Assembly: GCA_964345375.1 (NCBI GenBank)
Contig: CAYFQP010000034.1
Coordinates: 65 to 64,064, forward strand
DNA: 64,000 bases
Direction of reading: 5' to 3'
Source of the DNA: an uncultured Gammaproteobacteria bacterium
GTDB lineage: Bacteria > Patescibacteriota > Microgenomatia > CAYFQP01
Part shown: one piece after another, positions 1-64,000 of the stretch
How positions within the stretch are numbered: position 1 is the first letter of the stretch
Layout: each line of letters opens with the position of its first letter
The notes under the pieces: model-generated
Databases searched by the model: none
What the model was told of the DNA's origin: nothing
What the model saw: the letters and a program-made list of their open reading frames with translations, nothing else
Program-made: the position numbers and the translations under genes

Positions 1-98
1 TAAAGACGGAGAGGTGATTGAGTTTAAGGCCAGTGGTTAATTGGCTATTTTTGTCTCCTTATTTACTCAAGCTAAATCAATGTGTTATACTTTTCCAG

Positions 99-380
99 AT
101 GAGAAAATACGAATTGGTCTTGATTATTAATCCTGATTTGAATGCTAGTAAGAAAAAAGAGTTGGTGGCTAAACTTAAGAAGATGATTGAGGGAGGGAAA
201 GGTAAGATTGAGAAAACCGATGAATGGGGGAAAAAGCAGTTTAGTTATCCAATTAAAAAATTGAAAGAAGGCGATTATCTTTTTTGGGAGGTTTCTCTTC
301 CTGAACAAGGCTTAGGAGAAATTGACCGGAAGTTGAGGTTAGAGACTGAAGTCTTACGCTTTCTTTTGGTGAAGAAATAA
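99..380 (+). CDS. rpsF: 30S ribosomal protein S6
   Basis: Translation MRKYELVLIINPDL...; the ORF-track start at 18 looks like a spurious extension, and an in-frame ATG at 99 gives the typical S6 N-terminus. rpsF-ssb-rpsR order is conserved. Confidence 0.88.
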   Translation: MRKYELVLIINPDLNASKKKELVAKLKKMIEGGKGKIEKTDEWGKKQFSYPIKKLKEGDYLFWEVSLPEQGLGEIDRKLRLETEVLRFLLVKK

Positions 381-434
381 TAGGAGAGGGGGTGAAAAGT
401 TTAGACTTAAGAGATTAGGATTTAAACGAGAACA

Positions 435-944
435 GTGGCAGTTAGGTCCTTGAACAAAGTTCAGTTAATTGGGAATTTGACTCGTGATCCAGAGCTGAGG
501 TATACCCCTCAGGGAACAGCTGTTTGTACTTTTGGGGTTGCCACTAACCGGCAATGGACAACGGATACAGGTGAGAAAAGGGAAGAGGCAGACTTTCATC
601 GGATAGTGGCTTGGAACAAACTAGCTGAAGTCTGTGCCCAACTTTTAACTAAAGGAAGAAAGGTTTACCTTGAGGGGAGATTACAGACAAGGAAATGGAC
701 GGCCCAAGACGGCTCGTCAAGACAAACAACAGAGATCGTCATTAGTGATATGATTCTTCTCGATTCTCGAGGAGCACCAACCGGAGAGATGGCTGAACCG
801 ACCGAAGAGGAAGAACCGTCTCCTTCGGTTGAAGAAAGTAAAGAGAAGAAAGCTGCGGTTAAGAAAAAGGCTGAAGAAAAGAAGCCTAAGAAACAAGGAA
901 AAACAATAGGAAAGAAAATCAAAAAAGGAGACATCCCTTTTTAA
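435..944 (+). CDS. ssb: single-stranded DNA-binding protein
   Basis: OB-fold SSB core (NKVQLIGNLTRDPELRYTPQG...), an acidic/Lys-rich linker and the conserved C-terminal DIPF tail. Sits between rpsF and rpsR. Confidence 0.9.
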   Translation: MAVRSLNKVQLIGNLTRDPELRYTPQGTAVCTFGVATNRQWTTDTGEKREEADFHRIVAWNKLAEVCAQLLTKGRKVYLEGRLQTRKWTAQDGSSRQTTEIVISDMILLDSRGAPTGEMAEPTEEEEPSPSVEESKEKKAAVKKKAEEKKPKKQGKTIGKKIKKGDIPF

Positions 945-961
945 ATTAGATAAGGAGTCAG

Positions 962-1207
962 ATGGTAAGAAGAAGAAGAAGAATTAAGAGGAGGGCAAGA
1001 CCGCCCGGGCAATGTTATTTTTGTCAGCAAAAAAAGGAACCGGATTATAAAAACCCGGAGACTTTGAAGCGGTTTATCAGTGATCGGGGGAAGATTTTTC
1101 CCAAATCAAGAACTGGCTTGTGTGCTAAACACCAACGTTCTCTGGCAAAACAGGTTAAAAGGAGCCGCTTTATTGCTCTCTTACCGTTCATGGTAAAGGC
1201 CGATTAG
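962..1207 (+). CDS. rpsR: 30S ribosomal protein S18
   Basis: Arg-rich N-terminus, CYFC motif, [22 protein letters not shown] typical of S18. Confidence 0.9.
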
Positions 1208-1211
1208 TTTA

Positions 1212-1997
1212 ATGAAATTAACTGCTCCCCAGATAGATTCAGGCGAAGCGAAGATTGGAATCCCTCTTCCTTCTGGAACCAAATTAGATTGTCAAGAGGG
1301 TGATGAAATAGCCGAAGATGAAGTCCTTGGCCAGGTTGTTTCCAAAGGCGAGATTAAAGAGTATGACTTGGCTAAAATCCTGAAAGTTAATCCCAAGAAA
1401 GTCCAAAAATTTCTTCTTTGTTCTTTGGGTAGTGAAATTAAAACCGACCAGTTAATCGCTGAGAAAAAGTCTGTTTTTGGTTCAGTTTCTTTTAAATCTC
1501 CGGTCAGTGGTCTGGTTGAAGCCTTGACTGAAAAAGGAATTTTGAAAATCAGAATCACTGGTGGCAAAATTAATATCGAAATGCCGGTTAAAGGAGAGAT
1601 TGAGAAAATTTCTTCAAATTCAATGACAATTAAATTTCCAGCCATAATTTTAAAGGCAACTAAAGGGTTGGGAGGAGAGGCTTGGGGAACTCTAAAACTT
1701 TTAGGTGAAGATGGGAAGAAAACTGACTTCAATCAGTTGGGAGATGATGTTAAGGGTAAGATTTTGGTTATTCCTGGTAAAATTAATCAGGCCTTATTCC
1801 ACAAAAGTGAGGCCTTAGGAGCTGTTGGTCTGGTTGGCGGCGAGTTTGATCAAGAAGAAAGCGAAGAGCTGATTCTTTTAGAAGCCGGAGAAAAAGAAGG
1901 ATTGATTTCAGAAAAAATCTGGCAAGAATTGAGTAAATATCAAGAGAAAAAAGCCTTTATCTCAGGAGAAAAAAAGGAGTTAATTATTCCAAAATGA
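1212..1997 (+). CDS. hypothetical protein (occupies the position where rplI/L9 normally follows rpsR)
   Basis: 261-aa ORF tightly packed after rpsR; its stop TGA overlaps the next ATG (ATGA). No recognisable family; not L9-like. Confidence 0.5.
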   Translation: MKLTAPQIDSGEAKIGIPLPSGTKLDCQEGDEIAEDEVLGQVVSKGEIKEYDLAKILKVNPKKVQKFLLCSLGSEIKTDQLIAEKKSVFGSVSFKSPVSGLVEALTEKGILKIRITGGKINIEMPVKGEIEKISSNSMTIKFPAIILKATKGLGGEAWGTLKLLGEDGKKTDFNQLGDDVKGKILVIPGKINQALFHKSEALGAVGLVGGEFDQEESEELILLEAGEKEGLISEKIWQELSKYQEKKAFISGEKKELIIPK

Positions 1998-3253
1998 AAA
2001 TAAGAATTTCTTTAAAAAGGGTTAGGGTTATTATTCTAGTCTTGGCTTTAATCATTCTCGCTGGTGGTTCAGGTTACTGGTTGGGTCAGCGAGAAGTTAA
2101 GGTTAGTCTGAATAGATATCGACCCCAGGTAGAGATTAAGCGCCAAGTTCCAGTTGGTAAGGAAAATCTTGATTTTTCTCTTTTCTGGGAAGTCTGGGAT
2201 CGGCTCGAAGCTAGTTATCTTGACAAAGGCGCGATTGATTATTCGAAAATGATTGAAGGTGCTATCTCAGGGATGGTCGCTTCCTTAGGTGATCCTTATA
2301 CTGTTTTCCTGCCACCTGAAGAGAATAAAAAGTCAAAAGATGATTTGGCTGGCAGTTTTGAGGGTGTTGGCATGCAGCTTGGTTTTAAGGATTCTAAAGT
2401 GGTTGTCGTTGCTCCTTTAAAAGGAACCCCAGCTGATAAAGCCGGCGTCAAAGCTGGAGATATTATCAGCCACGTTAAAGATGGGGAAAAGGGGATTGAT
2501 CAGGACATCGATAGTATGCCCTTGCCTGAGGTGGTGACGATTATTCGGGGACCAAGGGGAATGCCAATCACGATTACCTTTCTTCGAGAAGGAATCGAAG
2601 AACCTTTAGAGATTACCATTGTCCGGGGAACAATCATTATTCCCAGTGTTGAAGTTGATTTTATTGAAAAAGACAACAAAAAAGTCGCTCATTTGAAATT
2701 AAGTCGTTTTGGTGACCGGACTGATCAGGAATGGCAGGCAGCAATTAATCAGATTGTTGGTGAAAAGACAAAGACTAATTTTAAAGGCGTGGTTTTAGAC
2801 TTGAGAAATAATCCTGGCGGCTACCTTCAGGGAGCGGTCTATATTGCCAGTGAGTTTTTAAGTCAAGGGGTAGTCGTTCAACAAGAAAAAGGTGGGAATG
2901 GTGGCACCGAGACGTTTTCCGTTAATCGCCAGGGAAGATTGACAGACATTCCCTTAATAGTTTTGGTTAACCAGGGCTCAGCTTCGGCTTCAGAGATTGT
3001 GGCTGGTGCTCTTTTTGAAAGAGAAAGAGCCGAGTTAGTTGGTGAGAAAACTTTTGGCAAGGGGACGATTCAAGAAGCTGAAGACTTAAGCGCTGGTTCA
3101 GGCTTACATATTACCATTGCTCGTTGGCTTTTGCCTTCTGGAGAGAACATTGATGGTCAAGGAATTAGTCCAGACTATGAAGTAGCCATGGACGAGACTG
3201 ACCAGACAAAAGACCCTCAACTTGACAAAGCAATCGAATTGTTGTCAAAATAG
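1994..3253 (+). CDS. ctpA: S41 family C-terminal processing peptidase (CtpA-like) with N-terminal TM and PDZ domain
   Basis: Motifs GVGMQLG (PDZ), NPGGYLQGAVYIASEF and GSASASEIVAGAL (S41 catalytic Ser region), KGTIQE. Confidence 0.85.
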   Translation: MKIRISLKRVRVIILVLALIILAGGSGYWLGQREVKVSLNRYRPQVEIKRQVPVGKENLDFSLFWEVWDRLEASYLDKGAIDYSKMIEGAISGMVASLGDPYTVFLPPEENKKSKDDLAGSFEGVGMQLGFKDSKVVVVAPLKGTPADKAGVKAGDIISHVKDGEKGIDQDIDSMPLPEVVTIIRGPRGMPITITFLREGIEEPLEITIVRGTIIIPSVEVDFIEKDNKKVAHLKLSRFGDRTDQEWQAAINQIVGEKTKTNFKGVVLDLRNNPGGYLQGAVYIASEFLSQGVVVQQEKGGNGGTETFSVNRQGRLTDIPLIVLVNQGSASASEIVAGALFERERAELVGEKTFGKGTIQEAEDLSAGSGLHITIARWLLPSGENIDGQGISPDYEVAMDETDQTKDPQLDKAIELLSK

Positions 3254-3257
3254 CCAG

Positions 3258-4427
3258 ATGCCTAAAATTAAACATTATCTTATTGGTTTCGCGATTGGAG
3301 TAGTCATCATTGTTTCTGTTCTTGGTGGGGCTATCTCTGATCGACTTTTTGGTTATCGAATTTTAGATAAATTTTTCCCTCGAACTGAAGAAGGTTTTCA
3401 TCTTCCAACTGAAACTCAGCGGATTCTTCGGGAAGAGTCAGTCGTTATTGAAGTAGCTGAGAACGTTTCACCTTCAGTGGTCACCATTGGTATTAGTAAA
3501 ACCCAAAGAGTCCTTGAATTTCCTACTTTACCTGGTTTTGAATCTTTTTTTGGCTTGCCTGAGTCTGGAACAAGAGAAGAAGAGATTGAGCAAGATATTG
3601 CTACTGGTTTTATCATCACTGCTGATGGCTTGATTGTGACCAACAAACACGTTGTTGCTGACAGCCAGGCAAGGTATCGGGTGATTGCTCAGGATGATAA
3701 GACGTATGAGGTTGAGAAAATCTACCGTGATCCAGCTAATGATATCGCTATTCTGAAGATTAACGCTTCTGGTTTACCACCAGTGGAGTTAGGCGATTCT
3801 TCTAATTTAAAAGTGGGTCAGTTTGTCATTGCCATTGGCACGGCCTTAGGAGAATTTCGCCACACCGTGACGACCGGAGTTATTTCAGGCTTGGGGAGAG
3901 GCATTACGGCTGGTTCACCCTTAGAGGGATATGTTGAAGAATTAGATAATGTTATCCAGACTGATGCGGCCATTAATCCTGGCAACTCGGGTGGACCTTT
4001 ACTCAATTCGGCTGGTCAGGTAATTGGTATTAATGTGGCGGTGGCTGCAGCCGGAGAGAATATTGGTTTTGCTTTACCGATTAACATTGTTAAAGAGTCA
4101 ATCAATAATTTTAACCAAACAGGCCAATTCAGCCGACCGTTTCTGGGTATTCGTTACCGGATGATTTCTCGAGAAGCAGCAATAATGAACGAAATACCAG
4201 AAGGTGCTTACGTCGCCGAAGTGATTACTGATTCACCGGCTGAGAGAGCCGGCATTCAAGCTGGTGACATTATTACCCACCTTGATAATCAGAGATTAGC
4301 TGAAGTTGAAGGTGGTTTAGCGGTTGTTATCTCCAAAAAGAAAGTCGGTGACTCAATTAGTATTACCATCTGGCGAGACGGAGAAGAAATCAAAACGAGT
4401 GCGGTTTTAACCGAGATGGAAGGTTAA
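3258..4427 (+). CDS. htrA: HtrA/DegP family trypsin-like serine protease with C-terminal PDZ
   Basis: TNKHVV (His), DIAILKI (Asp), GNSGGPLLNSAGQVIGIN (Ser) catalytic motifs; N-terminal TM; PDZ region ITDSPAERAGIQAGDII. Start placed at MPKIKHYLIG to avoid overlap with ctpA. Confidence 0.85.
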   Translation: MPKIKHYLIGFAIGVVIIVSVLGGAISDRLFGYRILDKFFPRTEEGFHLPTETQRILREESVVIEVAENVSPSVVTIGISKTQRVLEFPTLPGFESFFGLPESGTREEEIEQDIATGFIITADGLIVTNKHVVADSQARYRVIAQDDKTYEVEKIYRDPANDIAILKINASGLPPVELGDSSNLKVGQFVIAIGTALGEFRHTVTTGVISGLGRGITAGSPLEGYVEELDNVIQTDAAINPGNSGGPLLNSAGQVIGINVAVAAAGENIGFALPINIVKESINNFNQTGQFSRPFLGIRYRMISREAAIMNEIPEGAYVAEVITDSPAERAGIQAGDIITHLDNQRLAEVEGGLAVVISKKKVGDSISITIWRDGEEIKTSAVLTEMEG

Positions 4428-5122
4428 TTACGGCCTTGAAGTAGAGAAACAATCTTTTTGAGATCGCCACCGAGAACAGCATCTAAATTCTTCCAAGATT
4501 TATTTAGTCGGTGATCTGTTACCCGGTTTTGAGGAAAATTATAAGTCCTTATCTTTTCAGCTCGCATCCCTCGGCCAATGGCGGAGCGATAGTTTTGGAT
4601 TTCTTCTTCCCTTTCTTCTTCCTCTTTTTGGAAGAGTTTTGATCTTAAAATTTCTAAGGCAATTTGCCGATTTTGTTCTTGACTTCTTTCGGCTTGGGAG
4701 GTGACTGTAATTCCAGAAGGGTTGTGTTTTAATCTCACTGCGGTGGCTACTTTATTAACAAATTGACCACCAGGGCCTGAAGAGCGGAAAGTTTGGAGTT
4801 CTAAATCCTGGGGATTAATCTTAATCTTTGTTTCTGGGATTTCAGGTAAGACCGCCACGGTTGCGGTTGAGGTGTGGATTCGACCATAACGCTCGGTTTT
4901 CGGCACGCGTTGAACTCGGTGAACACCAGCTTCGGATTTTAGTTTTTTAAAAGCATCAGGGCCAGTGATTTTAATCACGCCTTCGTCAATTTCGCTGACC
5001 TGCCATTTTTGAGAATTGGCAAAGCGGGTATACATTCTTAATAAATCATCAGCCCAGATTTTAGCTTCATCACCACCAGCTCCTGGCCGAATCTCTAAGA
5101 TGACTTTATTGGAGTCTTTCAT
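4424..5122 (-). CDS. prfA: class I peptide chain release factor, RF1-type (PKT = PxT motif, GGQ), lacking N-terminal domain 1
   Basis: RVQRVPKTERYGRIHTSTATVAVLPE (PxT decoding motif), RSSGPGGQFVNK (GGQ), RTYNFPQNRVTDHR. Only 232 aa; the start ATG directly follows the rpmE stop (TAAATG), so there is no room for domain 1. Confidence 0.75.
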   Translation of the reverse strand: MKDSNKVILEIRPGAGGDEAKIWADDLLRMYTRFANSQKWQVSEIDEGVIKITGPDAFKKLKSEAGVHRVQRVPKTERYGRIHTSTATVAVLPEIPETKIKINPQDLELQTFRSSGPGGQFVNKVATAVRLKHNPSGITVTSQAERSQEQNRQIALEILRSKLFQKEEEEREEEIQNYRSAIGRGMRAEKIRTYNFPQNRVTDHRLNKSWKNLDAVLGGDLKKIVSLLQGRN

Positions 5123-5482
5123 TTATTCTTTCTCTTTTCTAGCCTTTTTCTGAGGAGCGGTTTTCTTCTTCTCCTTAGTTAACATTTCCTTAAGAGTCTT
5201 GGGTCTGGCTTTTTCGGCTTTCTTTTCTTGAAGTTTCTTCAATCTTCTTCTTTCTTTTTTCTTGACATATTTTTTACCAGCCACTTTTTCTCTTTTAATT
5301 TGGAACTTTTCTACCTGACCAGCTTCATCAACATACTTCATTTCGCCAGTAAAAAAAGGATGACAATGAGAGCAGATTTGAACTTTAATTTCTGGTTCAG
5401 TTGAGCCGACTGTAAAAGTATGGCCACAAGAGCAAGTGACCTTAGCTTCTGGATACCACTGAGGATGAGTTTTAGTTTTCAT
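5123..5482 (-). CDS. rpmE: 50S ribosomal protein L31 with ~50-aa Lys/Glu-rich C-terminal extension
   Basis: MKTKTHPQWYPEAKVTCSCGH...CSHCHPFFTG L31 zinc-ribbon core (~65 aa) followed by a KKYVKKKERRRLKK... tail. Confidence 0.85.
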   Translation of the reverse strand: MKTKTHPQWYPEAKVTCSCGHTFTVGSTEPEIKVQICSHCHPFFTGEMKYVDEAGQVEKFQIKREKVAGKKYVKKKERRRLKKLQEKKAEKARPKTLKEMLTKEKKKTAPQKKARKEKE

Positions 5483-5497
5483 CTGGAGAATATTGTA

Positions 5498-6424
5498 TCA
5501 TTTCTTCGAGGCTCGAGCAAGCCTGCGAGGTTTATATTCACTGAGAAAAACACCCAAGGCAATAACTCCCGCGCCGAGGAGAAAAGGAAGAGTGACAACT
5601 TCTTTAAGCCAGAGGACAGCAAAGGGAGCGGCAAAAACTGGTTGAAGATAGGAGAAGATCGCTGACTCAGAAACTTCGATTTTACTGATGCCAAAGTTAT
5701 AAAGGAAATAGGCGAGAAGATAGGAGAGAATAGCCATGTAGCTGACGCCGAAAAGAGATTCGATATTAATAATGAGAGGTTTAAGATTTAAAATAGTTAA
5801 TCCCTGCTCCCAGATTGCTAGAGGAAAGAAGGTAAGCAGACCAACGATACCTGCCGAGGCGGTGATTACTAAAGGAGAGTGAGACTTCAAGTCATCTTTA
5901 GCCAAAAGGACATAACTTGTCCATTGAAGTCCAGCCGTAAGAATAAGAAGGTTGCCCAGTAAGTTCTCTTGGGCAAAAAAACCTTTTTCGAGAATGGGCT
6001 GGATAACAGTAATTAGAGCTCCAATGAGAACAGCCATGAGACCGATTTTTTCTAATTTAGTAACCTCGTCTTTGAAGAAAATTATTCCGCCAATGACAAT
6101 AAAAATAGGCGTGATTGAGGAGAGAAGGGTACCATCTAGAGCGGTTGTTCGTTCAAAACCGAGAAAAATCAGAGAGAGATTGATAGTTGTCGACATTAAA
6201 CCAAGAAAGAAAAGCTTGGGTAAATCTCGAAAAGAGATTTTGGATTTTTTCCAGAGATAGAAAAGAAGGGGTAAACAAAAGATAGCAACAAGAAGAAAAC
6301 GATAAAAGAGAAAAGTAAAAGGGGGTAGAAAATGAAGGGTGTATTTAATCACCGGTCCGGCAATCCCCCAGATAGCTGCTACAGTCAATAAAGCAATATA
6401 AGCCTGAAGCCTTTTCTTATTCAT
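5498..6424 (-). CDS. EamA/DMT superfamily transporter
   Basis: About 10 predicted TM helices in two EamA-like halves (AAIWGIAGPVIKY..., second half LQWTSYVLLAKD). Confidence 0.7.
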   Translation of the reverse strand: MNKKRLQAYIALLTVAAIWGIAGPVIKYTLHFLPPFTFLFYRFLLVAIFCLPLLFYLWKKSKISFRDLPKLFFLGLMSTTINLSLIFLGFERTTALDGTLLSSITPIFIVIGGIIFFKDEVTKLEKIGLMAVLIGALITVIQPILEKGFFAQENLLGNLLILTAGLQWTSYVLLAKDDLKSHSPLVITASAGIVGLLTFFPLAIWEQGLTILNLKPLIINIESLFGVSYMAILSYLLAYFLYNFGISKIEVSESAIFSYLQPVFAAPFAVLWLKEVVTLPFLLGAGVIALGVFLSEYKPRRLARASKK

Positions 6425-7686
6425 TACTTGGGTTTTTGGATGAGTTTTTCTAAGGTTAGGGTTTCTTGCTTTCCGCTTTTCATTTCTTTAACCGTTACCT
6501 CTTTTTTCTTAATCTCTTCCGGCCCGATGATAATTACATAAGGAATACCCTTTTTATCAGCATATTTAAGTTGTTTATCAATCTTTGTTTCTGGGTCAAG
6601 ATAGAGCTCGGTCGAGATGCCCGCTTTCCTTAATTGACGAGCAACTTCAATAGATTTTTCTAAATATTCAGCCGAAAAAATGGTCACCAAAACTTTAGTA
6701 GGAGTAGGAGAAAGATCTGGCCAGAGCTTTTGCTCTTTAATAACTTCACAAATTCTATCTAAGCCAAAGGAGACACCAGTGGCGGGGATCTTGGGGCCTC
6801 CTAGGTCAGCAATCAATTCATCATATCGTCCTCCGCCGACGACAGAGCCAATTTTTGGCTTTTCTACGATTGCTTCAAAAATTGGACCCGTATAGTAGTC
6901 AAGACCTCGGACTAAAGTAGGATCAAATTGGTAGAATTTCTTATCTAAACCAAAACTCTTTAAATAATTAAAGAGGAGTTTCAAATTCTGATCAGGTTTA
7001 ACTTCAGAGATAAGCGAAAAAAGTTTTTCAATTTTATCTTGAGAAAGTTTAATCTTTATTAGTTCTTCTTTAACTTTTGCTTGGCCAATTTTTTCTAATT
7101 TGTCTAAGATTCGGATAACTGCCAATTGCTTTTCTGTTTGAGAGATGCCGATTTTCTTAATCAAATCAAAAAGGATTTGACGGCTATTAATTTTAATGAC
7201 AAATTCTTTAAAACCGAGGTTTTTTAAACAGTTATAAATAACAGCAATGATTTCAGCATCGGCTAGGGGAGAGAGAGAACCGAAAGAATCAATATCGCAT
7301 TGGGTAAATTCTCGGTATCTACCTTTCTGGGGTTTTTCTGCCCGCCAAGTGGTCTGGATTTGATAGCGCTTAAAGGGTAGGGGAATTTGGCCTTGATATT
7401 GGGCCAAGACTCGGGAAACAGGCACAGTTAAATCATATCTTAAACCAATTTCTCTGCCACCTTTATCTTTAAAAGTGTAAACTAATTTCTCTGTCTCTTC
7501 ACCAGATTTTTCAAGTAGTGTTTCCGCATATTCTAAAGCTGGTGTTTCTAAAGGTTCGAAACCATATGATTCAAACACCTCTTTCAAGATTTTAATCACT
7601 CTTTGGCGAATAACCATCTCTTCAGGCAAAAAATCCCGAAAACCTTTTAGGGTTTGAGGCTTAATTTTTTTCATTGTTTTAATCAT
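6424..7686 (-). CDS. hisS: histidyl-tRNA synthetase
   Basis: LKGFRDFLPEE, class II motifs (FRAEKPQKGRYREFTQCD, GGGRYDELI), C-terminal anticodon-binding domain. Confidence 0.9.
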   Translation of the reverse strand: MIKTMKKIKPQTLKGFRDFLPEEMVIRQRVIKILKEVFESYGFEPLETPALEYAETLLEKSGEETEKLVYTFKDKGGREIGLRYDLTVPVSRVLAQYQGQIPLPFKRYQIQTTWRAEKPQKGRYREFTQCDIDSFGSLSPLADAEIIAVIYNCLKNLGFKEFVIKINSRQILFDLIKKIGISQTEKQLAVIRILDKLEKIGQAKVKEELIKIKLSQDKIEKLFSLISEVKPDQNLKLLFNYLKSFGLDKKFYQFDPTLVRGLDYYTGPIFEAIVEKPKIGSVVGGGRYDELIADLGGPKIPATGVSFGLDRICEVIKEQKLWPDLSPTPTKVLVTIFSAEYLEKSIEVARQLRKAGISTELYLDPETKIDKQLKYADKKGIPYVIIIGPEEIKKKEVTVKEMKSGKQETLTLEKLIQKPK

Positions 7687-7721
7687 ATCATAGACTTCTC
7701 AAATCTTAAAAGCTTTTTCAT

Positions 7722-9059
7722 TTAACTTCTTTCATTATACAAGACATAAATTTTCGGGAAGGGATCGAAACCCTTAGATTTCAAACCAGCATCTATAGTT
7801 GAATTGCGACGGGTTGATTCGTTCCAGGCGATGATCACATTATCACCAAGCATTTCCCTGATTATTAGTCCCTCAGCCGCATATTGACGAATGTATAATT
7901 TGGAAAAAGATTCGAGAAAGGGTTGAAGTTCAGGGCCAAAGGTGGAGCTTTTAGTAATAATTTCCATTTCGGTATCGACAATGTTTTGAGGAAGAAATGG
8001 TAGGAGCTCTTCGATTGAGATATCATCAAACAATCGAATTAATCTTCTGAAACGCTCTTTACCGAGGAATTCGGAAACGGTCCAAACAATAATCTTCCCC
8101 TTGCCCAGTTCTCTGTTAAGGCGCTCCTGGACGTATCTTGCGTAGCTCGCTATTTCTTCCATTGTTTTTTGTTCACCGTCTTTTTTCAGGCAATAAGGAT
8201 ATAGACAATAGGGATTATCGTCGGCCACAAGCTTGAGGTACAAAAAAGGAACCCCTGTTCTTTCAAATGCTCTAATAAGTTTTTTTTCAAGATTGAGGCG
8301 AGGAAGGAGGAGGTAGTCCTTCTCAAAACCTGCCTTTTGATTTATTCCTAGATAACTCCTCCATATACCCGAGGCGTCAGGAGCCAGTTTCCTTGGGGTA
8401 CTGGCTGGACAAATCCAGTTTATTACTATGAAGGGATCTCTGGTTAAAACCGCTTGAGTAGCGAGCTCTTTAATTTTAGAAGGCCTTTGTGGAGACATAA
8501 CTGATGAGGAACTGAGAATATCGAGTAGTTTGCTGCTCTTCTCACCAGCCTCTTTCATTCCTTGTCTGGTAGCCTTTATCTGAGGGCCCCTGGCTTTACT
8601 CATCCATCTAATTTCAAATTTTCTTTTCATTTCGTCACGAGCTTTTTTCCTTCCTTGACTCTTCTGTTCAGAGACTTCTTCATCGCTTTTAAGTCGAAAC
8701 CTTACTCTTTCCATTTGATATTTTGCTGTTAAGTTATCAGCTTTTCTTCGTGTTGTTTTGGGTACTGAAGAATTAGGAAATTGAGGTCTCCTTTGAAATC
8801 TCTGTCTTTCTTTTTGAATTCCACTGATAATTTTATCTCTCCTTTTAGAGGGAGAGGGGGTTTGGACCTCTTTTAGCCATTTTCTAGGATCTTGATTGAC
8901 CAATCCAATTGGGGAAGCGATTGAATCTGGTGAAATGAGGTATTTTATGACCGGCATTGGTGGCAAGCCAGTGATTCGACACATTTCTAATACCATAAAT
9001 GTTGGTGATATCATTCCAGCCTCAAACCAACGGTTGGCCTCTTCATTTATTGTTTGCAT
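7722..9059 (-). CDS. hypothetical protein; highly basic low-complexity N-terminal half, conserved-looking C-terminal half
   Basis: 445-aa ORF between hisS and tRNA-His; no recognisable motifs. Confidence 0.45.
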   Translation of the reverse strand: MQTINEEANRWFEAGMISPTFMVLEMCRITGLPPMPVIKYLISPDSIASPIGLVNQDPRKWLKEVQTPSPSKRRDKIISGIQKERQRFQRRPQFPNSSVPKTTRRKADNLTAKYQMERVRFRLKSDEEVSEQKSQGRKKARDEMKRKFEIRWMSKARGPQIKATRQGMKEAGEKSSKLLDILSSSSVMSPQRPSKIKELATQAVLTRDPFIVINWICPASTPRKLAPDASGIWRSYLGINQKAGFEKDYLLLPRLNLEKKLIRAFERTGVPFLYLKLVADDNPYCLYPYCLKKDGEQKTMEEIASYARYVQERLNRELGKGKIIVWTVSEFLGKERFRRLIRLFDDISIEELLPFLPQNIVDTEMEIITKSSTFGPELQPFLESFSKLYIRQYAAEGLIIREMLGDNVIIAWNESTRRNSTIDAGLKSKGFDPFPKIYVLYNERS

Positions 9060-9140
9060 AATGATTTGATTATAATCCGGGGTGAACCCACCCCCGTTTA
9101 GATTCTTTCATTTTCCTCCTTTGGAATGTCAAGCGTTTCT

Positions 9141-9216
9141 TGGGGTGGCTGAGGGGATTTGAACCCCCGACCTTCCCGTTCACAGCGGGACGCTCTACCC
9201 CTGAGCTACAACCACC
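9141..9216 (-). tRNA. tRNA-His (anticodon GUG) with genomically encoded G-1 and CCA
   Basis: Reverse complement GGTGGTTGTAGCTCAGGGGTAGAGCGTCCCGCTGTGAACGGGAAGGTCGGGGGTTCAAATCCCCTCAGCCACCCCA folds as a cloverleaf: extra 5' G, 7-bp acceptor stem, anticodon loop CUGUGAA, C73 discriminator. Confidence 0.85.
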
Positions 9217-9231
9217 AAGTTTTTTCTCATC

Positions 9232-9253
9232 AAAAAACCAGCCCGTTGGCTGG
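9232..9253 (-). terminator. intrinsic terminator hairpin downstream of the 9375-10139 gene
   Basis: CCAGCC-CGTT-GGCTGG stem-loop followed on the minus strand by a 6-U run. Confidence 0.5.
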
Positions 9254-9374
9254 TTTCCTCTCTTTTCTCTCCACACCAAAACCAACCAACGATTACTCGT
9301 GGCTGTGGTGATGATGAAGAGATAAAGATCTCATCTTGGTTAATATTCTATCTTCTTTAGGCTTGATTGTCAAA

Positions 9375-10139
9375 TTATTCCTCTTCCTCAGGAGTGGGGG
9401 AAGCTTTAGGAGTAGGGATAATCTCTTCTTCTGTTTCAGCTGATAGAAGACGGATAAGGGTAGCGGCAATCGTTTTGTTTTCGTTCTCTAGGGTGCCAAC
9501 AACAACCAAGCGATCACCAATTTCCAGATCTTTGAATCCAATCTCTTCAGTTTCTTCATCAATCTTTTGATTGATTTCTGTTTTAGCAGTGACTTCAATT
9601 TCATAAGTCACTTCTTCTTTTAGAGTGTTGAGGCTAATGATTTCTTCTTCTTGGCTGAGATCAGCGATTGTTCCATAAACTGCTTCTCTTACTTCAGTTG
9701 GTTCAGGCTCTTCAGCCAGGACCGAAATTCTTTTACCAGTCAGAATATCTTCTTCTAAATAACCCATGGCAATAATAAAGTCTTCAATTTCTAAGTCATT
9801 AATCTCAATCGCTTGGTTACTCTTACCAATAAAAGTCGTCTCGTCATCGGTCTTGACAATCTCTTCTTTTTCTTGATATTCAAGTATTAGAGTCGAGTTG
9901 CTAATATCAGTTAAATTGCCAAAGAAGGCGCCCTTCCTTGAGCCTGATTCTTTGATGGCTTCGATTCTTTCCTGAACTTTTTCTTTGATTTCTGGACTGA
10001 TTTCTTCTTCCTCTTCTGCTGGAGTTGGGGTTGGGGTTTGGGCAAGTGACTTTGTTAGTAAGAGAGAACCGACGACAAAGAAAGAAGCAAAGAGAATAAG
10101 AATGAATTTTAGGTATTTTTTATTGTTGATTCCTTTCAT
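9375..10139 (-). CDS. membrane-anchored/secreted acidic protein with PT-rich linkers
   Basis: N-terminal TM/signal (LKFILILFASFFVVGSLLL) then PTPTPAEEEEE linker; C-terminal PTPKASPTPEEEE. Start set at MKGINNKK to avoid overlapping the upstream gene. Confidence 0.5.
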   Translation of the reverse strand: MKGINNKKYLKFILILFASFFVVGSLLLTKSLAQTPTPTPAEEEEEISPEIKEKVQERIEAIKESGSRKGAFFGNLTDISNSTLILEYQEKEEIVKTDDETTFIGKSNQAIEINDLEIEDFIIAMGYLEEDILTGKRISVLAEEPEPTEVREAVYGTIADLSQEEEIISLNTLKEEVTYEIEVTAKTEINQKIDEETEEIGFKDLEIGDRLVVVGTLENENKTIAATLIRLLSAETEEEIIPTPKASPTPEEEE

Positions 10140-10140
10140 T

Positions 10141-10569
10141 TTAGATTTCTGCGGTTGAATAAACAATGTTGACAGTCTTACTGGTTTTTTCTCCCTCAGG
10201 ACTAAAAGCAATAACTTGGATTTCATTAATACCCCTGATTAAACCAATCTCAGTGGCAAAACTACCGTTCTCATCAGCTTCAATGATTTTCTCTCCTCTC
10301 TCAGTAGCAATAATAATAATCGCTTCAGGCACAGATGAGCCTTTAAACTCGATTTCACTGGTATCAACCAGAGCATTTTCTTCTGGCGAACTAATGTCCA
10401 GAGAAATTCCTATAGGTGTAGGAGTTGGCTCTAAAGTTTCGGCGGCTTCTTGTTCAGGAGGAGCTTCTCTTTTAGTCTGAATGGCTTTGTTAGCAGTCCA
10501 AATTCCGAAGGTAATCAAGAGACCAAGGGCAAATCCAATGACAATGGCAATCAGGATTTCCTTTTTCAT
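10141..10569 (-). CDS. small membrane-anchored protein with PT linker (paralogous architecture to the downstream gene)
   Basis: MKKEILIAIVIGFALGLLITFGIW TM, then EPTPTPIG linker and a ~90-aa domain. Confidence 0.5.
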   Translation of the reverse strand: MKKEILIAIVIGFALGLLITFGIWTANKAIQTKREAPPEQEAAETLEPTPTPIGISLDISSPEENALVDTSEIEFKGSSVPEAIIIIATERGEKIIEADENGSFATEIGLIRGINEIQVIAFSPEGEKTSKTVNIVYSTAEI

Positions 10570-10635
10570 GGCTAAATACTATAGCGTAAAATATCCTCCT
10601 TGTCAAGCCGAGAAGTTTTTGCTATTATCAATCTA

Positions 10636-11283
10636 ATGGAAATTAAATATCTAGGCCACTCTTCCTTCAGAATCAAAGGTAAAAACGCGGTGGTTGTTAC
10701 TGATCCCTACGCTGATTATGTTGGTTTTAAATTTCCCCAAACCGAAGCAGACATTGTTACTATTTCTCATGACCACCAAGACCATAATCAGAAAGACTTA
10801 GTTAAAGGAAACCCTTTTGTTATCAAAGGACCGGGTGAATATGAAGTCAAAGGAGTTTCTGTTTTTGGGATTCAGACTTTCCACGACGAGTCTCAAGGAG
10901 CCAAGCGAGGTGAAAATACGGTTTACCGACTAGAATTAGACGGCATTAGCCTCTGTCATTTAGGTGACTTAGGCCATCTTCTCTCATCTCAGCAGCTAGG
11001 TGAATTAAATGGAGTTGACATTTTGTTTATCCCGGTTGGTGGCGTTTATACAATTGGACCAAAAAGAGCAGTGGAAGTTATTGGCCAGATTGAGCCAAAA
11101 ATTGTTATTCCCATGCACTATCTTGTTCCTGAACAGAAAGGAAATAAGACTTTTGCTGATTTAGCCAAGGTTGAAGAGTTTCTTAAGGAGATTGGTGAGG
11201 AAGTCAAGCCCCAGCCAAAATTGACTGTCAGTCGAGAAAGACTTCCAACTGAGCGCGAAGTGGTCGTTTTGGAAAGGAAATAG
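10636..11283 (+). CDS. MBL-fold metal-dependent hydrolase (UPF0173-like)
   Basis: ISHDHQDHN (HxHxDH) motif, later conserved His and Asp residues; start placed at MEIKYLGHSSF. Confidence 0.75.
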   Translation: MEIKYLGHSSFRIKGKNAVVVTDPYADYVGFKFPQTEADIVTISHDHQDHNQKDLVKGNPFVIKGPGEYEVKGVSVFGIQTFHDESQGAKRGENTVYRLELDGISLCHLGDLGHLLSSQQLGELNGVDILFIPVGGVYTIGPKRAVEVIGQIEPKIVIPMHYLVPEQKGNKTFADLAKVEEFLKEIGEEVKPQPKLTVSRERLPTEREVVVLERK

Positions 11284-11286
11284 CCA

Positions 11287-12600
11287 ATGCCAGAAGCGAG
11301 AGTCCCTCCTCACTCCAAAGAGGTGGAAGAATCAGTCCTAGGTGCCTGCCTAATCGATAAAGACGCGATTATTGCCGTGGTTGAGTTTCTTCGGCCTGAG
11401 CACTTCTATGATGAAAATAATGGCCAGATTTTTGAAGCCATTCTTAGTCTCTATGAAGATCGAGAGCCAATTGACATTGTCACCCTGGCGGAAAAATTAA
11501 AAAAACAAAAGGCTCTCAAGAAAATCGGGGGAGCCGCTTATTTATCTTCTTTAGCTTCTTCGGTGCCTACAGCCGCTAATGTTGAGCATTATGGCCGGAT
11601 TATTAAAGATAATTTTACTAAGCGGAGATTAATTTCAGCGGCCGCTAAGGTCTCGGAACAGGCTTTTGACGAATCAACAGAAGCCGGCCAAGTTTTAGAT
11701 AAAGCCGAACAAGAGATTTTTGCTCTTTCTCAGGCTCATCTTAAGCAGGTTTTTATTCCCGTTAAAGACGCTCTGGCCGAGTCTTTTGACCGCTTGGACG
11801 AGCTTCATAAAAAAGCGAGTGGTTTAAGAGGAGTACCAACTGGATTTAAGGACTTAGATGATTTACTGGCTGGTTTTCAGCCTTCAAATATGGTTGTTTT
11901 GGCGGCTCGGCCAGGAATTGGTAAAACAGCTCTGGCTCTCAATATTGCCCGCTATGCTGCGGTTGAGGAAAAGACTCCGGTTGGTTTCTTTTCCTTAGAA
12001 ATGAGTAAAGAGGAATTGGTTGACCGTCTCTTGGTAAGACAGGCAGAGATTGATGCCTGGAAATTAAAGACTGGAAGATTGGAAGAAGAAGATTTTACTC
12101 GTTTGTCTGAGGCAATGGGAGTTTTGGCTGAGGCGCCTCTTTTTGTTGACGATACGCCAGCTGCGAGTATCCTGGAGATGAGAACCAAGGCAAGAAGATT
12201 ACAGGTGGAAAAAGGCCTGGAGTTGATTATTGTTGACTATCTTCAGTTAGTCAGAGCCAGACAAATGGATAACCGAGTTCAAGAAGTTTCAGAGATTTCC
12301 ATGGGCTTAAAGAACTTAGCTCGGGAATTAAAATTACCGGTTTTAGCTGTTTCCCAGTTATCAAGAGCGGTTGAGGTTAGAGGCGGAGCCAGACCAAGAC
12401 TGGCTGACTTAAGAGAATCAGGTTCAATTGAGCAGGATGCGGATGTGGTTGTCTTTCTTTACCGGGAAGATGAAGAAGCTCCAGAGAATGTGACCGCTGA
12501 AATTGCCAAACATAGAAATGGACCAACAGGCAGTTTTAAACTCCGCTTTGTTCCCGCCAGAATCAGTTTCTACGGGATGGAAGTTAAGAGGGAAAAATAA
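11287..12600 (+). CDS. dnaB: replicative DNA helicase DnaB (no intein)
   Basis: N-terminal DnaB domain (PHSKEVEESVLGACL), Walker A ARPGIGKTALALN, Walker B IIVDYLQL, RESGSIEQDADVV. Confidence 0.92.
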   Translation: MPEARVPPHSKEVEESVLGACLIDKDAIIAVVEFLRPEHFYDENNGQIFEAILSLYEDREPIDIVTLAEKLKKQKALKKIGGAAYLSSLASSVPTAANVEHYGRIIKDNFTKRRLISAAAKVSEQAFDESTEAGQVLDKAEQEIFALSQAHLKQVFIPVKDALAESFDRLDELHKKASGLRGVPTGFKDLDDLLAGFQPSNMVVLAARPGIGKTALALNIARYAAVEEKTPVGFFSLEMSKEELVDRLLVRQAEIDAWKLKTGRLEEEDFTRLSEAMGVLAEAPLFVDDTPAASILEMRTKARRLQVEKGLELIIVDYLQLVRARQMDNRVQEVSEISMGLKNLARELKLPVLAVSQLSRAVEVRGGARPRLADLRESGSIEQDADVVVFLYREDEEAPENVTAEIAKHRNGPTGSFKLRFVPARISFYGMEVKREK

Positions 12601-12633
12601 GAAATTTCCTGCCTGGAGGAGGTGGAAACTTAA

Positions 12634-13152
12634 TTGAGTGAGAGAAGAAGAGAAGACTTGGCTGACGAAGGACTCGATCAAGCCTTTGAAGAAGGACTTA
12701 AATGGCTAAATTCATTATCAGTTAGAATGGGAATTCGCGAGTCCGATGTAGTTGTTGTGATTGGCGGTGGAACGTATGTTGAAGGAATGGGTTTAGGTCC
12801 AAAAAAAGTTAAGGGCGTGAGACTGTTTTCAGTTAATTTAAGATTTTCTAATGGAACGACTGAGAACTACTCGATTTCTTCAGAAACCGGCTTATTATCG
12901 GTCGAAAGAAGAGGCGATTTACAGATGGACACAATGATATTGGGAAAACTGCCGATTCGGGGAATCCGCAAACTTTCTGGTTGTCCTAATAGTTGGGGAT
13001 GGGAGACAATTGAGGAGGGTCGTTATGAGCTGGTTTATAATGAGCCTCGTGCAGATTTTAGCAATGAGGGTGTACTACAATCTGATGAAGTTAAGGAGAG
13101 AAAGATTAGAGCTTTAGAGGTTATCTCTTGGCTAGGAAGAAATTTTACCTAA
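12634..13152 (+). CDS. hypothetical protein (TTG start, strong SD GGAGGAGGTGG)
   Basis: 172-aa ORF with a good upstream Shine-Dalgarno, unusual in this window, and locally higher GC. No recognisable family. Confidence 0.45.
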   Translation: MSERRREDLADEGLDQAFEEGLKWLNSLSVRMGIRESDVVVVIGGGTYVEGMGLGPKKVKGVRLFSVNLRFSNGTTENYSISSETGLLSVERRGDLQMDTMILGKLPIRGIRKLSGCPNSWGWETIEEGRYELVYNEPRADFSNEGVLQSDEVKERKIRALEVISWLGRNFT

Positions 13153-13159
13153 TCGTTTG

Positions 13160-13245
13160 TGCCGAGGGCCGGAGTCGAACCGGCACGGAGTTTTACCTCC
13201 ATAGGTTTTTGAGACCTACGTGTCTACCAATTCCACCACCTCGGC
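13160..13245 (-). tRNA. tRNA-Leu (anticodon CAA), long variable arm, CCA not encoded
   Basis: Reverse complement GCCGAGGTGGTGGAATTGGTAGACACGTAGGTCTCAAAAACCTATGGAGGTAAAACTCCGTGCCGGTTCGACTCCGGCCCTCGGCA: 7-bp acceptor stem, anticodon loop CUCAAAA, class II variable arm. Confidence 0.8.
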
Positions 13246-13330
13246 TTAGTTCTTAATTTTATCATTCTCAACCTGTTTTATCAATTTATTTCCCTTGTTT
13301 TTAGCCTTGATTTGAGTTAAAATTCAACAG

Positions 13331-13891
13331 ATGATTGGTGTGACTGAATTAAGAGCCGGGAAAACATTTAAAGAAAAAGGTGATCCCTACCTTGTTCTTA
13401 AGTATGAGCACACCAAGATAGGCCGGGGAACAGCCAATATTAAGGTCAAGGTCAGGAACCTAAGAACCGGCTCGGTGATGGAAAAGACCTTTATCTCTGG
13501 CGCCAAAGTCGAGGAAGTTTCCACTCAGAAGAAAAAACTTCAGTATCTCTATTCTGACCAGACAGGTTATCATTTTATTGACCCAAAGAGTTATGAGCAG
13601 TTTGTTATTTCTCCTCAACTTTTAGAGGACCAAACTAATTTTCTAAAAGAAGAAGCTAAGATTGATGTTCTCTTTATCGAGGCTGAGCCGGTTTCAGTTG
13701 AATTACCAACCAAAATGAAATTTAAGATAAGGGAGACAGGGCCAGGGATTAAAGGCAATAGTGCAACCAATATTTTTAAACCAGCCATTTTGGAAAATGG
13801 AGTGAAGATTAAGGTGCCCCTTTTTATTAAGACTGGCGAGGAAATCTGGCTGGATACGAGAACAGGGGAGTATTTGGAGAGAGTTAAGTAA
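13331..13891 (+). CDS. efp: elongation factor P
   Basis: 186 aa, MIGVTELRAGKTFKEKGDPYLVLKYEHTKIGRGTANIKVKVRNLRTG typical EF-P domain I with the loop Lys. Confidence 0.9.
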   Translation: MIGVTELRAGKTFKEKGDPYLVLKYEHTKIGRGTANIKVKVRNLRTGSVMEKTFISGAKVEEVSTQKKKLQYLYSDQTGYHFIDPKSYEQFVISPQLLEDQTNFLKEEAKIDVLFIEAEPVSVELPTKMKFKIRETGPGIKGNSATNIFKPAILENGVKIKVPLFIKTGEEIWLDTRTGEYLERVK

Positions 13892-14348
13892 AGAAGATTA
13901 GGTAAAAGCAGAACAAGAGAAGAATTGCTTGGCTAAAGATTCCTGGCCAAAAGGAAACATTCCATTGAAGCTTTCGTTGAAGATTGATTAACTTGATAAT
14001 ATATTTGTTCCTCCAGCCTAAAAAGAAATAAGGTGCTTCGAACAAATCCATCGAGACAGCTAGAAAACAGCTTCCCAAGACCACAGCCACTCGGAATAAG
14101 TCCGGATAAAATCGAAAAGCAAGGAAAAGGCCGAGAATTAAGGCGAGACTGGAATCAAAGAGAACGATTTTTAATGACCGAGAGGAAATTTTTCCTTTTT
14201 GATTGACTTCAGTAAAAAGATGAGGGTTCCAGTGGGGAAGAAAGTCAAGGACAAAATTAGAGAGGAAGGCTAGAGGAAAAGCAATTAAAGGATTACCGGT
14301 CTTGGTAGCGATCGTGACGCCAATAATTGCGTGTGGCAATTCAAGCAC
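13884..14348 (-). CDS. hypothetical integral membrane protein
   Basis: 154 aa, about 4 hydrophobic helices, convergent with efp. Confidence 0.4.
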   Translation of the reverse strand: MLELPHAIIGVTIATKTGNPLIAFPLAFLSNFVLDFLPHWNPHLFTEVNQKGKISSRSLKIVLFDSSLALILGLFLAFRFYPDLFRVAVVLGSCFLAVSMDLFEAPYFFLGWRNKYIIKLINLQRKLQWNVSFWPGIFSQAILLLFCFYLIFFT

Positions 14349-14437
14349 AGTGTTTAAGAGTATACTCTTGAGACTAGAGAGTTGTCAACTGATTAAAAAG
14401 ATGGACAGAATCAAAGTTTAATTGTATTATTAAATTA

Positions 14438-15181
14438 ATGGTTCCCGTGATTTTTAGTTTAGGTCCAATTACTATTTCTCCCTTAACTATCTTGATCCCA
14501 GTCGCTTTTCTCTTTGCCTCCTTTTTTCTTTGGCAGTCTCTTAAGGAAGATTATCCAGGAGAAGAGGTTATCAGTTTAACAATCTATTTAACCCTAGTTT
14601 TTTTAATCGGCGCCAGAATAATCCATATTCTTTTATTTTTCCAAGAATTTAGATTTTCTTTAATCAAATGGCTCTTAATTAACCATTATCCTGGTTTCTC
14701 TTTTCTCGGTGGTTTTTTAGCCTCATCTGCCTTTCTCATTTTCTGGGCTAAGAAAAAAAATTGGGATTTTTGGGAATTAGCTGAAGTCATTGTTCCAGCC
14801 TGGTTTTTAGTTGCTTTTTTAGTCGGGATTGGTCTTTATCTAGTCTCAGCTAAAATAATTTTCTTAGCTGAAAGTTTTTTAGCTTTTCTTCTCTTTTTTC
14901 TTAGTCATTATCTGAAAAGAAAATATCGTTCCTTTACCTGGTATAAAAGTGGCAAGCTAGGTTTTGTTGGTTGTTTGACGACCTCCTTTTATATGATTGG
15001 GAAGTTTTTACTTGAAATTTATAATCATTCTGGTTTATACTGGGAGGGTATTTTTCTCTGGGGATTGGCAATTGCTTGTTGGGTTTTTATTTATTTAAGA
15101 TCAGGGAGAAAACCTAGAGAAGATTTAGGAAAAATTTCTTTGCTAAGAAAGAGAAGAGGTTATGAAGAAACCGAGTATTAA
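14438..15181 (+). CDS. lgt: prolipoprotein diacylglyceryl transferase-like membrane protein
   Basis: N-terminus PVIFSLGPITISPL matches the Lgt signature (E. coli PVIFSIGPVAL); LIGARIIHILLF resembles the Lgt GARLGHV region; multi-TM. The canonical GRxGNFxNxE motif is not evident, so the call is tentative. Confidence 0.5.
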   Translation: MVPVIFSLGPITISPLTILIPVAFLFASFFLWQSLKEDYPGEEVISLTIYLTLVFLIGARIIHILLFFQEFRFSLIKWLLINHYPGFSFLGGFLASSAFLIFWAKKKNWDFWELAEVIVPAWFLVAFLVGIGLYLVSAKIIFLAESFLAFLLFFLSHYLKRKYRSFTWYKSGKLGFVGCLTTSFYMIGKFLLEIYNHSGLYWEGIFLWGLAIACWVFIYLRSGRKPREDLGKISLLRKRRGYEETEY

Positions 15182-15536
15182 ATTTCCGGCCAGACTCTTG
15201 AGGCCGATTGCGACTTTTCTTCGTCGAGAAGAGAAGAGATTAGAAAAACGGAAAAAAGACTTAGAAAAAGAAGACCCTTTTTCTGACCCAATCCGCTTGA
15301 CTGATAACGCTGCTTCTGATGCTGATGCGGCTGAACAATTTGGTCATGCCCGGATTGAGGCAATGAAAAGACAGATTGAAAAAAGGCAGATTGACATTAG
15401 AAAAGCTTTAGGAAGAATAAAGATTGGTCATTATGGTACTTGTGAGAAATGTGGCAAGATGATTGACACTGACCGATTAATGGTTAAGCCAGAGGCGACT
15501 CTTTGTATTGATTGTGAGAGAAAAAAAGGAAAATGA
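15162..15536 (+). CDS. dksA: DksA/TraR family C4-type zinc-finger protein
   Basis: Coiled-coil region then CEKCGKMI...CIDCERKK zinc finger. Confidence 0.75.
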   Translation: MKKPSIKFPARLLRPIATFLRREEKRLEKRKKDLEKEDPFSDPIRLTDNAASDADAAEQFGHARIEAMKRQIEKRQIDIRKALGRIKIGHYGTCEKCGKMIDTDRLMVKPEATLCIDCERKKGK

Positions 15537-15579
15537 GTTAGTCTTTAGATTCTAAACAGAATTTATTATTAGAGAGAAT

Positions 15580-15602
15580 CCCGCTAAAGAGGCGGGTTTT
15601 TT
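15580..15602 (+). terminator. rho-independent terminator after dksA
   Basis: CCCGC-TAAAGAG-GCGGG hairpin followed by TTTTTT. Confidence 0.6.
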
Positions 15603-15616
15603 GATAGAATAGGACT

Positions 15617-16318
15617 ATGAAACCAAAAGTCACTTTTGAAGATAAAGAGATTTTAATCATCGATAAACCAGCCGGAATGGTGGTTAATCGAGCCAAATCA
15701 GTTAAAGAAGAAACAGTTCAAGACTGGGTAGGCAATTATTTAAAGATAAAAGGAAGGGGGATAGGAGACAGGGCCGGGATTGTTCACCGCCTAGACAAAG
15801 AAACGAGTGGCTTATTAATCATTGCCAAGACAGAAAAAGCTTTTAAGAATCTACAAAAACAATTTAAGGAAAGAAGAGTAGAGAAGAGATATTTAGCCTT
15901 AGTCCATGGTAAGGTTGAACCCGAGAAAGGAGAAATTAAGGCCCCAGTTGGCAGACTACCTTGGCAGAGAGAAAAATTTGGGGTCATTCCAGGCGGAAGA
16001 GAAGCAAAAACAAAATATAAAAGAACCTCAAGTTTTCAACATCAAGATTCAGATTATTCTTTATTAGAATTAAAGCCTGAAACTGGAAGGACCCATCAAA
16101 TTAGAGTTCATCTTAAATACTGGGGCCATCCAATTGTGGCTGATGAGAAATATGCGGGCCGAAAAACCAGTCGAAAAGACCGAGAGTGGTGTCCGCGATT
16201 ATTCTTACATGCTGCTTATCTTGCCTTTAATCATCCTAAAACAAATAAACAGGTCGAATTTTCATCTTCTTTATCTTTGGATTTAAAAAATGCTCTCAGG
16301 TTTAATTTATTGTCCTAA
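15617..16318 (+). CDS. RluA-family pseudouridine synthase (no N-terminal S4 domain)
   Basis: HRLDKETSGLLIIAKT catalytic Asp motif, HQIRVHL, ADEKYAGR. Confidence 0.85.
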   Translation: MKPKVTFEDKEILIIDKPAGMVVNRAKSVKEETVQDWVGNYLKIKGRGIGDRAGIVHRLDKETSGLLIIAKTEKAFKNLQKQFKERRVEKRYLALVHGKVEPEKGEIKAPVGRLPWQREKFGVIPGGREAKTKYKRTSSFQHQDSDYSLLELKPETGRTHQIRVHLKYWGHPIVADEKYAGRKTSRKDREWCPRLFLHAAYLAFNHPKTNKQVEFSSSLSLDLKNALRFNLLS

Positions 16319-16320
16319 AA

Positions 16321-16329
16321 TGGTATAAT
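16321..16329 (+). promoter_or_regulatory. extended -10 promoter element (TGGTATAAT) upstream of the 16390 gene
   Basis: Perfect TGnTATAAT followed by an AT-rich leader. Confidence 0.4.
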
Positions 16330-16389
16330 GTCTTTATAAATTCTTTTTGGTTTATATAAGAAGAAATCTTATACATTTAGAAATTAAAA

Positions 16390-16737
16390 ATGAGCCAAGA
16401 ATTAGAAAGTCATCTAAGTAATCAACAAGAAGCTCGGCGGCAAAAGATGGAGCTTATAAAGGCGTGGACAAAACGTTTAGCGCCGGCAGTTTTACTTTTG
16501 GCACTTCGAGGCGAACCAGAGATGGTGGCTCCCTCATCTTTTGATCCATCGGTTGAGGAAGCTAAGAAGGTTTGTCCTAGTGAACGACATGAATTAGGTG
16601 CTGCTCCATGGGGCGAAGAGTCAAAGAGTGACGAATATGGATGCTGGATTGAAGTAATTAGAGAGGACGATGGTCTTTACCATGTTTATGTTGGCCCCGG
16701 ATCAGCTAATCAGAACACCTCAAATAGCGAAAAATAA
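16390..16737 (+). CDS. hypothetical acidic cytoplasmic protein
   Basis: 115-aa ORF with noticeably higher GC than its surroundings; no known motif. Confidence 0.45.
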   Translation: MSQELESHLSNQQEARRQKMELIKAWTKRLAPAVLLLALRGEPEMVAPSSFDPSVEEAKKVCPSERHELGAAPWGEESKSDEYGCWIEVIREDDGLYHVYVGPGSANQNTSNSEK

Positions 16738-16765
16738 AAAATCTCCTGGTTGACATGGCTCCTTT

Positions 16766-17224
16766 TTGTCCTTTATCCTTAAGGCAAGAATGTTGACTTG
16801 GGAAAAAAGAAGAATTGTCATTTTTAGTCTCTTGTTGTTTTTTTTCACATCCCTTCTTTCTTTAGGAGTCCTTTATTGGTATACCGATGGTGAATTGTGG
16901 AATTATGAGGTAGGAAAGTTGAGAATAAAAAAGAAAGGAATATATACTTATGTTCAGTCTGAGGAAATGGGAACAGACAGGTTTCTTCAGGGAACGATTA
17001 CAGAGGCACATACTGACGGCTCATTTTCCCTAAGAGTTAAAGATTCAGATAGAATAATAAACCTTATTTTAAAACAAGGAGCAACTCTTTTTAGTTGGCA
17101 AGAGGGAGAAAATCAAGCACATCATGGCGAAGAACTCGAATTGGGAGATCAAGTTTTGGTTTCTGGTATCTCCGAATTAAGCAAAGATCAAATCGAAGTA
17201 AGTCGGATAACTGTTTTAAGATGA
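16766..17224 (+). CDS. hypothetical membrane-anchored protein
   Basis: N-terminal TM (IVIFSLLLFFFTSLLSLGVLYW); the stop overlaps the next start (ATGA). Confidence 0.4.
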   Translation: MSFILKARMLTWEKRRIVIFSLLLFFFTSLLSLGVLYWYTDGELWNYEVGKLRIKKKGIYTYVQSEEMGTDRFLQGTITEAHTDGSFSLRVKDSDRIINLILKQGATLFSWQEGENQAHHGEELELGDQVLVSGISELSKDQIEVSRITVLR

Positions 17225-17760
17225 AGACTTTCTTTTTATTTATTATTGGAATTTTCACTTTTGGCTTAATTCTTGGTCTTCAAACCTCACCGGTTTTGAG
17301 TCAATGTCCTGCTAGTTGTCAACTTTTAGGTTGTGCACCGTGGGGAGAACCCTCTTGTACTTGTAATACTTGTTGCGGAAAAACAGAATGTAGCGGAGGA
17401 ACTTGTTGCGTCTACGATTGTCCTCCAGGATCTTGCGGTTGTTTTTTAGGAGAGACAGAGATAGACACAGAAAACTCCAAGACTCAAAAACTCCAAATAA
17501 AAGACTTTAAAGAAGGCGAAGTTATTTCTTCATTTGATCCGGAAACAGGAGAGATATCTGAAGGAGAAGTTACTGATGTGAGTGATTTAATAAGAGAAGG
17601 ATATTATGAATTGGAAACCGAGAGTGGGAAGAAGGTTAAGGTGACCGGAGAACACCCGTTCCTGGCTGTTAAAAAAGAGAGTTCTTATCATTCAAGGTTT
17701 AAACTACAGTTAGATAAGCTCCTTTCCTCCATTCAGAATAAATTAAGTAAAATATTTTAA
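17221..17760 (+). CDS. secreted Cys-rich protein with Hint (Hedgehog/intein-like) N-terminal half
   Basis: Signal peptide MKTFFLFIIGIFTFGLILGLQTSPVLS; 14 Cys in CPASCQLLGCAPWGEPSCTCNTCCGKTECSGGTCCVYDCPPGSCGC; then CFLGETEID... (intein block A) and KVKVTGEHPFLAV (block B TxxH). The ORF stops about 30 aa later, so the C-terminal Hint blocks are absent. Confidence 0.6.
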   Translation: MKTFFLFIIGIFTFGLILGLQTSPVLSQCPASCQLLGCAPWGEPSCTCNTCCGKTECSGGTCCVYDCPPGSCGCFLGETEIDTENSKTQKLQIKDFKEGEVISSFDPETGEISEGEVTDVSDLIREGYYELETESGKKVKVTGEHPFLAVKKESSYHSRFKLQLDKLLSSIQNKLSKIF

Positions 17761-17861
17761 AGATCTTCACAGGCTCGGAGATTCAGATGAGATTCAATCT
17801 TTATGATTGACCAGGTTTGAACCCTGGGATTGCTTTGTGATATTCTTTTTACAAGAGGAAC

Positions 17862-19571
17862 ATGAGTATGGGGCTAGCCTACGCACTTTTTCTGATTCTT
17901 CTGGCTGGGTTTTTAGGTGGGTTTATTGCCAGAAAACTTCGTCAACCTCTTCTTTTGGGTTATATCTTGGCTGGAGTGATTATTGGTGCTTTAGCTTTAC
18001 CGATTTTAGACCAGGGAGCAGTCAAGACTTTGGCGGAAATTGGGGTGGCTCTTTTAATGTTTGCCTTGGGAATTGAGTTTTCTTTGGTCAGGCTTAAAAG
18101 GGTTAAAGAAATTGCGGTCTGGGGTGGTTTAATTCAAATTCTCTTAACTATTCTTTTAGGCTTGCTTATTTTTCCTCGATTTGGCTTTGATTTTTATTCT
18201 TCTTTATTTATGGCTTCAGCTTTTTCTCTTTCTTCAACCGCAGTGGTGACTAAATTACTTTCTGAGAAAGGAGAATTAGATTCTTTACCCGGAGAAATCA
18301 TGGTTGGCTGGTTGCTTATCCAAGATTTAGCTGTTTTGCCGATGTTAGCCATTTTACCTAAAGTAGCCATTTTAGAAACCAGTCAATTTTGGCAGATTCT
18401 TCTCAGTGTTGGTGAAGCGGCTGGTTTGTTATTCTTGGTCATTCTTTTAGGCAGGAGTTTGATTACCAAACTAATTGACCGAATTGCCGCCATCAATTCC
18501 CGGGAGCTTCTTCTTCTCTCAGTCGTTGCTTTATGTCTGGCAGCCGCTTTTGGCACTTATTGGTTAGGCCTTTCTTTTGCTTTAGGTGCCTTTTTAGCTG
18601 GCCTGATTGTTTCTGAATCTTCCCAAAATCACGCCATTTTTTCAGAGATTAGGCCTCTTCGGGATGTCTTTGTGATTGTCTTTTTTGTTTCTTTAGGAAT
18701 GATGATTACTCCTAACTTTATTCTTGCCAAACTTTCAATCATTCTTGGTTTATTAATTCTGGTTCTTTTGGTCAAGTTTATTGTTGTCATTGGTCTGGTT
18801 CTCTATCTTGGTTATCACACCAAGACCGCTTTCTTAGTAGCCATTGGCTTGGTTCAGGTAGGCGAATTCTCTTTTGTCTTAGCCAGATTGGGAATTAATC
18901 AAGGCTTAATTACTGAGGAAATTTATAGTTATATTCTGGCTGTGGCCATGCTCTCAATTCTCTTAACGCCCTTCTTGTTTAGTTTAGCACCCAAAGTCTA
19001 TCTTTGGATAAGAAAGATGGCTGGTAAACGGTTTCCCAAGCTTTATTCCTTGGTTTTTGCTCGGTTCGAACACCGCCAAGCTCAAGAAGAATTACCTTTA
19101 GAAAATCATGTCATTATTTGTGGCTATGGCCGGGTTGGTGGTTGGTTAGGCAGAGCTTTAGAGATGGCTGAGGTCCCTTTTGTAGTTGTTGATTATAATT
19201 TTAAAGTGGTAGCTGATTTAAAAGAGAAGGGGATACCCGTTATTTATGGTGATCCCGGAGACATTGATGTTCTTAATGTGGCTCAAGTCAAGAAAGCGAA
19301 GACAATCGTGATTGCCATTCCTGATCGCCACACTCAAGAACTGGTAATAGGTAATTGCCAAACCCTTAATCCGAATTTAAGTATTATTTCCCGAATCCAC
19401 CATAAAGAAGATCAAGCCAGATTAAAAGCCTTAGGCGTAAAAACAATCATCCAACCAGAATTCGAAGCCAGTTTGTCAATGATTCACCGAATTCTCCAGA
19501 CTTATGGTTTAGAAAAAGAAGAAGTTAGTAAGAAAATCAAAAGAATCAAGATTGAACATGGGATGGGGTAG
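17862..19571 (+). CDS. CPA2 family monovalent cation:proton antiporter (KefB-like) with C-terminal RCK/TrkA-N domain
   Basis: About 12 TM helices; C-terminal Rossmann motif VIICGYGRVGGWLG. Confidence 0.85.
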   Translation: MSMGLAYALFLILLAGFLGGFIARKLRQPLLLGYILAGVIIGALALPILDQGAVKTLAEIGVALLMFALGIEFSLVRLKRVKEIAVWGGLIQILLTILLGLLIFPRFGFDFYSSLFMASAFSLSSTAVVTKLLSEKGELDSLPGEIMVGWLLIQDLAVLPMLAILPKVAILETSQFWQILLSVGEAAGLLFLVILLGRSLITKLIDRIAAINSRELLLLSVVALCLAAAFGTYWLGLSFALGAFLAGLIVSESSQNHAIFSEIRPLRDVFVIVFFVSLGMMITPNFILAKLSIILGLLILVLLVKFIVVIGLVLYLGYHTKTAFLVAIGLVQVGEFSFVLARLGINQGLITEEIYSYILAVAMLSILLTPFLFSLAPKVYLWIRKMAGKRFPKLYSLVFARFEHRQAQEELPLENHVIICGYGRVGGWLGRALEMAEVPFVVVDYNFKVVADLKEKGIPVIYGDPGDIDVLNVAQVKKAKTIVIAIPDRHTQELVIGNCQTLNPNLSIISRIHHKEDQARLKALGVKTIIQPEFEASLSMIHRILQTYGLEKEEVSKKIKRIKIEHGMG

Positions 19572-19619
19572 GTAATTAGAAGAAGCATTTTGTAAATCCT
19601 TCCACTATAATAAATTCTA

Positions 19620-20615
19620 ATGAATCCAAAGAAAAAAACTAGAACCATTAAAGAAAAAGAACCAAGGTGGAAAAGGGAGCATAAAAATGAACAGGCAAAG
19701 AAGAGGCTGAGGTTGGTTAAAGTCTGGGTGTTTATTTTCTTTCTTCTTATCCTTCTTGGTTTGGGAATCAAAGCCTGGTTAAGTTATCGTTATCGAATTT
19801 GGGATGGAAAAAGCCAACTTAATTTAGCCATTAGCGCTGAGGAGACCTATCTCTTAAGTCTTGATCCAGTTGCCTCAGAAATGGTTTTTCTCAAGATTCC
19901 TGCCAAAACAGAAATGCAAGTTGCCTTTGGTTATGGTTTCTATCCGCTTGGTTCAGTCTACGAACTGAGTTGTTTAGAAAAAAAGGAAGGCGAGCTTTTA
20001 GCGGCTACCTTAGAGAACAACCTGGCTTTACCAGTTAAAGGCTGGTTATCTTTTTCTGATAGAATTAATCCTCAAGAACCTAAGGCTTGGTTAAACCAAG
20101 TGATTTATTTATTGCTTCAACGCCAGGCAAAGAGCAATCTTACCTCCTGGGATCTCCTTTCCTTATTGTTGGCAAACAGGAATGTCCCTATTTATAAGGT
20201 CGAAACATTCGATTTGGGTAATTTAAATTTACTAGAAGAAATCGAACTTCCGGATAAAACTAAAGGACTAAAAATCAATCCAGAAATCTTAGATAGTTTT
20301 CTTCAAAAGCATTTTCAAGAAAGAAAAATTCGTCAGGAGAACTTAGTTGTTGAGGTGATTAATTCAACCCAGTCTCCTGGTTTGGCAGAGAGGGGAGCGA
20401 GATTATTAACTAATATTGGTTTTGAAGTAGCGGCGGTGGGTAACCAAGAAGAGAAGATTAATCGTTGTTTGTTGATTGGCAATCAGGAGATGAAAAAGAC
20501 TTTTTCAGCCGAGCGGATTCAACAGATTTTTGACTGTCAATGGCAAAACAGCCAAGAGCAGGGAAGAGCGGATTTAATTCTTGTCTCAGGAGAAGAATAT
20601 CAAAAGCGATTTTAG
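19620..20615 (+). CDS. membrane protein with C-terminal LytR_C domain
   Basis: Basic N-terminus, single TM, C-terminal LVVEVINSTQSPGLAERGARLLTNIGFEVAAVGN pattern typical of LytR_C. Confidence 0.55.
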   Translation: MNPKKKTRTIKEKEPRWKREHKNEQAKKRLRLVKVWVFIFFLLILLGLGIKAWLSYRYRIWDGKSQLNLAISAEETYLLSLDPVASEMVFLKIPAKTEMQVAFGYGFYPLGSVYELSCLEKKEGELLAATLENNLALPVKGWLSFSDRINPQEPKAWLNQVIYLLLQRQAKSNLTSWDLLSLLLANRNVPIYKVETFDLGNLNLLEEIELPDKTKGLKINPEILDSFLQKHFQERKIRQENLVVEVINSTQSPGLAERGARLLTNIGFEVAAVGNQEEKINRCLLIGNQEMKKTFSAERIQQIFDCQWQNSQEQGRADLILVSGEEYQKRF

Positions 20616-21304
20616 TCTAATTCCTCGTCTTCATTAATCATTTCCGGTGGTTCCTCATGAACTAAATCTGGAGGAGTGAAGGACTGATATTCTGATTCTT
20701 GGCTGACAAAAGAAGGAAAATTGGCAAATTTTTTTGAACGGAAGGTCTCCCTAAGAAAAACTTTGACGCCATCACTAGTAGAGCGAATAAAAGCTTGGTA
20801 TTTATTACCACCCTTGATTAAGGATATCAGTCTTTGAGAACTATCATCTGGTAATTTACCAATGTAAACATCTGTTTGAGTAAGAAGGCTAATTCTTCTT
20901 TGGCGGGGAACAAGTTTGACTTCTTCACCAATCGCCAGTTTGTTAATGACGGCTTTATCAGCTAGATTGATAAGGCTAATGGTTTTGGTTTTACCTGGTT
21001 CTTCAATAAAAAGATCAGGGTCGCTTGGGCCTAAAAATCCTTTTTTAGCGGTTGAGACACCAATCTTATTAAGATTTTTTAGAGCAATTGGATTGAATTT
21101 ATCAATGGAAAGAACTTTTTTAATTGTCGCCCGGCCGTCTTTCTTTTTACCAAGCTCGAGAAAAGCTTTGGTGAGCCGGTTTAAGGCCGGAACATTTTTC
21201 GGATCTTTTTTGATGATTTTTTGATTTAACTTAACCGCTTCTTGCCATTGATTAAGAAGAGCGGCGTCAATTGCTCGTTGGGCAAGTTTTTTGATTTCGT
21301 CCAT
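20612..21304 (-). CDS. hypothetical protein with N-terminal TPR-like repeats
   Basis: AEAxxxxxxG-like helical repeats (WQEAVKLNQKIIKKDPKNVPALNRLTKAFLELGKKKDG); C-terminal part unknown. Confidence 0.5.
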   Translation of the reverse strand: MDEIKKLAQRAIDAALLNQWQEAVKLNQKIIKKDPKNVPALNRLTKAFLELGKKKDGRATIKKVLSIDKFNPIALKNLNKIGVSTAKKGFLGPSDPDLFIEEPGKTKTISLINLADKAVINKLAIGEEVKLVPRQRRISLLTQTDVYIGKLPDDSSQRLISLIKGGNKYQAFIRSTSDGVKVFLRETFRSKKFANFPSFVSQESEYQSFTPPDLVHEEPPEMINEDEELD

Positions 21305-21369
21305 TTGATTGTTTAACAGTATAGAGAATTAAGAGGAGTTGTCAAGAGGTTATGTGTTAAAATATACCC

Positions 21370-22122
21370 ATGTCTGGGCATTCTAAGTGGTCAAAAATCC
21401 ATCGCCAGAAAGAAGTGGCTGACGCTAAAAGAGGCAGACTGTTTACCAAATTAGGCAGAGCGATTAGCGTGGCTGTTCGTGAAGGTGAGGGAGTAACTGA
21501 TCCGGACGCTAATTTCCAGCTTCGTTTGGCTGTTGAAAAAGCCAAACAATACAATATGCCCAAAGTTAATATCGAACGAGCCATTCAGCGAGGAGTAGGC
21601 AAGGGAGAGGAGAGCAGGCTTGAAGAAATTATTTATGAAGGTTATGGACCTGAAGGAACAGCTCTTCTAATCAAAACGACAACTGACAATAAACAACGGA
21701 CTGGTCAGGAAATCAAGAACATCTTTACTAGAGGAGGAGGGAGTTTGGCTGGCCCAGGCTCTGTCTCATATCAATTTGAAACTCAAGGTTCTCTACTAAT
21801 TGAGAAACCGAGTAGAGAAGAGGCGATTTTAAAATTAATTGATTTAGGGGTTAGAGATTTTGAAGAAAGTGAGGATGAAGTAGAAATTTATGTTGAACCA
21901 GAGAAATTAGAGACGATAAAACAGAAGTTAGATGAAGCAGGTTATAAGATAAAGAGTTATGAGCTCTCAATGGAGCCAAAGAATTTAATTAAGATTGGAG
22001 ACAAGCAAAAAGCAATCAAAGTCCTTAATTTTATGGAAAAACTCCAAGAGCATGATGATGTCCAGAAAGTTTTTGCTAATTTTGATATTCCTGATGAGAT
22101 TCTTGATCAAATAAAAAAGTGA
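21370..22122 (+). CDS. yebC: YebC/PmpR family DNA-binding regulatory protein
   Basis: MSGHSKWSKIHRQKEVADAKRGRLFTKLGRAISVAV signature N-terminus. Confidence 0.9.
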   Translation: MSGHSKWSKIHRQKEVADAKRGRLFTKLGRAISVAVREGEGVTDPDANFQLRLAVEKAKQYNMPKVNIERAIQRGVGKGEESRLEEIIYEGYGPEGTALLIKTTTDNKQRTGQEIKNIFTRGGGSLAGPGSVSYQFETQGSLLIEKPSREEAILKLIDLGVRDFEESEDEVEIYVEPEKLETIKQKLDEAGYKIKSYELSMEPKNLIKIGDKQKAIKVLNFMEKLQEHDDVQKVFANFDIPDEILDQIKK

Positions 22123-22886
22123 GTAAACGTCAAAAATTTATTCTTTCCTCAGTCAGCCTTTCGGCCGGGTTAATGCTCATTCAAATGGCTGGTTTCCAAT
22201 GGCGTTATTCAGCCATTGCTCTTCTTTCTTTATTAGCCGCTGGTTTTACTCTTTGGTCTTTGAGAGAGGCCTTAGCCGGAGTTCGCTATCTAACAACAAT
22301 TATCTTACCGGCTCTTTTTACGGCTGGAGTAGGCCTTTTCTATTTTCTTTTACCAAGCACCTGGTTAGCTGTTTTACCAATTGCCTTGCTTTATGGTTTT
22401 GGTTTTTATGCTCTTTTATTAACTGAAAATATTTTTTCAGTCTCCGCAATTAGAACAATTCAGCTTTTCCGGGCGGCTCAAGCAGTCGGTTTTCTTTTAA
22501 CTTTATTGACTGCCTTTTTTCTCTTTGATACGGTTTATTCCTTTAAGTTCTATCCTTGGATTAATGCTTTTTTTGTCTTTATTATTGCCTTACCTCTTTA
22601 TTTTCAAGGATTATGGAGTATTGAGCTTGAAGAAAAAATTAGTCGTCGGTCAGTTGTTTTTTCTCTGGTTTTAGCCTTAGTTTCAGCTGAATTAGCCCTC
22701 ATAATTTCTTTCATGCCTTTAACCATTGCCATGAGTTCTTTGTTTTTAACAACAACAGTCTATGTTGGTCTTGGTCTTTCTCAGGCCCATTTTCAAGCTC
22801 GACTCTTTCGGAGAACGATTTATGAATATTTGGCTGTCGGCGCAATTGTTCTGCTGGTGATGATCTTAACTGTTAATTGGGGATAG
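22119..22886 (+). CDS. hypothetical polytopic membrane protein
   Basis: 255 aa, about 7 hydrophobic segments; ATGA overlap with yebC. Confidence 0.5.
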   Translation: MSKRQKFILSSVSLSAGLMLIQMAGFQWRYSAIALLSLLAAGFTLWSLREALAGVRYLTTIILPALFTAGVGLFYFLLPSTWLAVLPIALLYGFGFYALLLTENIFSVSAIRTIQLFRAAQAVGFLLTLLTAFFLFDTVYSFKFYPWINAFFVFIIALPLYFQGLWSIELEEKISRRSVVFSLVLALVSAELALIISFMPLTIAMSSLFLTTTVYVGLGLSQAHFQARLFRRTIYEYLAVGAIVLLVMILTVNWG

Positions 22887-23271
22887 GGGAGTCATAAAAA
22901 TTATACATTCTTGTCTGAATTCCGAATTTTTCCAATAAAAATCATCTTTGGTGTTTAATCGAACAAGAAAAACTTGCTCAAGAAACAAAAAAAATTTTGA
23001 CAGACATCTCAACTAGGGGAGAGAGGTAAGAGAAAATTATCAATGATTAAATTTTAACCACTAATATCCTATAATAAATGCAACATTTTCATGAAAATCA
23101 TAGGCTATTTTTCACAAGACGGCAAATAATAGAGAAGACTGCTAATTAATTTAACTCTTCAGACACCCAACTAAGAACCTAAAACCATAGAGTTAACTTC
23201 CGTAGGGAGCTTCACTCCTCTCCACTTTAGCCTTGAAAATAAAGAAACGTGCCTAAATATTGCCCCAAATT

Positions 23272-23291
23272 TTTGATATAGTTTGATATAG
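23272..23291. repeat. tandem direct repeat TTTGATATAG x2 immediately upstream of a DnaA box
   Basis: Direct reading of the sequence. Confidence 0.6.
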
Positions 23292-23294
23292 TTC

Positions 23295-23303
23295 TGTGGA
23301 TAA
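23295..23303. promoter_or_regulatory. perfect DnaA box (TGTGGATAA = TTATCCACA reverse complement) within a 1.2 kb AT-rich non-coding region
   Basis: Exact 9-mer consensus; a second 8/9 match TTATCCAAA lies at 23700-23708. Confidence 0.35.
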
Positions 23304-24048
23304 GTCTAGAGGGAGAGAAGAAGACCGTTTGTTTAGGAAACAAATAATCATAGGAAGAACAAGAATAAAATAAAGACAGAATGTTGAAGAGAAGGAGCTT
23401 TCTCTATCACCCCCTTAAAAGAAAAACAGAGGCACCTGTTAAGAGGGAGTCTTGTTCTTACATTGTCGCACAAAAAAACCTTTGCGACTTTAAATCTCCT
23501 CCCTTTCGGAGAAGGTTCTAAAGATGAAGATAGGAATTATTTTCAAAAAGTTTTTCTTAATTTTTGTCTGGCTCGATTACTATTTATTTAATTAACTCTC
23601 TATTTTTTGATTTTTCTATTTTCTTTTATTTTTATAAAAACCCGAAAATTAGTTATTTCAAACTATTACTTTTTATAACTCCTCTTCCCCGGTCGGTTTT
23701 TATCCAAATTTTTTCCGCAAGACAAAAATTTAAAAAATCTTGATCAAGGATGATTAGAGACATTGCTTATCATTTAAAAAACGGTTCTAGGGCTTCTAAG
23801 AAACCCTTAGCCTCAGACTCAAGGCTAAAAAGAAATCTTAAAATCGCCTTCTCAGCCACTTTTAGACTTTTCCTTTTAAAATGTTTTCTTTTTTCTTTTT
23901 CAGAAACTTCATTAATTTTTTCAAAATCCTCTGGTTCTATTTTTCTTAGATTTTTATTTTAAAATCATTTTTAAAAATATTTATTAAGATAATAAAAGAC
24001 AATTTATTATTAAAAAATATTAGCCACTCTCTCAATGTCGCACAATAT

Positions 24049-24077
24049 TTGACAAATCATTTCCTTTGGAGTAAACT
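24049..24077 (+). promoter_or_regulatory. sigma70-like promoter (TTGACA - 17 nt - TAAACT) for the recombinase gene
   Basis: Consensus -35, 17-nt spacer and a 4/6 -10, eight nt before the ATG at 24085; overlaps the repeated motif TGTCGCACAA. Confidence 0.4.
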
Positions 24078-24084
24078 TTGATTA

Positions 24085-25023
24085 ATGCCCAAAACAACTT
24101 CTTTGTCAGAATTAAATCAACAATTTCTTGAATATTTAGAGATTGAACGCAATTGTTCTCCCTTGACGATCAGAAATTACAAACATTATCTCGATCGCTT
24201 TCTGAACTTTGCCTCCCCTACTCCAGAAAAACTATCTCCAAAAAATATTAATTTAGAGTTGATTAGAAAGTATCGTCTCTTTCTTTCAAGATATTCAGAC
24301 GATAAAGGGAAAACCCTTTCTCGAAAAACCCAGGCCTATCATGTTGTTGCTCTTCGTTCTTTTCTTCGTTGGCTAGTAAAGAATGATTACGAAACTTTAG
24401 CTCCAGAAAAAATTGATTTACCCAAACAAGAAACTCACTCTTTAAAATTCCTTAATGCTGAACAGATAGAAAGATTGCTTTCTCAACCAAATGTTTCTAA
24501 ACCTTTGGGATTAAGAAATAAGGCAATTTTGGAAGTTTTATTTTCAACTGGTTTGCGAGTTTCAGAGCTAGTGAATCTTAATCGTGATCAAATAAATCTT
24601 TCTCGGAGAGAGTTTGGGGTTATCGGCAAGGGTGGTCGGTCAAGAGTGGTTTTTCTTTCTGAAAGAGCAGTTAGATGGTTAAAACGATATCTTGATTCTC
24701 GCGATGACCAATACAAACCCTTGTTTATCAGAATCGCTGGTTCAGTTGACCCAACCACCCCAGGAGAAAAAATGCGATTGTCAGCCCGCTCAATTCAAAG
24801 GATTGTTGAAAAATATGCCAAAAAGGCAAAATTGCCAATTAAAATCACTCCTCATGGTCTCCGCCACACTTTTGCCACTGATTTATTAATGGCTGGAGCT
24901 GATATCCGAAGTGTTCAAGAACTCTTAGGTCATAAAAACATCCAAACTACTCAAGTCTATACCCATGTGACTGATAAAAAATTACGTGAAGTCCACGAAA
25001 AATATCACGGTAAGGGAAAATAA
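24085..25023 (+). CDS. tyrosine site-specific recombinase, XerC/XerD-like
   Basis: N-terminal SAM-like core-binding domain; catalytic region GLRVSEL, HGLRHTFATDLLMAGADIRSVQELLGHKNIQTTQVYTHV (R..HxxR..Y). Confidence 0.8.
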   Translation: MPKTTSLSELNQQFLEYLEIERNCSPLTIRNYKHYLDRFLNFASPTPEKLSPKNINLELIRKYRLFLSRYSDDKGKTLSRKTQAYHVVALRSFLRWLVKNDYETLAPEKIDLPKQETHSLKFLNAEQIERLLSQPNVSKPLGLRNKAILEVLFSTGLRVSELVNLNRDQINLSRREFGVIGKGGRSRVVFLSERAVRWLKRYLDSRDDQYKPLFIRIAGSVDPTTPGEKMRLSARSIQRIVEKYAKKAKLPIKITPHGLRHTFATDLLMAGADIRSVQELLGHKNIQTTQVYTHVTDKKLREVHEKYHGKGK

Positions 25024-25036
25024 AGCCCTGTGGTTG

Positions 25037-25045
25037 TGATATAAT
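25037..25045 (+). promoter_or_regulatory. extended -10 (TGATATAAT) ending 7 nt before the ATG of the 25053 gene, suggesting a leaderless transcript
   Basis: Perfect TGnTATAAT; no room for an SD before the ATG at 25053. Confidence 0.4.
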
Positions 25046-25052
25046 ATCTTTC

Positions 25053-25862
25053 ATGCATTCTGAAAAAAGTGAAAGAGTCCCAGAGTCTGAGGAGTTGGAG
25101 CCTCGGAAAATCATTTTAGATAAAGTTATTCCTGTTATTTCCTCTTATATTGAGCAGTTGTCAAATGACCCTTCCGAGTTAGCTCAGGAACGTGATTATC
25201 TTCTTGGAGAAATGTCTCGAAAAGATCTTGAGAGAAACAATGCGAATTTAAAGCGCCTCCAAGAATTTTTAAGAAAATTCGCAGATAATCCTGATGAGTT
25301 TAGGCTCACTTTTAGAAACGATCGCACGAATCCATTTAAGCATACATACTTGCTTTCCCTAAGGGACCCAGAAGACCCGCCGGAGTTCTCAACCAATTCT
25401 GATTTACCAGACACGGAATTTAATATCCAACTAGTTCTTCTTAAAAAAGAGGCTCCAGAATTAAGTGAGGGTAAAGAGGAAAGATTGAGATCTTTAGGGC
25501 GTAATGTTCCTCCTGAAAGGGCATTGGAAAGATCCCAAGAACAAGCTCCTAAGGAAATGACCCTTTATTTGACAGCCACTCAGGTTTATTGGCAAAAAAG
25601 AGAGCGAGGACCTAGTCTGGTGCCAGGACAAGACCATATCAGGCGAATCAATTATGAATCCGGAGTTGCTCTTTGTTGGTCTTCTCAAGAAGGCTCCCTC
25701 TCTTATGGTGTATTTTATTTAGGAGCGACCCCCCATTATTCGCGAATCTATGAAGAGACGAAAATTAGCCAAAAAGAATGTAAAGTTTTAAAAGATTTTT
25801 TCCTCCAACATTTTGAAAAAAGAAACCAGGAAAGAATTCCTTCCCAGAAATTCAGAAGCTAA
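25053..25862 (+). CDS. hypothetical protein
   Basis: 269-aa charged protein downstream of the recombinase; no known motif. Confidence 0.5.
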   Translation: MHSEKSERVPESEELEPRKIILDKVIPVISSYIEQLSNDPSELAQERDYLLGEMSRKDLERNNANLKRLQEFLRKFADNPDEFRLTFRNDRTNPFKHTYLLSLRDPEDPPEFSTNSDLPDTEFNIQLVLLKKEAPELSEGKEERLRSLGRNVPPERALERSQEQAPKEMTLYLTATQVYWQKRERGPSLVPGQDHIRRINYESGVALCWSSQEGSLSYGVFYLGATPHYSRIYEETKISQKECKVLKDFFLQHFEKRNQERIPSQKFRS

Positions 25863-25864
25863 AT

Positions 25865-28456
25865 TTACTTTTCTAGGCAGGTGATGGCTGCGACCGAATC
25901 ATCAGGCTTGCTGAATCTCATTAAGATTACTCCTTGGGTTCGACGGCCAAGCCTGGGAATATTTTTTAAAGGTAGTTTAATTACTTGGGCTGATTTTGAA
26001 GTAATGATGATTTGGTCTGTTTTTTGATTAACCATTCGGGCAGCTACAACTTTGCCTGTCTTGGGAGTAATCTCGGCCACCTTGACGCCAACCCCACCTC
26101 TTTTTTGAATCGGAAATTCTTTAAGTCCACTCCTCTTGCCTATCCCCTTCTCCATGATAACAAAAATGTCTCTGAAGAATTTTCTCCTTTTATCTTTTGG
26201 TTGAGCCATCTTGGCGGGAAAAACTTCCATTCCCACCAGATAATCCTTGGGTTTAAGCCTGATTCCCCTAACGCCCATGGTATCACGAGCTGTTGGTCGA
26301 ATATCTTTCTCTGAAAAACGAATCGACTTGCCTTCATGGGTAACTAAAAGAACTTGATCATTCCCTCCACTCACTCGAGCCCAACAAAGCTCATCTCCCT
26401 TAGTTAATTTAATGGCAATGATTCCTGACGAACGGATATGAGCATAATCACTAATTAAGGTCTTCTTAACCGTTCCCTTTTTTGTTGCCAGGATAAGGTG
26501 TTTTTCTTCTTTTGTTTTATCATGCCTTAAAATCACAGTTGACTGGATCTTTTCATCAGGTTCAATATTAATTAGATTAATAATCGCCTGGCCTTTTGCT
26601 TGCCGAGAAGCTTCTGGAATTTCCCAGACTTTGAGTTGATAGACCTTGCCTTTATCAGAGAAGAAAAGAATATTATCATGAGTATTGGCAATAAAGATCT
26701 GAGCAATCTTGTCTTTAGCCTTAGTGGCCATGCCGGTGACTCCTTTTCCGCCTCGGCGCTGGGTCCGAAAAGTGCCTTTGGCTAATCGTTTAACATAACC
26801 GCCAGTGGTAATCGTAATGATTGTTTCTTCTTTGGCCACCAAATCTGCCTCCCTAAATTCACCTAGTTTTTGGGGAAAGACTTTGGTCCGGCGAGGATCA
26901 CCATATTTTTCTTTTAAGTCAAGAAGTTCTTTTTTAATTACCTTGAGAATTTTTTCTGGGTGAGCGAGCAAGTCAGTTAAAGATTCAATCGTCTCGCCAA
27001 CTGTCTTGTATTCATCTTCAATTTTTTGTCTTTCTAAAGCAGCTAAACGACGAAGCTGCATTTCCAGAATGGCATTAGCCTGAATTTCAGTTAAACCGAA
27101 CTTTTTTATTAATCTCTTCCTAGCTTGGTCAACGTCCCGAGAGCGCTTGATAGTGGTAATGACCGCATCAAGATTATCAAGAGCGATTTTTAAGCCTTCA
27201 AGAATGTGAGCCCTGGCTTTGGCTTGAGCTAATTCAAACTGGCTTCTTTTGGTAATGATTTCTTGACGGTGGCGGATATAGAGAGTGAGGATTTGTTTGA
27301 GGTTAAGAGTTTGGGGAGTGCCATCGACTAAAGCAACAATGTTAGCGGGATAGATTGTTTGGAGGTTGGTGTGTTTATAGAGATTATTAAGAACTGATTT
27401 TGGCTTAGCTGTTTTTTTAAGTTCGATGACGATTCTGATTCCCTGACGGTCTGATTCATCTCTGAGGTCGGCAATGCCGTCAAGCCTTTTTTCTTTAGCT
27501 AGAAAAGCGATTTTAGCGACCAAATCAGCCTTGTTAACTTGATAAGGAAGTTCATTAATTAGGATTTGGAATCGGCCTCGCTTGGTTTCTTCGATTTCTG
27601 CTTTTCCTCGGACAACAACTCGTCCCCGGCCAGTCGCATAAACATCTTTAATTGCTTCAGCGTCATAAATCTGGCCACCAGTAGGAAAATCAGGTCCTTT
27701 AATAAATTTTAAGAGATCCTCGATTTGAGCCTGGCTTTCAAAAAGACTAGCCTTTCTCTCAGGATTCTTTTCTGGTTCATTAGTCTCAAATTCAATTTTC
27801 TTAAGGCCAAACTCTTCCCCCTTTTCTTCTTCTTTTTTTGGCTCTTGAGTTTTAGTGATTCCTTTGTCAATCATCTGGATAATTGCCTCGACGAGTTCAC
27901 TTAAGTTATGAGGAGGAATTTTCGTGGCCACACCGACAGCGATTCCGTCTGCTCCCATAAGAAGAAGATTAGGGAGTTTGGCCGGAAGATAGACTGGCTC
28001 GGTTAGGGTGGCATCAAAGTTATCAGCCTCAGGAACAGTTTCTTTTTGAATATCAACCAGCATTTCTTGGCTGATTTTGGCCATTTTGACTTCGGTATAC
28101 CGCATCGCGGCTGGAGCATCACCATCAATTGAACCAAAGTTACCCTGGCCCTGAATTAAAGGATAACGAAGAGAAAAGTCCTGAGCCATTCTGACTAAGG
28201 CATCATAGACCGGCATGTCGCCATGAGGATGGTACTTACCTAAGACTTCACCAACAACCTTGGCTGATTTCGAAAAACTGGCTTGATGAGTTAAACCGAT
28301 TTGGTGCATGGCATAAAGGATTCGGCGGTGAACTGGTTTTAAACCATCGCGGACATCAGGCAGAGCCCGGGCAACAATCACTGACATGGCGTAGTCCAGG
28401 TAGGACTTTTCCATTTCTCGAGTGATTTCAACTGGTTTTAATTTGCCGATTTCCAT
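25865..28456 (-). CDS. gyrA: DNA gyrase subunit A (no intein)
   Basis: [21 protein letters not shown], active-site Tyr region, C-terminal beta-pinwheel repeats; 863 aa. Confidence 0.95.
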
Positions 28457-28473
28457 ATGAAGACTTAAGAGGT

Positions 28474-29025
28474 TTAACTAAATTTTTCTTGATATTCTTT
28501 AATTCCCTCTTTAATGATTTTTTCAGCCTGACTTCTGCCACTCCAACCAATAATCTTGATTTTTTTATCAGGTTGAAGCTCAGCATAATTCTCAAAAAAA
28601 TTCTCAATTTCTTTTTTGTAATGAGGAGCAAGATCAGTTAGTTCTTTAATCTGGTCAAAGCGAGGGTCATCATGAGGAACAGCGATGATTTTATTATCTT
28701 CCTCACCAGTGTCTTCTAATCTTAAGACACCAATTGCTCGACAGTTAATAATGCAGCCAGAAAAAGTGGGAAATGAAGAAAGAACCATGATATCTTGAGG
28801 ATCTCCATCTTTTTCATTCCAAGTTTGGGGAATAATTCCGTATTCAGCCGGAAAAAAGACAGCCTCGTATAGGACTCGGTCAAGCTTAAAAAAACCAAGC
28901 TGGTGGTCATATTCATACTTATTAGTGCTTCCTTTAGGGATTTCAACCAAACAGTGGACCTCTTTTGGTGGTTTGGGTCCAGCTGGAACTAAGTGGAATA
29001 GATTTTTTAAATTCATTTTATTCAT
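28474..29025 (-). CDS. ppa: inorganic pyrophosphatase (family I)
   Basis: [24 protein letters not shown], metal-binding Asp cluster. Confidence 0.85.
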
Positions 29026-29064
29026 TATACCTTATTTAGAATAAATATTAATATTAGATTAATA

Positions 29065-31065
<2,001 letters not shown>

Positions 31066-31089
31066 TTAGAGCCAGGATGCAAGGAAAGA

Positions 31090-31809
31090 TTAGTTTTTTT
31101 CCTGCTTAAATGGGTATAAAAGAAGAAGGTTGTCGAGAGCTAATCTGGGATTAACATTTGCCTTAAGATAGTTAAGGGTTTTCTCGATTTGGCGAAGAGA
31201 GGTGGTGATTTCTTTGTTTGAGAGGTGAGTTAAAAAAGCTTTTCCTTTAATTTTTTTTAAGAGAATGGCTCGCCAGAGAACTAGTTGGTTTTGACAAAAA
31301 CAAAGGGTTTCATCTCTTGCTCTCAATTGGTCTGTGTATTGAAGCCTTTTTCCGGGTGAAGATTTTAAAATTTTCTCTAGTTCTTGACTCAGTTCTTTTA
31401 TCTCTCTTTGATCAAGCTCGATTTCAGCTTTTTCAGGAAGACTGATTAATCGGCAGCGAGAAACAACAGTTGTCAAAAGATTCTCTTTTCGGGGAGCGGT
31501 TAAGACTAAGACCGAGTCTCCGATTGGCTCTTCAAGGATTTTTAAGAGGGCGTTTTGGGCCTCAGTGGTTAGTTTTTCTGCTTGAGCAATCCAGCCAATT
31601 TTGGGAGGAAAACTATGAGGTTTTAAAGAAAGAGTCTCTTCTAATTTCCTTATCTGATTAATGCCGATTGAGGTTTCGCCTCTTAATTGAAGGAGATCAG
31701 GATCTTGGGTTTGTTGGGCCTTTTTTGGTTTTAATTGAGAGTAAAGTTTTTCAAAAGTTTTCTCTCTTTCTCTAAGATTGCCTCCCAGGATGAGATAACT
31801 GCCAGCCAT
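31090..31809 (-). CDS. holB: DNA polymerase III delta-prime subunit-like clamp-loader protein
   Basis: AQNALLKILEEP and TVVSRC (SRC motif), no Walker A; 239 aa. Confidence 0.65.
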   Translation of the reverse strand: MAGSYLILGGNLREREKTFEKLYSQLKPKKAQQTQDPDLLQLRGETSIGINQIRKLEETLSLKPHSFPPKIGWIAQAEKLTTEAQNALLKILEEPIGDSVLVLTAPRKENLLTTVVSRCRLISLPEKAEIELDQREIKELSQELEKILKSSPGKRLQYTDQLRARDETLCFCQNQLVLWRAILLKKIKGKAFLTHLSNKEITTSLRQIEKTLNYLKANVNPRLALDNLLLLYPFKQEKN

Positions 31810-31847
31810 ATTGACATTCTACCAGAAGGTTTGTAAGATGAAAAGTA

Positions 31848-33611
31848 ATGGCTGCCCAGACTGCCCAGGCTACTCAAGTTACCCAGGCTGGTAACACTCC
31901 GGCTAAAAACCTGGCTGATATCCTTGTTAAACAAGGAGCTCTTAAGGCTGATCAGGCCGAAAAAGTGAAACTTGAGAATATTAATACTGGTAAGCCGGTT
32001 GAGGAAATTGTTGCTAAGGATAAACTTGTTTCTGAAGAGGCTTTAATTAAGGCCAAGGCTGAATTCTACAACGTTTCTTTTGTTAACTTAATGGAAACCC
32101 CCTCTTCTCCCGAAGCCTTGGCTTTGATCCCAAAATCAGTGGCTGAGGCGAATAATCTCATTCCCTTTGCTCTTGATAAGAAAAAGAATGAACTTTCGGT
32201 TGCCCTGGTTAATCCTCTTGATTTGGAAATCATTGAGTTTATTGAAAAGAAATCCGGGGCCAAAATCAAACCCTTCATGGCTTCTCCCAGTCAGATTAAG
32301 GCGGCCATTGCCGAGCGCTACGGAGTTGGTTTAACGACCGAGGTGACAGCGGCCTTAAAAGAAGCGGTTCCCGAAGTGACGCCAACGAAGACGGTGGATA
32401 TCAAAAAATTGGGTGAGGTTATTCGGGAGGCACCAATTGCCAAGATTGTTTCTACTTTGCTTGAGTTTGCCATGCGGAGTCGAGCTTCGGATATTCACAT
32501 CGAGCCAGAAGAGGGTAAAACCCGAGTCAGGTATCGGATTGATGGCATTATGCACGAGAAATTAATTCTGCCTAAAACAGTCCACGAAGCCCTTGTTTCT
32601 CGGATTAAGATTCTTTCAGGAATGAAGATTGATGAAAAACGGTTACCTCAAGACGGCCGTTTTAATTTCCGGGCTGATGGTGATGAGGTCGATTTGCGGG
32701 TCTCTTGTTTGCCAACGGTTCATGGCGAGAAAATGGTCATGAGGCTCTTGAAAAAAACCGGTGGTGTGCCTGATTTGCCTGAGCTAGGTTTAAGAGGTCG
32801 GGCCTTAAAGCAGGTTGAAGAAGCGATTACCAAACCAGTAGGTATTATCCTTGTTTGTGGACCAACTGGTTCTGGAAAAACAACGACTCTTTATTCAATC
32901 ATTCAGCGAATTAATTCTACCCGAGTCAACATTATCACTCTTGAGGATCCAGTCGAATATCAAATTGCTGGCGTTAATCAGGTTCAGGTTAATCCCAAAG
33001 CCGGTTTGACTTTTGCTTCTGGTCTGCGGTCTTTTGTTCGTCAAGATCCAGACATTATTCTTGTGGGTGAAATTCGGGATAAAGAAACAACCGAACTGGC
33101 AATTCAGGCCTCTCTGACTGGCCATTTAGTTTTCTCGACTCTTCACACTAATTCAGCGGCTGGCGCTCTTCCCCGTTTACTAGATTTAGGAGCTGAACCC
33201 TTCTTATTAGCTTCCTCAGCCTCAGCCATTCTTGGTCAGCGAGTTTGTCGCCGGGTTTGCCCTTATTGTCGCCAAGAATTCGAGCCTTCAGAACAGCTAG
33301 TGGCTGATATCAAGAAGGTTTTAGGCCAGTTATTTGATGAAAAAAAATATGGTCCAGGTTTTAAAATGGTCAAAGGTAAAGGCTGTCAGGAGTGTAATAG
33401 CTCTGGTTATCTAGGTCGGGTGGGAATTTTTGAAGTCCTACCAGTAACCGAAAAAATCGGCCGTTTGATTTTAGAAAGTACCCCCGCTAGCAAAGTCGAA
33501 CAGCAAGCGGTTGAAGAAGGAATGGTTACGATGAAACAGGATGGATATTTGAAATCTTTGGAGGGAATTACTACTATAGAAGAAGTCCTTCGGGTTGCCG
33601 AAGTAAGTTAA
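31848..33611 (+). CDS. pilB: type IV pilus assembly / T2SS ATPase PilB/GspE
   Basis: N-terminal GSPII_E_N domain, Walker A VCGPTGSGKTTTLY, Asp/His boxes, tetracysteine CPYC...CQECNSSGY. Confidence 0.9.
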   Translation: MAAQTAQATQVTQAGNTPAKNLADILVKQGALKADQAEKVKLENINTGKPVEEIVAKDKLVSEEALIKAKAEFYNVSFVNLMETPSSPEALALIPKSVAEANNLIPFALDKKKNELSVALVNPLDLEIIEFIEKKSGAKIKPFMASPSQIKAAIAERYGVGLTTEVTAALKEAVPEVTPTKTVDIKKLGEVIREAPIAKIVSTLLEFAMRSRASDIHIEPEEGKTRVRYRIDGIMHEKLILPKTVHEALVSRIKILSGMKIDEKRLPQDGRFNFRADGDEVDLRVSCLPTVHGEKMVMRLLKKTGGVPDLPELGLRGRALKQVEEAITKPVGIILVCGPTGSGKTTTLYSIIQRINSTRVNIITLEDPVEYQIAGVNQVQVNPKAGLTFASGLRSFVRQDPDIILVGEIRDKETTELAIQASLTGHLVFSTLHTNSAAGALPRLLDLGAEPFLLASSASAILGQRVCRRVCPYCRQEFEPSEQLVADIKKVLGQLFDEKKYGPGFKMVKGKGCQECNSSGYLGRVGIFEVLPVTEKIGRLILESTPASKVEQQAVEEGMVTMKQDGYLKSLEGITTIEEVLRVAEVS

Positions 33612-33617
33612 AAACAA

Positions 33618-34676
33618 ATGGAAATTAGAGAATTACTGAAAATTACTTTAGACCGCAACGCCTCTGACCTCCACCTCTTGGTGGGCATTCCTCCGGCCCT
33701 GAGAATTGATGGAGTTTTGACTTTATTAACTGATTATCCTGCCCTGAATCAAAATATGATTCAGGAATTGGTTAATTCTCTTCTCAATCAGGAACAAAAA
33801 GAAATTCTTAATGTTAATCGGGAATTAGATTTCTCTTTTGAATTAGAAGGTCAGGCTCGTTTCCGGGTTAATGCTTACCACCAGAGGGGCACTTTGGCGG
33901 TTGCCCTTCGGTTGATTCCTTTAAAGATAAGGAATATCGAAGAATTAAAATTACCTCAGATCTGCCATCGCTTTGCTGAACTGAAACAAGGCTTTATTCT
34001 CATCACTGGTCCGACTGGGCACGGTAAGTCAACCACCTTGGCGGCCATCTTAAATGAGATTAACACCAAACGAGCTGAGCACATTGTCACGATTGAAGAT
34101 CCGATTGAATTCATTCTTCCTCAAAGCAAGTCAATTGTTTCCCAAAGAGAAATTCATGCTGACACCCATTCTTGGGAAATTTCTCTTCGGTCTTGTTTAC
34201 GAGAAGATCCGAACGTAGTTCTCGTTGGTGAGATGAGGGATTATGAAACCATTGCTGCCGCCTTAACGATTGCTGAAACCGGCCATTTGGTTTTTGCCAC
34301 CCTCCATACCAACTCTGCTGCCCAGACAATTGACCGAATTGTTGATGTTTTTCCTGAACACTCCAAAAGTCAAGTAAGAATGCAGCTCGCTTTTACGATT
34401 GAGGCCGTCTTTTCTCAGCGGTTGATTCCTTGTTTAAAAGGCGGTAGGGTAGTGGCGACCGAGGTAATGGTTGCCACTCCAGCCATTCGGACTTCTGTTC
34501 GAGAGGGCAAGACCCACATGATTGATAACATCATCCAAACTTCAAGAGAATTGAGCATGTGGACGCTAGAGACCGACCTAGCCCGGTTAGTCAAAGAGGG
34601 AGAAGTGAGCTTAGAGACAGCCAAGGCCTATGCTCTTCGCCCAGAAGATCTTATCAGACAGGTTAGGGGCAAGTGA
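33618..34676 (+). CDS. pilT: twitching motility retraction ATPase PilT
   Basis: ITGPTGHGKSTTLAAIL Walker A, IVTIEDPIEF, LVGEMRD, ATLHTNSAAQTIDRI. Confidence 0.9.
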   Translation: MEIRELLKITLDRNASDLHLLVGIPPALRIDGVLTLLTDYPALNQNMIQELVNSLLNQEQKEILNVNRELDFSFELEGQARFRVNAYHQRGTLAVALRLIPLKIRNIEELKLPQICHRFAELKQGFILITGPTGHGKSTTLAAILNEINTKRAEHIVTIEDPIEFILPQSKSIVSQREIHADTHSWEISLRSCLREDPNVVLVGEMRDYETIAAALTIAETGHLVFATLHTNSAAQTIDRIVDVFPEHSKSQVRMQLAFTIEAVFSQRLIPCLKGGRVVATEVMVATPAIRTSVREGKTHMIDNIIQTSRELSMWTLETDLARLVKEGEVSLETAKAYALRPEDLIRQVRGK

Positions 34677-35878
34677 GAAAATTTAACTATAAAGCCAAAG
34701 ATAAACAAGGAAAGACCGTTAAAGGCGTGGTTGAGGCCGCTGGTGAGAAGCAAGCGGCTAAAGTTCTTCGAGATAAAGGTTTGGTTCCAATCTCCTTGAG
34801 TTTTTCTAAGAGAGATATTTTTAAGGTTATCTCTGAACGGTATTTTCAACGAATTGGTTTGGCTGAGCTCGCCACTTTCACCCGTCAGCTTTCAACCATG
34901 GTGACTGCTGGTTTGACCGTGGCTGATGCCCTCCGGATTCTTAAAGAGCAATCTTCACCTAAGTTTGGCCATGTGATTGATGATGTTCTCAGATCAGTTG
35001 AGGGTGGTGCCACCTTGGCTGAGTCATTGGAGAACCACCCTCGAGTTTTTGGTGAAGTCTATATCGCCCTGGTTCGTTCAGGAGAAGCGGCTGGTGTTTT
35101 GGATGAAGTTTTATCAAGATTGGCTGAGAATTTAGAAAAAGAACGAGAATTTCGGAATAAAGTTAAGGGAGCAATGATCTATCCAGTGGTGATTATTGTT
35201 GGGATGGTCGCCGTAGGCGGGATTATGATGGTTTTTGTCATCCCTAAGCTTTTAGGACTCTACCAAGAATTTGAGGCCGAGTTACCCATGGCGACTAAAA
35301 TCCTGATTACCATTTCTAATTTAGCCACTCGTTTCTGGTGGATCACTCTTTTAATTATTGTGGTGGCTGTTTTTTCCTTAAGAAACTTTCAAAAAACACC
35401 AGTCGGCAAGAAAAAGATTGATCGGTTAAAAATTCAGTTACCCGTGGTTGGCGGCTTGATAAAAATGTCCATCATGGCGGAAATGACCAGAACCTTGGGT
35501 CTCTTAGTTGGCACTGGCATCTCGATTATCGACGCCTTAACAATTGTTTCTCGGGCCGTAGGCAACTCGGTTTATGAAGAAGAGCTCCAAGTGGCGGCTG
35601 ACAGAGTTGAAAAAGGTTTGCCTTTAGGTGGAACCTTAGCTGAATACGAGGACTTTCCTCCAGTTGTTCCCCACATGGTTTCAGTGGGCGAAGAAACCGG
35701 CAAGCTAGATGAAGTTCTGACCAAACTCTCTCAATATTTTGAGTCAGAATCAGAGCAGATGGTTAAAGGCTTGACAACCCTCATCGAGCCCCTTATCATG
35801 GTAGTCTTAGGACTAGGAGTTGGTTTTTTGATTATTGCTGTAATTTTACCAATTTATAATTTGACGACATCATTTTAA
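34673..35878 (+). CDS. pilC: type IV pilus / T2SS platform protein PilC/GspF
   Basis: Two GspF repeats with a 3-TM topology; typical length of 401 aa. Confidence 0.85.
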   Translation: MRKFNYKAKDKQGKTVKGVVEAAGEKQAAKVLRDKGLVPISLSFSKRDIFKVISERYFQRIGLAELATFTRQLSTMVTAGLTVADALRILKEQSSPKFGHVIDDVLRSVEGGATLAESLENHPRVFGEVYIALVRSGEAAGVLDEVLSRLAENLEKEREFRNKVKGAMIYPVVIIVGMVAVGGIMMVFVIPKLLGLYQEFEAELPMATKILITISNLATRFWWITLLIIVVAVFSLRNFQKTPVGKKKIDRLKIQLPVVGGLIKMSIMAEMTRTLGLLVGTGISIIDALTIVSRAVGNSVYEEELQVAADRVEKGLPLGGTLAEYEDFPPVVPHMVSVGEETGKLDEVLTKLSQYFESESEQMVKGLTTLIEPLIMVVLGLGVGFLIIAVILPIYNLTTSF

Positions 35879-35901
35879 GAGAAAGGGGGTGAAAAAAAGA
35901 G

Positions 35902-36543
35902 ATGAAGACTGCCCGTTTTTTAATGGCAAAAGGTTTTACCTTGGTTGAGCTTTTGATTGTTATTGCTCTAATTGGGATCTTGGCGGTGGCTATTTTGGCG
36001 GCCATTAACCCCTTAGAGCAGCTTAATCGAGCCCGGGACACAGGGATGGAATCAGACGCCTCTCAGCTTTTGGCAGCGATTGACCGATATTACGCTGCTC
36101 ATGAAGAGTTCCCTTGGACAACAGTCAGTGAGGATGATGCGGTTATGACTGACATCAGTGGAGAGGATACAATTGGATTTATTTCCGCCCAAGATCCTCT
36201 GATCGGAGTTTGTGATACTACTGGATGTGGAGATCAAGGCGTTCTCCTTGTTAACCTTGAGCTAAAATCAGAGTTTTTGAGGAGGAATTTTATTCTTGCT
36301 ACCCAGCCGGTTGACATGCTCTACTTAGGCAAAGATGAAGGCGCTTCTAGCTCGGTTTACGCTTGTTGGGTGCCTCGGTCTTTAGCTAAGAGACAAAGCT
36401 CATCCGTAAGTCTTACAGGCACTGAAGGAACCGAACCTTATGGACTAGACGACAATGTTTGTGATCCCAACGCAACAGGCACTGACTTTACTGATGTTAC
36501 AAAAGCCTGTTTGTATTGTGTTCCTGGTGCTCCAGTTTGGTAA
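35902..36543 (+). CDS. type IV pilin (prepilin with class III signal; candidate major pilin)
   Basis: MKTARFLMAKG|FTLVELLIVIALIGILAVA with Glu+5; located between pilC and pilD; C-terminal Cys pairs. Confidence 0.75.
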   Translation: MKTARFLMAKGFTLVELLIVIALIGILAVAILAAINPLEQLNRARDTGMESDASQLLAAIDRYYAAHEEFPWTTVSEDDAVMTDISGEDTIGFISAQDPLIGVCDTTGCGDQGVLLVNLELKSEFLRRNFILATQPVDMLYLGKDEGASSSVYACWVPRSLAKRQSSSVSLTGTEGTEPYGLDDNVCDPNATGTDFTDVTKACLYCVPGAPVW

Positions 36544-36643
36544 GGCGAGATTTTTTTGATAACAACTAGGCAGTTATCATTTGGGGAGTTGAAGTGTAAA
36601 GATGAGTTAATAGTCGAAAAATTGGTGGGGAAATATTAGTGAA

Positions 36644-37432
36644 GTGGCTTTATTTTTTTTTCTTTTTATTTTCGGCTTGGGTTTGAGCATTGGCTCATTC
36701 TTAAATGTCCTCATTTATCGCCTACCCCGGTCGATTCCATTAACAGGTCGTTCTTTCTGTCCTAGGTGTAAAAAAAAGATTTCTTGGCAAGATAATTTTC
36801 CTTTATTGTCTTTCATCTTTTTAAGAGGAAAGTGTCGTCATTGCCACTCCCCTATTTCCTGGCAATATCCAGTGGTAGAGTTTTTAACCGCCTTTCTTTT
36901 TTTCTTAACTGCTTTCTGGGTCTTTAAGCAAAACCCTGATTTAACCTTGTTAACCCCCCAATATTACTTAATCCTTGGCTACTACCTTTTTCTTTTTTCA
37001 GCCTTAGTGGTAATTTTTTTCACTGATTTATTCCAACAAATTATTCCTGATCAAGTTGTCTATCCGGCAATGGTAATCAGCCTAATAGGTGGCTTTTTCC
37101 TTGATGGAATTCAAAGATATAATCTTCTCTCAGCCCTAGGAGGAGGTCTTTTCTTTCTCTTCCTCCATTTGATTACTAAGAAGAAAGGAATGGGTTCGGG
37201 TGATATAAAATTAGTTGTCTTAATGGGATTGATTCTTGGTTTTCCTAAGATTGTCCTTGCTTCATACTTAGCTTTCTTGACAGGTGCTCTGGTAGGTGTC
37301 ATACTGATTTTAGCAAAAAAAAAGAAGTTTGGGGAGCATATTCCCTTTGGCCCGTTTCTAGCTGGGTCAACGATTATTGCCCTTTTTTGGGGTGAAGAAT
37401 TAATTAAATGGCTGACTGCCCGCTTATTTTAA
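36644..37432 (+). CDS. pilD: prepilin peptidase PilD (A24 family)
   Basis: CPRCKKKI...CRHCHSPI zinc finger, 8 TM, catalytic Asp regions (TDLFQQIIPD; GMGSGDIKL). Confidence 0.85.
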   Translation: MALFFFLFIFGLGLSIGSFLNVLIYRLPRSIPLTGRSFCPRCKKKISWQDNFPLLSFIFLRGKCRHCHSPISWQYPVVEFLTAFLFFLTAFWVFKQNPDLTLLTPQYYLILGYYLFLFSALVVIFFTDLFQQIIPDQVVYPAMVISLIGGFFLDGIQRYNLLSALGGGLFFLFLHLITKKKGMGSGDIKLVVLMGLILGFPKIVLASYLAFLTGALVGVILILAKKKKFGEHIPFGPFLAGSTIIALFWGEELIKWLTARLF

Positions 37433-38046
37433 AAAGGAAAAAACCTCAAGGAATCTCCCTGACTGAATTATTAATCGTTGTCGCCGTTATTGCTGTTCTA
37501 ATCCTGGCTCTGATTGCTGCTTTTAAACCTTGGACCCAGCAAGCTAAAGCCCGCGATGCTCAGCGAAAAGCTGATCTTCAGAAGATTAAGGCTCCCCTTG
37601 AAGATTATTATAATGATAATAATTGCTACCCCTATCCAACTCTTGATGATTTGGTTCCCGATTATATTGGTGAGAAACCAACCGATCCGGAAACAGGCGA
37701 AGATTATATTTATATTCCAGACCCAAATTGCAATTTCTACCAGATTTATACTAGACTAGAATATATCAATGATCCAGAGATTATCGAGGTCGGTTGTGGA
37801 GCTGGTTGCGGGCCAGGAGGAGATGATGGCACTTGTGAATATAATTATGGGATTTCGGGTGGTGGAGAGAGCCTAGAATGTTGCACGGCACCTGAAGACA
37901 TCTGTCCGTTTGGTGGAAGACCCTGGGTGGCCCCGCCTGATTGTGAAAACCCAGGCGACTATTGTGGGAAACCGACCTGTTGTTATCAAAACTGGGTTAT
38001 GGTTTGTGACGGAGAGGAATATTGGTGTTGTCAACCTGAAGAATAA
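37408..38046 (+). CDS. pilin-like protein with Cys-rich C-terminal domain
   Basis: KRKKPQG|ISLTELLIVVAVIAVL prepilin N-terminus; ARDAQRKADLQKIKAPLEDYY GspG-like helix; 14 Cys in the last ~85 aa. Confidence 0.65.
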   Translation: MADCPLILKRKKPQGISLTELLIVVAVIAVLILALIAAFKPWTQQAKARDAQRKADLQKIKAPLEDYYNDNNCYPYPTLDDLVPDYIGEKPTDPETGEDYIYIPDPNCNFYQIYTRLEYINDPEIIEVGCGAGCGPGGDDGTCEYNYGISGGGESLECCTAPEDICPFGGRPWVAPPDCENPGDYCGKPTCCYQNWVMVCDGEEYWCCQPEE

Positions 38047-38048
38047 TA

Positions 38049-38579
38049 ATGAAATTAAAAAAGCTTAAAGTTAAAAACCAAAAACACGGTTTTACTTTAG
38101 TTGAACTGTTGGTAGTGATGGCCATTCTCGCCATTTTGGCGACTGTCACTTTAGCCAATTTCCGAACTTCTCAAATTAAAGCCCGCGATGCCCAGAGAAA
38201 ACATGATTTACGCCAGATTGTTAATGCTTTAGAGGCCTATTTTAGTGATCATAATGGCTATCCAGAGGCCAGTAATGGAAAAATCATGGCTTGTGGTTGT
38301 CAAGATCCAGGACTGGCTTGTGGTTGGGATGATCCTGTTGGTCAACGAGAGTTTTGTGATGGTAATAACACTGTTTACATGGCTAAAGTTCCTGGTGACC
38401 CTCTTTCGGATCCTAATCACTCCTATTGCTATCAATCTGATGGAAATTACTTTAAACTTTATGCTATTCTAGAAAATGAGAAAGACCCAGAAGCAACGAT
38501 TGAGGTCACCTGTGCTGGTAAAGACTATAATTTTGGCCTTGCCAGCCCGAACGTGCCTTTAGTTGAGGAGGAAGAATGA
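38049..38579 (+). CDS. pilin-like protein (GspG/PulG-like pseudopilin)
   Basis: KHG|FTLVELLVVMAILAILA, KARDAQRKHDLRQIVNALEAYFSDHNGYP. Confidence 0.7.
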   Translation: MKLKKLKVKNQKHGFTLVELLVVMAILAILATVTLANFRTSQIKARDAQRKHDLRQIVNALEAYFSDHNGYPEASNGKIMACGCQDPGLACGWDDPVGQREFCDGNNTVYMAKVPGDPLSDPNHSYCYQSDGNYFKLYAILENEKDPEATIEVTCAGKDYNFGLASPNVPLVEEEE

Positions 38580-38668
38580 AAAAACTGATTAATAACTTTG
38601 GTTTTACCCTGATTGAACTCTTGGTCGTCATCTCGATTATTGGCATTTTAGCCACCCTCTTGATTGCT
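38576..38668 (+). repeat. 93-nt segment identical to 39068-39160 (first 31 codons of two adjacent pilin genes)
   Basis: Direct comparison of the sequence: 93/93 identity starting exactly at each ATG, with divergence immediately afterwards. Confidence 0.85.
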
Positions 38669-39064
38669 AATCTTGGTGGGATAAGGGAAAGGGCCCGAGA
38701 TGCTCAGAGAAAGAATGATCTCAATCAGATTCAGAAAGCGTTAGAGATGTATAAAAATAGTCAGGACCCGCCTACTTATCCAGCTGATGGAATTGACAGC
38801 CTAATGGATACCTTAAAAGCTAAAAACTTTGTCCAAGATGAATTGCATGACCCAAAATGTACTTATAATTCTGATGACGATCTTTGGGAATGTACTGGCG
38901 ATTGGCCTGATTATAGTTATGATTTAGATCCAGAAGACATGGGTGATGATTTGACTTACGAACTAGTTGTTTGCCTAGAGAATCCCTCTGACCCCCAGGC
39001 AGATAGCAGTCTCCATTCTGATTGTTCTGGAGCAGGAGGTAGTATTTCCAGGAGGGAACCCTAA
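38576..39064 (+). CDS. pilin-like protein (paralog A)
   Basis: MKKLINNFG|FTLIELLVVISIIGILATLLIA; ERARDAQRKNDLNQIQKALEMY. Confidence 0.7.
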   Translation: MKKLINNFGFTLIELLVVISIIGILATLLIANLGGIRERARDAQRKNDLNQIQKALEMYKNSQDPPTYPADGIDSLMDTLKAKNFVQDELHDPKCTYNSDDDLWECTGDWPDYSYDLDPEDMGDDLTYELVVCLENPSDPQADSSLHSDCSGAGGSISRREP

Positions 39065-39067
39065 AAG

Positions 39068-39160
39068 ATGAAAAAACTGATTAATAACTTTGGTTTTACC
39101 CTGATTGAACTCTTGGTCGTCATCTCGATTATTGGCATTTTAGCCACCCTCTTGATTGCT
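39068..39160 (+). repeat. second copy of the 93-nt pilin N-terminal repeat
   Basis: Identical to 38576-38668. Confidence 0.85.
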
Positions 39161-39565
39161 CGTTATGGGATGGCTGAAAAAAGTGCTCGAGACACAGAGA
39201 GAAAATCTGATTTGAATCAATACCGGATTGGCCTTGAGAATTTTGCTTCTCAGACAGGTGGTCTTTACCCTGCCCGGCCTTCTCGGGGTGATGCTTCAGA
39301 CGGAGAGCCTTGCGATGCACTTACCAGTGATGATTATCTTTCTCAGTGTCCTCAAGATCCCCGCCAGGAAGAGGATGAAACGACTTACCTTTACCTTTAT
39401 CATTCAAATGGGACTGCAGGTGAAAGTGACGCCACTAATTATATTCTCTGGGCGAGATTAGAAACAGGGACTCAACCTCATCATCATTGGTATGTTTGTG
39501 CTGATGGCCGGGCTGGTGAGAAACAGGGGCCGGCACCAAGTTTAGCCGATGATTGCGGTGGCTAA
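39068..39565 (+). CDS. pilin-like protein (paralog B)
   Basis: Identical N-terminal 31 aa to the preceding gene, then a divergent C-terminus (SARDTERKSDLNQYRIGLENF...). Confidence 0.7.
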   Translation: MKKLINNFGFTLIELLVVISIIGILATLLIARYGMAEKSARDTERKSDLNQYRIGLENFASQTGGLYPARPSRGDASDGEPCDALTSDDYLSQCPQDPRQEEDETTYLYLYHSNGTAGESDATNYILWARLETGTQPHHHWYVCADGRAGEKQGPAPSLADDCGG

Positions 39566-40004
39566 AATGAGGAAAAAGATTGCTGGTTTTACTTTAATTG
39601 AGTTATTGGTAGTAATTACTATCATTGGTATCCTAATGGGTATTCTCTTAGTCGCCTATCAAGGCACAAGGGTGACAGCTCGAGACGGCAAAAGAAAAGC
39701 GGATTTAGAACAAATCCGAGCCGCTCTTCAACTCTATCATGCTGATTGTGGTGTCTATCCAAGTTCTCCCAATTTTGGTGGTAGTTTAACCTCCACAAAG
39801 CCTCCTTGTCCCGATTCTTCAACTAAATATATGAGTAAAGTTCCCCAGGATCCCCTCTACCCTACTTATGAATACAGTTATGTTCCAGGAGCAACTGGTC
39901 ATACCTATACTCTTTGTGCCTATCTTGAGAAAGGCTCTGGCAGTGTTTCTGGTTGTGGCAGCTGTGGTGATTCATCTTGTAATTATCAAACAACCCAACC
40001 CTAG
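39549..40004 (+). CDS. pilin-like protein
   Basis: KIAG|FTLIELLVVITIIGILMGILL; ARDGKRKADLEQIRAALQLY. Confidence 0.7.
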   Translation: MIAVAKMRKKIAGFTLIELLVVITIIGILMGILLVAYQGTRVTARDGKRKADLEQIRAALQLYHADCGVYPSSPNFGGSLTSTKPPCPDSSTKYMSKVPQDPLYPTYEYSYVPGATGHTYTLCAYLEKGSGSVSGCGSCGDSSCNYQTTQP

Positions 40005-40013
40005 AATTAAATA

Positions 40014-41063
40014 ATGATCAATGAGAAGGATCTTCAAAAGAAAAAAGGCTTTACCCTGATTGAGCTTCTGGTTGCCCTCTCCATTATTGGGATGATCTTT
40101 ACTTTTGGTTTTGCTTATTATCAGGATTTTAATCGTCGCCAAGTAGTTAATCAAGCAGCCAAAGAATTAAAAAATAATCTTCGTCTTGCCCAGAGCAAGG
40201 CTTTAGCCGGCGAAAAACCAGAAGGCTGTCAAGGCCAGTTGGAGGGTTATCTAGTCGAATTTGGTTTAAATGAATACATAATTTCAGCCAAATGTAGTCT
40301 CAGTGGAAAGGTTGATTCTAGTTCGATTGTCTATCCCCTAGTCTCTGGAGTTCAGATTGTTAACTCTCCTGGAACAATTGTTTTTAATGTTTTAAGTCTA
40401 GGAGTTAGCGAGCCTGGGGTGATTACTCTCAGTGGAACGAATTACTCGAACGAGGTTGAAGTTAAAGAAGGCGGCGAAATTTCTATTGATGACAGTGTTC
40501 CCTATACGTCTATGCCAACGCCTACTCCTTCACCTTCACCTGCTCCGACACCCACTTGTGTTGAAGAGGGTGATGTTAAGATAGTCTATCCAGGAATGCC
40601 GGACTGTTGCCCAGGGCTCAACCCAATCGGTAATTACACCATAAATAAGGCCGGTCAATGTCAACCCCTTTTGGGAGGAGAAGTCTGTGCTTATTGCCCC
40701 AATGGAGTTTGTGGTCTAGGAGAAGATTATTGTAATTGCCCTGAAGATTGTGGTACCTTGCCAACACCCACTCCATCGTGTGTACCTGAGGGAGGGACTA
40801 AATTAACCTCTCCAGGGGCGCCAGATTGTTGTCCCGGCCTGGCTCTTTTGGTTAATTATACCATTGATGAGGAAGGGGTTTGTCACCCTCTTTATGGCGG
40901 TGGAGTTTGTGCTTATTGCCCTGATGATCAATGCGGTCTAGGAGAAGATTATTGTAATTGCCCTGAAGATTGTTGTGCCGACCGATTTGAGAGTTGTGAT
41001 GTTAAACCCTGCTGTAGTCCCTTTACTTGTCAACAGTTTTTGTTTACTGAGAGATGTTTCTAG
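40014..41063 (+). CDS. minor pilin-like protein with two tandem ~74-aa Cys-rich repeats and PT linkers
   Basis: KKKG|FTLIELLVALSIIGMIF; PTPTPSPSPAPTPT linker; repeats with 10 Cys each (CCPGL...NYTI...C.PL.GG.VCAYCP..CGLGEDYCNCPEDC). Confidence 0.7.
   Translation: MINEKDLQKKKGFTLIELLVALSIIGMIFTFGFAYYQDFNRRQVVNQAAKELKNNLRLAQSKALAGEKPEGCQGQLEGYLVEFGLNEYIISAKCSLSGKVDSSSIVYPLVSGVQIVNSPGTIVFNVLSLGVSEPGVITLSGTNYSNEVEVKEGGEISIDDSVPYTSMPTPTPSPSPAPTPTCVEEGDVKIVYPGMPDCCPGLNPIGNYTINKAGQCQPLLGGEVCAYCPNGVCGLGEDYCNCPEDCGTLPTPTPSCVPEGGTKLTSPGAPDCCPGLALLVNYTIDEEGVCHPLYGGGVCAYCPDDQCGLGEDYCNCPEDCCADRFESCDVKPCCSPFTCQQFLFTERCF
40545..40980 (+). repeat. tandem coding repeat (~222 nt x2) encoding the Cys-rich module; includes a 39-nt identical core at 40713-40751 and 40935-40973
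   Basis: GGTCTAGGAGAAGATTATTGTAATTGCCCTGAAGATTGT occurs twice; the flanking TGTGCTTATTGCCC also occurs twice. Confidence 0.75.
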
Positions 41064-41095
41064 GGAAAGAGAGCCAACCAGCTTTTTTGATTATC

Positions 41096-41593
41096 ATGGA
41101 TGAGAGGAGACGAGGAAAAATAAAAAGACTGACTGGCTTCACCCTCATCGAGCTTTTAATCGTGATTTCGATTATGGGACTGTTTTTGACAGCAGGTTTG
41201 GTTTACTACCAAGACTTTAATCGCCGTCAGATTCTTGGCCAGGCAACTAAGGAATTAGAAAATAATCTTCGTCTTGCCCAGAGTAAGGCTTTAGCCGGCG
41301 AAAAACCAGAAGGTTGGTGTAAGGGTGAAAATGACTCGCTGGTTGGTTGTTCCCTGGAGTTTACTTCAGCTAATAATTATCAAGTTAAAGCAATTTGTTC
41401 TAATCCGGGAGTTGAGCCATTTGAGTTCACCTCAATCGATTTACCCGAGCAATTATCAGGATCAAGTGGTCAAAAAGCTTTGTTTAAGGTTCTTGGCCAA
41501 GGAGTAGCAGAAAAGACGACTTTTAATCTCTCAGGCTATGGAATGGAGAAAGAGGTTATTGTTGAAGAAGCAGGCAATATTTATATAAAATAA
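41096..41593 (+). CDS. pilin-like protein (N-terminal paralog of the 40014 gene)
   Basis: MDERRRGKIKRLTG|FTLIELLIVISIMGLF; shares YYQDFNRRQ...ELxNNLRLAQSKALAGEKPEG with the preceding gene. Confidence 0.65.
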   Translation: MDERRRGKIKRLTGFTLIELLIVISIMGLFLTAGLVYYQDFNRRQILGQATKELENNLRLAQSKALAGEKPEGWCKGENDSLVGCSLEFTSANNYQVKAICSNPGVEPFEFTSIDLPEQLSGSSGQKALFKVLGQGVAEKTTFNLSGYGMEKEVIVEEAGNIYIK

Positions 41594-41633
41594 TCTTTAG
41601 AGGAAATATTTTTATTCAAAGATATTCAAAAAA

Positions 41634-42086
41634 ATGATTAATTTAAGAAAAGAAAAAGGTCAAACCCTTCTTGAAGTTTTGGTTGCCTTAGCCGTGGTTG
41701 TTCTGGTGATTGTGGCTCTGATTAAAGCAACAACCTATTCCCTTAAAGGGAGCGACTTCTCTAAGACTCAGGCCTTAGCCACCAGATATGCTCAGGAAGC
41801 AATTGAGTGGACCAGGGCGGAAAGAGACAAGAGTTGGGATAATCTGGCTGATAGGTCGAGTGCAGATGGCAGCACTTATTGTTTGACCTCTCTCAGTTGG
41901 CCTGGAGCTGGTGGTTGTAGCGAGTCAGGTTTTTTAGAGGCTGACAATCGGTTTAAAAGAGAGGTCGTTCTTAAGAATGTTGGTGGCGAAGGAAATAGAA
42001 TCGAGGTTAGGGTTGAGGTTAGTTGGCAGGACGCTAGTGGCGAGCATCACTCTCGTTTAGAAACTTATTTATCAAATTGGCGATGA
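41634..42086 (+). CDS. pilin-like protein (GspI/PilV-like)
   Basis: KG|QTLLEVLVALAVVVLVIVALI prepilin-type N-terminus. Confidence 0.55.
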   Translation: MINLRKEKGQTLLEVLVALAVVVLVIVALIKATTYSLKGSDFSKTQALATRYAQEAIEWTRAERDKSWDNLADRSSADGSTYCLTSLSWPGAGGCSESGFLEADNRFKREVVLKNVGGEGNRIEVRVEVSWQDASGEHHSRLETYLSNWR

Positions 42087-42604
42087 AGAAAAAGAGTTTG
42101 GGATTCACCTTAATCGAAACCTTAGTAGTCATTTTCCTGATTGGGATTGTTTTAGTGGCTGGGGGGAATATCTTTTTTGGCATCATGAAGGGAGCCAGCA
42201 AGGCAGAAGTAGAAAGAGAAGTTAAACAGAACGGAGACTACGCTTTGGCAATTATGGAGAGAATGATTAGAAATTCGAGAGGAGTAGTTGTCTGTGATGA
42301 AGACCAAGATGAGTTGACGATTACCAACTTAGATTTTTACCAGACCACTTTTGAGCGAGTCCCGGACTCTGACCTAGGCATCAACCGGGTCGCTTCCTCG
42401 GGTGCCTATTTAACTGGTGAGAATGTTGACGTTCTTTCTTTAAACTTCGATTGTATTTATGAACCAGAAACAAGCTCGGATGAAAAAGACATCAGGCGAG
42501 TGGAGATTAACTTCTCTTTAATTCCCAGAGGAGGAGAAAAGGAAGTACCAGAGACCTACACGATCATTGACTTCAAGACGAGTATTAGTCTGAGGAATTT
42601 TTAG
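42077..42604 (+). CDS. pilin-like protein (GspJ/PilW-like)
   Basis: KSLG|FTLIETLVVIFLIGIVLVAGG. Confidence 0.6.
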   Translation: MAMKKKSLGFTLIETLVVIFLIGIVLVAGGNIFFGIMKGASKAEVEREVKQNGDYALAIMERMIRNSRGVVVCDEDQDELTITNLDFYQTTFERVPDSDLGINRVASSGAYLTGENVDVLSLNFDCIYEPETSSDEKDIRRVEINFSLIPRGGEKEVPETYTIIDFKTSISLRNF

Positions 42605-42642
42605 ATTTGACAATCAATTCTTGAATAGGTAAACTGAAATCA

Positions 42643-43530
42643 ATGATAAAACTGCCTCTTCGTCGTTTTTCTCCTCAGTTAAAGAAAGCAAGGGATTTAC
42701 CCCAAGGACAGGCTCTCCTGGTGATTCTTCTGGTTATGGCGGTTGGTTTGACCATTGGTTTAGCCGTGACCTCAAGGACAGTGACCGACATTGAGATTTC
42801 CGAGAAAACTGAAGAGGCCGCCCGAGCCTTCTCAGCGGCCGAGGCTGGCGTGGAAGAGGCTTTGGTCACAGCCGGGTTTGGAGAACTTCCTTCTGGTGAA
42901 TTTGAAGGAGGCGTCAGTTATACGACCAGGAAGGACCCCCTTGGAGAAGAAAAGACTTATCTTTTTCCTTCAGTGGAAAATAATGAAACAAAAACTCTTT
43001 GGCTAGCTGAATATCCAGATACAGAAAGTTATGCTGAAGACAGTTTAATTTTGTATTGGGGAGATTTTGATTCTTCTGAAAATCCTAGTTTAGAAGTTAT
43101 TGTTTATTATCTAGATGGAGGTAATTATAAAACTTGGCGTTATGCTCTCAACCCGATTGATAGAGGTGATGGTTTTTGTCAACCAGATCTAGCGGGAGAT
43201 ACCTGCGATAAAGTTCTCGATTTTGACCAGTTTGGCCCTCATTCAATTGGCAGCCAAGAAGCAAGTTATAAAGCAACCATTGAGTTGCCAGGAGGGCCTA
43301 ATGTTGTTCTCCTTTTTGCCAGATTGAGACTTTTGTATTCAGACGAATCCCAAGTTCTAGGTGCTGAAGCTGTTGGCGATAGCATTATCCTCCCCTCTCA
43401 AGGAGTCAAAATCACTTCAACAGGCACAGCCGGAGCTTCAACCAGAAAAGTCGAAGTAATTCGAGAGCACCCTGCTCCTTCAGAAATTTTTGACTTTTTG
43501 CTTTACTCAGGAACCGATTTAGAGAAATGA
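42643..43530 (+). CDS. GspK/PilX-like minor pseudopilin (large, no Glu+5)
   Basis: LPQGQALLVILLVMAVGLTIGLAV hydrophobic N-terminus resembling GspK; 295 aa. Confidence 0.45.
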   Translation: MIKLPLRRFSPQLKKARDLPQGQALLVILLVMAVGLTIGLAVTSRTVTDIEISEKTEEAARAFSAAEAGVEEALVTAGFGELPSGEFEGGVSYTTRKDPLGEEKTYLFPSVENNETKTLWLAEYPDTESYAEDSLILYWGDFDSSENPSLEVIVYYLDGGNYKTWRYALNPIDRGDGFCQPDLAGDTCDKVLDFDQFGPHSIGSQEASYKATIELPGGPNVVLLFARLRLLYSDESQVLGAEAVGDSIILPSQGVKITSTGTAGASTRKVEVIREHPAPSEIFDFLLYSGTDLEK

Positions 43531-44546
43531 ACGTCTTTGGCTTAGACATTGGCTCGACCTCTATTAAGATTGCCCAGGCTCAGAAAGAGGGTAACAAATT
43601 TCGTCTTTATTCGGCTGGCTTGGTCCAATCGCCTTCACCTGGGATTAACTCTGAAGCGAAAAAGGATTTGGTTGCCTTAGCGACGGCGATTAAAAAACTT
43701 CATCAAGACACAAAGATTAATAACCGGAGCGCGGTTGTCTCTTTGCCTGAAAGCAAAATTTTCTCTCGGGTGATTAGCTTGCCAGTTATGAGCGAGGATG
43801 AACTTTCTCAATCTCTTCAATGGGAGGCAGAACAATTTGTTCCTATGCCAATTGAAGACATTAGTCTCGACAGTGTTATTATCAGTCGGGGTCAACCAGG
43901 AAAAGTTGAGCAGAAGATGGAAGTTTTTGTTGTCGCTGCTCCCAATAATTTGATTAAGAAGTACCAGCAGGTGATTGAAATGGCTGGTTTTAAAATGGTG
44001 GCGATTGAAACCGAGCTTATTGCCGCTGCTCGAGCCTTAGTGGCTCCTGATTCGCCTCCTGTTTTAATCATTGATTTTGGCGCCGAGACAACAGACATTG
44101 CCATTGCTAAACAAGGCCGGGTGGTTTTCACTCGCTCAATTCCCGCTGCTGGCCAGGCTTTTACCCGGGCGATTTCTTCAGGTCTTTCAATCGACATTTC
44201 TCAAGCAGAAAAATACAAAACTGCTTATGGGTTAGAGGAAAAAAAGCTCGAAGGAAAAGTTAAAGAGGCCATTGCTCCAGTAGTAAATCAGGTTGTCAAT
44301 GAAGTCCGGAAAGCAATCCAATTCTGGCGAGAAAAAGAGAAAGAAGAGGTCAAATCACTTATTCTCACTGGCGGCTCGGCTAACCTTCCTAATCTGACTG
44401 CCTTTTTAACTCAATCATTAGGGATAGAGGTCCAAGTAGCTAACCCGTTTGCCCACTTAGTGGCTAACGAAAAACAGATTGCTCGTTTAAGTCAGAACAC
44501 TCCCCTCTTCGCTGTTGCCGTTGGTTTAGCCATGAAGGAGGTATAA
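43527..44546 (+). CDS. pilM: type IV pilus assembly protein PilM (actin-like ATPase fold)
   Basis: MNVFGLDIGSTSIKIAQ N-terminus, typical PilM length and motifs. Confidence 0.85.
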   Translation: MNVFGLDIGSTSIKIAQAQKEGNKFRLYSAGLVQSPSPGINSEAKKDLVALATAIKKLHQDTKINNRSAVVSLPESKIFSRVISLPVMSEDELSQSLQWEAEQFVPMPIEDISLDSVIISRGQPGKVEQKMEVFVVAAPNNLIKKYQQVIEMAGFKMVAIETELIAAARALVAPDSPPVLIIDFGAETTDIAIAKQGRVVFTRSIPAAGQAFTRAISSGLSIDISQAEKYKTAYGLEEKKLEGKVKEAIAPVVNQVVNEVRKAIQFWREKEKEEVKSLILTGGSANLPNLTAFLTQSLGIEVQVANPFAHLVANEKQIARLSQNTPLFAVAVGLAMKEV

Positions 44547-45083
44547 ATGCAATTTGGAATTAATCTTCTAGCCAGAGAAAAACCACCAACAGTTGTTGAA
44601 AAGCAAATAATCGGCAGACTAAAAAAAATTTCTCTTTTAGTCCTAGTGGTCTATGCTCTGGTAACTGGGATTCTTCTTGGCGGTGGTTATTATTTTTCTC
44701 TAGAAAGTAGAAATCTCTCTCGCCAGGCCAGTCAACTAGAAACGAGAATTAAATCTTTTCAAAAAGTGGAAACTTTAGAAGTCCTGATTAAAGACAGAAT
44801 TGTTAATAGTCAAAAAATCCTTGGCGCCCGGTCTCATCCTGAAGAGACTTTGACCAAAATCATTAATATAGTCGAGGAAGGAGTGAATATCTCAGAAATT
44901 GATTTTGGGGTCAAGGATAGACTAACTTTTAGCGTTGACACCCGTGACGTAACGAGCATGGAAATTTTTCTAGAAAAAATCAAAAAGGTTTTAGCCGAGT
45001 TAGGCTACCAAACTGTTAGGCTTGAGATGATTAGCCGTAATAAAAATGGCGGTTATTATTTTCAATTAATCGCTGAGAAGTAA
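44547..45083 (+). CDS. pilN: PilN-like bitopic membrane protein
   Basis: Short cytoplasmic N-terminus (binds PilM), single TM, coiled coil; immediately downstream of pilM. Confidence 0.6.
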   Translation: MQFGINLLAREKPPTVVEKQIIGRLKKISLLVLVVYALVTGILLGGGYYFSLESRNLSRQASQLETRIKSFQKVETLEVLIKDRIVNSQKILGARSHPEETLTKIINIVEEGVNISEIDFGVKDRLTFSVDTRDVTSMEIFLEKIKKVLAELGYQTVRLEMISRNKNGGYYFQLIAEK

Positions 45084-45084
45084 A

Positions 45085-45792
45085 ATGGCTGATTTAAAAA
45101 AAATCTTGTTTAAATATCATCAACTCTTTCTTCCTTTTATCTTTATCATCTCTTTGTTAATTTTTTGGTTTTTCCTGATGCCCAGGTTTAACCAGATAAA
45201 GAAAGTTTATTATTCAAATCAAAAAGAAAGAGAAAGGATTAGGAGCCTCCAAGTAAAAATCAGTGATTTAGAAACCCTTAATGAATACGAACTAACGGAA
45301 AAATCAGAGATTCTTCTTCTGGCTCTGCCCTCAGAGAAAAATGGGGTGGCGATGATGGGAGCGGTGAGCAATTTAGTTGAGGAGAATGGATTGGTAATCG
45401 AGTCAATTAGTGTTTCTCCTGGTGAGATAGCCACTGGCTCGGCTGAAGAATCGGCTGAAGAATCGGCCATGGATTTTTTACCTTTTAGATTAACGATTAC
45501 TGGTGAGATTACCCAATTTTTGAATTTTTTGGAAGCTGCTAGCCAGACTCTTCCGTTAATGGATGTAGAAATGAGGAATTTTGACATCACTGGTGAGCAG
45601 TCAACCTCTGATTGTTTAATTAAGTTTTATTATACTGGTTTACCGACAACGCTTGGAAAAATTGAGACGCCTGTGCCTAAACTATCTAGCCAAGAGGAAT
45701 TATTTCTTGATGAGCTCCAAAAGTTTAATGCCTATCAATTAGAACCGTTTGAGCCCAGTGTCGGCGGTCGAGCTAACCCCTTTACTTTTTAG
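45085..45792 (+). CDS. pilO: PilO-like bitopic membrane protein
   Basis: N-terminal TM plus coiled coil, then a periplasmic-type domain; position after pilN. Confidence 0.5.
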   Translation: MADLKKILFKYHQLFLPFIFIISLLIFWFFLMPRFNQIKKVYYSNQKERERIRSLQVKISDLETLNEYELTEKSEILLLALPSEKNGVAMMGAVSNLVEENGLVIESISVSPGEIATGSAEESAEESAMDFLPFRLTITGEITQFLNFLEAASQTLPLMDVEMRNFDITGEQSTSDCLIKFYYTGLPTTLGKIETPVPKLSSQEELFLDELQKFNAYQLEPFEPSVGGRANPFTF

Positions 45793-46036
45793 ATTCTTTG
45801 CTTTCAGATTCTTCGAGGATTAATTGGACTTTTTTCTTTTCGGTCAGTCCCCGAGCTTTGAGAAGGGTTCTGATTGCCTTAATTACTTTTCCTTGTCGAC
45901 CAATAACCATGCCCATGTCTTCTTTGGCCACTTTCAGGTTGAGGTTAATTACCCCATTTTTTTCTTCTCCTTCAATCTCAACTGCTTGGGGTTGAGAAAC
46001 AAGAGACTTAATAATGAATTCAAGAAGCTCTTTCAT
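45782..46036 (-). CDS. KH-domain RNA-binding protein (YlqC/UPF0109 family)
   Basis: VIGRQGKVIKAIRTLL KH GxxG motif; adjacent to rpsP as in many bacteria. Confidence 0.75.
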   Translation of the reverse strand: MKELLEFIIKSLVSQPQAVEIEGEEKNGVINLNLKVAKEDMGMVIGRQGKVIKAIRTLLKARGLTEKKKVQLILEESESKESKK

Positions 46037-46049
46037 TCCTTTTCTAATT

Positions 46050-46280
46050 CTATTTTTTTTCTAAAAGCTTAAGAACAGATTTGGTTGGTTGGGCCCCTTT
46101 TTTTCTCCAAGCCTGATACTCGTCCATCTTGATTTTGAGAGTCGGTGGTTTAGTCCTTGGATTATAGGAGCCAAGAATGGCCACATTCTTACTGTCTCTT
46201 TTTGTCTTTGCTTCAGAGACAACAATTCGGTAAGAGACGTCTCCTTTTCTACCAACTTTAGCTAATCTTATCTTAAGCAT
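46050..46280 (-). CDS. rpsP: 30S ribosomal protein S16
   Basis: MLKIRLAKVGRKGDVSYRIVV typical S16 N-terminus. Confidence 0.9.
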   Translation of the reverse strand: MLKIRLAKVGRKGDVSYRIVVSEAKTKRDSKNVAILGSYNPRTKPPTLKIKMDEYQAWRKKGAQPTKSVLKLLEKK

Positions 46281-46959
46281 AAATTTTTAGACCCTTTTTA
46301 GCGGCCTGTTGTTCTGCTTCTTGCTTTGATTTGCCTTTTCCCTGGGTAATTTTCTTTTTTCCCAGGAAAACACCGACGATGAATATTTTATCATGGTCTG
46401 GCCCAAAACCTCTAATCAATCGATAAACTGGGGTTAGTTTTTCTTTTTCTTGAGCTTTTTCTTGGAAAAGACTCTTATAATCTTTAAGGCTCTTTTGGTG
46501 ACTAATCTTAGTTATCCTTTTTCCTAGAAAAGAATCAATAAACTTTTTTGTTTTTTCTAGGCCCTGGTCAAGATAAATGGCGCCGATTAGAGCCTCAAAG
46601 GCATTGGCGAGGAGGCTTTTGTTTTTCCTTCCTCCGCCCTCTTCTTCACCCTTGCTTAAAAGAAGATATTCACCAAGCTGAAATTGATTGGCTGCTTGAG
46701 CCAGAGAGTCAGTTTTAACGATTTGAGAACGAAAAGTGGTTAAAATGCCCTCGTTTAATTCTGGGAAGAGAGTGTATATTTTTTCGGAAATAATAAATTC
46801 TAAGATAGCGTCGCCGAGAAATTCTAGTCTTTCGTTTGAGGGAAGCTTTTCTTTGGGGTGTTCATTGAGATAGGAACGGTGAATGAGAGCCTTTTTAAGG
46901 AGGTTTTTATCCTTAAAATCAATCTCGATCTTTTTTTCTAGGGATTGGGTTTTAATCAT
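46273..46959 (-). CDS. rnc: ribonuclease III
   Basis: ERLEFLGDAIL signature, C-terminal dsRBD. Confidence 0.9.
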   Translation of the reverse strand: MIKTQSLEKKIEIDFKDKNLLKKALIHRSYLNEHPKEKLPSNERLEFLGDAILEFIISEKIYTLFPELNEGILTTFRSQIVKTDSLAQAANQFQLGEYLLLSKGEEEGGGRKNKSLLANAFEALIGAIYLDQGLEKTKKFIDSFLGKRITKISHQKSLKDYKSLFQEKAQEKEKLTPVYRLIRGFGPDHDKIFIVGVFLGKKKITQGKGKSKQEAEQQAAKKGLKIYA

Positions 46960-47189
46960 TCTGCTTCGGAAACAAGGTTAATAATGTCATTAACTGTTTT
47001 AATCTTTTTAATTTCTTCATCAGAAATCTCGATTGAAAATTCTTGATTGATTTCCATAATAATGTCCGCGATTTCTAAGAATTCAGCATTAAAATCTTCA
47101 ACCAGGTCTGAGTCTGGCTCAATTTTTTCCAGAGGCGTGCCTAATTTATTGGCAATAATTTCTTTAATCTTTTGAATTTTTCCTTCCAT
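46956..47189 (-). CDS. acyl carrier protein homolog lacking the phosphopantetheine-attachment Ser (Phe at the DSL position)
   Basis: Aligns ungapped with E. coli AcpP: DLVEDFNAEFLEIADIIMEINQEF against [20 protein letters not shown]. Start set at MEGKIQKIKEI; the ORF-track N-terminal extension overlaps nusB. Confidence 0.6.
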   Translation of the reverse strand: MEGKIQKIKEIIANKLGTPLEKIEPDSDLVEDFNAEFLEIADIIMEINQEFSIEISDEEIKKIKTVNDIINLVSEAE

Positions 47190-47544
47190 TTTCTTTCTCC
47201 TTAACCACACTACCGAGAACACCGTTGACAAAGGCTGGCGATGATTCGCTTCCGAATTCTTTAGCCAGCTCGATTGCCTCATCAATGATTACCTTAATTG
47301 GCTCTTTCTTTTTAATTTTCAGCTCAAAAATAGCCAGTCTCAAGATCGCCAAATCAAGTCGATTGATTTGTTCAATTGGCCAGAGAGGAGCTCCTTTTTT
47401 GATGATTTTGTCAGTCTTTTCTAAACTATTAATGACCTCTCGAGCCAGCTGATCATTGATCCTCTGCTTTTCAAAGCTCCAGCTGAATAAGGCTTTAAGC
47501 GCCTTTTGTCTTTTTAGATGGCGAGGGTCGCTTGCCTTTTTCAT
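47164..47544 (-). CDS. nusB: transcription antitermination factor NusB
   Basis: RHLKRQKALKALFSWSF N-terminus matching the NusB ARRxARexAvQALYqw pattern. Confidence 0.85.
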   Translation of the reverse strand: MKKASDPRHLKRQKALKALFSWSFEKQRINDQLAREVINSLEKTDKIIKKGAPLWPIEQINRLDLAILRLAIFELKIKKKEPIKVIIDEAIELAKEFGSESSPAFVNGVLGSVVKEKENGRKNSKD

Positions 47545-47734
47545 CTTTCTTTTTTTCTTTGATCTCGATTACCTTTTTACCTTTATAATAGCCACAATGG
47601 GGGCAAACCTGATGAGACTGTTTTGGCTGACCACAATTAGGACAAGGGTAAAGAGAAGAAGGCTTAATTTTTATTGCCGCTCGTCTCTTTCCCTTACGAT
47701 GAGTTGATATTCTTCTTTTAGGTAAAGCGCCCAT
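47495..47734 (-). CDS. rpmF: 50S ribosomal protein L32 with Lys-rich C-terminal extension (overlaps nusB start by 50 nt)
   Basis: MGALPKRRISTHRKGKRR...CPNCGQPKQSHQVCPHCGYYKGKKV. Confidence 0.8.
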   Translation of the reverse strand: MGALPKRRISTHRKGKRRAAIKIKPSSLYPCPNCGQPKQSHQVCPHCGYYKGKKVIEIKEKKKDEKGKRPSPSKKTKGA

Positions 47735-47779
47735 ACAGCTTATATTTTAGCTTCTTTGGAAGGCTAAAGCAAGAAGAGA

Positions 47780-49798
47780 TTAATTTGGCTCAACAGATTT
47801 TTCTTTATAATCTCTAAGTGCCTTTTTTAAAAGAGGAGATTGGGAGAGTTTGGTGATCAATTCTTCAGCGACTTGGCGACTTTTCTGGATAAGATCAAGA
47901 TCAGTGAAAGAGGCTACTCTTAGGTCAGGAAAACCGTGTTGCCTCGTGCCGTAGATTTCACCTGGGCCCCGGAGCTTTAAATCAAGCTCAGCTAAATCCA
48001 TGCCTAAGTAAACTCTCTCCATTGCCTTTAATCTCTGAAAAGCTTTTCCCTTGGTTATTTCTGTGAATAAAAGGCAAAAAGATTTTTTTTGACCGCGACC
48101 AACCCGACCCCGGAGTTGATGAAGCTGGGCTAAGCCGAATCTCTCTGCTCCTTCAATCATCATAATCGTTGCTTGAGGAATATCAATGCCCACTTCCACC
48201 ACTGGAGTGGAAACAAGAAGATCAAGTTTACCTTGCCGGAATTGATCAATGATTTTGTCTTTTTCTTTGACTTTCATCCGGCCATGGAGAAGACCGAGAT
48301 TAAGATTTTTAAAGACTTTTTTAGACAATCTCTTATATTCAACCGTCGCCGCCTTAACTGACTGAAGAGATTCAGATTCCTCGATTAAAGGACAGATGAT
48401 AAAAGCTTGTTCATCAGTGCCTTTGATTCTTTTGCTTATCCATTGATAGGCGGCTTCTCGTTTGCTTGGCGGCACGACCCAGGTTTTGACCTTTTTCCTG
48501 CCTGGAGGCATTTGATCGATGATTGAGAGATCAAGGTCACCATAAAGAGTTAAGGCGATTGTTCGAGGGATTGGAGTGGCGGTCATGGTTAAGATGTGAG
48601 GCGCTTTGCCTCTTTTAATCAGCCTGGCTCTTTGTTCAACGCCAAAGCGATGCTGTTCGTCAATAATCGCCAAACCAAGTTTGGCAAAATGAGCCCGGCG
48701 ATGAATTAGAGCATGGGTGCCGACAAGAAGATCAAATTGGTTTTTAGTTTTTTTTCTGCCTCCGGTCAGGAGTTCAACTTTTACTCCAAGAGAAGAAAGC
48801 ATCTGTTTTAAAGTAATAAAGTGCTGGTTAGCTAAAATAGCGGTCGGTGCCATGACGGCTGTTTGGAAGCCATTAAGAAAAGCAACATAGGCCGCAACAG
48901 CAGCAACCACGGTTTTTCCTGAACCAACATCACCTTCGAGAAGACGGTTCATTGGTTTATTTTTAGAGAGATCTTTTAAGATTTCCTTAACACACCTTTT
49001 TTGGGCCTTGGTTAATTCAAAAGGAAGAAGACTAAGGAATTCAAGAATCTTTTCTTGATCAACCGAGAACTGATGGGCTAGATTCTTTTTTTGCCATTCT
49101 TTCTTCCTTTTTAGGCCAGCCAGCTGGACAAAAAAGAGTTCGTCAAAAGCGAGTCTTTTTCTGGCTTTTTCTGCCTGAGTTTTATTTTCCGGAAAGTGGA
49201 TCCATTTAATTGCTTGAGCTAAGTCGATTAAATCATTTTTCTTCTTGATTTTATCAGCAAGGAAATCATCAACCTCAGGCAAAACTTGGCCTAATAATGG
49301 TGAGATTCTTGACCGAAGCCATTTAGAGGAAACCCTGGCAGTTTCCGGATAGACAGGTACTAACCTACCCGTGTGGATGGTTGGTTTATCTTCTAATCTT
49401 AAAAATTCATATTGAGGGGAAACCATGACGATTTTCCGGCCAAACCAATCAACTTTACCCGAAAAACTATACTTCTCCCCTATCTTGATGGTTTTGACCA
49501 AAAAGGGCTGATTAAACCAGACAACTTCAATTTCTCCGGATTGATCTTGAATAACTCCTTTCTGGATTTTTTTACCTGACTTAGTATATTCATTTTTCAT
49601 TGAGACAACCTCTCCCCTAATAGTGGCTGTTTCGCCAGGCTGGAGTCTATTGATCGGAGAAATCAGAGTTAGGTCATCATAACGAAAAGGAAAATGATAG
49701 ATTAAATCTTTGACTGTCTTAATCTTTAATTTTTCCAACCTTTTAGCATAAGTTGGACCAACCATGAAAATTTTTGAGGCTGGTGTATCAAGCTTCAT
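47780..49798 (-). CDS. recG: ATP-dependent DNA helicase RecG
   Basis: Wedge domain, helicase motifs (GDVGSGKT, DEQHRFG, QLRGRVGRG). Confidence 0.9.
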   Translation of the reverse strand: MKLDTPASKIFMVGPTYAKRLEKLKIKTVKDLIYHFPFRYDDLTLISPINRLQPGETATIRGEVVSMKNEYTKSGKKIQKGVIQDQSGEIEVVWFNQPFLVKTIKIGEKYSFSGKVDWFGRKIVMVSPQYEFLRLEDKPTIHTGRLVPVYPETARVSSKWLRSRISPLLGQVLPEVDDFLADKIKKKNDLIDLAQAIKWIHFPENKTQAEKARKRLAFDELFFVQLAGLKRKKEWQKKNLAHQFSVDQEKILEFLSLLPFELTKAQKRCVKEILKDLSKNKPMNRLLEGDVGSGKTVVAAVAAYVAFLNGFQTAVMAPTAILANQHFITLKQMLSSLGVKVELLTGGRKKTKNQFDLLVGTHALIHRRAHFAKLGLAIIDEQHRFGVEQRARLIKRGKAPHILTMTATPIPRTIALTLYGDLDLSIIDQMPPGRKKVKTWVVPPSKREAAYQWISKRIKGTDEQAFIICPLIEESESLQSVKAATVEYKRLSKKVFKNLNLGLLHGRMKVKEKDKIIDQFRQGKLDLLVSTPVVEVGIDIPQATIMMIEGAERFGLAQLHQLRGRVGRGQKKSFCLLFTEITKGKAFQRLKAMERVYLGMDLAELDLKLRGPGEIYGTRQHGFPDLRVASFTDLDLIQKSRQVAEELITKLSQSPLLKKALRDYKEKSVEPN

Positions 49799-49946
49799 CT
49801 TAGGCTAATTATATCACCCTTAATAGAAGATACTGGAGAAAAGAGGAATTAGTGAGGTTAGAATTAAGGCTAGGCCAGCAATAATAACCATGACTGTCCA
49901 AAGCTTTTTCTGTTTCTTAGAAAGTCTCATACAAATGAAATTACAA

Positions 49947-51140
49947 TTAATCCGAGTTAACCCGAATTTTTAGAAATTTCAATCTTCCCACTCTTAATAT
50001 TTCTCCACCTTTTAGATGAACTTTATATTGTGGATCCTTAATAGTCTTTTTGTTTAGTTTTACTGCTCCCTCTTTAATAAGTCGTTTTGCGTTAGCCCTA
50101 GTCATGGGGACGGCATAGTTAACTAATTGTGCAAGCGTATAATCACCGCGACACATTTTCTTGGGGATAGAAGCTGTAGGAATTTTCCTTGGCAATTCTC
50201 TTTTCTGAAATACTTTCTCAAAGTATTTTTGAGCCTCATTAGCTGCTTTTTCTCCATGATAAAGTTTAACCAATTCCCAAGCAAGCTGTTTTTTCAATTT
50301 CATTGGGTTGGTTTTAAGAGACTTTTTATATTCTTCAATCTTTTTTAAAGGGACATTGGTGCACATTTCAGAGTATTCAATAATTAAATCATCAACCATC
50401 GACATCACCTTGCCATAGATATCATTAGGTTTATCGAGAAGATTAATCGTATTACCCGAGGTTTTACTCATCATTTTTCCATCTAAACCAGTAATCATCT
50501 TGGTGGTTAGAACAAACATCTCCTTCTTGTTGTAGATTTTTTGCAAGGTTCTTCCGGCCAGCATGTTAAAGGTTTGGTCACTGCCTCCTACTTGAAGATC
50601 AACGTTCATGGCGACCGCGTCATAGCCTTGAAGTAAAGGATAGAGAAACTCGTGAAGAAAAATTGGTTTTCTATCTTTTAATCTTCTTTGAAACAAGTCT
50701 CTCTCAATCATTTGCTGAACCGTAAAATTTGAAGCTAACTTAATGATTTCAGCAAAATCTAATTTTGAAAGCCACTGAGAGTTGTATTTTATTCTTGCCT
50801 TAGAAAAATCAAGGATTTTAGAAGCTTGTTGGCGATAAGTGACCATGTTTTCTTTGATTTCTTTTAAAGTTAGACTTTTTCTAGCTTTTTCATGGCCTGA
50901 GGGATCACCGCAAAGAGCAGTGAAATCACCAACAAGGAAAATAACTTGATGACCTAGTTCAACTAATTCCTGGAGTTTCATTAAAGGAATGGCATGGCCA
51001 AGATGGAGATTGACTCCAGTTGGATCAATACCTAGATAAAGGCTGATTTTTCTGCCAGAACGAAGAACCTTCTCAAAGGCCTCTTTAGAAGGATAAATCT
51101 TCTCCACTCTTCGGCTCAAAACTTCATCGATTTTGTCCAT
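49947..51140 (-). CDS. tyrS: tyrosyl-tRNA synthetase with C-terminal S4 domain
   Basis: HLGH (HIGH) motif, KMSKTSGN (KMSKS) motif, S4-like C-terminus. Confidence 0.9.
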   Translation of the reverse strand: MDKIDEVLSRRVEKIYPSKEAFEKVLRSGRKISLYLGIDPTGVNLHLGHAIPLMKLQELVELGHQVIFLVGDFTALCGDPSGHEKARKSLTLKEIKENMVTYRQQASKILDFSKARIKYNSQWLSKLDFAEIIKLASNFTVQQMIERDLFQRRLKDRKPIFLHEFLYPLLQGYDAVAMNVDLQVGGSDQTFNMLAGRTLQKIYNKKEMFVLTTKMITGLDGKMMSKTSGNTINLLDKPNDIYGKVMSMVDDLIIEYSEMCTNVPLKKIEEYKKSLKTNPMKLKKQLAWELVKLYHGEKAANEAQKYFEKVFQKRELPRKIPTASIPKKMCRGDYTLAQLVNYAVPMTRANAKRLIKEGAVKLNKKTIKDPQYKVHLKGGEILRVGRLKFLKIRVNSD

Positions 51141-51198
51141 TAAGACAAGTATACCATAATTTCTTGCTTCTAGAAGAGGAATTAGGTAGAATTTTTAT

Positions 51199-53820
51199 AT
51201 GTCCTGGAAAAGAGCTTGGCGAAAGCGGGTGAAAGAGGCAGAGTCTTACCGCCGAAGAACAAGAAGAACCTCATATCGAAGCTTAAGAGTTGCTCGGGCT
51301 CAGTTAATCTCCCGGTTTTCTAAACTGACTCTTCTGGCGGTTATTGCTGGCGTTTTATTTACTGCCTTTCTTTTTATCTGGTATGCTCGAGATTTACCTC
51401 GACCAGACCGGATTGTTAGGAAGGAGGGTTTTGCGACTAAGATTTATGATCGAAACAATGAGCTTCTCTATGACGTCTTTGCTGAGCAAAGAAGAACCCC
51501 AGTCAAGCTAGACGAAGTGCCTCTTTATCTTCGTCAGGCAACTGTGGCCATTGAAGACAAGAATTTCTACGCCCATCGAGGGTTTGATCCCACTGGTTGG
51601 ATGAGAGCGGTTTTTAATATTTTTGTTCGCCGAAGGCTTCAAGGAGGTTCAACTTTAACCCAACAATTAGTCAAAAATGTTCTCCTGACTCCAGAAAGAA
51701 CCATCACCCGAAAAATTAAGGAATTTATCTTAGCTGTTCAAATTGAGAGTCGTTATAGCAAAGACCAGATTCTCCAGATGTATCTCAATGAGGCTCCTTA
51801 TGGCGGTACAGCCTGGGGAGTTGAAGCTGCGGCTGAGATTTATTTTGAAAAGAAAGTTTCTGACTTAACCCTGGTTGAGTCAGCTATTCTGGCGGGCCTG
51901 CCTCAACGACCCTCAGCCTATTCTCCTTTTGGTGAGGACCCTAAAGCCTATCTCTGGCGAACCGAACAGGTTTTAAGAAGAATGAGGGAAGACGACTATA
52001 TTACTTCTGAGCAGGAAGAAGAGGCAAAAAAACAGTTAGCTGAAGTTGAGTTTGCGGCCGAAGGTCCTGGTTTCCGGGCGCCTCACTTTGTCATGTATGT
52101 TAAAAAACTACTTGAAGAAAGGTATGGCGCCAGGATGGTTGAACAAGGCGGTTTGAGAGTAACCACCACCCTTGATTTAGACCTTCAGGAAACAGCTCAA
52201 GAAGTGGTGGCCGAGGAAATTGCCAAGGTTGAAGGAATTCACATTACCAATGGTGCCGCCCTGATAATCGATCCCCAAACCGGAGAAATTCTAGCCATGG
52301 TAGGCTCAAAGAATTATAATGATCCGGATTATGATGGTAAAGTCAATGTCACTCTTTCTCTTCGTCAGCCTGGTTCAGCCATCAAGCCGGTCACCTATGT
52401 GACTGCTTTTAAGGAAGGTTATACCCCTTCATCTTTAATTATGGATGTTAAGACCTCTTTTCCAGGAGGTAACAAACCTGAGTATGTGCCCGTTAATTAT
52501 GATGGCCAATTTCATGGACCTTTACAAATAAGGTATGCTCTCGGTAGCTCAATTAATATTCCGGCAGTGAAAATGCTGGCAATGGTCGGAGTGAAAGACA
52601 TGCTTCAGACAGCCTGGGAAATGGGCTTTACCACTTTAGAGCCAACCCAAGAAAATCTCAGTCGTCTCGGTCTCTCAGTTACTCTTGGCGGAGGTGAGGT
52701 AAGATTATTGGACATGGTTTCTGCCTATTCAGCCTTTGCTAATGGAGGCTATAAGGTAACGCCAACAGCCATTTTGAAGGTGACTGACAAAGATGGCCAC
52801 GTTTTGGAAGAGAGCCAACCCAAAAAAGGAAGAAGGGTTCTGACCGAAGAACAGACTTTCCTGATTAATCATATTCTTTCTGATAATACTGCCCGTTTGA
52901 TCACCTTTGGTGAAAATTCACTGATTAATCTTCAAGGAGTAGCCGCTAAGACAGGGACAACCAATGATAAACGAGATAACTGGACGGTTGGCTGGACGCC
53001 TTCAATTATTACCGGAGTCTGGGTGGGTAATAATGACAATACAGAGATGAAGCAGGTAGCTTCAGGTGTTTCCGGAGCAGCCCCGATTTGGCGAAGGATT
53101 ATTCTTGAAGCCTTAAAAGAAAGACCTCAACGAGGTTTTGAAATTCCTTCAGGGACTGTCACCGCTGAGGTTGATAAAATTTCTGGCTACCGAGCTCATG
53201 ATGGTTTTCCTTCAAGAATGGAGTTTTTTATCAAAGGGACTGAGCCTCAAGGAGAGGATCCGGTTCACACAAAATTAAAAATTTGTAAAAGCGAAGGGAA
53301 ATTAGCCACCCCAGTCGATATTGCCCGGGGTGATTATGATGAAAAAGAATATTTTGTTTTTAAAGAGAGCGATCCTCTGACTGATGAAGACCGTTGGCAG
53401 AAAGGGATTGATGGATGGCTAGCCGGGATTGGTGATGAAAGATATCATCCGCCAACAGAGTATTGTGGTACTTCAGGCCAGATTGAAGTCAGGATTGAAG
53501 AGCCAGAGAACCAGTCAGAAGTTGATTCAAGCTTCAGGGTCGTGGTTAGACCAATTTCGATTAATAAAATTAAAAAAGTGGAGATTTATATTGACGGCGA
53601 GAAGAAAGCGAGTATTGATAGTCCCCCATTCGAGCGAGACTTTACCTTAAGTGATGGCACTTATACGATTAAGGCAAAAGCTGAAGACGAGAAAGGTAAT
53701 TCAGGTGAAACAGAGATTAAGATTGGGGTTAATCTTCCCTGGGACTGGTCTCCCACACCAACACCAACTATGACTCCCACACCAACTCCAATCCCAACTC
53801 TTTCACCCACACCAACTTAA
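51199..53820 (+). CDS. class A penicillin-binding protein (PBP1A-type glycosyltransferase/transpeptidase) with extra C-terminal domain and PT-rich tail
   Basis: GT51 motifs (EDKNFYAHRGFD, GGSTLTQQLVKN), SAIKP (SxxK), KTGTTND (KTG), C-terminal WSPTPTPTMTPTPTPIPTLSPTPT. Confidence 0.9.
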   Translation: MSWKRAWRKRVKEAESYRRRTRRTSYRSLRVARAQLISRFSKLTLLAVIAGVLFTAFLFIWYARDLPRPDRIVRKEGFATKIYDRNNELLYDVFAEQRRTPVKLDEVPLYLRQATVAIEDKNFYAHRGFDPTGWMRAVFNIFVRRRLQGGSTLTQQLVKNVLLTPERTITRKIKEFILAVQIESRYSKDQILQMYLNEAPYGGTAWGVEAAAEIYFEKKVSDLTLVESAILAGLPQRPSAYSPFGEDPKAYLWRTEQVLRRMREDDYITSEQEEEAKKQLAEVEFAAEGPGFRAPHFVMYVKKLLEERYGARMVEQGGLRVTTTLDLDLQETAQEVVAEEIAKVEGIHITNGAALIIDPQTGEILAMVGSKNYNDPDYDGKVNVTLSLRQPGSAIKPVTYVTAFKEGYTPSSLIMDVKTSFPGGNKPEYVPVNYDGQFHGPLQIRYALGSSINIPAVKMLAMVGVKDMLQTAWEMGFTTLEPTQENLSRLGLSVTLGGGEVRLLDMVSAYSAFANGGYKVTPTAILKVTDKDGHVLEESQPKKGRRVLTEEQTFLINHILSDNTARLITFGENSLINLQGVAAKTGTTNDKRDNWTVGWTPSIITGVWVGNNDNTEMKQVASGVSGAAPIWRRIILEALKERPQRGFEIPSGTVTAEVDKISGYRAHDGFPSRMEFFIKGTEPQGEDPVHTKLKICKSEGKLATPVDIARGDYDEKEYFVFKESDPLTDEDRWQKGIDGWLAGIGDERYHPPTEYCGTSGQIEVRIEEPENQSEVDSSFRVVVRPISINKIKKVEIYIDGEKKASIDSPPFERDFTLSDGTYTIKAKAEDEKGNSGETEIKIGVNLPWDWSPTPTPTMTPTPTPIPTLSPTPT

Positions 53821-53996
53821 TAGTCTTTTTATATAATTGATTCTTAATTCGTATTTTGTTAGAATTCCCCTACTGGTTCTTTTAAGATCAGCGCCCATGA
53901 GAGAAAGAGTAAAATTTCCTGCCCTCTTGGAAATGCCTCTTAAGCCATCCGAGGGAGAGTGGGTAGAGGCTAGTTTTAGAAAAAGAACCTCCAGAG

Positions 53997-54248
53997 ATGA
54001 CTGGAATTGAGAAAGAACAGGCAATTTATCCTTTGCCAGCTAAAGACATGAAGAGTCTTTTGCTAGAGTACTTTGAAGGACTAGATAAGCTTTATCAGCC
54101 TGTTTTTTTGAATTTGATAAGATCAGAAAGGACTAAGGAGAATTGGGTAATCGTGCCTGCAACAGGCGAAAAAGAACTAGAAAATGGGACCCACTATTTA
54201 ATTAGGATAGAAGATGCTTATGAATGGTTAAGAGAAGAGTTCTTCTAA
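53997..54248 (+). CDS. small hypothetical protein
   Basis: 83-aa ORF, convergent with pheT (4-nt overlap), non-repetitive composition. Confidence 0.35.
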   Translation: MTGIEKEQAIYPLPAKDMKSLLLEYFEGLDKLYQPVFLNLIRSERTKENWVIVPATGEKELENGTHYLIRIEDAYEWLREEFF

Positions 54249-56293
54249 GATGTTTTAAGGCTTGCTCCGGATTTTTGTTTTACTTTTTTAATCACCTTTT
54301 CTCTGATTTTGCCTACTTCTTTATCAGTCAAAGTCCTTTTTGGGTTTTGATAAGTGATTCTTAAGGTTCGATTGTTTTTATAAGTATCAATTAATTCTAC
54401 TTTTTGAATAATTGAACTGGTATCTTTAATCAATTGAATCAAATCACCAACTGGTGTTTTAGGTTTAAGAACAAAAGTTAAGTCTTCAACAATGACTGGG
54501 TATTTAGGGATGGGAGTATATGTTTTAGTAGTGGTTGCCAGTTTGGTTAATTTTTTAAAGTCGAGATCAAAAATAATTACCTTTTCTTCTATTTCAAATT
54601 TAGCCAATCTTTGAGAACTGATTTCTCCAATAGTTCCTAATAAATCTTTACTGGTTTCAATGATGGCTGTTTTACCAGAGGCAAAATACGGTTCTCTACC
54701 CACCCAAGGCTTAAAACTAAGATTATCAATTCCCATTTGTTTAAGAAGAAGTTCACAGACGCCTTTGAGATAGGAGAACTTCTTGCCTGTTACCAAGCAG
54801 ATAAGTCTTGGCCTCTCGTCTGGTAATTTCTTTTCTTGAGGAAGGTAAATACTAGCGAGCTCAAAAATTTTCATTCGAGGAAAAAAGGCTTGATTTTGAG
54901 CACAGGTTTTAAGAAGGGAAGGAACCAGAGAGGTCCGAAGATATTTAAGTTCATTGGTCAGAGGATTTTGGAGTTTAAGGTGGTTTTTTGTCTTTAGTCC
55001 AGCCTGCTTAATCAATTCTTCGCTGGTGAAAGAATAATTGTAAATCTCAGAGAATCCCTGGCTAACGAGAAAGTCCTTAATTTTATTTTCCCATTGAAAG
55101 TAAGGCTCGATTTTGCCTTTTTTAGGTTGAGGGAGAGGTGAAAAACCATATTGGGAGTCAAGAGGTGGTAAATTACTGGGGAGGCGGTGATAGCCATAAA
55201 CTCGGGTCACTTCTTCAACTAGATCTTCTTCAATAGCAATGTCTTGAGTCCGCCAAGTAGGTGCTTGGACCTTAAGAGATTTTGATGAAGAGCTGATAAT
55301 TTTAAAACCAAGAGAGTTTAAGATTCTTTTAACCTTTTCTGGGCTTAGCCTAATTCCTACTCTTGATTCCAAAAATTTGTAATTTAATTCAATCTCTGCC
55401 CTTTTTTGTGGTTTGGGATAAATATCGATTAGTTTACTGGCCACTACTCCTCCCGAAAGATCTTTTACCATCTTTACTCCTTGAGCCATGACCGGAAGGA
55501 TACCCTCAAGATCGATCCCCCGTTCAAATCTAGCCGCAGCATCAGTCCGAAGACCAAGAGCAAAGGATGTTTTTCTAATCCTGGTTGGATTGTAAGCTTG
55601 GACAAAAAAGAGAACTCGTTGAGTTTTTTCATCAATTTGACTATTTTCTGCTCCCATAATGCCACAAAGGTCGATTAATCTTCCTTCACCGTCTTCAATA
55701 ACAATGTCTCCACCTGGTAATTCTCGATTGATTCCATCTAAAGTAGTTATCTTTTCTCCTGGTTTAGAAAGCCTCATGATCATCTTTTGCCCCAGAATTT
55801 TATCGTAATCAAAAGTGTGAATAGGCTGGCCGGTTTCAATCATTAAATAGTTTGAAATATCAACCACATTTGAAAGAGAACGGATGCCTACTTTTTCTAA
55901 TCTTTCAGCTAGCCATTTTGGTGAAGGTTTAATTTTCACTTGATCAATAACTATGGCTGAAAATCGTGGGCAAATATCTTTCTCTTTTATCTCAACCTCA
56001 AGCTGATATTTTGGCTGTTTAACCTCATTAATTGAAGGAATTTTTGGAGACTTAAAACTGGCCTTAATGCCAAATTCAGGTAGGACAGTAGCTGCCTCTC
56101 GGGCAATACCGACAATTGATAGACAATCATATCGATTGACCGTAATTTCGATTTCCAGAATAGAGTCACCTTTCTTTTTATGAATTTTTTCCACTGACTG
56201 GCTACATAGCGAGAGAGCTTCAGCTGTTTTTTCTGGACTAGCTGAAGTTTTAAGAAACTCTTTCAGCCAAGAATAAGGAACAAGGATATTCAT
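54245..56293 (-). CDS. pheT: phenylalanyl-tRNA synthetase beta subunit (short form)
   Basis: B3/B4, B5 and catalytic-like domains; 682 aa. Confidence 0.9.
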   Translation of the reverse strand: MNILVPYSWLKEFLKTSASPEKTAEALSLCSQSVEKIHKKKGDSILEIEITVNRYDCLSIVGIAREAATVLPEFGIKASFKSPKIPSINEVKQPKYQLEVEIKEKDICPRFSAIVIDQVKIKPSPKWLAERLEKVGIRSLSNVVDISNYLMIETGQPIHTFDYDKILGQKMIMRLSKPGEKITTLDGINRELPGGDIVIEDGEGRLIDLCGIMGAENSQIDEKTQRVLFFVQAYNPTRIRKTSFALGLRTDAAARFERGIDLEGILPVMAQGVKMVKDLSGGVVASKLIDIYPKPQKRAEIELNYKFLESRVGIRLSPEKVKRILNSLGFKIISSSSKSLKVQAPTWRTQDIAIEEDLVEEVTRVYGYHRLPSNLPPLDSQYGFSPLPQPKKGKIEPYFQWENKIKDFLVSQGFSEIYNYSFTSEELIKQAGLKTKNHLKLQNPLTNELKYLRTSLVPSLLKTCAQNQAFFPRMKIFELASIYLPQEKKLPDERPRLICLVTGKKFSYLKGVCELLLKQMGIDNLSFKPWVGREPYFASGKTAIIETSKDLLGTIGEISSQRLAKFEIEEKVIIFDLDFKKLTKLATTTKTYTPIPKYPVIVEDLTFVLKPKTPVGDLIQLIKDTSSIIQKVELIDTYKNNRTLRITYQNPKRTLTDKEVGKIREKVIKKVKQKSGASLKTS

Positions 56294-56295
56294 AA

Positions 56296-57330
56296 TTAGA
56301 ATTGGTTAATAAATCTTAAATCAGGCTCATATAAAGGCCGAATATCATCTAAGTTAAGTCCAGATTTCATTAAGTAATTCCTTTCTACTCCCCAACCAAA
56401 AGCAAAGCCTGAATATTTCCTTGGATCAATACCGCCGGATTCAAGAACAAGAGGATGGACCATTCCTGAGCCTCCTAATTCGTGCCAACCGCCTTTACAA
56501 ACTTTGCAGCCTTTACCTAGACAAAGAGGGCAATTAACGTCAACTTCAAAGGATGGTTCAGTGAACTGAAAATGGAAAGGCCGGAGACGGATTTTTCTCT
56601 TTGGGCCAAAGAAGTTTTTGGCAAAATAATCGAAAACCCCTTTTAGGTGAGTGACATTAATTCCCCTATCAATTACTAATCCTTCAAACTGGTGAAAGGT
56701 TGGCGTATGGGTAGCATCGTAATTAGGCCGGCCACAACGACCAATATTAATCATTCTAATTGGCGGTTCAGTTCTTTGCATTTCCCTGATTTGGCCTGAG
56801 GATGTATGGGGGGTGATAACCATCCTGCCATATTTTGAATGAGGCTTTTGATCAACAAAAAAGCTTTCAAAGTCATCTCTAGCCGGATGATCCTCGGGCA
56901 TGTTAAGAGCCTCAAAAGCAAACCATTCCCACTCAACCTCTGGATAGCTAACCCGGATAAAACCGATTTTTTCAAAAACAACCGAAATTTCTTTTATCGC
57001 CTGGCTGATTAAATGAAGATGTCCTTGAGGAATTTTTTCTCCAGGGACAGTGATGTCAGACCATTCTTTATCTTCAGGAGGAATTCTTTGAAGTTTGGCT
57101 TGAGTTTGTTCAAGAGCGTCTTCAATTGCTTTCTTGACATCATTAAGAAGACCACCGATTTCTTTTCTTTTTTCGACTTCGAGTTCGGGTAACTCTTTGA
57201 TAAGCTTGGTAATCTCCCCTTTTCGGCCTAGATATTGGATTCTTAATCTCTCTAACTCTTTTTTATCCTCAGCCTCAAGAATACTAGAAATGGCTTGATT
57301 TTTAAGATTTTGAATTTTATTGATATTCAT
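56296..57330 (-). CDS. pheS: phenylalanyl-tRNA synthetase alpha subunit
   Basis: Class II motifs (FRPFHFQFTEPSFEVD, GWGVER). Confidence 0.9.
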   Translation of the reverse strand: MNINKIQNLKNQAISSILEAEDKKELERLRIQYLGRKGEITKLIKELPELEVEKRKEIGGLLNDVKKAIEDALEQTQAKLQRIPPEDKEWSDITVPGEKIPQGHLHLISQAIKEISVVFEKIGFIRVSYPEVEWEWFAFEALNMPEDHPARDDFESFFVDQKPHSKYGRMVITPHTSSGQIREMQRTEPPIRMINIGRCGRPNYDATHTPTFHQFEGLVIDRGINVTHLKGVFDYFAKNFFGPKRKIRLRPFHFQFTEPSFEVDVNCPLCLGKGCKVCKGGWHELGGSGMVHPLVLESGGIDPRKYSGFAFGWGVERNYLMKSGLNLDDIRPLYEPDLRFINQF

Positions 57331-57363
57331 CTTATTTTATTCTAGCAGATTTTAAGTTTTTTC

Positions 57364-57391
57364 AACAAAAAAACTCTCCTGGGGAGAGTTT
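57364..57391 (-). terminator. intrinsic terminator 40 nt upstream of pheS (attenuator terminator)
   Basis: Minus-strand RNA AAACUCUCC-CCA-GGAGAGUUU followed by UUUUUUG. Confidence 0.65.
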
Positions 57392-57429
57392 AAAAAATGC
57401 CAAAACCAACCTCTCCCTTTTATTCCTGC

Positions 57430-57477
57430 TTATCTAAAGAAAAAATATAAGCAATGGGAGTTGGTTGGTTTTCGCAT
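57430..57477 (-). CDS. pheST leader peptide MRKPTNSHCLYFFFR (three consecutive Phe codons UUU UUC UUU)
   Basis: ATG 13 nt after the rplT stop. The ORF sits inside alternative hairpins: segment 1 AACCAACCAACUCCC pairs with segment 2 GGGAGAGGUUGGUU, and segment 2 GGGAGAG can instead pair with the CUCUCCC of the terminator 5' arm. Confidence 0.55.
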   Translation of the reverse strand: MRKPTNSHCLYFFFR

Positions 57478-57490
57478 TAAATAAATTCTA

Positions 57491-57841
57491 TCAAGCTGGC
57501 TTAGCTTTGTCAACTATTTTTTGAAAGGTTTTTGGATCAGAGATGGCTAAATCAGCTAAAGTTTTTCGATCAAGCTCGATCTTGGCTTTTTTCAGGCCAG
57601 CAATAAATTGATTATAGGAAAGCTCAGAATCAGCCAGAGCTGCATTTATCCTGGTTATCCAGAGCTTTCTCATGTCTCTTTTTCTTAATTTCCGACCAGC
57701 AAAGGCATATTCGCCAGCATGCAAATCAGCCTCTTTAGAGACTTTGTAAAGCCTTCCTTTAGTCATCCGAAAGCCCTTGGTGCGTTTTAGCACCTTTTTA
57801 TGTCTTTTTTTTCTGGTTGGACCAGTTTTAACTCTTGTCAT
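57491..57841 (-). CDS. rplT: 50S ribosomal protein L20
   Basis: MTRVKTGPTRKKRHKKVLKRTKGF typical L20. Confidence 0.9.
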   Translation of the reverse strand: MTRVKTGPTRKKRHKKVLKRTKGFRMTKGRLYKVSKEADLHAGEYAFAGRKLRKRDMRKLWITRINAALADSELSYNQFIAGLKKAKIELDRKTLADLAISDPKTFQKIVDKAKPA

Positions 57842-58056
57842 TTGCCTAATAATTTCTTTATATTTTTCTTATATTTTCCCTTAAGCTCTTTAGGAATTTT
57901 ATGAGCTCTTTTAGTAGATTTCTTCTTTTTTGATTGAAGATGACGACTCCGAGAAGACCGATGGAGAACTTTACCAGTCTTGGTTATTTTAAACCTTTTG
58001 CTGGCTGACGTTCTTGTCTTTAGTTTTATCTTTTTTTTGTTTTTCTTCTTTTTCAT
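57838..58056 (-). CDS. rpmI: 50S ribosomal protein L35 (Lys-rich)
   Basis: KLKTRTSASKRFKITKTGKVLHR L35 core. Start uncertain: an internal Met is chosen, and the ORF track extends to 58080. Confidence 0.75.
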   Translation of the reverse strand: MKKKKNKKKIKLKTRTSASKRFKITKTGKVLHRSSRSRHLQSKKKKSTKRAHKIPKELKGKYKKNIKKLLGK

Positions 58057-58588
58057 TTTTTTCTCCTTGGCTGGCAACAAAGGTTAGAGTTAACCGTTTA
58101 CCCATCCACTTGGGATCATGTTCGGGCTTGGCTTCTTCGCTCAAACGGTTAATGAATTCCTTTAAGATTTTATATCCAAACTCCTTTTTGGTCAACTGAC
58201 GACCAAAGAATCTAACTTCGACTCTAACTTTATCGCCTTCCTTAACGAACTCTTTTGCTTTTTTGACCCTAATGTCAAGATCACCTTCGGCAATAAAAGG
58301 TGAAACCCGAATTGTCTTTAATTCTCCTCCCTTGGCCTTCTTTTTGTTTTTCTTAATCTTTTTTGCTTCCTGATAGCGAAATTTTTTAAAATCTACTATT
58401 TTAACAACCGGTGGCTTAGCCGCTGGGGCTACTTCAACTAAATCAAGGCCACTCTTTTTTGCCTTTTCGAGGGCTTGAGAGCGAGACAAAACACCGATTT
58501 GTTTTCCATCTTGACCGATAACTCTCAGTTTAGGAGACCTGATTTTTTCGTTAATCCGGTAGAACTTAAATTTTCTCTTCCGTGCCAC
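57989..58588 (-). CDS. infC: translation initiation factor IF-3 with Lys-rich C-terminal tail
   Basis: INEKIRSPKLRVIGQDGKQIGVL N-domain plus C-domain. The C-terminal KNEKEEKQKKDKTKDK tail overlaps the rpmI 5' end in another frame. Confidence 0.85.
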   Translation of the reverse strand: MARKRKFKFYRINEKIRSPKLRVIGQDGKQIGVLSRSQALEKAKKSGLDLVEVAPAAKPPVVKIVDFKKFRYQEAKKIKKNKKKAKGGELKTIRVSPFIAEGDLDIRVKKAKEFVKEGDKVRVEVRFFGRQLTKKEFGYKILKEFINRLSEEAKPEHDPKWMGKRLTLTFVASQGEKNEKEEKQKKDKTKDKNVSQQKV

Positions 58589-58610
58589 CTATGCTTAAAT
58601 AATAGCAAAA

Positions 58611-60347
58611 TTACTCTTTATTTTCAATTTCTTTCTTGATTTTATCAATAAACTTATTGAGCTTGATTTTACCCAAATCTCCCCTACTCCGTTCTCGAAC
58701 TGAAATATTCTTCTCTTTGACCTCTTTCTCACCAACGACAATCATATAAGGCACTTTTTGAAGCTCAGCATCCCGAATTTTGGCGGAGGTAGTTTCGTTC
58801 CGATCATCAAGCTCAACCCTTAGGCCTTCATCTTTAAGCTTTTGATAAACACTCTGAGCATAATCAAGCTGCTTGTCAGTAATGGGAATAACCACTACCT
58901 GAACTGGTGATAGCCAAGTTGGAAAAGCGCCAGCATAGTGCTCGACTAAAACTCCTAAAAAGCGCTCGACTGAGCCATAAACAACCCGGTGGATCATAAC
59001 TGGTTGTTCTCTTTTCCCTTCTGGAGTGATATATTTCAAATTAAAATTTTCAGGTTGGGCAAAGTCCAACTGAATGGTGGCGCATTGCCAGGTCCGGCCA
59101 ATAGCATCTTTGAGACGGAAATCAAGTTTAGGGCCATAAAAAGCACCTTCGCCCTCATTAATTAAATGGGGTATCTTTTTTTCTTTTAAGACTTGTTTCA
59201 TAATCTTTTCTGCCTTATCCCAGATCTTTTTTGAACCAATTGACTTTTCTGGCCGGGTCGAAAGTTCTAGACGATCCAGTTTAAGGCCAAAAGTAGCGTA
59301 AACCTCAAAACAAAGATCAATGATTTTTTTCAATTCATCTTTTACTTGACCTGAAGTGCAATAAATATGGGCATCATCTTGGGTAAATTCACGAGGACGA
59401 AGAATGCCATGAACTTCTCCAGAGCTTTCGTAACGGTGACAAACACCGTACTCCGCCATTTTTAAAGGAAATTCTTTATATGAACGCTGTTTTGACTTAT
59501 AGATCATCATCCCGCCATCGCAGTTCATTGGTTTAATGGCCATATTCCATTCTCGAGCATCAGGAGTAATGACTTTATACATTTTGTCGATGAAAAAGGT
59601 GGTGTGGCCACTCTGATCCCAGGTCTTCCGAGTTAAGATTTCAGGCGTCCGAACTTCCAGATAACCCTCTCGGTCATGGATCTTTTTCCAGTATTCATAT
59701 AACTCTCTATAAATAATTAAGCCTTTATGATGCCAAAAAATGTCGCCCGGTGCAGAAGGATGAAAAGAAAAGAGTTCTTGTTCCCTACCTATTTTTCGAT
59801 GATCTCTTTTCTTGGCTTCTTCAAGCATCTTGAGATGATTGTCGAGTTCTTTTTGAGTTGGAAAACAAATCCCGTAAATCCGAGTGAGCATCGGGTTTTT
59901 CTCATCTCCGCGCCAGTAGGCTCCAGCTAAAGAGAGAAGTTTGAAAGGACCGATTTTTGAGGTATCAGTGAGATGAGGGCCAGCACAGAGATCAAGAAAG
60001 TCTCCAGAACGGTAAAGACTGACTTTTTTTACTCCTTCTTTGACTAAATCATCAATCAATTCTAATTTATAGGGTTGATTCTTGAAAAGCTCTCGAGCTT
60101 TTTTAATCGAAACTTCTTCTTTCTTAAAAGCATCTTTAGCTTTGATTATTTTAGCCATCTCTTTGGAGATTTTATCTAAGTCTTTTTCAGAGATTTTCTT
60201 CTTACCAAAGTCAAAGTCATAATAGAAGCCGTCTTCAATCGCTGGACCAATACCCAGTTTAACTTGCGGATAAAGCTTTAAAACCGCTGCTGCCAAAACA
60301 TGGCTACAGCCATGTCTCATTTTCTCTAACTGATCTTTAGATGCCAT
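58611..60347 (-). CDS. thrS: threonyl-tRNA synthetase (lacks N-terminal TGS domain)
   Basis: Begins at the N2/editing domain (HGCSHVLAAAVLKLYPQVKLGIGPAIEDGFYYDFDF), followed by class II core and anticodon-binding domain; 578 aa. Confidence 0.9.
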   Translation of the reverse strand: MASKDQLEKMRHGCSHVLAAAVLKLYPQVKLGIGPAIEDGFYYDFDFGKKKISEKDLDKISKEMAKIIKAKDAFKKEEVSIKKARELFKNQPYKLELIDDLVKEGVKKVSLYRSGDFLDLCAGPHLTDTSKIGPFKLLSLAGAYWRGDEKNPMLTRIYGICFPTQKELDNHLKMLEEAKKRDHRKIGREQELFSFHPSAPGDIFWHHKGLIIYRELYEYWKKIHDREGYLEVRTPEILTRKTWDQSGHTTFFIDKMYKVITPDAREWNMAIKPMNCDGGMMIYKSKQRSYKEFPLKMAEYGVCHRYESSGEVHGILRPREFTQDDAHIYCTSGQVKDELKKIIDLCFEVYATFGLKLDRLELSTRPEKSIGSKKIWDKAEKIMKQVLKEKKIPHLINEGEGAFYGPKLDFRLKDAIGRTWQCATIQLDFAQPENFNLKYITPEGKREQPVMIHRVVYGSVERFLGVLVEHYAGAFPTWLSPVQVVVIPITDKQLDYAQSVYQKLKDEGLRVELDDRNETTSAKIRDAELQKVPYMIVVGEKEVKEKNISVRERSRGDLGKIKLNKFIDKIKKEIENKE

Positions 60348-60361
60348 TAGACTTATTATAC

Positions 60362-60390
60362 AAAAAAACCGCCTCTTTGTTTAGAGGCGG
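60362..60390 (-). terminator. intrinsic terminator after the small membrane protein / tRNA-Val transcription unit
   Basis: CCGCCUCU-AAACAA-AGAGGCGG hairpin followed by UUUUUUU on the minus strand. Confidence 0.55.
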
Positions 60391-60409
60391 AGGCAAAGCC
60401 AATTCCCTG

Positions 60410-60625
60410 CTATCTTGGAATTAGCTTTTTGGCCTCCAGGGCCGTGTTAGTTGCCTCAATAATATTAGCTAAAAACTGGCCAATAATTGGTAGACCGTCA
60501 ATCCAGTTGAGAACCAGAGTCAGAAAAGTTAAGAGAAGAGCAAAGCCAATCGTGGCACCAATCATCCAGCCTAAACCAGAGAGAAAACCCTTAACAAAAG
60601 AAAATCTAATGCTATTTTTATTCAT
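60410..60625 (-). CDS. small hypothetical membrane protein (71 aa)
   Basis: Two TM helices. Its start ATG shares its A with the 3' terminal A of the tRNA-Val CCA, and a terminator follows. Confidence 0.4.
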   Translation of the reverse strand: MNKNSIRFSFVKGFLSGLGWMIGATIGFALLLTFLTLVLNWIDGLPIIGQFLANIIEATNTALEAKKLIPR

Positions 60626-60701
60626 GGTGGGTAGTACAGGACTTGAACCTGTGACCTTCTCGATGTCAACGAGACGCTCTAGCCATCTGAGCTAACCACC
60701 C
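60625..60701 (-). tRNA. tRNA-Val (anticodon GAC), CCA encoded
   Basis: Reverse complement GGGTGGTTAGCTCAGATGGCTAGAGCGTCTCGTTGACATCGAGAAGGTCACAGGTTCAAGTCCTGTACTACCCACCA folds as a cloverleaf with anticodon loop UUGACAU. Confidence 0.85.
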
Positions 60702-60781
60702 AATATAAAATACAAGATAAGAATATTTTAACATGAAGAAAGGCTTTAGACAATTAAAATTAAATAAAATTGAAGAAGTAA

Positions 60782-61402
60782 TTAGCCGGCTTGAGTGGCC
60801 ATGTACCGTTCTTGAGAGAGCATGAATTTGGTGCCTGACTTTTTAACTTGGCGCCAATAGAAAGGCTGTCTTTTAGCTCTTTTATTAGTGGCTGCCAGCC
60901 ATTCAGAGGCATTGTTAACTTTTTTGCTCAAAGATTTGATGAAAGAAGCTAATTTCTCAAAAAAGGTTTCATGATAGACACCAGGGTTAACGGTTTGCTG
61001 GATAGCAGCTGTTTTGACTTCCCGGTCAAATTTCTCAATTGACTTGGCTAATTCAATTACCTCAGCTTGAAGAGCCTCAATTTTCTTTTTTTCTGTTTGT
61101 TTCCGGGCTGAAAAAACCTCAAATTCTTGACGTCGTAATTGTTCTTGTTGCCTTAATTTTCTCTCGTATTCTCTCCTGATTTCGGCTTCTCTGGAGACAA
61201 CGTCAACTGACTCATTAGGTTTGAGTTCGCCCTGGAATCTCTTTGGTCGGAAAAGCATGTCGGCTGCATCCTCAGGAACTTTTTGGATTAAGTCTCTTTT
61301 CATTGAAGAAACAGAAGACTGGCCAATATCCCGAAGAGCCTCCAAGACTGAGTCGTGGCGGACAACCTTTTTCTTTTTATTGTTTTTATCCATCAAAATC
61401 AT
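60782..61402 (-). CDS. hypothetical protein with central coiled coil
   Basis: 206 aa, charged, EIRREYERKLRQQEQLRRQEFE coiled-coil segment. Confidence 0.45.
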   Translation of the reverse strand: MILMDKNNKKKKVVRHDSVLEALRDIGQSSVSSMKRDLIQKVPEDAADMLFRPKRFQGELKPNESVDVVSREAEIRREYERKLRQQEQLRRQEFEVFSARKQTEKKKIEALQAEVIELAKSIEKFDREVKTAAIQQTVNPGVYHETFFEKLASFIKSLSKKVNNASEWLAATNKRAKRQPFYWRQVKKSGTKFMLSQERYMATQAG

Positions 61403-61482
61403 CTACCTGGACAGGTAGGTTTTTGGAATGATGAGCTTATAATAAGAAAATTTAGACCAAAAGTCAAGACCTTCAGGCCCTT

Positions 61483-62352
61483 TTAGAGTCTGGCTAGATT
61501 TTCCAGAGCTTTTCTCCGGGCAATGATCCCTCTCAGATATTCTTTTTGAAGAGGGTCAGAGAGTTGCTTGGTCAGCTTTTCATCACCACTCGCTTTGGCT
61601 AAATTCTCAATTTCCTGGTCAGTAACCTTAATTTCTTCCTTGTTGACAACCTCATTGAGGATTAAAAGAATCCTCAAGTCCTTCTCTACTCTGTCCTGAT
61701 ATTCCTGCCGAAGTTGATTAGGTGTTTTTCCGATTGATTGAGCGTATTGCTCAACCGTCATCCCTAGAGAATTAGTTTGATTAATTAAACTGGATAAGGA
61801 ACGGTTGAGTTCGTCTTCGACCAAGATTAAAGGTAAGTTGAATTGACCGATCTTAAGAAGGACCTCAATCACTCTTTGGATTTTCTCATCTAAACTGGCC
61901 TCTTTTTCTTTTTTTCCTTTCTCACCCTTGTCTTTATCTGGTGTCCAAAGTTTAGCCGGAGCAAGAGCTTTTCTGATCTCTTCTTTATAGTTTTTAAGCT
62001 CTATTTTAGGTGCCTCACAGGTTGTCGTTCTGACTTGCCAGTCTTCACCCTCTTTAGCTTTTAATAACTCAATCTTGGGAGTGATTACTGGTTTGATTTT
62101 ATGTTCTTTAATCGCCTCAAGATAGGCTTCAGGAACTAGTTTTTGAATTATTTTTTCGTAAAGCTTGGCTTTATCAATTTTCTCTTCAACAATCTTTTTA
62201 GGTGCCTTGCCCTTCCGAAAACCAGGAACCTTGGCTTCTTTAACTGCTTGAGTTAATTCCTCTTGATAGGCTTTTTTGACTCTGGATTGACCAATGGTAA
62301 TCGTCAACTGGATTGTTCCATCAGGTTGTTTAGCAATCGTTGATTTTGGCAT
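61483..62352 (-). CDS. tig: trigger factor-like chaperone (short; ribosome-binding N-domain present, PPIase domain apparently absent)
   Basis: PGFRKGKAPKKIVEEK matches the trigger factor GFRxGxxP ribosome-binding signature; 289 aa against the usual ~430. Confidence 0.55.
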   Translation of the reverse strand: MPKSTIAKQPDGTIQLTITIGQSRVKKAYQEELTQAVKEAKVPGFRKGKAPKKIVEEKIDKAKLYEKIIQKLVPEAYLEAIKEHKIKPVITPKIELLKAKEGEDWQVRTTTCEAPKIELKNYKEEIRKALAPAKLWTPDKDKGEKGKKEKEASLDEKIQRVIEVLLKIGQFNLPLILVEDELNRSLSSLINQTNSLGMTVEQYAQSIGKTPNQLRQEYQDRVEKDLRILLILNEVVNKEEIKVTDQEIENLAKASGDEKLTKQLSDPLQKEYLRGIIARRKALENLARL

Positions 62353-62510
62353 GGGGTGATTATACCATTTTGAAGGTGGCTAAGCCAGATTAAGTTCGTT
62401 TTTTAAAGAATCTTTTCTTTTTTTGAGGAGAAGGCTTTGGTCGAAAGAATCTTTTTTGTTTAAAGAAGTCACTGGTTCTAAAACCTAATTTTTTAAAATT
62501 CTTTTTAAAT

Positions 62511-63668
62511 CTAGACATTGCTGATATTAGAATTTTTGTAAAGTCGCTGAAAAGCCCTGATTTTCTCGTAATGGCCAATTTTAGCTTTCTGAATGGCTTG
62601 GCGAAGGAATTCGATTGATTGATCATAAGTCTTTCGGTCAACCGGGTAAGGGGTGCCGTCTTTGCCTCCGTGAGCAAAAGAATAGCGAGCCGGATCTTGG
62701 GTGGAAATTGGCGCTCCGTAAATTAGCTCAGAGATTAAGGACAAAGCCCGAATTGTTTTTGGCCCGACTCCTTTCATCCCTAAAAGTTTCTCAAAATCCT
62801 CTGGTTTTTGTTCATAAGTGCTCAGAAAGATTTTTCTAAGATTTTTAGGCTTGATGTCTGAAACAAGAAGCTGGTGTCTTTCAGGCAGTTTTGCTTCCTG
62901 AAGTTTTTTAATTAATTTGATTGTTTTTTCTGGTTTATTTTGAGAGACTTTAGCTGTAATCTGACGGTTATTTTTACTCACTGAAGCAACCAGGTTTAAG
63001 ACCTTTTTTTTGTTAATTTCTTCAGGGTTTTGGCTAGCAATTGCGCTCTGGGGTTCATTAACAAAGTCCTTAACATCATCAGAGAGCCAGTGATAGCGTC
63101 TGGCCCAATGAGAGGAGTCATTCATTCCTTGCTGAATAACTGCCCATTGACCATTTTTAGTAAAAAAGAAAGAGTGATGATAGAGCTGATAGCCGTCCTG
63201 GAGAGCATTATTATCGACCTTGGCTGATATTTTTGAGGCATAAACAAGGGGTTGATGATTCAGAGAAAAACGCTGACTGATTTCTTTAATTTGATAAGGA
63301 GTTTTTCGAGAAGTTCTGCCTTTACCACCACAGATAAAAAGACCAAGCTCTTTTTCAATTGGTTTTAATCCTTCTTTAAGAGCACCACAAGTGGTTGTCG
63401 TCAAACCTGATGAGTGCCAATCAAATCCAAGAACACAGCCCAAAGCCTGAAACCAATTAGGATTAGCGAGGCGTTTTAAATATTCCTCCTGGCCATTTTC
63501 AGTAATCAGGATAATCGAGATTTCCCGAGCCAGTTTGGTCATTTTTTCAAACAACCAACGAGGTGCAGAGCCATAATGAAGAGGTAAATGAGCAGTTCCA
63601 GTTTTCATTAGTTTCGGATTTTCTTTGGGTTTGATTTTCAGTATAATATGGTAAGCTAGAGTTGTCAA
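62511..63668 (-). CDS. DUF763 family protein
   Basis: N-terminal HLPLHYGSAPRWLFEKM motif characteristic of DUF763; 385 aa. Confidence 0.5.
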   Translation of the reverse strand: MTTLAYHIILKIKPKENPKLMKTGTAHLPLHYGSAPRWLFEKMTKLAREISIILITENGQEEYLKRLANPNWFQALGCVLGFDWHSSGLTTTTCGALKEGLKPIEKELGLFICGGKGRTSRKTPYQIKEISQRFSLNHQPLVYASKISAKVDNNALQDGYQLYHHSFFFTKNGQWAVIQQGMNDSSHWARRYHWLSDDVKDFVNEPQSAIASQNPEEINKKKVLNLVASVSKNNRQITAKVSQNKPEKTIKLIKKLQEAKLPERHQLLVSDIKPKNLRKIFLSTYEQKPEDFEKLLGMKGVGPKTIRALSLISELIYGAPISTQDPARYSFAHGGKDGTPYPVDRKTYDQSIEFLRQAIQKAKIGHYEKIRAFQRLYKNSNISNV

Positions 63669-63669
63669 G

Positions 63670-64000
63670 ATGAAACCAAGTTATTTAAAACTTTCAAAAA
63701 AAGAATTAAAAGAAAGAACTGAGAAAGCCTGGAAATTACTTAATCCCTGTCGAGTTTGCCCAAGAAAGTGTGGGACTAATCGTTTAAAAAATGAAAAAAC
63801 AGGTTTTTGTCAGATGGCTAAAAAACCAAAAATAAGCTCAGCCCACCCTCATTTTGGTGAAGAAGCACCTTTGGTTGGCACTCATGGTTCAGGAACAATC
63901 TTCTTTTCTTCTTGTAACTTAGCTTGTGTTTATTGTCAAAATTTTGAAATCAGCCAATTAAGATATGGCGAAGAGATTGAGATCAAAGACTTAGCTTCAA
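63670..64000 (+). CDS. radical SAM protein (AmmeMemoRadiSam/PflA-like), 5' partial at window end
   Basis: Translation MKPSYLKLSKKELKERTEKAWKLLNPCRVCPRKCGTNRLKNEKTGFCQ...GSGTIFFSSCNLACVYCQNFEIS with the CxxxCxxC cluster. Not in the ORF track because no stop lies within the window. Confidence 0.65.
   Translation, partial: MKPSYLKLSKKELKERTEKAWKLLNPCRVCPRKCGTNRLKNEKTGFCQMAKKPKISSAHPHFGEEAPLVGTHGSGTIFFSSCNLACVYCQNFEISQLRYGEEIEIKDLAS

Follow-up and report, generated by a model that had tools for sequence, protein, structure and literature searches.

The window, i.e., the whole 64-kb stretch of DNA analysed here, carries on its minus strand an ORF of 232 aa with an ATG start and a TAA end, which encodes an RF1-type release factor. 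The gene lies between rpmE and an htrA-like gene, and the features of the locus are listed below in plus-strand order.

3222..4427, plus strand: htrA-like serine protease (Pfam Trypsin_2 and PDZ), convergent with prfA
4424..5122, minus strand: prfA, 232-aa RF1 with domains 2, 3 and 4 only, without domain 1 (ORF and RF1 profile)
4508..4834, minus strand: Pfam RF-1 domain, residues 97-205, domain 3 and the start of domain 4
4763..4771, minus strand: GGQ, residues 118-120, peptidyl-tRNA hydrolysis motif (ggtggtcaa on the minus strand)
4856..5119, minus strand: domain 2 part, residues 2-89, C-terminal half of Pfam PCRF, codon recognition
4895..4903, minus strand: PKT, residues 74-76, the RF1 PxT "tripeptide anticodon" (ccgaaaacc on the minus strand)
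5063..5077, minus strand: GGDEA, residues 16-20, RF1-type tip of helix alpha-5 (ggtggtgatgaagct on the minus strand)
5120..5125, minus strand: TAA/ATG junction, rpmE stop and prfA start, read directly in the sequence
5123..5482, minus strand: rpmE, ribosomal protein L31, 119 aa (NCBIfam L31 profile), with a Lys-rich C-terminal extension

The stop codons of prfA and the htrA-like gene overlap. At the opposite end of prfA the plus strand reads cat/tta at positions 5120-5125, i.e., TAA ATG on the minus strand, and the rpmE stop codon (5123-5125) is followed at once and in the same frame by the prfA start. The TAAATG arrangement described in an earlier note on this DNA was thereby confirmed in the sequence. 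The gene span given in that note (4424-5125) holds at 4424, while the true gene end is 5122, as 5125 includes the stop codon of rpmE. The product of rpmE matches the NCBIfam L31 profile with an E of 1.5e-23 over residues 1-66 only. Coordinates of GGDEA, PKT and GGQ were checked base by base on the window sequence. The GGDEA tip of helix alpha-5 is the reader of the first stop-codon base. The switch-loop region is present as EKIRTYNFPQNRVTDHR, as in canonical RF1.

Results of the profile comparisons ranked RF1 above RF2, PrfH and ArfB as the family of the 232-aa protein. The NCBIfam RF1 profile PRK00591 matched with 325.6 bits (E 3.5e-97, profile positions 101-338 of 347) and TIGR00019 (prfA) with 316.8 bits (positions 109-347 of 361). 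Lower scores were obtained with the prfB profile TIGR00020 (228.5 bits, own cut-off 370), with the PrfH profile TIGR03072 (80.6 bits, cut-off 166.65, covering residues 97-194, i.e., the GGQ domain only) and with the ArfB profile (49.5 bits, cut-off 100). The equivalog cut-offs of the two RF1 models, 400 for PRK00591 and 423.25 for TIGR00019, are not reached because profile positions 1-100 are missing. Pfam PCRF (PF03462) is matched at positions 97-194 of 194 (E 2.6e-36) and Pfam RF-1 (PF00472) at positions 2-116 of 116 (E 4.3e-39). In a comparison with the PDB, RF1 entries scored 200-260 bits, above bacterial RF2 entries at 135-166 bits, and the tripeptide is PKT, not the SPF of RF2. The protein thus has the best family match, the PxT, the GGxE helix tip, the GGQ and the genomic position of an RF1, but not its four-domain architecture. 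The absence of domain 1 is shared with PrfH (RFH; RtcB-associated), which is also a class-I homologue naturally devoid of this domain and retaining GGQ, yet this absence is not diagnostic alone. Codon-recognition residues of PrfH are altered, whereas those of the 232-aa protein are canonical RF1 motifs, and upstream of PrfH there is always an rtcB-like gene, whereas prfA has rpmE in that place. With the rescue factors ArfB, ICT1 and C12orf65 only the GGQ domain is common; these consist of a stand-alone GGQ domain with a basic C-terminal tail and without codon-reading domains 2/4, both of which are complete in the 232-aa protein.

The alignment to E. coli RF1 (5j30_QY) pairs residues 3-226 with its residues 107-342, and the identity to T. 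maritima RF1 amounts to 52-54% over residues 4-228. The AlphaFold model (pLDDT 81) has T. maritima RF1 1rq0 as its best structural match (TM 0.82), and the predicted fold is that of RF1 domains 2-4. Together with the profile scores and the motifs, the alignment from E. coli residue 107 onwards upholds the earlier description of a 232-aa RF1-type factor with PKT and GGQ and without domain 1. Canonical RF1 proteins share with it domains 2, 3 and 4, the PxT, GGxE and GGQ motifs, the switch loop and the same compact fold, with 45-54% identity to solved RF1 structures. They differ in having the helical domain 1, an N-terminal stretch of about 105 residues, and a longer domain 2: the 232-aa protein has a deletion of about 10 residues there, the distance from the start of the core to GVHR being 57 vs. 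67 in ordinary RF1.

A domain-1 HMM of 115 positions was built from 92 full-length RF1 proteins. It matched full-length RF1 loci with E from 1e-14 to 1e-31 and loci with a reduced RF1 with E from 1e-10 to 3e-4. The 64-kb window, translated in all six frames, gave no match (best E 4.6), nor did regions of about 20 kb surrounding some 20 short-form RF1 genes. These null results, along with the ATG abutting the rpmE stop, agree with the statement of the earlier note that domain 1 is not encoded upstream.

The gene occupies a conserved genomic slot. In 43 of the 46 loci of CPR bacteria rpmE lies immediately upstream of prfA, for full-length and short genes alike. A 345-aa RF1 with 66% identity is found in an identical slot (rpmE / prfA / htrA / ctpA ... 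ssb / rpsF), and the order hisS-EamA-rpmE-prfA/htrA/ctpA...rpsR-ssb-rpsF recurs on the 1.118-Mb Gottesmanbacteria contig JACPKY010000002.1 of GCA_016186795.1, which encodes a 235-aa RF1. Another short RF1 (P0118) lies on a contig of 466,595 bp. The htrA neighbour is also present in Gottesmanbacteria and beside the full-length RF1 of locus L004; the htrA-like gene is part of a conserved syntenic frame. In relatives the gap between rpmE and prfA lies between -4 and +61 nt, in any frame, and in 8 of 13 Microgenomates-type short-form loci the two genes are in different frames. As gap and frame vary in this way, the in-frame TAAATG junction of the window is incidental. The spacing points to tight operon coupling and not to a conserved fusion.

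The short architecture is widespread. The earlier note had proposed that relatives be checked for it, and more than 100 independent clusters were found to have the short form; of the 120 best database clusters, 119 fall in the range of 225-251 aa. Every one of the 120 closest clusters has GGQ, and 118 have PxT. An alignment of 62 sequences has 43 invariant columns, and G16, G17, E19, P74, T76 and the GGQ motif are invariant. Named hosts are Shapiro-, Gottesman-, Woese- and Microgenomates-group bacteria. For pairs of short forms dN/dS is 0.016-0.075 (dS 0.12-1.26), and since this is far below 1, the short RF1 is under strong purifying selection.

Among CPR bacteria the N-terminal region of RF1 comes in graded lengths: about 110, about 70-85, 24 and 5-13 residues. 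The "reduced" RF1 proteins (281-325 aa) of other Microgenomates, i.e., Levy-, Davies- and Amesbacteria, belong to the same clade, have the same rpmE synteny and share the 10-residue deletion in domain 2 and a GRGMRAEK-type switch-loop sequence. Unlike the window protein, which has nothing of domain 1, they keep its second half, covering HMM positions about 52-107 of 115. A reduced RF1 of 307 aa is encoded on the 1.0-Mb contig CAZFGX010000001.1. RF1 loci with and without the domain-2 deletion form separate sets (57 vs. 67 residues), and in a neighbour-joining tree of RF1 the 24-residue form is nested inside the 70-75-residue clade (99%). Domain 1 was lost independently in at least two CPR lineages. 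A count of independent losses from the same tree was dropped, as its deep nodes have bootstrap values below 50. Two database proteins of 477 and 481 aa with two RF matches each (P0121 and P0125) were considered as novel architectures and rejected as assembly duplications.

Among the stop codons of 230 genes from short-RF1 loci, TAG accounts for 17% and TGA for 20%. The use of TAG means that RF1 activity is needed in these genomes, and the use of TGA that an RF2 must exist elsewhere in them. Searched by tblastn with RF2 proteins, including that of E. coli, the 64-kb window yielded the prfA locus and no further RF gene, in line with the earlier report of a single release-factor-like gene; the approximately 20-kb flanks of 55 CPR loci likewise held one RF gene each and no second one. 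With the RF2-specific pattern HRLVRxSPFDxxx[RK]RHTSF, searched at the DNA level, we recovered 22 viral and 120 metagenome loci, none of them recognisably CPR. All 5′-complete RF2 ORFs from this search have at least 105 residues before the core, and no RF2 without domain 1 was found among them. Two candidates were discarded in the course of this search: a ponA-prfB adjacency resembling the tyrS-ponA region of the window, whose neighbours look alphaproteobacterial, and an RF2 at locus L161 with a Microgenomates-like GGQNVQKVSTAVRLTH motif, which is from Chloroflexi/Anaerolineae instead.

Taken together, these data make it likely that the gene serves a Microgenomates-group (CPR/Patescibacteria) bacterium as its housekeeping prfA, i.e., that it is functional and orthologous and lost domain 1 by deletion in evolution. 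The earlier note had also favoured a housekeeping RF1 over a PrfH-type paralog, and the canonical motifs, the rpmE-prfA slot of full-length CPR genes, purifying selection and TAG usage support this choice. The competing view, that the protein is a specialised PrfH/ArfB-like rescue or auxiliary paralog and that a full-length prfA elsewhere performs housekeeping termination, is in our opinion unlikely. It can draw on the score below the RF1 equivalog cut-off and on PrfH, the known natural class-I factor without domain 1, which is accessory (PMC1586002). Against it stand the PrfH and ArfB scores (80.6 bits, GGQ domain only, and 49.5 bits), the conserved canonical RF1 codon-reading motifs, the presence of rpmE and not rtcB upstream, and the placement of the gene in the exact slot of full-length prfA in related CPR genomes. 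Two weak tests go the same way: a genome scan revealed no assembly with two RF1 matches, and among the 240 clusters listed there was no contig with both a long and a short form.

Still less probable is a split gene, with domain 1 made as a separate small protein elsewhere and associating in trans. Such a split is structurally conceivable, as the helical bundle of domain 1 is loosely attached and, in complexes with the ribosome, frequently disordered; nevertheless, the domain-1 HMM gave no match in the window or around short-form genes, and the graded N-terminal series resembles erosion and not fission. We regard it as highly improbable that ribosomes read through the in-frame TAA and make L31 and RF1 as a single fusion in which L31 stands in for domain 1. 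The shared frame without a spacer in the window and the unusual long basic tail of L31 would suit such a fusion, but in relatives the gap and the frame vary, with most of the Microgenomates-type short-form loci out of frame, and the long L31 tail occurs also beside full-length RF1 at loci L004 and L033. For the latter reason the tail was ruled out as a domain-1 substitute. An equally slight chance is given to an artefact, whether a misplaced start, an error of sequencing or assembly, or a pseudogene in decay. The source contig is metagenome-assembled and some database RF1 entries are mis-assembled (P0121 and P0125, with internal duplications); yet the identical 232-aa protein is found on three contigs from NCBI and Logan assemblies, the architecture recurs in over 100 independent clusters, every short locus has in-frame stops shortly before the gene, and dN/dS is far below 1. 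The artefact explanation is effectively refuted already.

Domain 1 is regarded as universal in the RF1 and RF2 of bacteria, and its role is debated, with stalk/bL12-assisted recruitment, interplay with RF3 and binding kinetics all under discussion. To our knowledge, this role has so far been tested solely with engineered truncations in E. coli. CPR bacteria, in turn, have ribosomes that are already reduced. The C-terminal domain of bL12 bridges domain I of RF1 and uL11, a bridge that aids delivery of RF1 to the ribosome, and no contact between RF1 and RF3 was seen (Graf et al., 2018; PMC6076264). RF3 recycles RF1 without domain I, according to Mora et al. (2003) as cited in PMC6076264. The RF3 argument of the earlier note is weaker than stated there; the stalk contact that it also assigned to domain 1 accords with the bL12 bridge. 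The engineered E. coli RF1 and RF2 without domain 1 (Mora, Zavialov, Ehrenberg & Buckingham, 2003) are truncated at an essentially equal point. By the accounts in PMC1586002 and PMC6076264, codon-specific release was kept in vitro, and the E. coli RF1 lacking domain 1 released peptides in vitro and was functional in vivo (Mora et al., 2003, Mol Microbiol 50:1467). These truncated proteins were constructed in the laboratory, in a fast-growing species that has RF3, whereas the short RF1 described here is natural, lineage-wide and under purifying selection. In the full-text literature, a search for natural RF1 or RF2 without domain 1 and for CPR release factors brought up only PrfH and the engineered truncations.

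The 232-aa protein, a likely orthologous housekeeping RF1, has retained all that the reading of UAA/UAG and the hydrolysis of peptidyl-tRNA require, i.e., domains 2, 3 and 4, with GGDEA and PKT in domain 2 and GGQ in domain 3. Its translation is probably coupled to that of rpmE. The protein would bind the A site at UAA or UAG, pass from a compact to an open form and release the peptide like an ordinary RF1, but it would do so without the domain-1 handle by which the bL12 C-terminal domain and uL11 recruit RF1. By extrapolation of kinetics from E. coli, it is probably slower to bind and probably departs via spontaneous dissociation or subunit rotation, which a slow-growing organism with a small genome could tolerate. 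UGA stops would be served by the separate RF2 encoded elsewhere in the genome.

We give about an even chance to a broader reading, in which domain 1 eroded in steps (about 110 residues, then 70-85, 24 and none) and on repeated occasions in Microgenomates and at least one other CPR lineage, and whole clades terminate at UAA/UAG with a three-domain RF1 unable to use the bL12/uL11 handle. If this is true, the termination cycle of these bacteria would be independent of stalk-assisted recruitment and probably also of RF3, and the erosion may extend to RF2. The short-RF1 family and its sister intermediates represent a natural deletion experiment on translation termination. They are material for asking what domain 1 contributes in vivo and for defining a minimal class-I release factor, and they offer an entry to co-evolving ribosome changes (uL11, bL12, RF3, RF2) in CPR bacteria.

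At NCBI, short RF1 proteins of this kind are named "release factor-like" or "PCRF domain-containing", since their scores are below the model cut-offs. The reduced RF1 proteins of Levy-, Davies- and Amesbacteria are annotated as "PCRF domain-containing protein". The current names could be mistaken for an absence of RF1.

A 232-aa ORF with an ATG start and a TAA stop was identified at 4424..5122 on the minus strand. The plus strand reads cat-tta at 5120-5125; read on the coding strand, the TAA that ends rpmE is thus followed, with zero spacer, by the in-frame ATG of the release-factor gene. An earlier note had placed the gene at 4424-5125; the lower coordinate stands, but the upper one should be 5122, the three bases 5123-5125 being the stop codon of rpmE. 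The relevant features are as follows (motifs were checked base by base):

5123..5482, minus strand: rpmE (L31), directly upstream of prfA, NCBIfam match
5063-5077, minus strand: GGDEA motif, residues 16-20
4895-4903, minus strand: PKT motif, residues 74-76
4763-4771, minus strand: GGQ motif, residues 118-120

Comparison with RF1, RF2 and PrfH HMMs, proposed in the same note, gave RF1 as the best NCBIfam family (PRK00591, 325.6 bits, E 3.5e-97, profile positions 101-338 of 347; TIGR00019, 316.8 bits, positions 109-347 of 361), followed by RF2 (228.5 bits), PrfH (80.6 bits, GGQ domain only) and ArfB (49.5 bits). Of PCRF, Pfam recognized just the C-terminal half (positions 97-194 of 194), alongside a complete RF-1 domain. 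Against solved structures, residues 3-226 align to E. coli RF1 107-342 and residues 4-228 to T. maritima RF1 85-320. The ORF, family scores, structure alignment, motifs and the TAAATG junction thus confirm the claimed RF1-type gene without domain 1 abutting rpmE. It is also, as claimed, the sole release-factor-like sequence of the 64-kb window, in which no second prfA, RF2 gene, prfC or prmC was found. At its 3′ side, prfA (-) and htrA (+) are convergent and their stop codons overlap at 4424-4427 (TTAA), leaving no intergenic room for a terminator.

There is no upstream room for domain 1, because rpmE occupies that DNA. A domain-1 HMM derived from the N-terminal parts of 92 full-length RF1 proteins was run against six-frame translations and matched every full-length CPR RF1 locus (E 1e-14 to 1e-31) and the reduced loci (E 1e-10 to 3e-4). 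No match was obtained in the window (best E 4.6, noise) or in the approximately 20 kb surrounding some 20 short-form genes. An AlphaFold2 model of the 232-aa protein, built on a 62-sequence alignment (pLDDT 81, pTM 0.71), can be superposed on 1rq0, T. maritima RF1 crystallized in its compact form (query-normalized TM 0.82, rmsd 3.1 Å), and on free RF2 structures as well. The predicted fold is that of class-I factor domains 2-3-4 with no additions.

The 232-aa protein differs from RF1 in two formal respects: it lacks the four-domain architecture and scores below the equivalog cut-off. It is therefore publicly annotated as "release factor-like". Domain-1 loss is shared with PrfH, but no other PrfH-defining feature is present: rpmE, not rtcB, lies upstream, codon reading relies on canonical motifs and only the GGQ domain is matched by the PrfH model. 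PrfH identity was thus rejected, as the earlier note had anticipated. Among the best 120 protein clusters, GGQ occurs in all 120 and PxT in 118 (PKT 41, PQT 29, PET 14, PTT 13, PVT 8, PAT 6), and the 62 aligned sequences share 43 invariant columns, the RF1 reading elements among them. Gene order is conserved in a 1.118-Mb Gottesmanbacteria contig: hisS-EamA-rpmE-prfA (235 aa), then htrA, ctpA ... rpsR-ssb-rpsF. The same syntenic frame (upstream an rpmE that likewise has the long basic tail, downstream htrA/ctpA...ssb/rpsF) holds the gene of P0112, a true full-length RF1 of 345 aa with a 66% identical core and a recognizable domain 1. Moreover, rpmE lies immediately 5′ of prfA in 43/46 CPR loci, be RF1 full-length, reduced or short; by position, therefore, the short genes are orthologs of prfA, which bears out the use of this synteny as a housekeeping argument. 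Between short-form genes dN/dS was 0.016-0.075 (pairs with unsaturated dS). Stops at short-RF1 loci (230 genes) were TAA 63%, TGA 20% and TAG 17%, with similar values at full-length-RF1 loci; the window has 43 TAA, 11 TAG and 9 TGA. The use of UAG stops requires RF1 activity, and that of UGA requires an RF2, which must be encoded outside the DNA examined. On the sequence evidence, the 232-aa protein is an RF1 ortholog and would work as RF1 does.

The truncated architecture, which the earlier note had suggested looking for in relatives, was found in 119 of the 120 best clusters (225-251 aa, 65-85% identical), with Microgenomates-group, Shapiro-, Gottesman- and Patescibacteria bacteria as named sources. 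One-genome-per-species data gave 50 RF1 loci; N-terminal length was taken as the distance between start codon and conserved core (..E.R.G.GG.EA).

N-terminal length classes of RF1
5-13 residues: about 20 loci
24 residues: L017, P0123
70-85 residues: L015, L016, L019-L022, L024, L027, L028, L050 (counted from its ATG)
107-121 residues: ordinary RF1

The 70-85-residue forms keep domain-1 HMM positions ~52-107 of 115, i.e., the second half of the domain. A search with P0112 showed that the reduced class (281-325 aa; Levy-, Daviesbacteria and others), annotated as "PCRF domain-containing protein", is a large family too, and that fully full-length relatives are scarce (~20 clusters among the matches listed). 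P0121 (477 aa) and P0125 (481 aa) carry an exact internal duplication of ~120-130 residues, most likely an assembly artefact, and were rejected as a new RF1 architecture. Many CPR contigs (L006, L008, L014-L022, L047) bear implausible organism titles ("uncultured Gammaproteobacteria/Pseudomonadales bacterium", "Bathyarchaeia archaeon", "Pacearchaeota archaeon"), making record titles of the collection unusable for taxonomy.

In a neighbour-joining tree of the RF1 core, whose deep nodes are poorly resolved, the 24-residue form nests within the 70-75-residue clade (99% bootstrap), so that a gene already reduced was truncated once more. Domain 2 is ~10 residues shorter in Microgenomates-type RF1 (57 residues from core start to GVHR vs. 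67 in ordinary RF1), the deletion lying at about residues 38-54 of the window protein. As short, reduced and full-length Microgenomates-type RF1 all have this deletion, it is older than domain-1 loss. Short forms L025, L030, L034 and P0128 are free of it and have full-length nearest relatives; complete domain-1 loss therefore occurred at least two times. As a background rate, no 5′-complete RF2 gene lacked domain 1 in a sample of 22 from viral contigs and 120 from random metagenome loci.

E. coli RF1/RF2 engineered to lack domain 1 retained codon-specific release in vitro, and truncated E. coli RF1 was functional in vivo (Mora et al., 2003, as summarized in PMC1586002). By cryo-EM, RF1 domain I is mobile and is linked to uL11 by a bL12 C-terminal domain, with no contact seen between RF1 and RF3; RF1 also functions less well when bL12 is depleted, and RF3 reportedly recycles RF1 that lacks domain I (PMC6076264). 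In the most likely working model, the CPR protein would read UAA/UAG via GGDEA and PKT, then open and place GGQ into the peptidyl-transferase centre, as ordinary RF1 does. Without a stalk-docking handle, recruitment would probably be slower, and exit from the ribosome would be unassisted or aided by subunit rotation only. Expression of prfA is probably coupled to rpmE translation; the rpmE-prfA gap, 0 nt in the window, ranges from -4 to +61 nt among relatives. That TAAATG is in frame here is incidental, since 8/13 Microgenomates-type short-form relatives are out of frame. No prfC orthologs had been identified in small genomes as of PMC1586002, and a link of domain-1 loss to RF3 absence is plausible, though mechanistically not required.

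Within the incomplete literature coverage, we found no natural housekeeping RF1/RF2 without domain 1 and nothing on CPR release factors, beyond PrfH and engineered truncations. What the truncated core does biochemically can be predicted from the E. coli work; a specialist would not have presumed a natural loss that is clade-wide and recurrent and has intermediates, and such a loss offers a direct handle on domain 1 function.

The window L31 (119 aa) has a ~50-aa Lys-rich C-terminal extension, the L31 model spanning residues 1-66. Every Microgenomates-type locus, as well as L030, L033 and L034, encodes an L31 of 95-112 aa, whereas most of the remaining full-length-RF1 CPR loci encode one of 69-79 aa; the extension does not strictly track domain-1 loss. 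Among loci L004-L050 and L093-L193, GGQ in CPR RF1 is followed by N, F, S or Y, not the usual H (GGQNVQKV, GGQNVNKV, GGQFVNK). GGQN also occurs in some metagenome-sample RF2 proteins, e.g., the Chloroflexi RF2 of locus L161, which has GGQNVQKVSTAVRLTH, the same as in Microgenomates RF1. The trigger factor (61483-62352, minus strand; 289 aa) matches Trigger_N (4-124) and Trigger_C (147-286) with no intervening PPIase domain match, and seems to be a second ribosome-associated factor of the window with domain loss.

Five ORFs of 172-445 aa are without a Pfam match:

1212-1997, plus strand: 261 aa, upstream of ctpA, position conserved in Gottesmanbacteria
7722-9059, minus strand
9375-10226, minus strand
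12634-13152, plus strand
25053-25862, plus strand

A 221-aa ORF (17095-17760, plus strand) gave weak sub-threshold Hint/intein-splicing matches (E 4e-6, 8e-6), with no obvious host extein. A long type IV pilus-like cluster extends over 31848-45792 (plus strand); its only member compared with the family library gave a weak PilO match. About ten of the cluster's ORFs share a prepilin-type N-terminus (GFTLIELL), and others, judged by size and gene order, are candidate PilB-, PilT- and PilC-like ORFs.

Follow-up and report, generated by a model that had tools for sequence, protein, structure and literature searches.

A probable chromosomal, secretin-less type IVa pilus cluster of a Microgenomates-class bacterium

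Among the closest described systems, the complete Microgenomates genome Ch65 encodes its type IV pilus (T4P) at a single locus without pilQ (PMC7143001). In Saccharibacteria, T4P drive motility and host binding (PMC11623550) and are essential (PMC11665869), and the large pilins PilX1 and PilX2, which have no predicted PilD signal peptide, carry a domain akin to a beta-jelly-roll, and a beta-propeller, respectively (PMC11623550). Monoderm type IVa pili (T4aP) are defined by PilM, PilN, PilO and PilT in the absence of PilP and PilQ (PMC6916266). Modular pilins act as adhesins, and in GspK an alpha-domain is inserted into the pilin fold (PMC8179133).

Here we describe a 14 kb pilus locus within a 64-kb stretch of DNA (the window), which is very probably a chromosomal, vertically inherited, secretin-less T4aP cluster of an uncultured, ultrasmall Microgenomates-class CPR/Patescibacteria bacterium. 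The cluster is ordinary in the sense that such secretin-less clusters have already been described for these bacteria; it is of the kind published for Microgenomates, with the same envelope inference.

Locus organization, machinery and conservation

A sequence-only reading of this DNA had proposed a T4P component set (PilB, PilT, PilC, PilD, prepilins and PilM-PilN-PilO), which is borne out by matches to Pfam, NCBIfam and orthologue profiles (Table 1). The proposed bounds are exact, with 31848 being the ATG of pilB and 45792 the stop of pilO. Between them, 18 co-directional intact open reading frames (ORFs) fill the + strand with gaps of at most 101 nt or short overlaps, in the order pilB, pilT, pilC, pil1, pilD, nine more prepilin genes, X295, pilM, pilN and pilO. 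Housekeeping genes lie on both flanks, gyrA-ppa-gyrB-holB on one side and rnc-nusB-recG on the other, and pilO is adjoined by a convergent KH-protein/rpsP/rnc block.

Table 1. Genes of the pilus locus. Positions are those of the longest ORF, followed by the likely true start where it differs.
Gene	Product	Length (aa)	Position	Strand	Support
pilB	extension ATPase	587	31848..33611	+	Pfam T2SSE 5.7e-130, MshEN 1.3e-17
pilT	retraction ATPase	352	33618..34676	+	TIGR01420 PilT/PilU 444 bits (cut-off 319); Pfam T2SSE 4e-43
pilC	platform protein	401	34673..35878	+	two Pfam T2SSF domains, 8.9e-65
pil1	prepilin, candidate major pilin	213	35902..36543	+	N_methyl 26.9 bits
pilD	prepilin peptidase/N-methyltransferase	262	36644..37432	+	Pfam A24_N_bact 7.4e-32, Peptidase_A24 2.5e-15
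pil2	GspG-like prepilin		37408..38046	+	N_methyl
pil3	GspG-like prepilin		38049..38579	+	N_methyl
pil4	GspG-like prepilin		38576..39064	+	N_methyl
pil5	GspG-like prepilin		39068..39565	+	N_methyl
pil6	GspG-like prepilin		39549..40004 (39567)	+	N_methyl; Pfam T2SSG 35.5 bits (cut-off 21)
pil7	modular minor pilin	349	40014..41063	+	N_methyl 32.1 bits
pil8	paralogue of the pil7 pilin module	179	41054..41593 (41096)	+	N_methyl 25.9 bits
pil9	minor pilin, G|QTLLEVL	150	41634..42086	+	N_methyl 26.4 bits
pil10	minor pilin	175	42077..42604 (42083)	+	N_methyl 29.2 bits
X295	Glu5-less large pilin-like protein, G|QALLVILL, candidate tip subunit	295	42643..43530	+	
pilM	actin-like assembly protein	339	43527..44546	+	Pfam PilM_2 3.1e-54; TIGR01175 220 bits (cut-off 133)
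pilN	PilN	178	44547..45083	+	profile of positional orthologues
pilO	PilO	235	45085..45792	+	Pfam PilO 3.8e-4, 21.0 bits (cut-off 22, borderline)

By its components, the pilus is of type IVa: PilT scores above the TIGR01420 cut-off, PilM scores above that of TIGR01175, and PilB is nearer to PilF/PilB than to GspE. PilB finds its best PDB matches in Thermus PilF and Geobacter/Myxococcus PilB, which align along its full length at 439-455 bits, vs. 367 bits over the C-terminal part only for GspE structures. PilB stays under the NCBIfam equivalog cut-offs of both PilB and GspE. PilC likewise matches the NCBIfam GspF and PilC models (1e-108 to 1e-102) below both cut-offs, and the PilD translation shows the CxxC...CxxC and GSGD motifs. 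PilN as a single sequence has no Pfam or NCBIfam match; a profile built from 17 positional orthologues matches Myxococcus PilN (3jc8) with E=5.1e-5, and 6 of these 17 match Pfam PilN. One transmembrane helix is predicted from its sequence, and its N-terminus MQFGINLL aligns with MMIRINLLP of PilN from the diderm Myxococcus, the INLL motif being common to both. PilO also matches NCBIfam GspM (1.6e-4), and in most of the related loci long enough to include it, a pilO homologue comes after pilN.

The proposed CPR origin agrees with the best 80 PilC relatives among GTDB species genomes, which are Patescibacteria/Microgenomates MAGs (Beckwith-, Woese-, Shapiro-, Davies- and Curtissbacteria; best identity 70%); two complete relatives have genomes of 0.80 and 1.05 Mb. 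Microgenomates MAGs, including the complete genome CP011210, have an identical pil gene order and both flanks, and the locus in the complete genome CP055308 comprises gyrB-holB and the pil cluster to pilO, ending before the downstream flank. The same lineage-level gene order is present in at least 20 MAG loci. Since these flanks enclose the cluster in Microgenomates/Patescibacteria MAGs as well, we regard it as a conserved chromosomal locus.

Prepilins and the pilin-like protein X295

All ten prepilins score above the Pfam N_methyl gathering threshold (23.5-39.1 bits vs. 21.2) and have Gly-1 and Glu+5, as the sequence-only reading had proposed. The uniform G|FTL(I/V)ELL signal that it also described does not hold: eight of the ten read G|FTL(I/V)E(L/T)L, with variants G|ISLTELL at 37408 (pil2) and G|QTLLEVL at 41634 (pil9). 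Searched in six frames, the window has 10 matches to the prepilin motif, every one of them within 35.9-42.1 kb; the other 57 kb have none. The number of pilins, which had been called high, is indeed at the upper end; it is not exceptional, as the relatives have a median of 7.5 and a range of 2-11.

The candidate major pilin, we infer, is pil1. Its leader is MKTARFLMAKG|FTLVELL, preceded by a strong Shine-Dalgarno sequence, AAAGGGGGTGA, and a homologue stands directly 3' of pilC in most related loci compared (41-57% identity in L001-L003). PDB entries resemble it in the N-terminal type IV pilin helix only, and its Gly/Ala/Ser/Thr content is like that of pil5, pil6 and pil9. Downstream of pilD, pil2-pil6 form five tandem paralogues (37408..40004, +), each with GspG as its best NCBIfam model at sub-threshold scores (E 4e-6 to 4e-18). 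The C-terminal extension of pil2 is Cys-rich, with 16 Cys. The adjacent genes pil4 and pil5 have 93 identical nucleotides at the 5' end.

The labels of GspH/I/J type for pil7-pil10 come from sub-threshold matches confined to the N-terminal helix. In pil7, a pilin module whose N-terminal ~65 residues are weakly similar to GspH/PpdA/ComGD leads through a Pro/Thr linker to two Cys-rich modules in tandem, and the protein ends in a tail that is also rich in Cys. The Cys module is a unit of ~70 aa (C..EG..CCxGL..CAxCxxGxCGxGExxCNCPxDC) that matches no Pfam family at E<=0.01, and its copy number comes from one assembly, an independent assembly breaking at a 30-nt perfect repeat. The C-terminal module has just 13 relatives among 5.8 billion proteins, and elsewhere among CPR proteins the pil7 type of pilin module is joined to different C-terminal modules. 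The AF2 model has a pLDDT of 85-98 in the pilin module and of about 86-91 in the first Cys module. pil8 is 49% identical to pil7 across the pilin module and matches the GspH model sub-threshold (4.9e-9); the closest relatives, L001 and L002, have one gene of this type. pil9 is weakly similar to ComGE/GspI/PilV (E about 1e-7, sub-threshold). No specific minor-pilin NCBIfam model matches pil10, which in five of the related loci compared (L001, L002, L004, L016 and L021) is flanked by the pil9 homologue and X295.

X295 had been read as GspK-like. The positional part of that claim stands: X295 is last in the minor-pilin block, has a conserved Gly-1, is without Glu5, and ranks second in size among the pilin-like proteins here, behind the modular pil7. 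The structural part finds no support in fold or HMM. No Pfam or NCBIfam model, including T2SSK and PilX_N, matches X295, a few of its 440 homologues carry PF14341 PilX_N, and conservation of G22 and Q23 is 90% or higher. The AF2 model (pLDDT 89.6) predicts a pilin-type helix at 21-75 followed by an all-beta domain instead of the GspK architecture, and has no PDB fold match at E<1e-3; its weak neighbours are jelly-roll, lectin, glycosidase and capsid proteins, and GspK is absent among the fold matches listed.

Envelope type, proposed function and alternatives

No ORF of at least 110 aa in the window matches PilQ/secretin or PilP, and the absence noted earlier holds at this scope. The secretin-less form is typical of single-membrane bacteria. 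A monoderm-type envelope, as earlier suggested, agrees with the published monoderm T4aP criteria (PMC6916266), and the same argument has been made for Ch65 (PMC7143001); from gene absence in the 64 kb and the published relatives, we infer a single membrane.

The mechanism we propose takes its steps from characterised homologues. The ten prepilins would enter the membrane, and PilD would cut them after Gly-1 and methylate the new N-terminus. PilB would polymerise the filament via PilC, with a PilM-PilN-PilO complex holding it and the INLL motif of PilN expected to bind PilM, and PilT would retract it. The bulk of the filament is most likely pil1 or one of the five GspG-like paralogues, and a priming or tip complex would most likely come from the genes that close the pilin block (pil7/pil8, pil9, pil10 and X295), among which X295, with its predicted beta-sandwich domain, and pil7, with its tandem Cys-rich modules, seem the best candidates for a tip adhesin. 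In the absence of PilP and PilQ, the fibre would pass straight out across the wall. Cultivated Saccharibacteria suggest, by analogy, twitching motility and host-cell attachment as the likely roles, and DNA uptake by this pilus is at most possible.

That uptake would be the primary role, with a competence pilus feeding a ComEA/ComEC channel for nucleotide scavenging and serving neither motility nor adhesion, seems unlikely to us. CPR bacteria lack nucleotide biosynthesis and show an enrichment of competence genes (PMC11665869), DNA uptake has been proposed for CPR T4P (PMC7143001), and several pilins give weak ComGC/GD/GE matches. However, ComEC and ComEA have no match among ORFs of at least 110 aa in the 64-kb window, where DprA was not found either, the ComGA model reaches 257 vs. 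a cut-off of 300, and PilT and PilM, which are clear, with the less firm PilN and PilO, mark a T4aP and not a ComG-type system. TM7x mutants deleted for non-essential T4P-2 genes transform like wild type (PMC11623550), and in S. epibionticum T4P are essential while competence genes are dispensable for growth (PMC11665869).

The same genes could be read in two further ways. In one, which we consider very improbable, the cell has two membranes and an ordinary Gram-negative T4aP, with secretin, PilP and pilotin encoded elsewhere in the genome. The analysed sequence covers 64 kb of that genome, PilN begins with INLL as in Myxococcus, and PilB is nearest to diderm PilB/PilF structures; this last argument is weak, since monoderm PilB structures are few in the PDB. 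Against a dispersed pilQ, the block next to pilO is the convergent KH-protein/rpsP/rnc one, rnc was detected just downstream of pilO in all ten related loci extending past it, no outer-membrane biogenesis genes were seen in the window, and the complete Ch65 genome is without pilQ (PMC7143001). Least probable of all is a T2SS-like pseudopilus in which five GspG-like pseudopilins and H/I/J/K-like minor subunits act as a piston for protein secretion and not as a surface fibre. GspG is the best model for pil2-pil6, the GspG globular domain in the PDB aligns with pil6, and PilB and PilC score about equally on the GspE/GspF and PilB/PilC models. The T2SS is nevertheless a diderm system, and no GspD, GspC or GspL match was obtained among the locus ORFs (Pfam/NCBIfam). 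PilT above its curated cut-off, together with PilM/N/O, is T4aP-specific (PMC6916266), and pili have been observed on cultivated CPR cells (PMC11623550).

Comparison with known systems

Read as a secretin-less T4aP cluster, the locus resembles that of Ch65 by its published description: one locus with major and minor pilins, PilD, PilB, PilT, PilC and PilM, lacking pilQ, and a non-Gram-negative envelope inferred in both cases (PMC7143001). It differs from Ch65 and other CPR loci in its extra, modular copy of the pil7/8-type pilin. With the monoderm T4aP of Firmicutes (Streptococcus sanguinis, Clostridia) it shares PilB, PilT, PilC, PilD, PilM/N/O and several pilins in one locus, without PilP, PilQ or pilotin (PMC6916266). 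In contrast, PilN here has an N-terminal INLL motif of diderm type, and the Firmicutes C-terminal motif RD(MILF)N(FYW)FS was not seen when the locus translations were read by eye; PilO of S. sanguinis is 56.6 kDa, whereas PilO here (235 aa) is modestly larger than PilN (178 aa), and there are 10-11 pilins vs. 5 (PMC6916266).

Like T4P-1 and T4P-2 of TM7x, the cluster encodes a CPR T4aP in which the machinery is conserved and the pilins evolve fast, although TM7x has four loci vs. one here and functions are demonstrated in TM7x only (PMC11623550). X295 resembles PilX1/PilX2 by description, being a large pilin-like protein whose signal is non-canonical (no Glu5 in X295) and which has an added beta-rich domain. 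Finally, pil7 follows the design of the S. sanguinis modular pilins PilB and PilC (PMC8179133), its pilin module standing at the N-terminus and joined through a short Pro/Thr linker to a grafted module, but here the grafted module is a rare Cys-rich unit, in tandem.

Assignment of the locus

The region from 31848 to 45792 holds 18 open reading frames (ORFs), all on the + strand and separated by gaps of at most 101 nt or overlapping by a few bases, and these boundaries, which run from the pilB ATG to the pilO stop codon, are exactly those proposed by the sequence-only reading. The Pfam search of the ORFs supports PilB, PilT, PilC, PilD, PilM and ten N_methyl prepilins, as had been anticipated. 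All parts that characterize a type IVa pilus (T4aP) are present, namely a PilB-type ATPase, PilT, PilC, PilD, class III pilins and PilM-PilN-PilO, the last being a T4aP-specific subcomplex (PMC6916266). PilT and PilM also lie above the curated NCBIfam cut-offs (TIGR01420, 444 bits vs. 319.1; TIGR01175, 220 bits vs. 133). PilB matches PilF/PilB proteins best in the PDB, over its full length, while falling under the NCBIfam equivalog cut-offs of both PilB and GspE, which means that its subtype rests on context. Binding of c-di-GMP by the PilB N-terminus is not supported, the NCBIfam motif scoring 15.8 bits where 38 would be required.

Features of the pilus locus, with amino acid identity to L001, the related locus closest to this one
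Feature	Coordinates	Strand	Evidence or content	Identity (%)
PilB	31848-33611	+	Pfam T2SSE 5.7e-130, MshEN 1.3e-17	72
PilT	33618-34676	+	Pfam T2SSE 4e-43	76
PilC	34673-35878	+	two Pfam T2SSF stretches, 8.9e-65	70
pil1	35902-36543	+	Pfam N_methyl	57
PilD, bifunctional prepilin peptidase	36644-37432	+	A24_N_bact 7.4e-32, Peptidase_A24 2.5e-15	62
pil2	start 37408	+	Pfam N_methyl	45
pil3	start 38049	+	Pfam N_methyl	54-63 (pil3-pil6)
pil4	start 38576	+	Pfam N_methyl	54-63 (pil3-pil6)
pil5	start 39068	+	Pfam N_methyl	54-63 (pil3-pil6)
pil6	start 39549	+	Pfam N_methyl	54-63 (pil3-pil6)
pil7, minor pilin	40014-41063	+	Pfam N_methyl; pilin module, Pro/Thr linker, two tandem Cys-rich modules, Cys-rich tail	45 (pil7/8)
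pil8	41054-41593	+	Pfam N_methyl	45 (pil7/8)
pil9	41634-42086	+	Pfam N_methyl	38
pil10	42077-42604	+	Pfam N_methyl	33
X295, 295-aa pilin-like protein	42643-43530	+	lacks Glu5	48
PilM	43527-44546	+	Pfam PilM_2 3.1e-54	59
PilN, 178 aa	44547-45083	+	between pilM and pilO; no HMM match on single sequence	35
PilO, 235 aa	45085-45792	+	Pfam PilO 21.0 bits vs. cut-off 22 (borderline)	38

Two other machines that share these protein families have to be weighed against a T4aP. A type II secretion system would be recognized by GspD, GspC, GspL and GspM, and with the Pfam and NCBIfam models the locus lacks the Secretin, T2SSC and T2SSL families, its only related matches being a faint T2SSL signal inside PilM and a weak GspM signal on PilO. 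A ComG-type competence pilus would be expected to combine ComGA and ComGB with ComGC-GG and to do without PilT and PilMNO. The scores for ComGA (257 vs. a cut-off of 300) and ComGB (148 vs. 240) fall short; PilT and PilM are clearly present, with PilN and PilO supported less firmly. We consider both machines unlikely and retain the T4aP assignment.

Eight nucleotides separate the pilB ATG from a preceding promoter-like site, TTGACA-17-TAAGAT (31811-31839), and since no Shine-Dalgarno sequence is present at pilB its transcript may be leaderless. Another strong promoter-like site, TTGACA-17-TATCAT (35771-35799), is found some 100 nt ahead of pil1. The promoter and terminator scan gave no more sites than shuffled sequence did, and the individual sites are to be taken as leads. 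Elsewhere in the window, a stretch of about 1.2 kb (22887-24084, G+C 0.33) without an ORF of at least 70 aa sits immediately upstream of the gene for a XerC/D-type integrase (24085-25023), and an Rfam search of it returned nothing credible. A 221-aa ORF (17095-17760) with weak Hint/intein-splicing matches (E ~4e-6, below gathering scores) overlaps a 152-aa ORF (16766-17224), and the ORFs at 22119-22886 and 60782-61402 match DUF5656 and DUF5660.

Prepilins, modular pil7 and X295

Ten ORFs exceed the Pfam N_methyl gathering score, confirming the earlier count, in which a single pilin precedes pilD and nine follow. The expectation of a uniform G|FTL(I/V)ELL signal with Glu+5 holds for the glutamate, which together with Gly-1 is found in 10 of 10 translations, but not for the motif, which is G|FTL(I/V)E(L/T)L in eight, G|ISLTELL in one and G|QTLLEVL in another. 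When the window is scanned in all six frames, the prepilin motif turns up ten times, always inside the pilin block, so the block is real and far beyond chance. The strict motif occurs 2-11 times between pilC and pilM in 22 related loci (median 7.5), and the ten seen here thus place the pilin number, previously thought high for the genome, at the upper end of this range without being exceptional. What the locus has beyond its closest relatives is a second gene of the pil7/8 type.

The pilins pil2-pil6 are paralogues with GspG as best model; of these, pil6 scores above the Pfam T2SSG threshold and can be aligned with GspG globular domains of solved structure. In NCBIfam, weak sub-threshold matches to GspH/PpdA/ComGD (pil7 and pil8) and to ComGE/GspI/PilV (pil9) cover the N-terminal helix alone (the first ~60-85 residues), and pil10 matches no specific minor-pilin model. 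Orthologue profiles of pil7/8, pil9 and pil10 likewise match only the alpha1N of assorted pilins in the PDB, and Pfam finds GspH in 2 and ComGE in 1 of 57 orthologues of these genes, and otherwise N_methyl. The order pil7/8-pil9-pil10-X295 is like that of the common H-I-J-K core minor pilins, in which proteins of the GspH/FimU, GspI/PilV and GspJ/PilW types would correspond to pil7/8, pil9 and pil10. As to the major pilin, pil1 is a reasonable candidate by its position directly after pilC, its strong Shine-Dalgarno sequence and the presence of a homologue there in most related loci; pil6 would be equally possible on composition, and the Gly/Ala/Ser/Thr content does not discriminate. In nearly all of the pilins the cysteines are even in number, as would fit extracellular domains held by disulfide bonds.

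The adjacent genes pil4 and pil5 are 100% identical over their first 31 codons (93 nt; 38576-38668 and 39068-39160), and their identity falls to 34% over the next 300 nt. No identical 5' pilin pair of this kind is seen in 80 related loci. This pattern suggests a recent gene conversion, an assembly effect being the less likely explanation.

The minor pilin pil7 combines an N_methyl signal and a pilin module predicted with confidence (residues 15-160 of the model), 49% identical to pil8, with two tandem Cys-rich modules of ~70 aa each, whose copies are 83% identical over 93 nt of DNA and carry the motif C..EG..CCPGL..CAYCPxGxCGLGEDYCNCPEDC. This composition, a pilin module joined by a linker to a non-pilin module, is that of the modular type IV pilins, which carry an added functional module for display at the tip (PMC8179133). 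The Cys-rich module is very rare, with 13 relatives among 5.8 billion proteins, four of them pilins of the same type with one module copy each and others non-pilin secreted proteins, one annotated "archaeon"; the full-length search adds one Aenigmarchaeota protein. Judging from these matches, this is a rare module found also in putative secreted proteins of DPANN archaea. Related pilin modules bear other C-terminal modules, such as Laminin_G_3 on one, and a fold search with the multi-domain model of pil7 gave no informative match. A separate Logan assembly from this organism, identical at 7715 of 7716 positions over 40944-48659, starts inside a 30-nt perfect repeat of pil7, which indicates that the repeat is real enough to break assemblies; the copy number of the Cys-rich module deserves checking.

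X295 has 440 homologues, a few of them with PF14341 PilX_N. Its Gly22 and Gln23 show conservation of at least 90% and position +5 is Val, and the conserved pair fits a prepilin-peptidase site. The AlphaFold2 model (61-sequence alignment, pLDDT 89.6) predicts that a helix of 55 residues (21-75) leads into an all-beta domain about 200 residues long. The description of this protein as GspK-like stands for its position, its size and the missing Glu5, but fails for fold and family. GspK would be identified by a T2SSK domain, which is a pilin fold with an inserted alpha-domain, whereas the globular part here is all-beta, there is no Pfam or NCBIfam match, and no GspK appears among the PDB fold matches listed. 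Neither Foldseek (E<1e-3) nor the sequence profile finds a match in the PDB, and the weak fold neighbours are of the jelly-roll/beta-sandwich kind (capsid P-domains, TNF, concanavalin A, a CBM).

Conservation and proposed function

The best 80 PilC relatives listed among GTDB species genomes, with identities of up to 70%, are Patescibacteria/Microgenomates MAGs (Beckwith-, Woese-, Shapiro-, Davies-, Curtiss- and Pacebacteria), and it is on these relatives that the taxonomy of the source rests. Many TPA MAGs among these relatives, titled "uncultured Gammaproteobacteria" or "Pseudomonadales" (L001, L003, L004 and others), carry the Patescibacteria (CPR)-type locus and flanks, and those titles look like mislabels. 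Where related loci have enough sequence, the order gyrA-ppa-gyrB-holB, pilB-T-C-pil1-pilD-pilins-X295-pilM-N-O, rnc-nusB-recG recurs, with the full order and both flanks in L001, L004, L016 and L021 (the complete genome CP011210); in L037 (the complete genome CP055308) gyrB-holB and the pil cluster to pilO are found, the locus ending before the downstream flank. This recurrence means that the locus is conserved and vertically inherited in the class, not an island. Judging by the identities to L001, the last minor pilins evolve fastest.

Based on characterized homologues, the ten prepilins, and probably X295 too, would be processed by PilD, and the fibre would be assembled by PilB, PilC and PilM-N-O and retracted by PilT. 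The terminal minor pilins and X295 would prime assembly and end at the tip, a position that would expose the beta domain of X295 and the Cys modules of pil7 for binding, and the fibre would exit directly through the wall in the absence of a secretin. In cultivated Saccharibacteria, type IV pili (T4P) are essential and drive twitching and host binding (PMC11623550, PMC11665869), and the same roles are our best guess for this pilus; for DNA uptake the window gives neither support nor exclusion. Two variable subunits, X295, with its beta domain and no Glu5, and the modular pil7, are the most likely determinants of what the cell binds. Few surface machines are conserved across CPR, T4P being one of them, and this locus adds a Microgenomates case that is well resolved and complete in its parts, whose cluster and chromosomal position are conserved across the class.

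PilN, the envelope and comparison with known pili

The absence of PilQ/secretin and PilP, as claimed at the outset, is borne out: no ORF of at least 110 aa in the 64-kb window matches Secretin, PilP, ComEC or ComEA, the other ORFs of this size being housekeeping genes or without a match. With all 18 locus ORFs accounted for, PilQ, PilP and a pilotin, whose absence marks a monoderm (single-membrane) T4aP, are missing within the window. The upstream flank on the - strand comprises gyrA, ppa, gyrB and holB, and the downstream flank a KH-domain gene, rpsP, rnc, an acyl-carrier-like gene, nusB, rpmF, recG, tyrS, a class A PBP and pheT. Since the convergent KH-protein/rpsP/rnc block directly adjoins pilO, there is no space for a pilP-pilQ pair at its usual position, and rnc follows pilO in 10 of 10 related loci extending that far.

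PilN has one predicted transmembrane helix, begins with MQFGINLL (44547-44580) and ends in ...ISRNKNGGYYFQLIAEK. The same motif opens the gene at this position in 17 related loci (e.g., MSDINLLPQD, MKISINLLPPE). The profile of the 17 orthologues has a sole significant match in the PDB, Myxococcus xanthus PilN (3jc8, E=5.1e-5), whose N-terminus MMIRINLLP aligns with the INLL motif, and Pfam PilN is matched by 6 of the 17 (best E 8.9e-10). By these alignments we assign the ORF as PilN. A literature search on "INLLP" gave no result, and the motif is documented by the 3jc8 alignment. From Thermus and Pseudomonas PilM:PilN structures, we take the N-terminal INLLP to be the PilM-binding motif.

Two marks of the Firmicutes-type monoderm T4aP are a C-terminal RD(MILF)N(FYW)FS motif on PilN and a PilO of greatly increased size (PMC6916266). 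Reading the 17 aligned PilN orthologues reveals no such C-terminal motif; the PilN of this locus has the N-terminal INLL instead, and its 235-aa PilO is not greatly enlarged, so that neither mark of the Firmicutes type is found. By its PilN motifs and PilO size, the machine resembles a diderm T4aP without PilP/PilQ more than the Firmicutes version. A bolder reading, which we think improbable, would make the pilus machine of CPR bacteria a diderm-type T4aP minus only PilP/PilQ and, separately, the pil7 Cys module a host-surface-binding module common to unrelated ultrasmall episymbionts. The diderm-type part may draw support from the retained INLL(P) PilM-binding motif and from the similar sizes of PilN and PilO, unlike those in Firmicutes. 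If true, such a machine would preserve, at the molecular level, a sign that the ancestor of CPR lost its outer membrane.

Modest leads come from three features, namely the modular Cys-rich pilin, the possible gene-conversion tract and the PilN motif of diderm type. The architecture as a whole fits the published definition of a monoderm T4aP (PMC6916266), and since the secretin-less arrangement and its envelope implication have already been published, current understanding is unchanged and the sequence-only reading is a correct annotation of a known arrangement. The complete Microgenomates genome Ch65 likewise carries a single-locus T4P without pilQ, for which the same envelope inference was drawn (PMC7143001).

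Follow-up and report, generated by a model that had tools for sequence, protein, structure and literature searches.

We analysed a window of 64,000 nucleotides, which is the whole stretch of DNA considered here (contig CAYFQP010000034.1 of GenBank assembly GCA_964345375.1, forward-strand positions 65 to 64,064). The window contains a complete type IV pilus operon, in which the genes for PilB, PilT, PilC, a pilin, PilD and five GspG-like pilins are followed by the gene of a 349-aa prepilin that is the subject of this work. Downstream of it lie the genes for a FimU-like paralog, a PilV/GspI-like pilin, a further pilin, a 295-aa protein, PilM, a PilN-like protein and a GspM/PilO-like protein. The 295-aa protein between the pilin and PilM was not assigned to a family by the Pfam and NCBIfam scans, and in the block after the 349-aa prepilin and its paralog (GspI/PilV-like pilin, pilin, 295-aa protein, PilM) the family matches are below threshold. 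PilD, PilB, PilT, PilC and PilM are thus encoded in the same operon as the prepilin, whose gene occupies the 'H' position, where the minor-pilin block begins (H-I-J-K or fimU-pilVWX order). The nearest named relatives of the GyrB protein belong to the Patescibacteria/Microgenomates (68-76% identity), and by sequence the host genome appears to be that of a Microgenomates-like member of the CPR. The coordinates of the operon and of the features of the prepilin gene are given in Table 1.

Table 1. Position of the pilus operon and of the features of the modular prepilin gene in the window.
Feature	Coordinates	Strand	Basis
Type IV pilus operon, PilB to GspM/PilO-like	31848..45792	+	Pfam and NCBIfam scans
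PilD gene (A24_N_bact and Peptidase_A24)	36644-37432	+	Pfam/NCBIfam scans
Modular minor pilin gene, 349 aa	40014..41063	+	ORF and domain layout
Class III (prepilin) leader MINEKDLQKKKG	40014..40049	+	PF07963, TIGR02532; PilD gene in operon
FimU/FimT/GspH-like pilin module, aa 13-163	40050..40502	+	Homologs, AF2, Foldseek
Pro/Thr/Ser-rich linker YTSMPTPTPSPSPAPTPT, aa 164-181	40503..40556	+	Sequence
Repeat 1 (R1), 65-aa 10-Cys module, aa 182-246	40557..40751	+	Comparison with R2 and AF2
39-nt identical stretch, copy 1, last 13 codons of R1 (GLGEDYCNCPEDC)	40713..40751	+	Sequence
Inter-repeat PT linker GTLPTPTPS, aa 247-255	40752..40778	+	Sequence
Repeat 2 (R2), 65-aa 10-Cys module, aa 256-320	40779..40973	+	Comparison with R1
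39-nt identical stretch, copy 2, last 13 codons of R2 (GLGEDYCNCPEDC)	40935..40973	+	Sequence
6-Cys tail CADRFESCDVKPCCSPFTCQQFLFTERCF, aa 321-349	40974..41060	+	Cys spacing knottin/ICK-like
FimU-like minor pilin paralog P0176, 179 aa, no C-terminal module	41054..41593	+	Pfam, NCBIfam, homologs

Translation of the ORF yields exactly the protein quoted in the initial annotation of this DNA, which had described a 349-aa pilin-like protein with a PT linker and a Cys-rich C-terminus. The two tandem repeats of about 74 aa with 10 Cys each that had been reported there were recovered as 65-aa cores with exactly 10 Cys each and a period of 74 aa (222 nt), and the further Cys-rich tail that had been noted behind them was found as a 6-Cys tail. 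Of the 28 Cys of the protein, the two repeats account for 20, the tail for six and the pilin module for the remaining two. That the C-terminal region might be no real feature at all, but chance Cys-rich low complexity or the product of a frameshift or of a mis-called gene, is refuted. The ORF is intact and has a canonical prepilin signal, the exact protein is already on public record as P0035, encoded on a 68.9-kb NCBI contig, and a second genome (GCA_015665585.1, locus L001) has a syntenic operon including an ortholog of the prepilin. Furthermore, a profile search found hundreds of homologous module domains at E≤1e-10, and the AF2 model of R1 is very confident (pLDDT 95.7). None of our results supports such an artefact, to which we assign virtually no probability.

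The N-terminus carries a prepilin signal (KKKG|FTLIELLVALSIIG) in which a short charged leader ending in Gly is followed by a hydrophobic N-terminal helix that has Phe at +1 and Glu at +5. The sequence thus runs from the leader MINEKDLQKKKG into FTLIE, and the predicted cleavage by PilD after G12 would produce the mature residues F1 and E5. PF07963 (N_methyl) matches aa 9-30 in the Pfam scan with E=7e-8 (32.1 bits, cut-off 21.2), and TIGR02532 matches in the NCBIfam scan with 31.2 bits (cut-off 16.3). By these signatures the protein is classified as a type IV prepilin. The pilin module was modelled alone, the MAFFT alignment of full-length sequences having placed fragments of the 65-aa module on the pilin domain. 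In the resulting AF2 model (pLDDT 90.7) the long α1 helix (residues 15-65) is followed by eight strands in two β-sheets, as in the FimU/GspH/FimT fold. Foldseek retrieved FimU (4ipu_C) as the single credible PDB match for this model (prob 1.00, TM 0.62, rmsd 3.2 Å over 134 columns, E=5e-3); the remaining matches were noise. PF12019 gave no match to the prepilin in the Pfam scan, and TIGR01708 reached 34.6 bits, below its cut-off of 80, and covered the N-terminal helix only. The profile of the pilin module matched only the generic pilin N-terminal helix among PDB sequences, and the assignment to FimU is based on the fold. The 87 homologs of the pilin module are mostly 150-185 aa long; some carry the label 'FimT family' in their source annotation, and a precomputed PF12019 match is present in seven of the 87. 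The Cys pair C72/C94 of the pilin module is conserved in the family. The pilin part is therefore best described as a modelled FimU/GspH-type minor pilin, the E-value of the FimU match being modest. The earlier designation as a minor pilin agrees with the PF07963 match, with FimU as top structural match and with the location of the gene in the minor-pilin block.

The two repeats align without gaps and are identical at 44 of 65 positions (68%, E=3e-30, BLASTP). At the DNA level they are 71% identical, and their final 39 nt (13 codons) are wholly identical. The array is not reported by Tandem Repeats Finder because the copies are too diverged; a repeat search recovered the identical core and also a 14-codon internal sub-repeat (GGxVCAYCPxx versus GEDYCNCPED). 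Where R1 and R2 share an amino acid, the codon is also the same in only 12 of 31 cases outside the core as compared to 13 of 13 inside it, a contrast with P of about 4e-6 if codons are independent. R1 is also nearer to the single module of the relative P0001 (71%) than to R2 (68%). Taken together, the codon contrast and the proximity of R1 to P0001 point to local gene conversion or homogenisation as the probable origin of the 39-nt core, whereas the duplication itself would be older. The initial annotation was thus right about the identical core, but the recent duplication that it had derived from it is not supported.

Sequences of the module family (alignment A1) are about 65 aa long, with Cys at profile positions 1, 17, 18, 35, 44, 47, 52, 59, 61 and 65, and are marked by G5, the motifs CCxGL and CGDGxCGxGENxCNCPxDC, and an invariant E56 and D64. 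The ten core Cys together with G5, E56 and D64 are common to all 398 unique full-length copies. R1 and R2 score 88.6 and 81.4 bits, respectively, against the family HMM and possess all 10 Cys. The module is built from a β-hairpin subdomain that is stapled to a C-terminal CGDGxC-x3-E-x4-CPxDC mini-motif, and this mini-motif, the 20-aa core of the module, also occurs as a stand-alone repeat that is strung into long arrays on surface proteins. Nearly every conserved position is a Cys, Gly or Pro, and the hairpin loops are highly variable on this fixed scaffold.

That the module could not be recognised had already been stated in the initial annotation, and this holds for all searches performed here. 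Neither the module nor its multi-copy carriers matched a family in Pfam or NCBIfam at E≤1, and PDB sequences were matched neither by the single module sequence nor by the module profile at E≤10. The Foldseek check of the repeat unit that had been proposed gave no match for the module model in PDB or BFVD. The C-terminal 168 aa of the prepilin were likewise without a match in Pfam, NCBIfam and PDB sequences at E≤1, and the Pfam matches in 88 module carriers all lie elsewhere in the proteins and none on the module. As candidates, the known Cys-rich repeat families EGF, Kazal and DUF4215/TIGR02232 and the MopE motif were rejected, since none matched the module at E≤1. A literature search for a description of a 65-aa 10-Cys module returned nothing relevant. 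The module is a real, well-folded family without an entry in the domain databases.

Among the 398 copies, an optional Cys pair at positions 26 and 38 is gained or lost together (phi 0.83; both Cys in 86 copies, neither in 287 and only one in 25), and co-variation is likewise seen between C35 and C59 (phi 0.73). Such a pattern is expected from disulfide partners, and it suggests that the Cys pairs of the module form disulfides. Alternatively, the Cys residues could bind metal (Zn, Fe or Cu) instead, and the appendage displayed by the pilin would then bind metal or be redox-active. The anoxic habitats of most carriers make this conceivable, and many of them are anaerobes (CPR, DPANN, Altiarchaeota). 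CxxC, CxC and CC motifs as well as the invariant Glu and Asp would fit such a role, and a putative metal-binding motif of the MopE type is present in one carrier. However, the number of Cys is even (10 or 12), and the paired gain and loss of the optional Cys fits disulfide partners and not tetrahedral metal sites. The module is located extracellularly, and no metal-binding family matches the module itself. CPR genomes are moreover reported to be enriched in oxidoreductases of the MdbA type, which pair with VKOR to form disulfides outside the cell (bioRxiv 10.1101/335083). A scan of 30 other ORFs of the window revealed no gene for Dsb, MdbA or VKOR, a result of little weight since the window covers only a minor part of the genome. 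We consider metal binding very improbable.

The profile search with the module returned 2,065 cluster representatives (50% identity) at E≤1e-3. Their hosts include CPR, DPANN and other archaea, Myxococcota, Proteobacteria and others, and the module was found at a minimum of 274 genomic loci across bacteria and archaea. A single protein can contain as many as 8 full-length copies in tandem (9 if all matched stretches are counted), separated by short linkers. Almost all carriers have Sec or lipoprotein signals, and the partner domains are extracellular (Kazal, dockerin, NosD/β-helix, SLH, CARDB, PG-binding). To describe its relation to pilins, two samples are available, namely 162 fetched carriers, for which only the best 150 of the 2,065 representatives were drawn upon, and 80 loci from 80 genomes that were kept from the scan of at least 274 loci, with 85 module-bearing ORFs. 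A prepilin motif is present in three of the 162 carriers (P0035, which is the prepilin of the window, P0001 and P0002) and in none of the 85 ORFs, and a pilin gene lies within 3 kb of the module at one of the 80 loci. Thus, the module is not specific to pilins. The initial annotation had presented it as a novel module tied to a pilin, had suggested a search for its association with N_methyl pilins and had named broad occurrence in non-pilin contexts as evidence to the contrary; such broad occurrence is what we find, and among the carriers sampled the association is restricted to these three proteins. The module is a promiscuous extracellular domain and not an invention of pilins or of the CPR, and its display on a pilin is rare. 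Since neither pilins nor pilus loci are favoured by the module, its generic role may be a structural and not an adhesive one.

Relatives of the prepilin that share its pilin scaffold form a graded series, with no extension, with the tail only (P0165, P0220), with one module (P0002, P0001) and, in the protein of the window, with two modules and the tail. The PT linker differs widely in length as well; P0001 has one of about 35 aa, P0165 one of about 40 aa. The presence of zero, one or two modules, or of the tail alone, indicates, as far as sequences can tell, domain shuffling on a tether. The tail CADRFESCDVKPCCSPFTCQQFLFTERC has the pattern C-x6-C-x4-CC-x4-C-x8-C, which is also found in P0165 and as a variant in P0220. 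The consensus spacing of knottins is C-x(3-7)-C-x(3-8)-CC-x(1-4 or more)-C-x(4-13)-C, so that the tail fits the six-Cys spacing of knottin/ICK peptides and is knottin-like in this respect.

This series also bears on what the 65-aa modules do in the prepilin. They might be inert, rigid and protease-resistant 'beads' that extend the reach of the protein, comparable to EGF-type stalks, with binding residing in the knottin-spaced cap or in another component of the pilus. P0165 and P0220 carry only the cap, straight after the PT linker, which makes the cap a recurrent terminal element of this clade, and in the prepilin the modules are situated between linker and cap. The occurrence of long tandem arrays in very different proteins and the mostly structural nature of the conserved residues would also be in line with a spacer. 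On the other hand, P0002 ends in a module without a cap, and the module is found at the extreme C-terminus of 74 of the 162 fetched proteins, which is atypical of a mere spacer. Many carriers, such as P0007 and P0009, are tiny and comprise no more than a single module between signal peptide and anchor, so that here the module must be the functional part. Variable hairpin loops on a fixed scaffold are, furthermore, a feature of binding scaffolds. A pure spacer function of the modules is therefore possible, but we regard it as the less probable case.

The gene that follows encodes the plain FimU-like paralog P0176, the start of which overlaps the 3' end of the prepilin gene by 10 nt; this overlap inside the minor-pilin block suggests co-expression. 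In the related operon L083 the only FimU-like gene is of the P0176 type and the 349-aa prepilin has no counterpart. The latter is thus an extra paralog that would not be needed for pilus assembly. Its prepilin N-terminus might then serve for export and anchoring only, and the protein could act as an unpolymerised surface-bound or released Cys-rich effector, e.g. as a protease inhibitor or as a toxin-like knottin directed at the host. The inhibitor-cystine-knot spacing of the tail and the Kazal and Pacifastin inhibitor domains that co-occur with the module in some other proteins would suit such an effector. We nevertheless judge it unlikely. The full FimU-like globular fold is kept and confidently modelled, which goes beyond the needs of a mere signal, the gene is embedded in the minor-pilin block with the overlap described above, and neither module nor tail matches a known inhibitor or toxin family in Pfam, NCBIfam or PDB sequences.

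The protein combines a pilin module, a linker and a self-folding module that is found overwhelmingly in non-pilin proteins. On balance we favour, with moderate confidence, the view that it is a modular type IV minor pilin whose Cys-rich chain probably serves for binding and is displayed at the pilus tip or close to it. A Microgenomates lineage of the CPR would have grafted the 65-aa domain onto a duplicated FimU-like pilin. The FimU/GspH-type module would anchor the protein in the pilus core via its N-terminal helix. [quoted passage not shown] Considering the H-I-J-K order in the operon, the protein probably joins the pilus with the minor-pilin priming complex, and this entry would bring the tethered chain to the tip or its vicinity, where it could bind a ligand on a surface or host as a rigid appendage that resists proteases. 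In P. aeruginosa, FimU is regarded as the connection between tip complex and shaft, and 'near the tip' is therefore a safer description than 'at the tip'. In assembled pili, GspH/FimT-family pilins expose their C-terminal end to the solvent, and changes are tolerated there (PMC8897410). Grafted modules mediate adhesion in the modular pilins, which are a well-established class (PMC8179133), and in the Saccharibacteria, which belong to the CPR, efficient host binding requires PilX2, a minor pilin bearing an accessory domain at its C-terminus (PMC11623550). By analogy, the prepilin may have a role in attachment, and a tip adhesin, as suggested in the initial annotation, is plausible.

A more far-reaching proposal would be that the 65-aa unit and its 20-aa core constitute an ancient, undescribed extracellular binding scaffold (CPR, DPANN, other archaea, Myxococcota) and that this Microgenomates lineage combined the scaffold and a knottin-like cap with a duplicate of a FimU-type pilin, thereby gaining a host-recognition appendage of the pilus tip. 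We put this combined proposal forward as a speculative and rather doubtful one. If it were true, the variation in module number, linker length and cap would represent adaptation to different host surfaces, and it would provide a marker of host specificity in uncultivated episymbionts that can be read from sequence.

What is known of host recognition and attachment by CPR episymbionts comes largely from the Saccharibacteria, where minor pilins with accessory domains are implicated (PMC11623550). The locus described here would add a different solution, a FimU-type pilin with tethered, putatively disulfide-rich mini-domains, the number and kind of which vary among close relatives. The analysis also exposes a large unnamed domain family with at least 2,065 representatives (50% identity) in both prokaryotic domains, with no entry in Pfam or NCBIfam and no structural relative in PDB or BFVD. 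Defining this family should improve the annotation of thousands of 'hypothetical' secreted proteins and supply a missing signature for surveys of modular pilins.

Small multi-disulfide domains that occur in tandem in secreted proteins are well represented by EGF-like, Kazal and knottin/ICK domains and the Myxococcus repeat (TIGR02232/DUF4215), and the module, with its putative disulfides, resembles them in this respect. It differs from all of them in its distinct 10-Cys pattern, without a sequence match at E≤1 and without a match to a PDB fold. The CGDG...E...C start of its mini-motif presumably recalls the Myxococcus cysteine-rich repeat (TIGR02232/DUF4215). With P. aeruginosa FimU (4IPU) and L. 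pneumophila FimT (PF12019) the prepilin shares the pilin fold and the head position in the minor-pilin block. Known GspH/FimT/FimU members are, however, about 150-170 aa long and have no extra domains, whereas the prepilin adds 186 aa of linker and Cys-rich units. L. pneumophila FimT has an exposed, functional C-terminal end that binds DNA (PMC8897410); the GRxR DNA-binding tail of FimT is absent from the prepilin. Like PilX1 and PilX2 of the Saccharibacteria (PMC11623550), it is a CPR minor pilin with C-terminal accessory domains, but these proteins are PilX-type pilins with β-jelly-roll (lectin-like) and β-propeller domains, as compared to Cys-rich mini-domains on a FimU-type pilin from a Microgenomates-like genome. 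Known modular type IV pilins include PilB (pilin and vWA) and PilC (pilin and lectin) of S. sanguinis as well as CofB of ETEC and TcpB of V. cholerae, and many more with signature-less modules are expected, with CPR examples listed (Raynaud et al. 2021, PMC8179133). The prepilin is like these a minor pilin with an N-terminal pilin module, a linker and C-terminal modules. It differs in that a chain of very small, putatively disulfide-rich units (65 + 65 + 29 aa) on long PT tethers takes the place of one bulky globular domain, that its module is without a Pfam or NCBIfam signature and that the carrier is of the FimU/GspH type. Overall, the protein is best read as a new architecture within the known class of modular type IV pilins, which extends an established design principle and overturns no concept.

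The open reading frame at 40014-41063 (+) is unbroken, and its translation, together with the alignment of its two repeats, agrees with the initial annotation, which had described a 349-aa protein with a PT linker and two repeats of 10 cysteines each. The tandem Cys repeat is confirmed as real and far beyond chance, since the two copies, R1 and R2, align without gaps and are identical in 44 of 65 residues (BLASTP E=3e-30).

Layout of the module-bearing pilin and its downstream paralog
Feature	Residues (aa)	Nucleotides	Remarks
Leader	1-12		MINEKDLQKKKG
Pilin module	13-163		
Pro/Thr/Ser linker	164-181		YTSMPTPTPSPSPAPTPT
R1	182-246	40557-40751	65-aa core, 10 Cys
Inter-repeat linker	247-255		GTLPTPTPS
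R2	256-320	40779-40973	65-aa core, 10 Cys
Tail	after R2		29 aa; CADRFESCDVKPCCSPFTCQQFLFTERCF
Pilin-module paralog without extension		41054-41593	179 aa; overlaps the module-bearing gene by 10 nt

At the DNA level, R1 and R2 are 71% identical, and their final 39 nt are the same. Where both repeats contain the same residue, the codons are identical in 13 of 13 cases within the last 13 codons versus 12 of 31 elsewhere, a contrast with a probability of about 4e-6 on the assumption of independent codons. Furthermore, R1 resembles the one module of the relative P0001 (71%) more than it does R2 (68%). The recent duplication that had been proposed was dropped, since this codon pattern and the similarity to P0001 fit a duplication of greater age, with gene conversion acting locally on the 3' end. 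Two adjacent pilin genes of the same operon (38576-39064 and 39068-39565, both +) are identical in their first 93 nt (MKKLINNFGFTLIELLVVISIIGILATLLIA) and divergent beyond, a second trace in this operon of either local gene conversion or a recent duplication of part of a gene.

At its N-terminus, the module-bearing protein carries the motif for prepilin methylation (PF07963, E=7e-8; TIGR02532 above cut-off). In total, 87 homologs of residues 1-166 were found, nearly all of 150-185 aa, some of which are named 'FimT family' in their source or have a precomputed PF12019 (GspH) match. The protein itself falls below the PF12019 and TIGR01708 thresholds in Pfam and NCBIfam scans, and the match of the pilin-family profile to PDB sequences was limited to the generic pilin helix. 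In the AF2 model of the pilin module (pLDDT 90.7), a long helix leads into eight strands. The model's sole credible fold match in the PDB is P. aeruginosa FimU (4ipu_C; probability 1.00, TM 0.62, rmsd 3.2 A), the matches ranked below being noise. On the basis of the model, a FimU/GspH-type minor pilin is clearly predicted at the fold level; the pilin module conforms to the GspH/FimT/FimU family by fold and gene position, not by sequence-model thresholds.

The gene sits in a complete type IV pilus operon with the order PilB, PilT, PilC, a pilin, the prepilin peptidase PilD, five GspG-like pilins, the module-bearing gene, its paralog, a PilV/GspI-like pilin, another pilin, a 295-aa protein, PilM, a PilN-like protein and a GspM/PilO-like protein. 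The same operon, including an ortholog bearing the module, is present in GCA_015665585.1 (locus L001). In a more distant related operon (locus L083), the last GspG-like pilin is directly followed by a plain FimU-like gene and the module-bearing gene is absent; it is therefore an accessory paralog. The 295-aa protein (42643-43530, +) has a hydrophobic N-terminal segment, occupies the GspK/PilX position between the minor pilins and PilM, matches no family in Pfam or NCBIfam and may be a large tip subunit of the pilus. A Y1-type (IS200-like) transposase gene (3743-4420, -) separates the first pilin gene from PilD in L001 and is absent from the window.

The nearest named relatives of the GyrB encoded in the window belong to Patescibacteria and the Microgenomates group (Shapirobacteria, Woesebacteria, Blackburnbacteria; 68-76% identity), in support of the CPR origin assumed earlier. 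Proteins at 22119-22886 and 60782-61402 match DUF5656 and DUF5660, families that occur mainly in CPR genomes, which would agree with this assignment. Elsewhere in the window, a tyrosine recombinase (XerC/D-like) is encoded at 24085-25023, and the DNA_topoisoIV match of GyrA (25865-28456, -) is split into two stretches, which may reflect an insertion in the domain. A 221-aa ORF (17095-17760, +), overlapping the ORF at 16766-17224, matched Hint/intein-splicing domains only weakly (E about 4e-6, below Pfam cut-offs).

The C-terminal 168 aa have no match at E<=1 in Pfam, NCBIfam or PDB sequences, which bears out that the Cys-rich module had not been recognised. A first homology search returned 17 proteins, of which two alone, P0001 and P0002, are pilins from the same clade; the non-pilin members include small signal-peptide proteins, a Kazal-domain protein, tandem two-copy proteins and an Altiarchaeota protein with what, from its sequence, looks like an archaeal C-terminal anchor. 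A module profile made from 21 aligned units (alignment A1) was run against 1.84 billion cluster representatives and matched 2,065 proteins at E<=1e-3, of which 537 reached E<=1e-10. Module-bearing proteins reach 2,236 aa and contain at most 8 full-length copies in tandem (at most 9 matched stretches). When one genome per species was scanned, at least 274 module loci were confirmed. By record titles, the best 80 of these at least 274 loci comprise 26 from archaea (DPANN groups, Altiarchaeota, Methanosarcinales), 25 from Myxococcota/'Deltaproteobacteria', 10 from CPR, 7 from Gamma- or other Proteobacteria and 12 others (Chloroflexi, Omnitrophota, Spirochaetes, Planctomycetes, Thermodesulfobacteriota, Acidobacteria, unclassified).

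The 85 module-bearing ORFs at these best 80 loci all lack a prepilin motif at the start; their N-termini are Sec or lipoprotein-type signals, or membrane anchors. A pilin gene lies within 3 kb of only 1 of the 80 loci, and only 3 of 162 module carriers examined are pilins. These counts rule out that the module is a pilin domain. Pfam annotation of 88 carriers identified Kazal, dockerin, NosD/beta-helix, SLH, CARDB, PG-binding and similar extracellular domains in other parts of the proteins and never the module itself. On one metagenome contig (locus L084), the gene for a non-pilin, membrane-anchored module protein (P0013, 16-603) lies immediately upstream of one for a type IV pilin (687-1250), an isolated case given the single pilin-adjacent locus among the best 80. 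Since the module is a generic extracellular domain and no invention of the pilus tip, the locus is less special than the initial annotation supposed; its interest is somewhat greater in another respect, as it brings to light a large domain family that has no name.

In 398 unique full-length copies of the module, the core cysteines occupy profile positions 1, 17, 18, 35, 44, 47, 52, 59, 61 and 65, G5, E56 and D64 are invariant, and the motifs CCxGL and CGDGxCGxGENxCNCPxDC are conserved. Extra cysteines at positions 26 and 38 occur in about a quarter of the copies (both in 86, neither in 287, one alone in 25; phi 0.83), and C35 and C59 co-vary (phi 0.73); R1 and R2 are of the majority 10-Cys type. 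The paired gain and loss of Cys 26/38 and the C35/C59 covariation would be expected of disulfide partners and argue against metal sites, so that a role of the cysteines as metal ligands is very improbable. The last ~20 residues of the module (C47...C65 minus C59) also occur as a stand-alone four-Cys repeat, CGDGxC-x3-E-x4-CPxDC, which forms long tandem arrays in large surface proteins (dozens of copies in P0126, several in P0154 and P0155); these arrays have no Pfam or NCBIfam match. The module is predicted to be well folded, and we infer that a beta-hairpin subdomain in it is stapled to this four-Cys mini-motif, the staple probably being C35-C59.

The tail, a six-Cys C-terminal cap, has the spacing C-x6-C-x4-CC-x4-C-x8-C, which we take to fit the inhibitor-cystine-knot pattern. 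That the pilin part serves only to export or anchor an effector of inhibitor or toxin type appears rather improbable. In the same pilin clade, P0165 (230 aa) and P0220 (218 aa) have such a tail only, directly following a long PT linker, P0002 has one module without tail, and in P0001 a single module is combined with a different Cys-rich tail. The majority of the homologs lack any extension, and linker length varies widely among the extended relatives. These architectures indicate that the clade combines small disulfide-rich units in varying ways on a tether from the C-terminus of the FimU-like module. An arrangement in which the module beads serve as inert spacers and binding is left to the cap is unlikely, yet the most plausible of the alternatives. 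The first pilin after PilD (37408-38046, +; 212 aa, 16 Cys) has a C-terminal Cys-rich region with knottin-like spacing (CENPGDYCGKPTCCYQNWVMVCDGEEYWCC), and its ortholog in L001 (5267-5929) a similar tail (CEQPRTYCPPPYQAACCSLTGMIYCSELEEWCC), so that more than one pilin of the operon bears a small disulfide-rich C-terminal unit.

Beyond the observed architecture, distribution and context, we propose that PilD would cut the leader, the N-terminal helix would enter the filament core alongside other minor pilins priming assembly, and the linker would hold the R1-R2-cap chain out from the filament, at the tip or close to it. This outward display is suggested by the solvent-exposed, change-tolerant C-terminus of GspH/FimT-family pilins (PMC8897410). 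On balance, and by analogy with modular pilins, we lean towards a binding or adhesion appendage as the most likely function.

Modular pilins, whose grafted module mediates binding, form an established class, and many more with signature-less modules, including CPR examples, were foreseen (PMC8179133). Saccharibacteria need PilX2, a minor pilin with an accessory domain at its C-terminus, to bind their host (PMC11623550). The locus described here works like other modular type IV pilins and falls within the structural definition of the class. Its module is outside every described family tested, and what is new is the architecture, a FimU-type pilin to which chains of mini disulfide domains are tethered, made from a domain that is widespread but undescribed.
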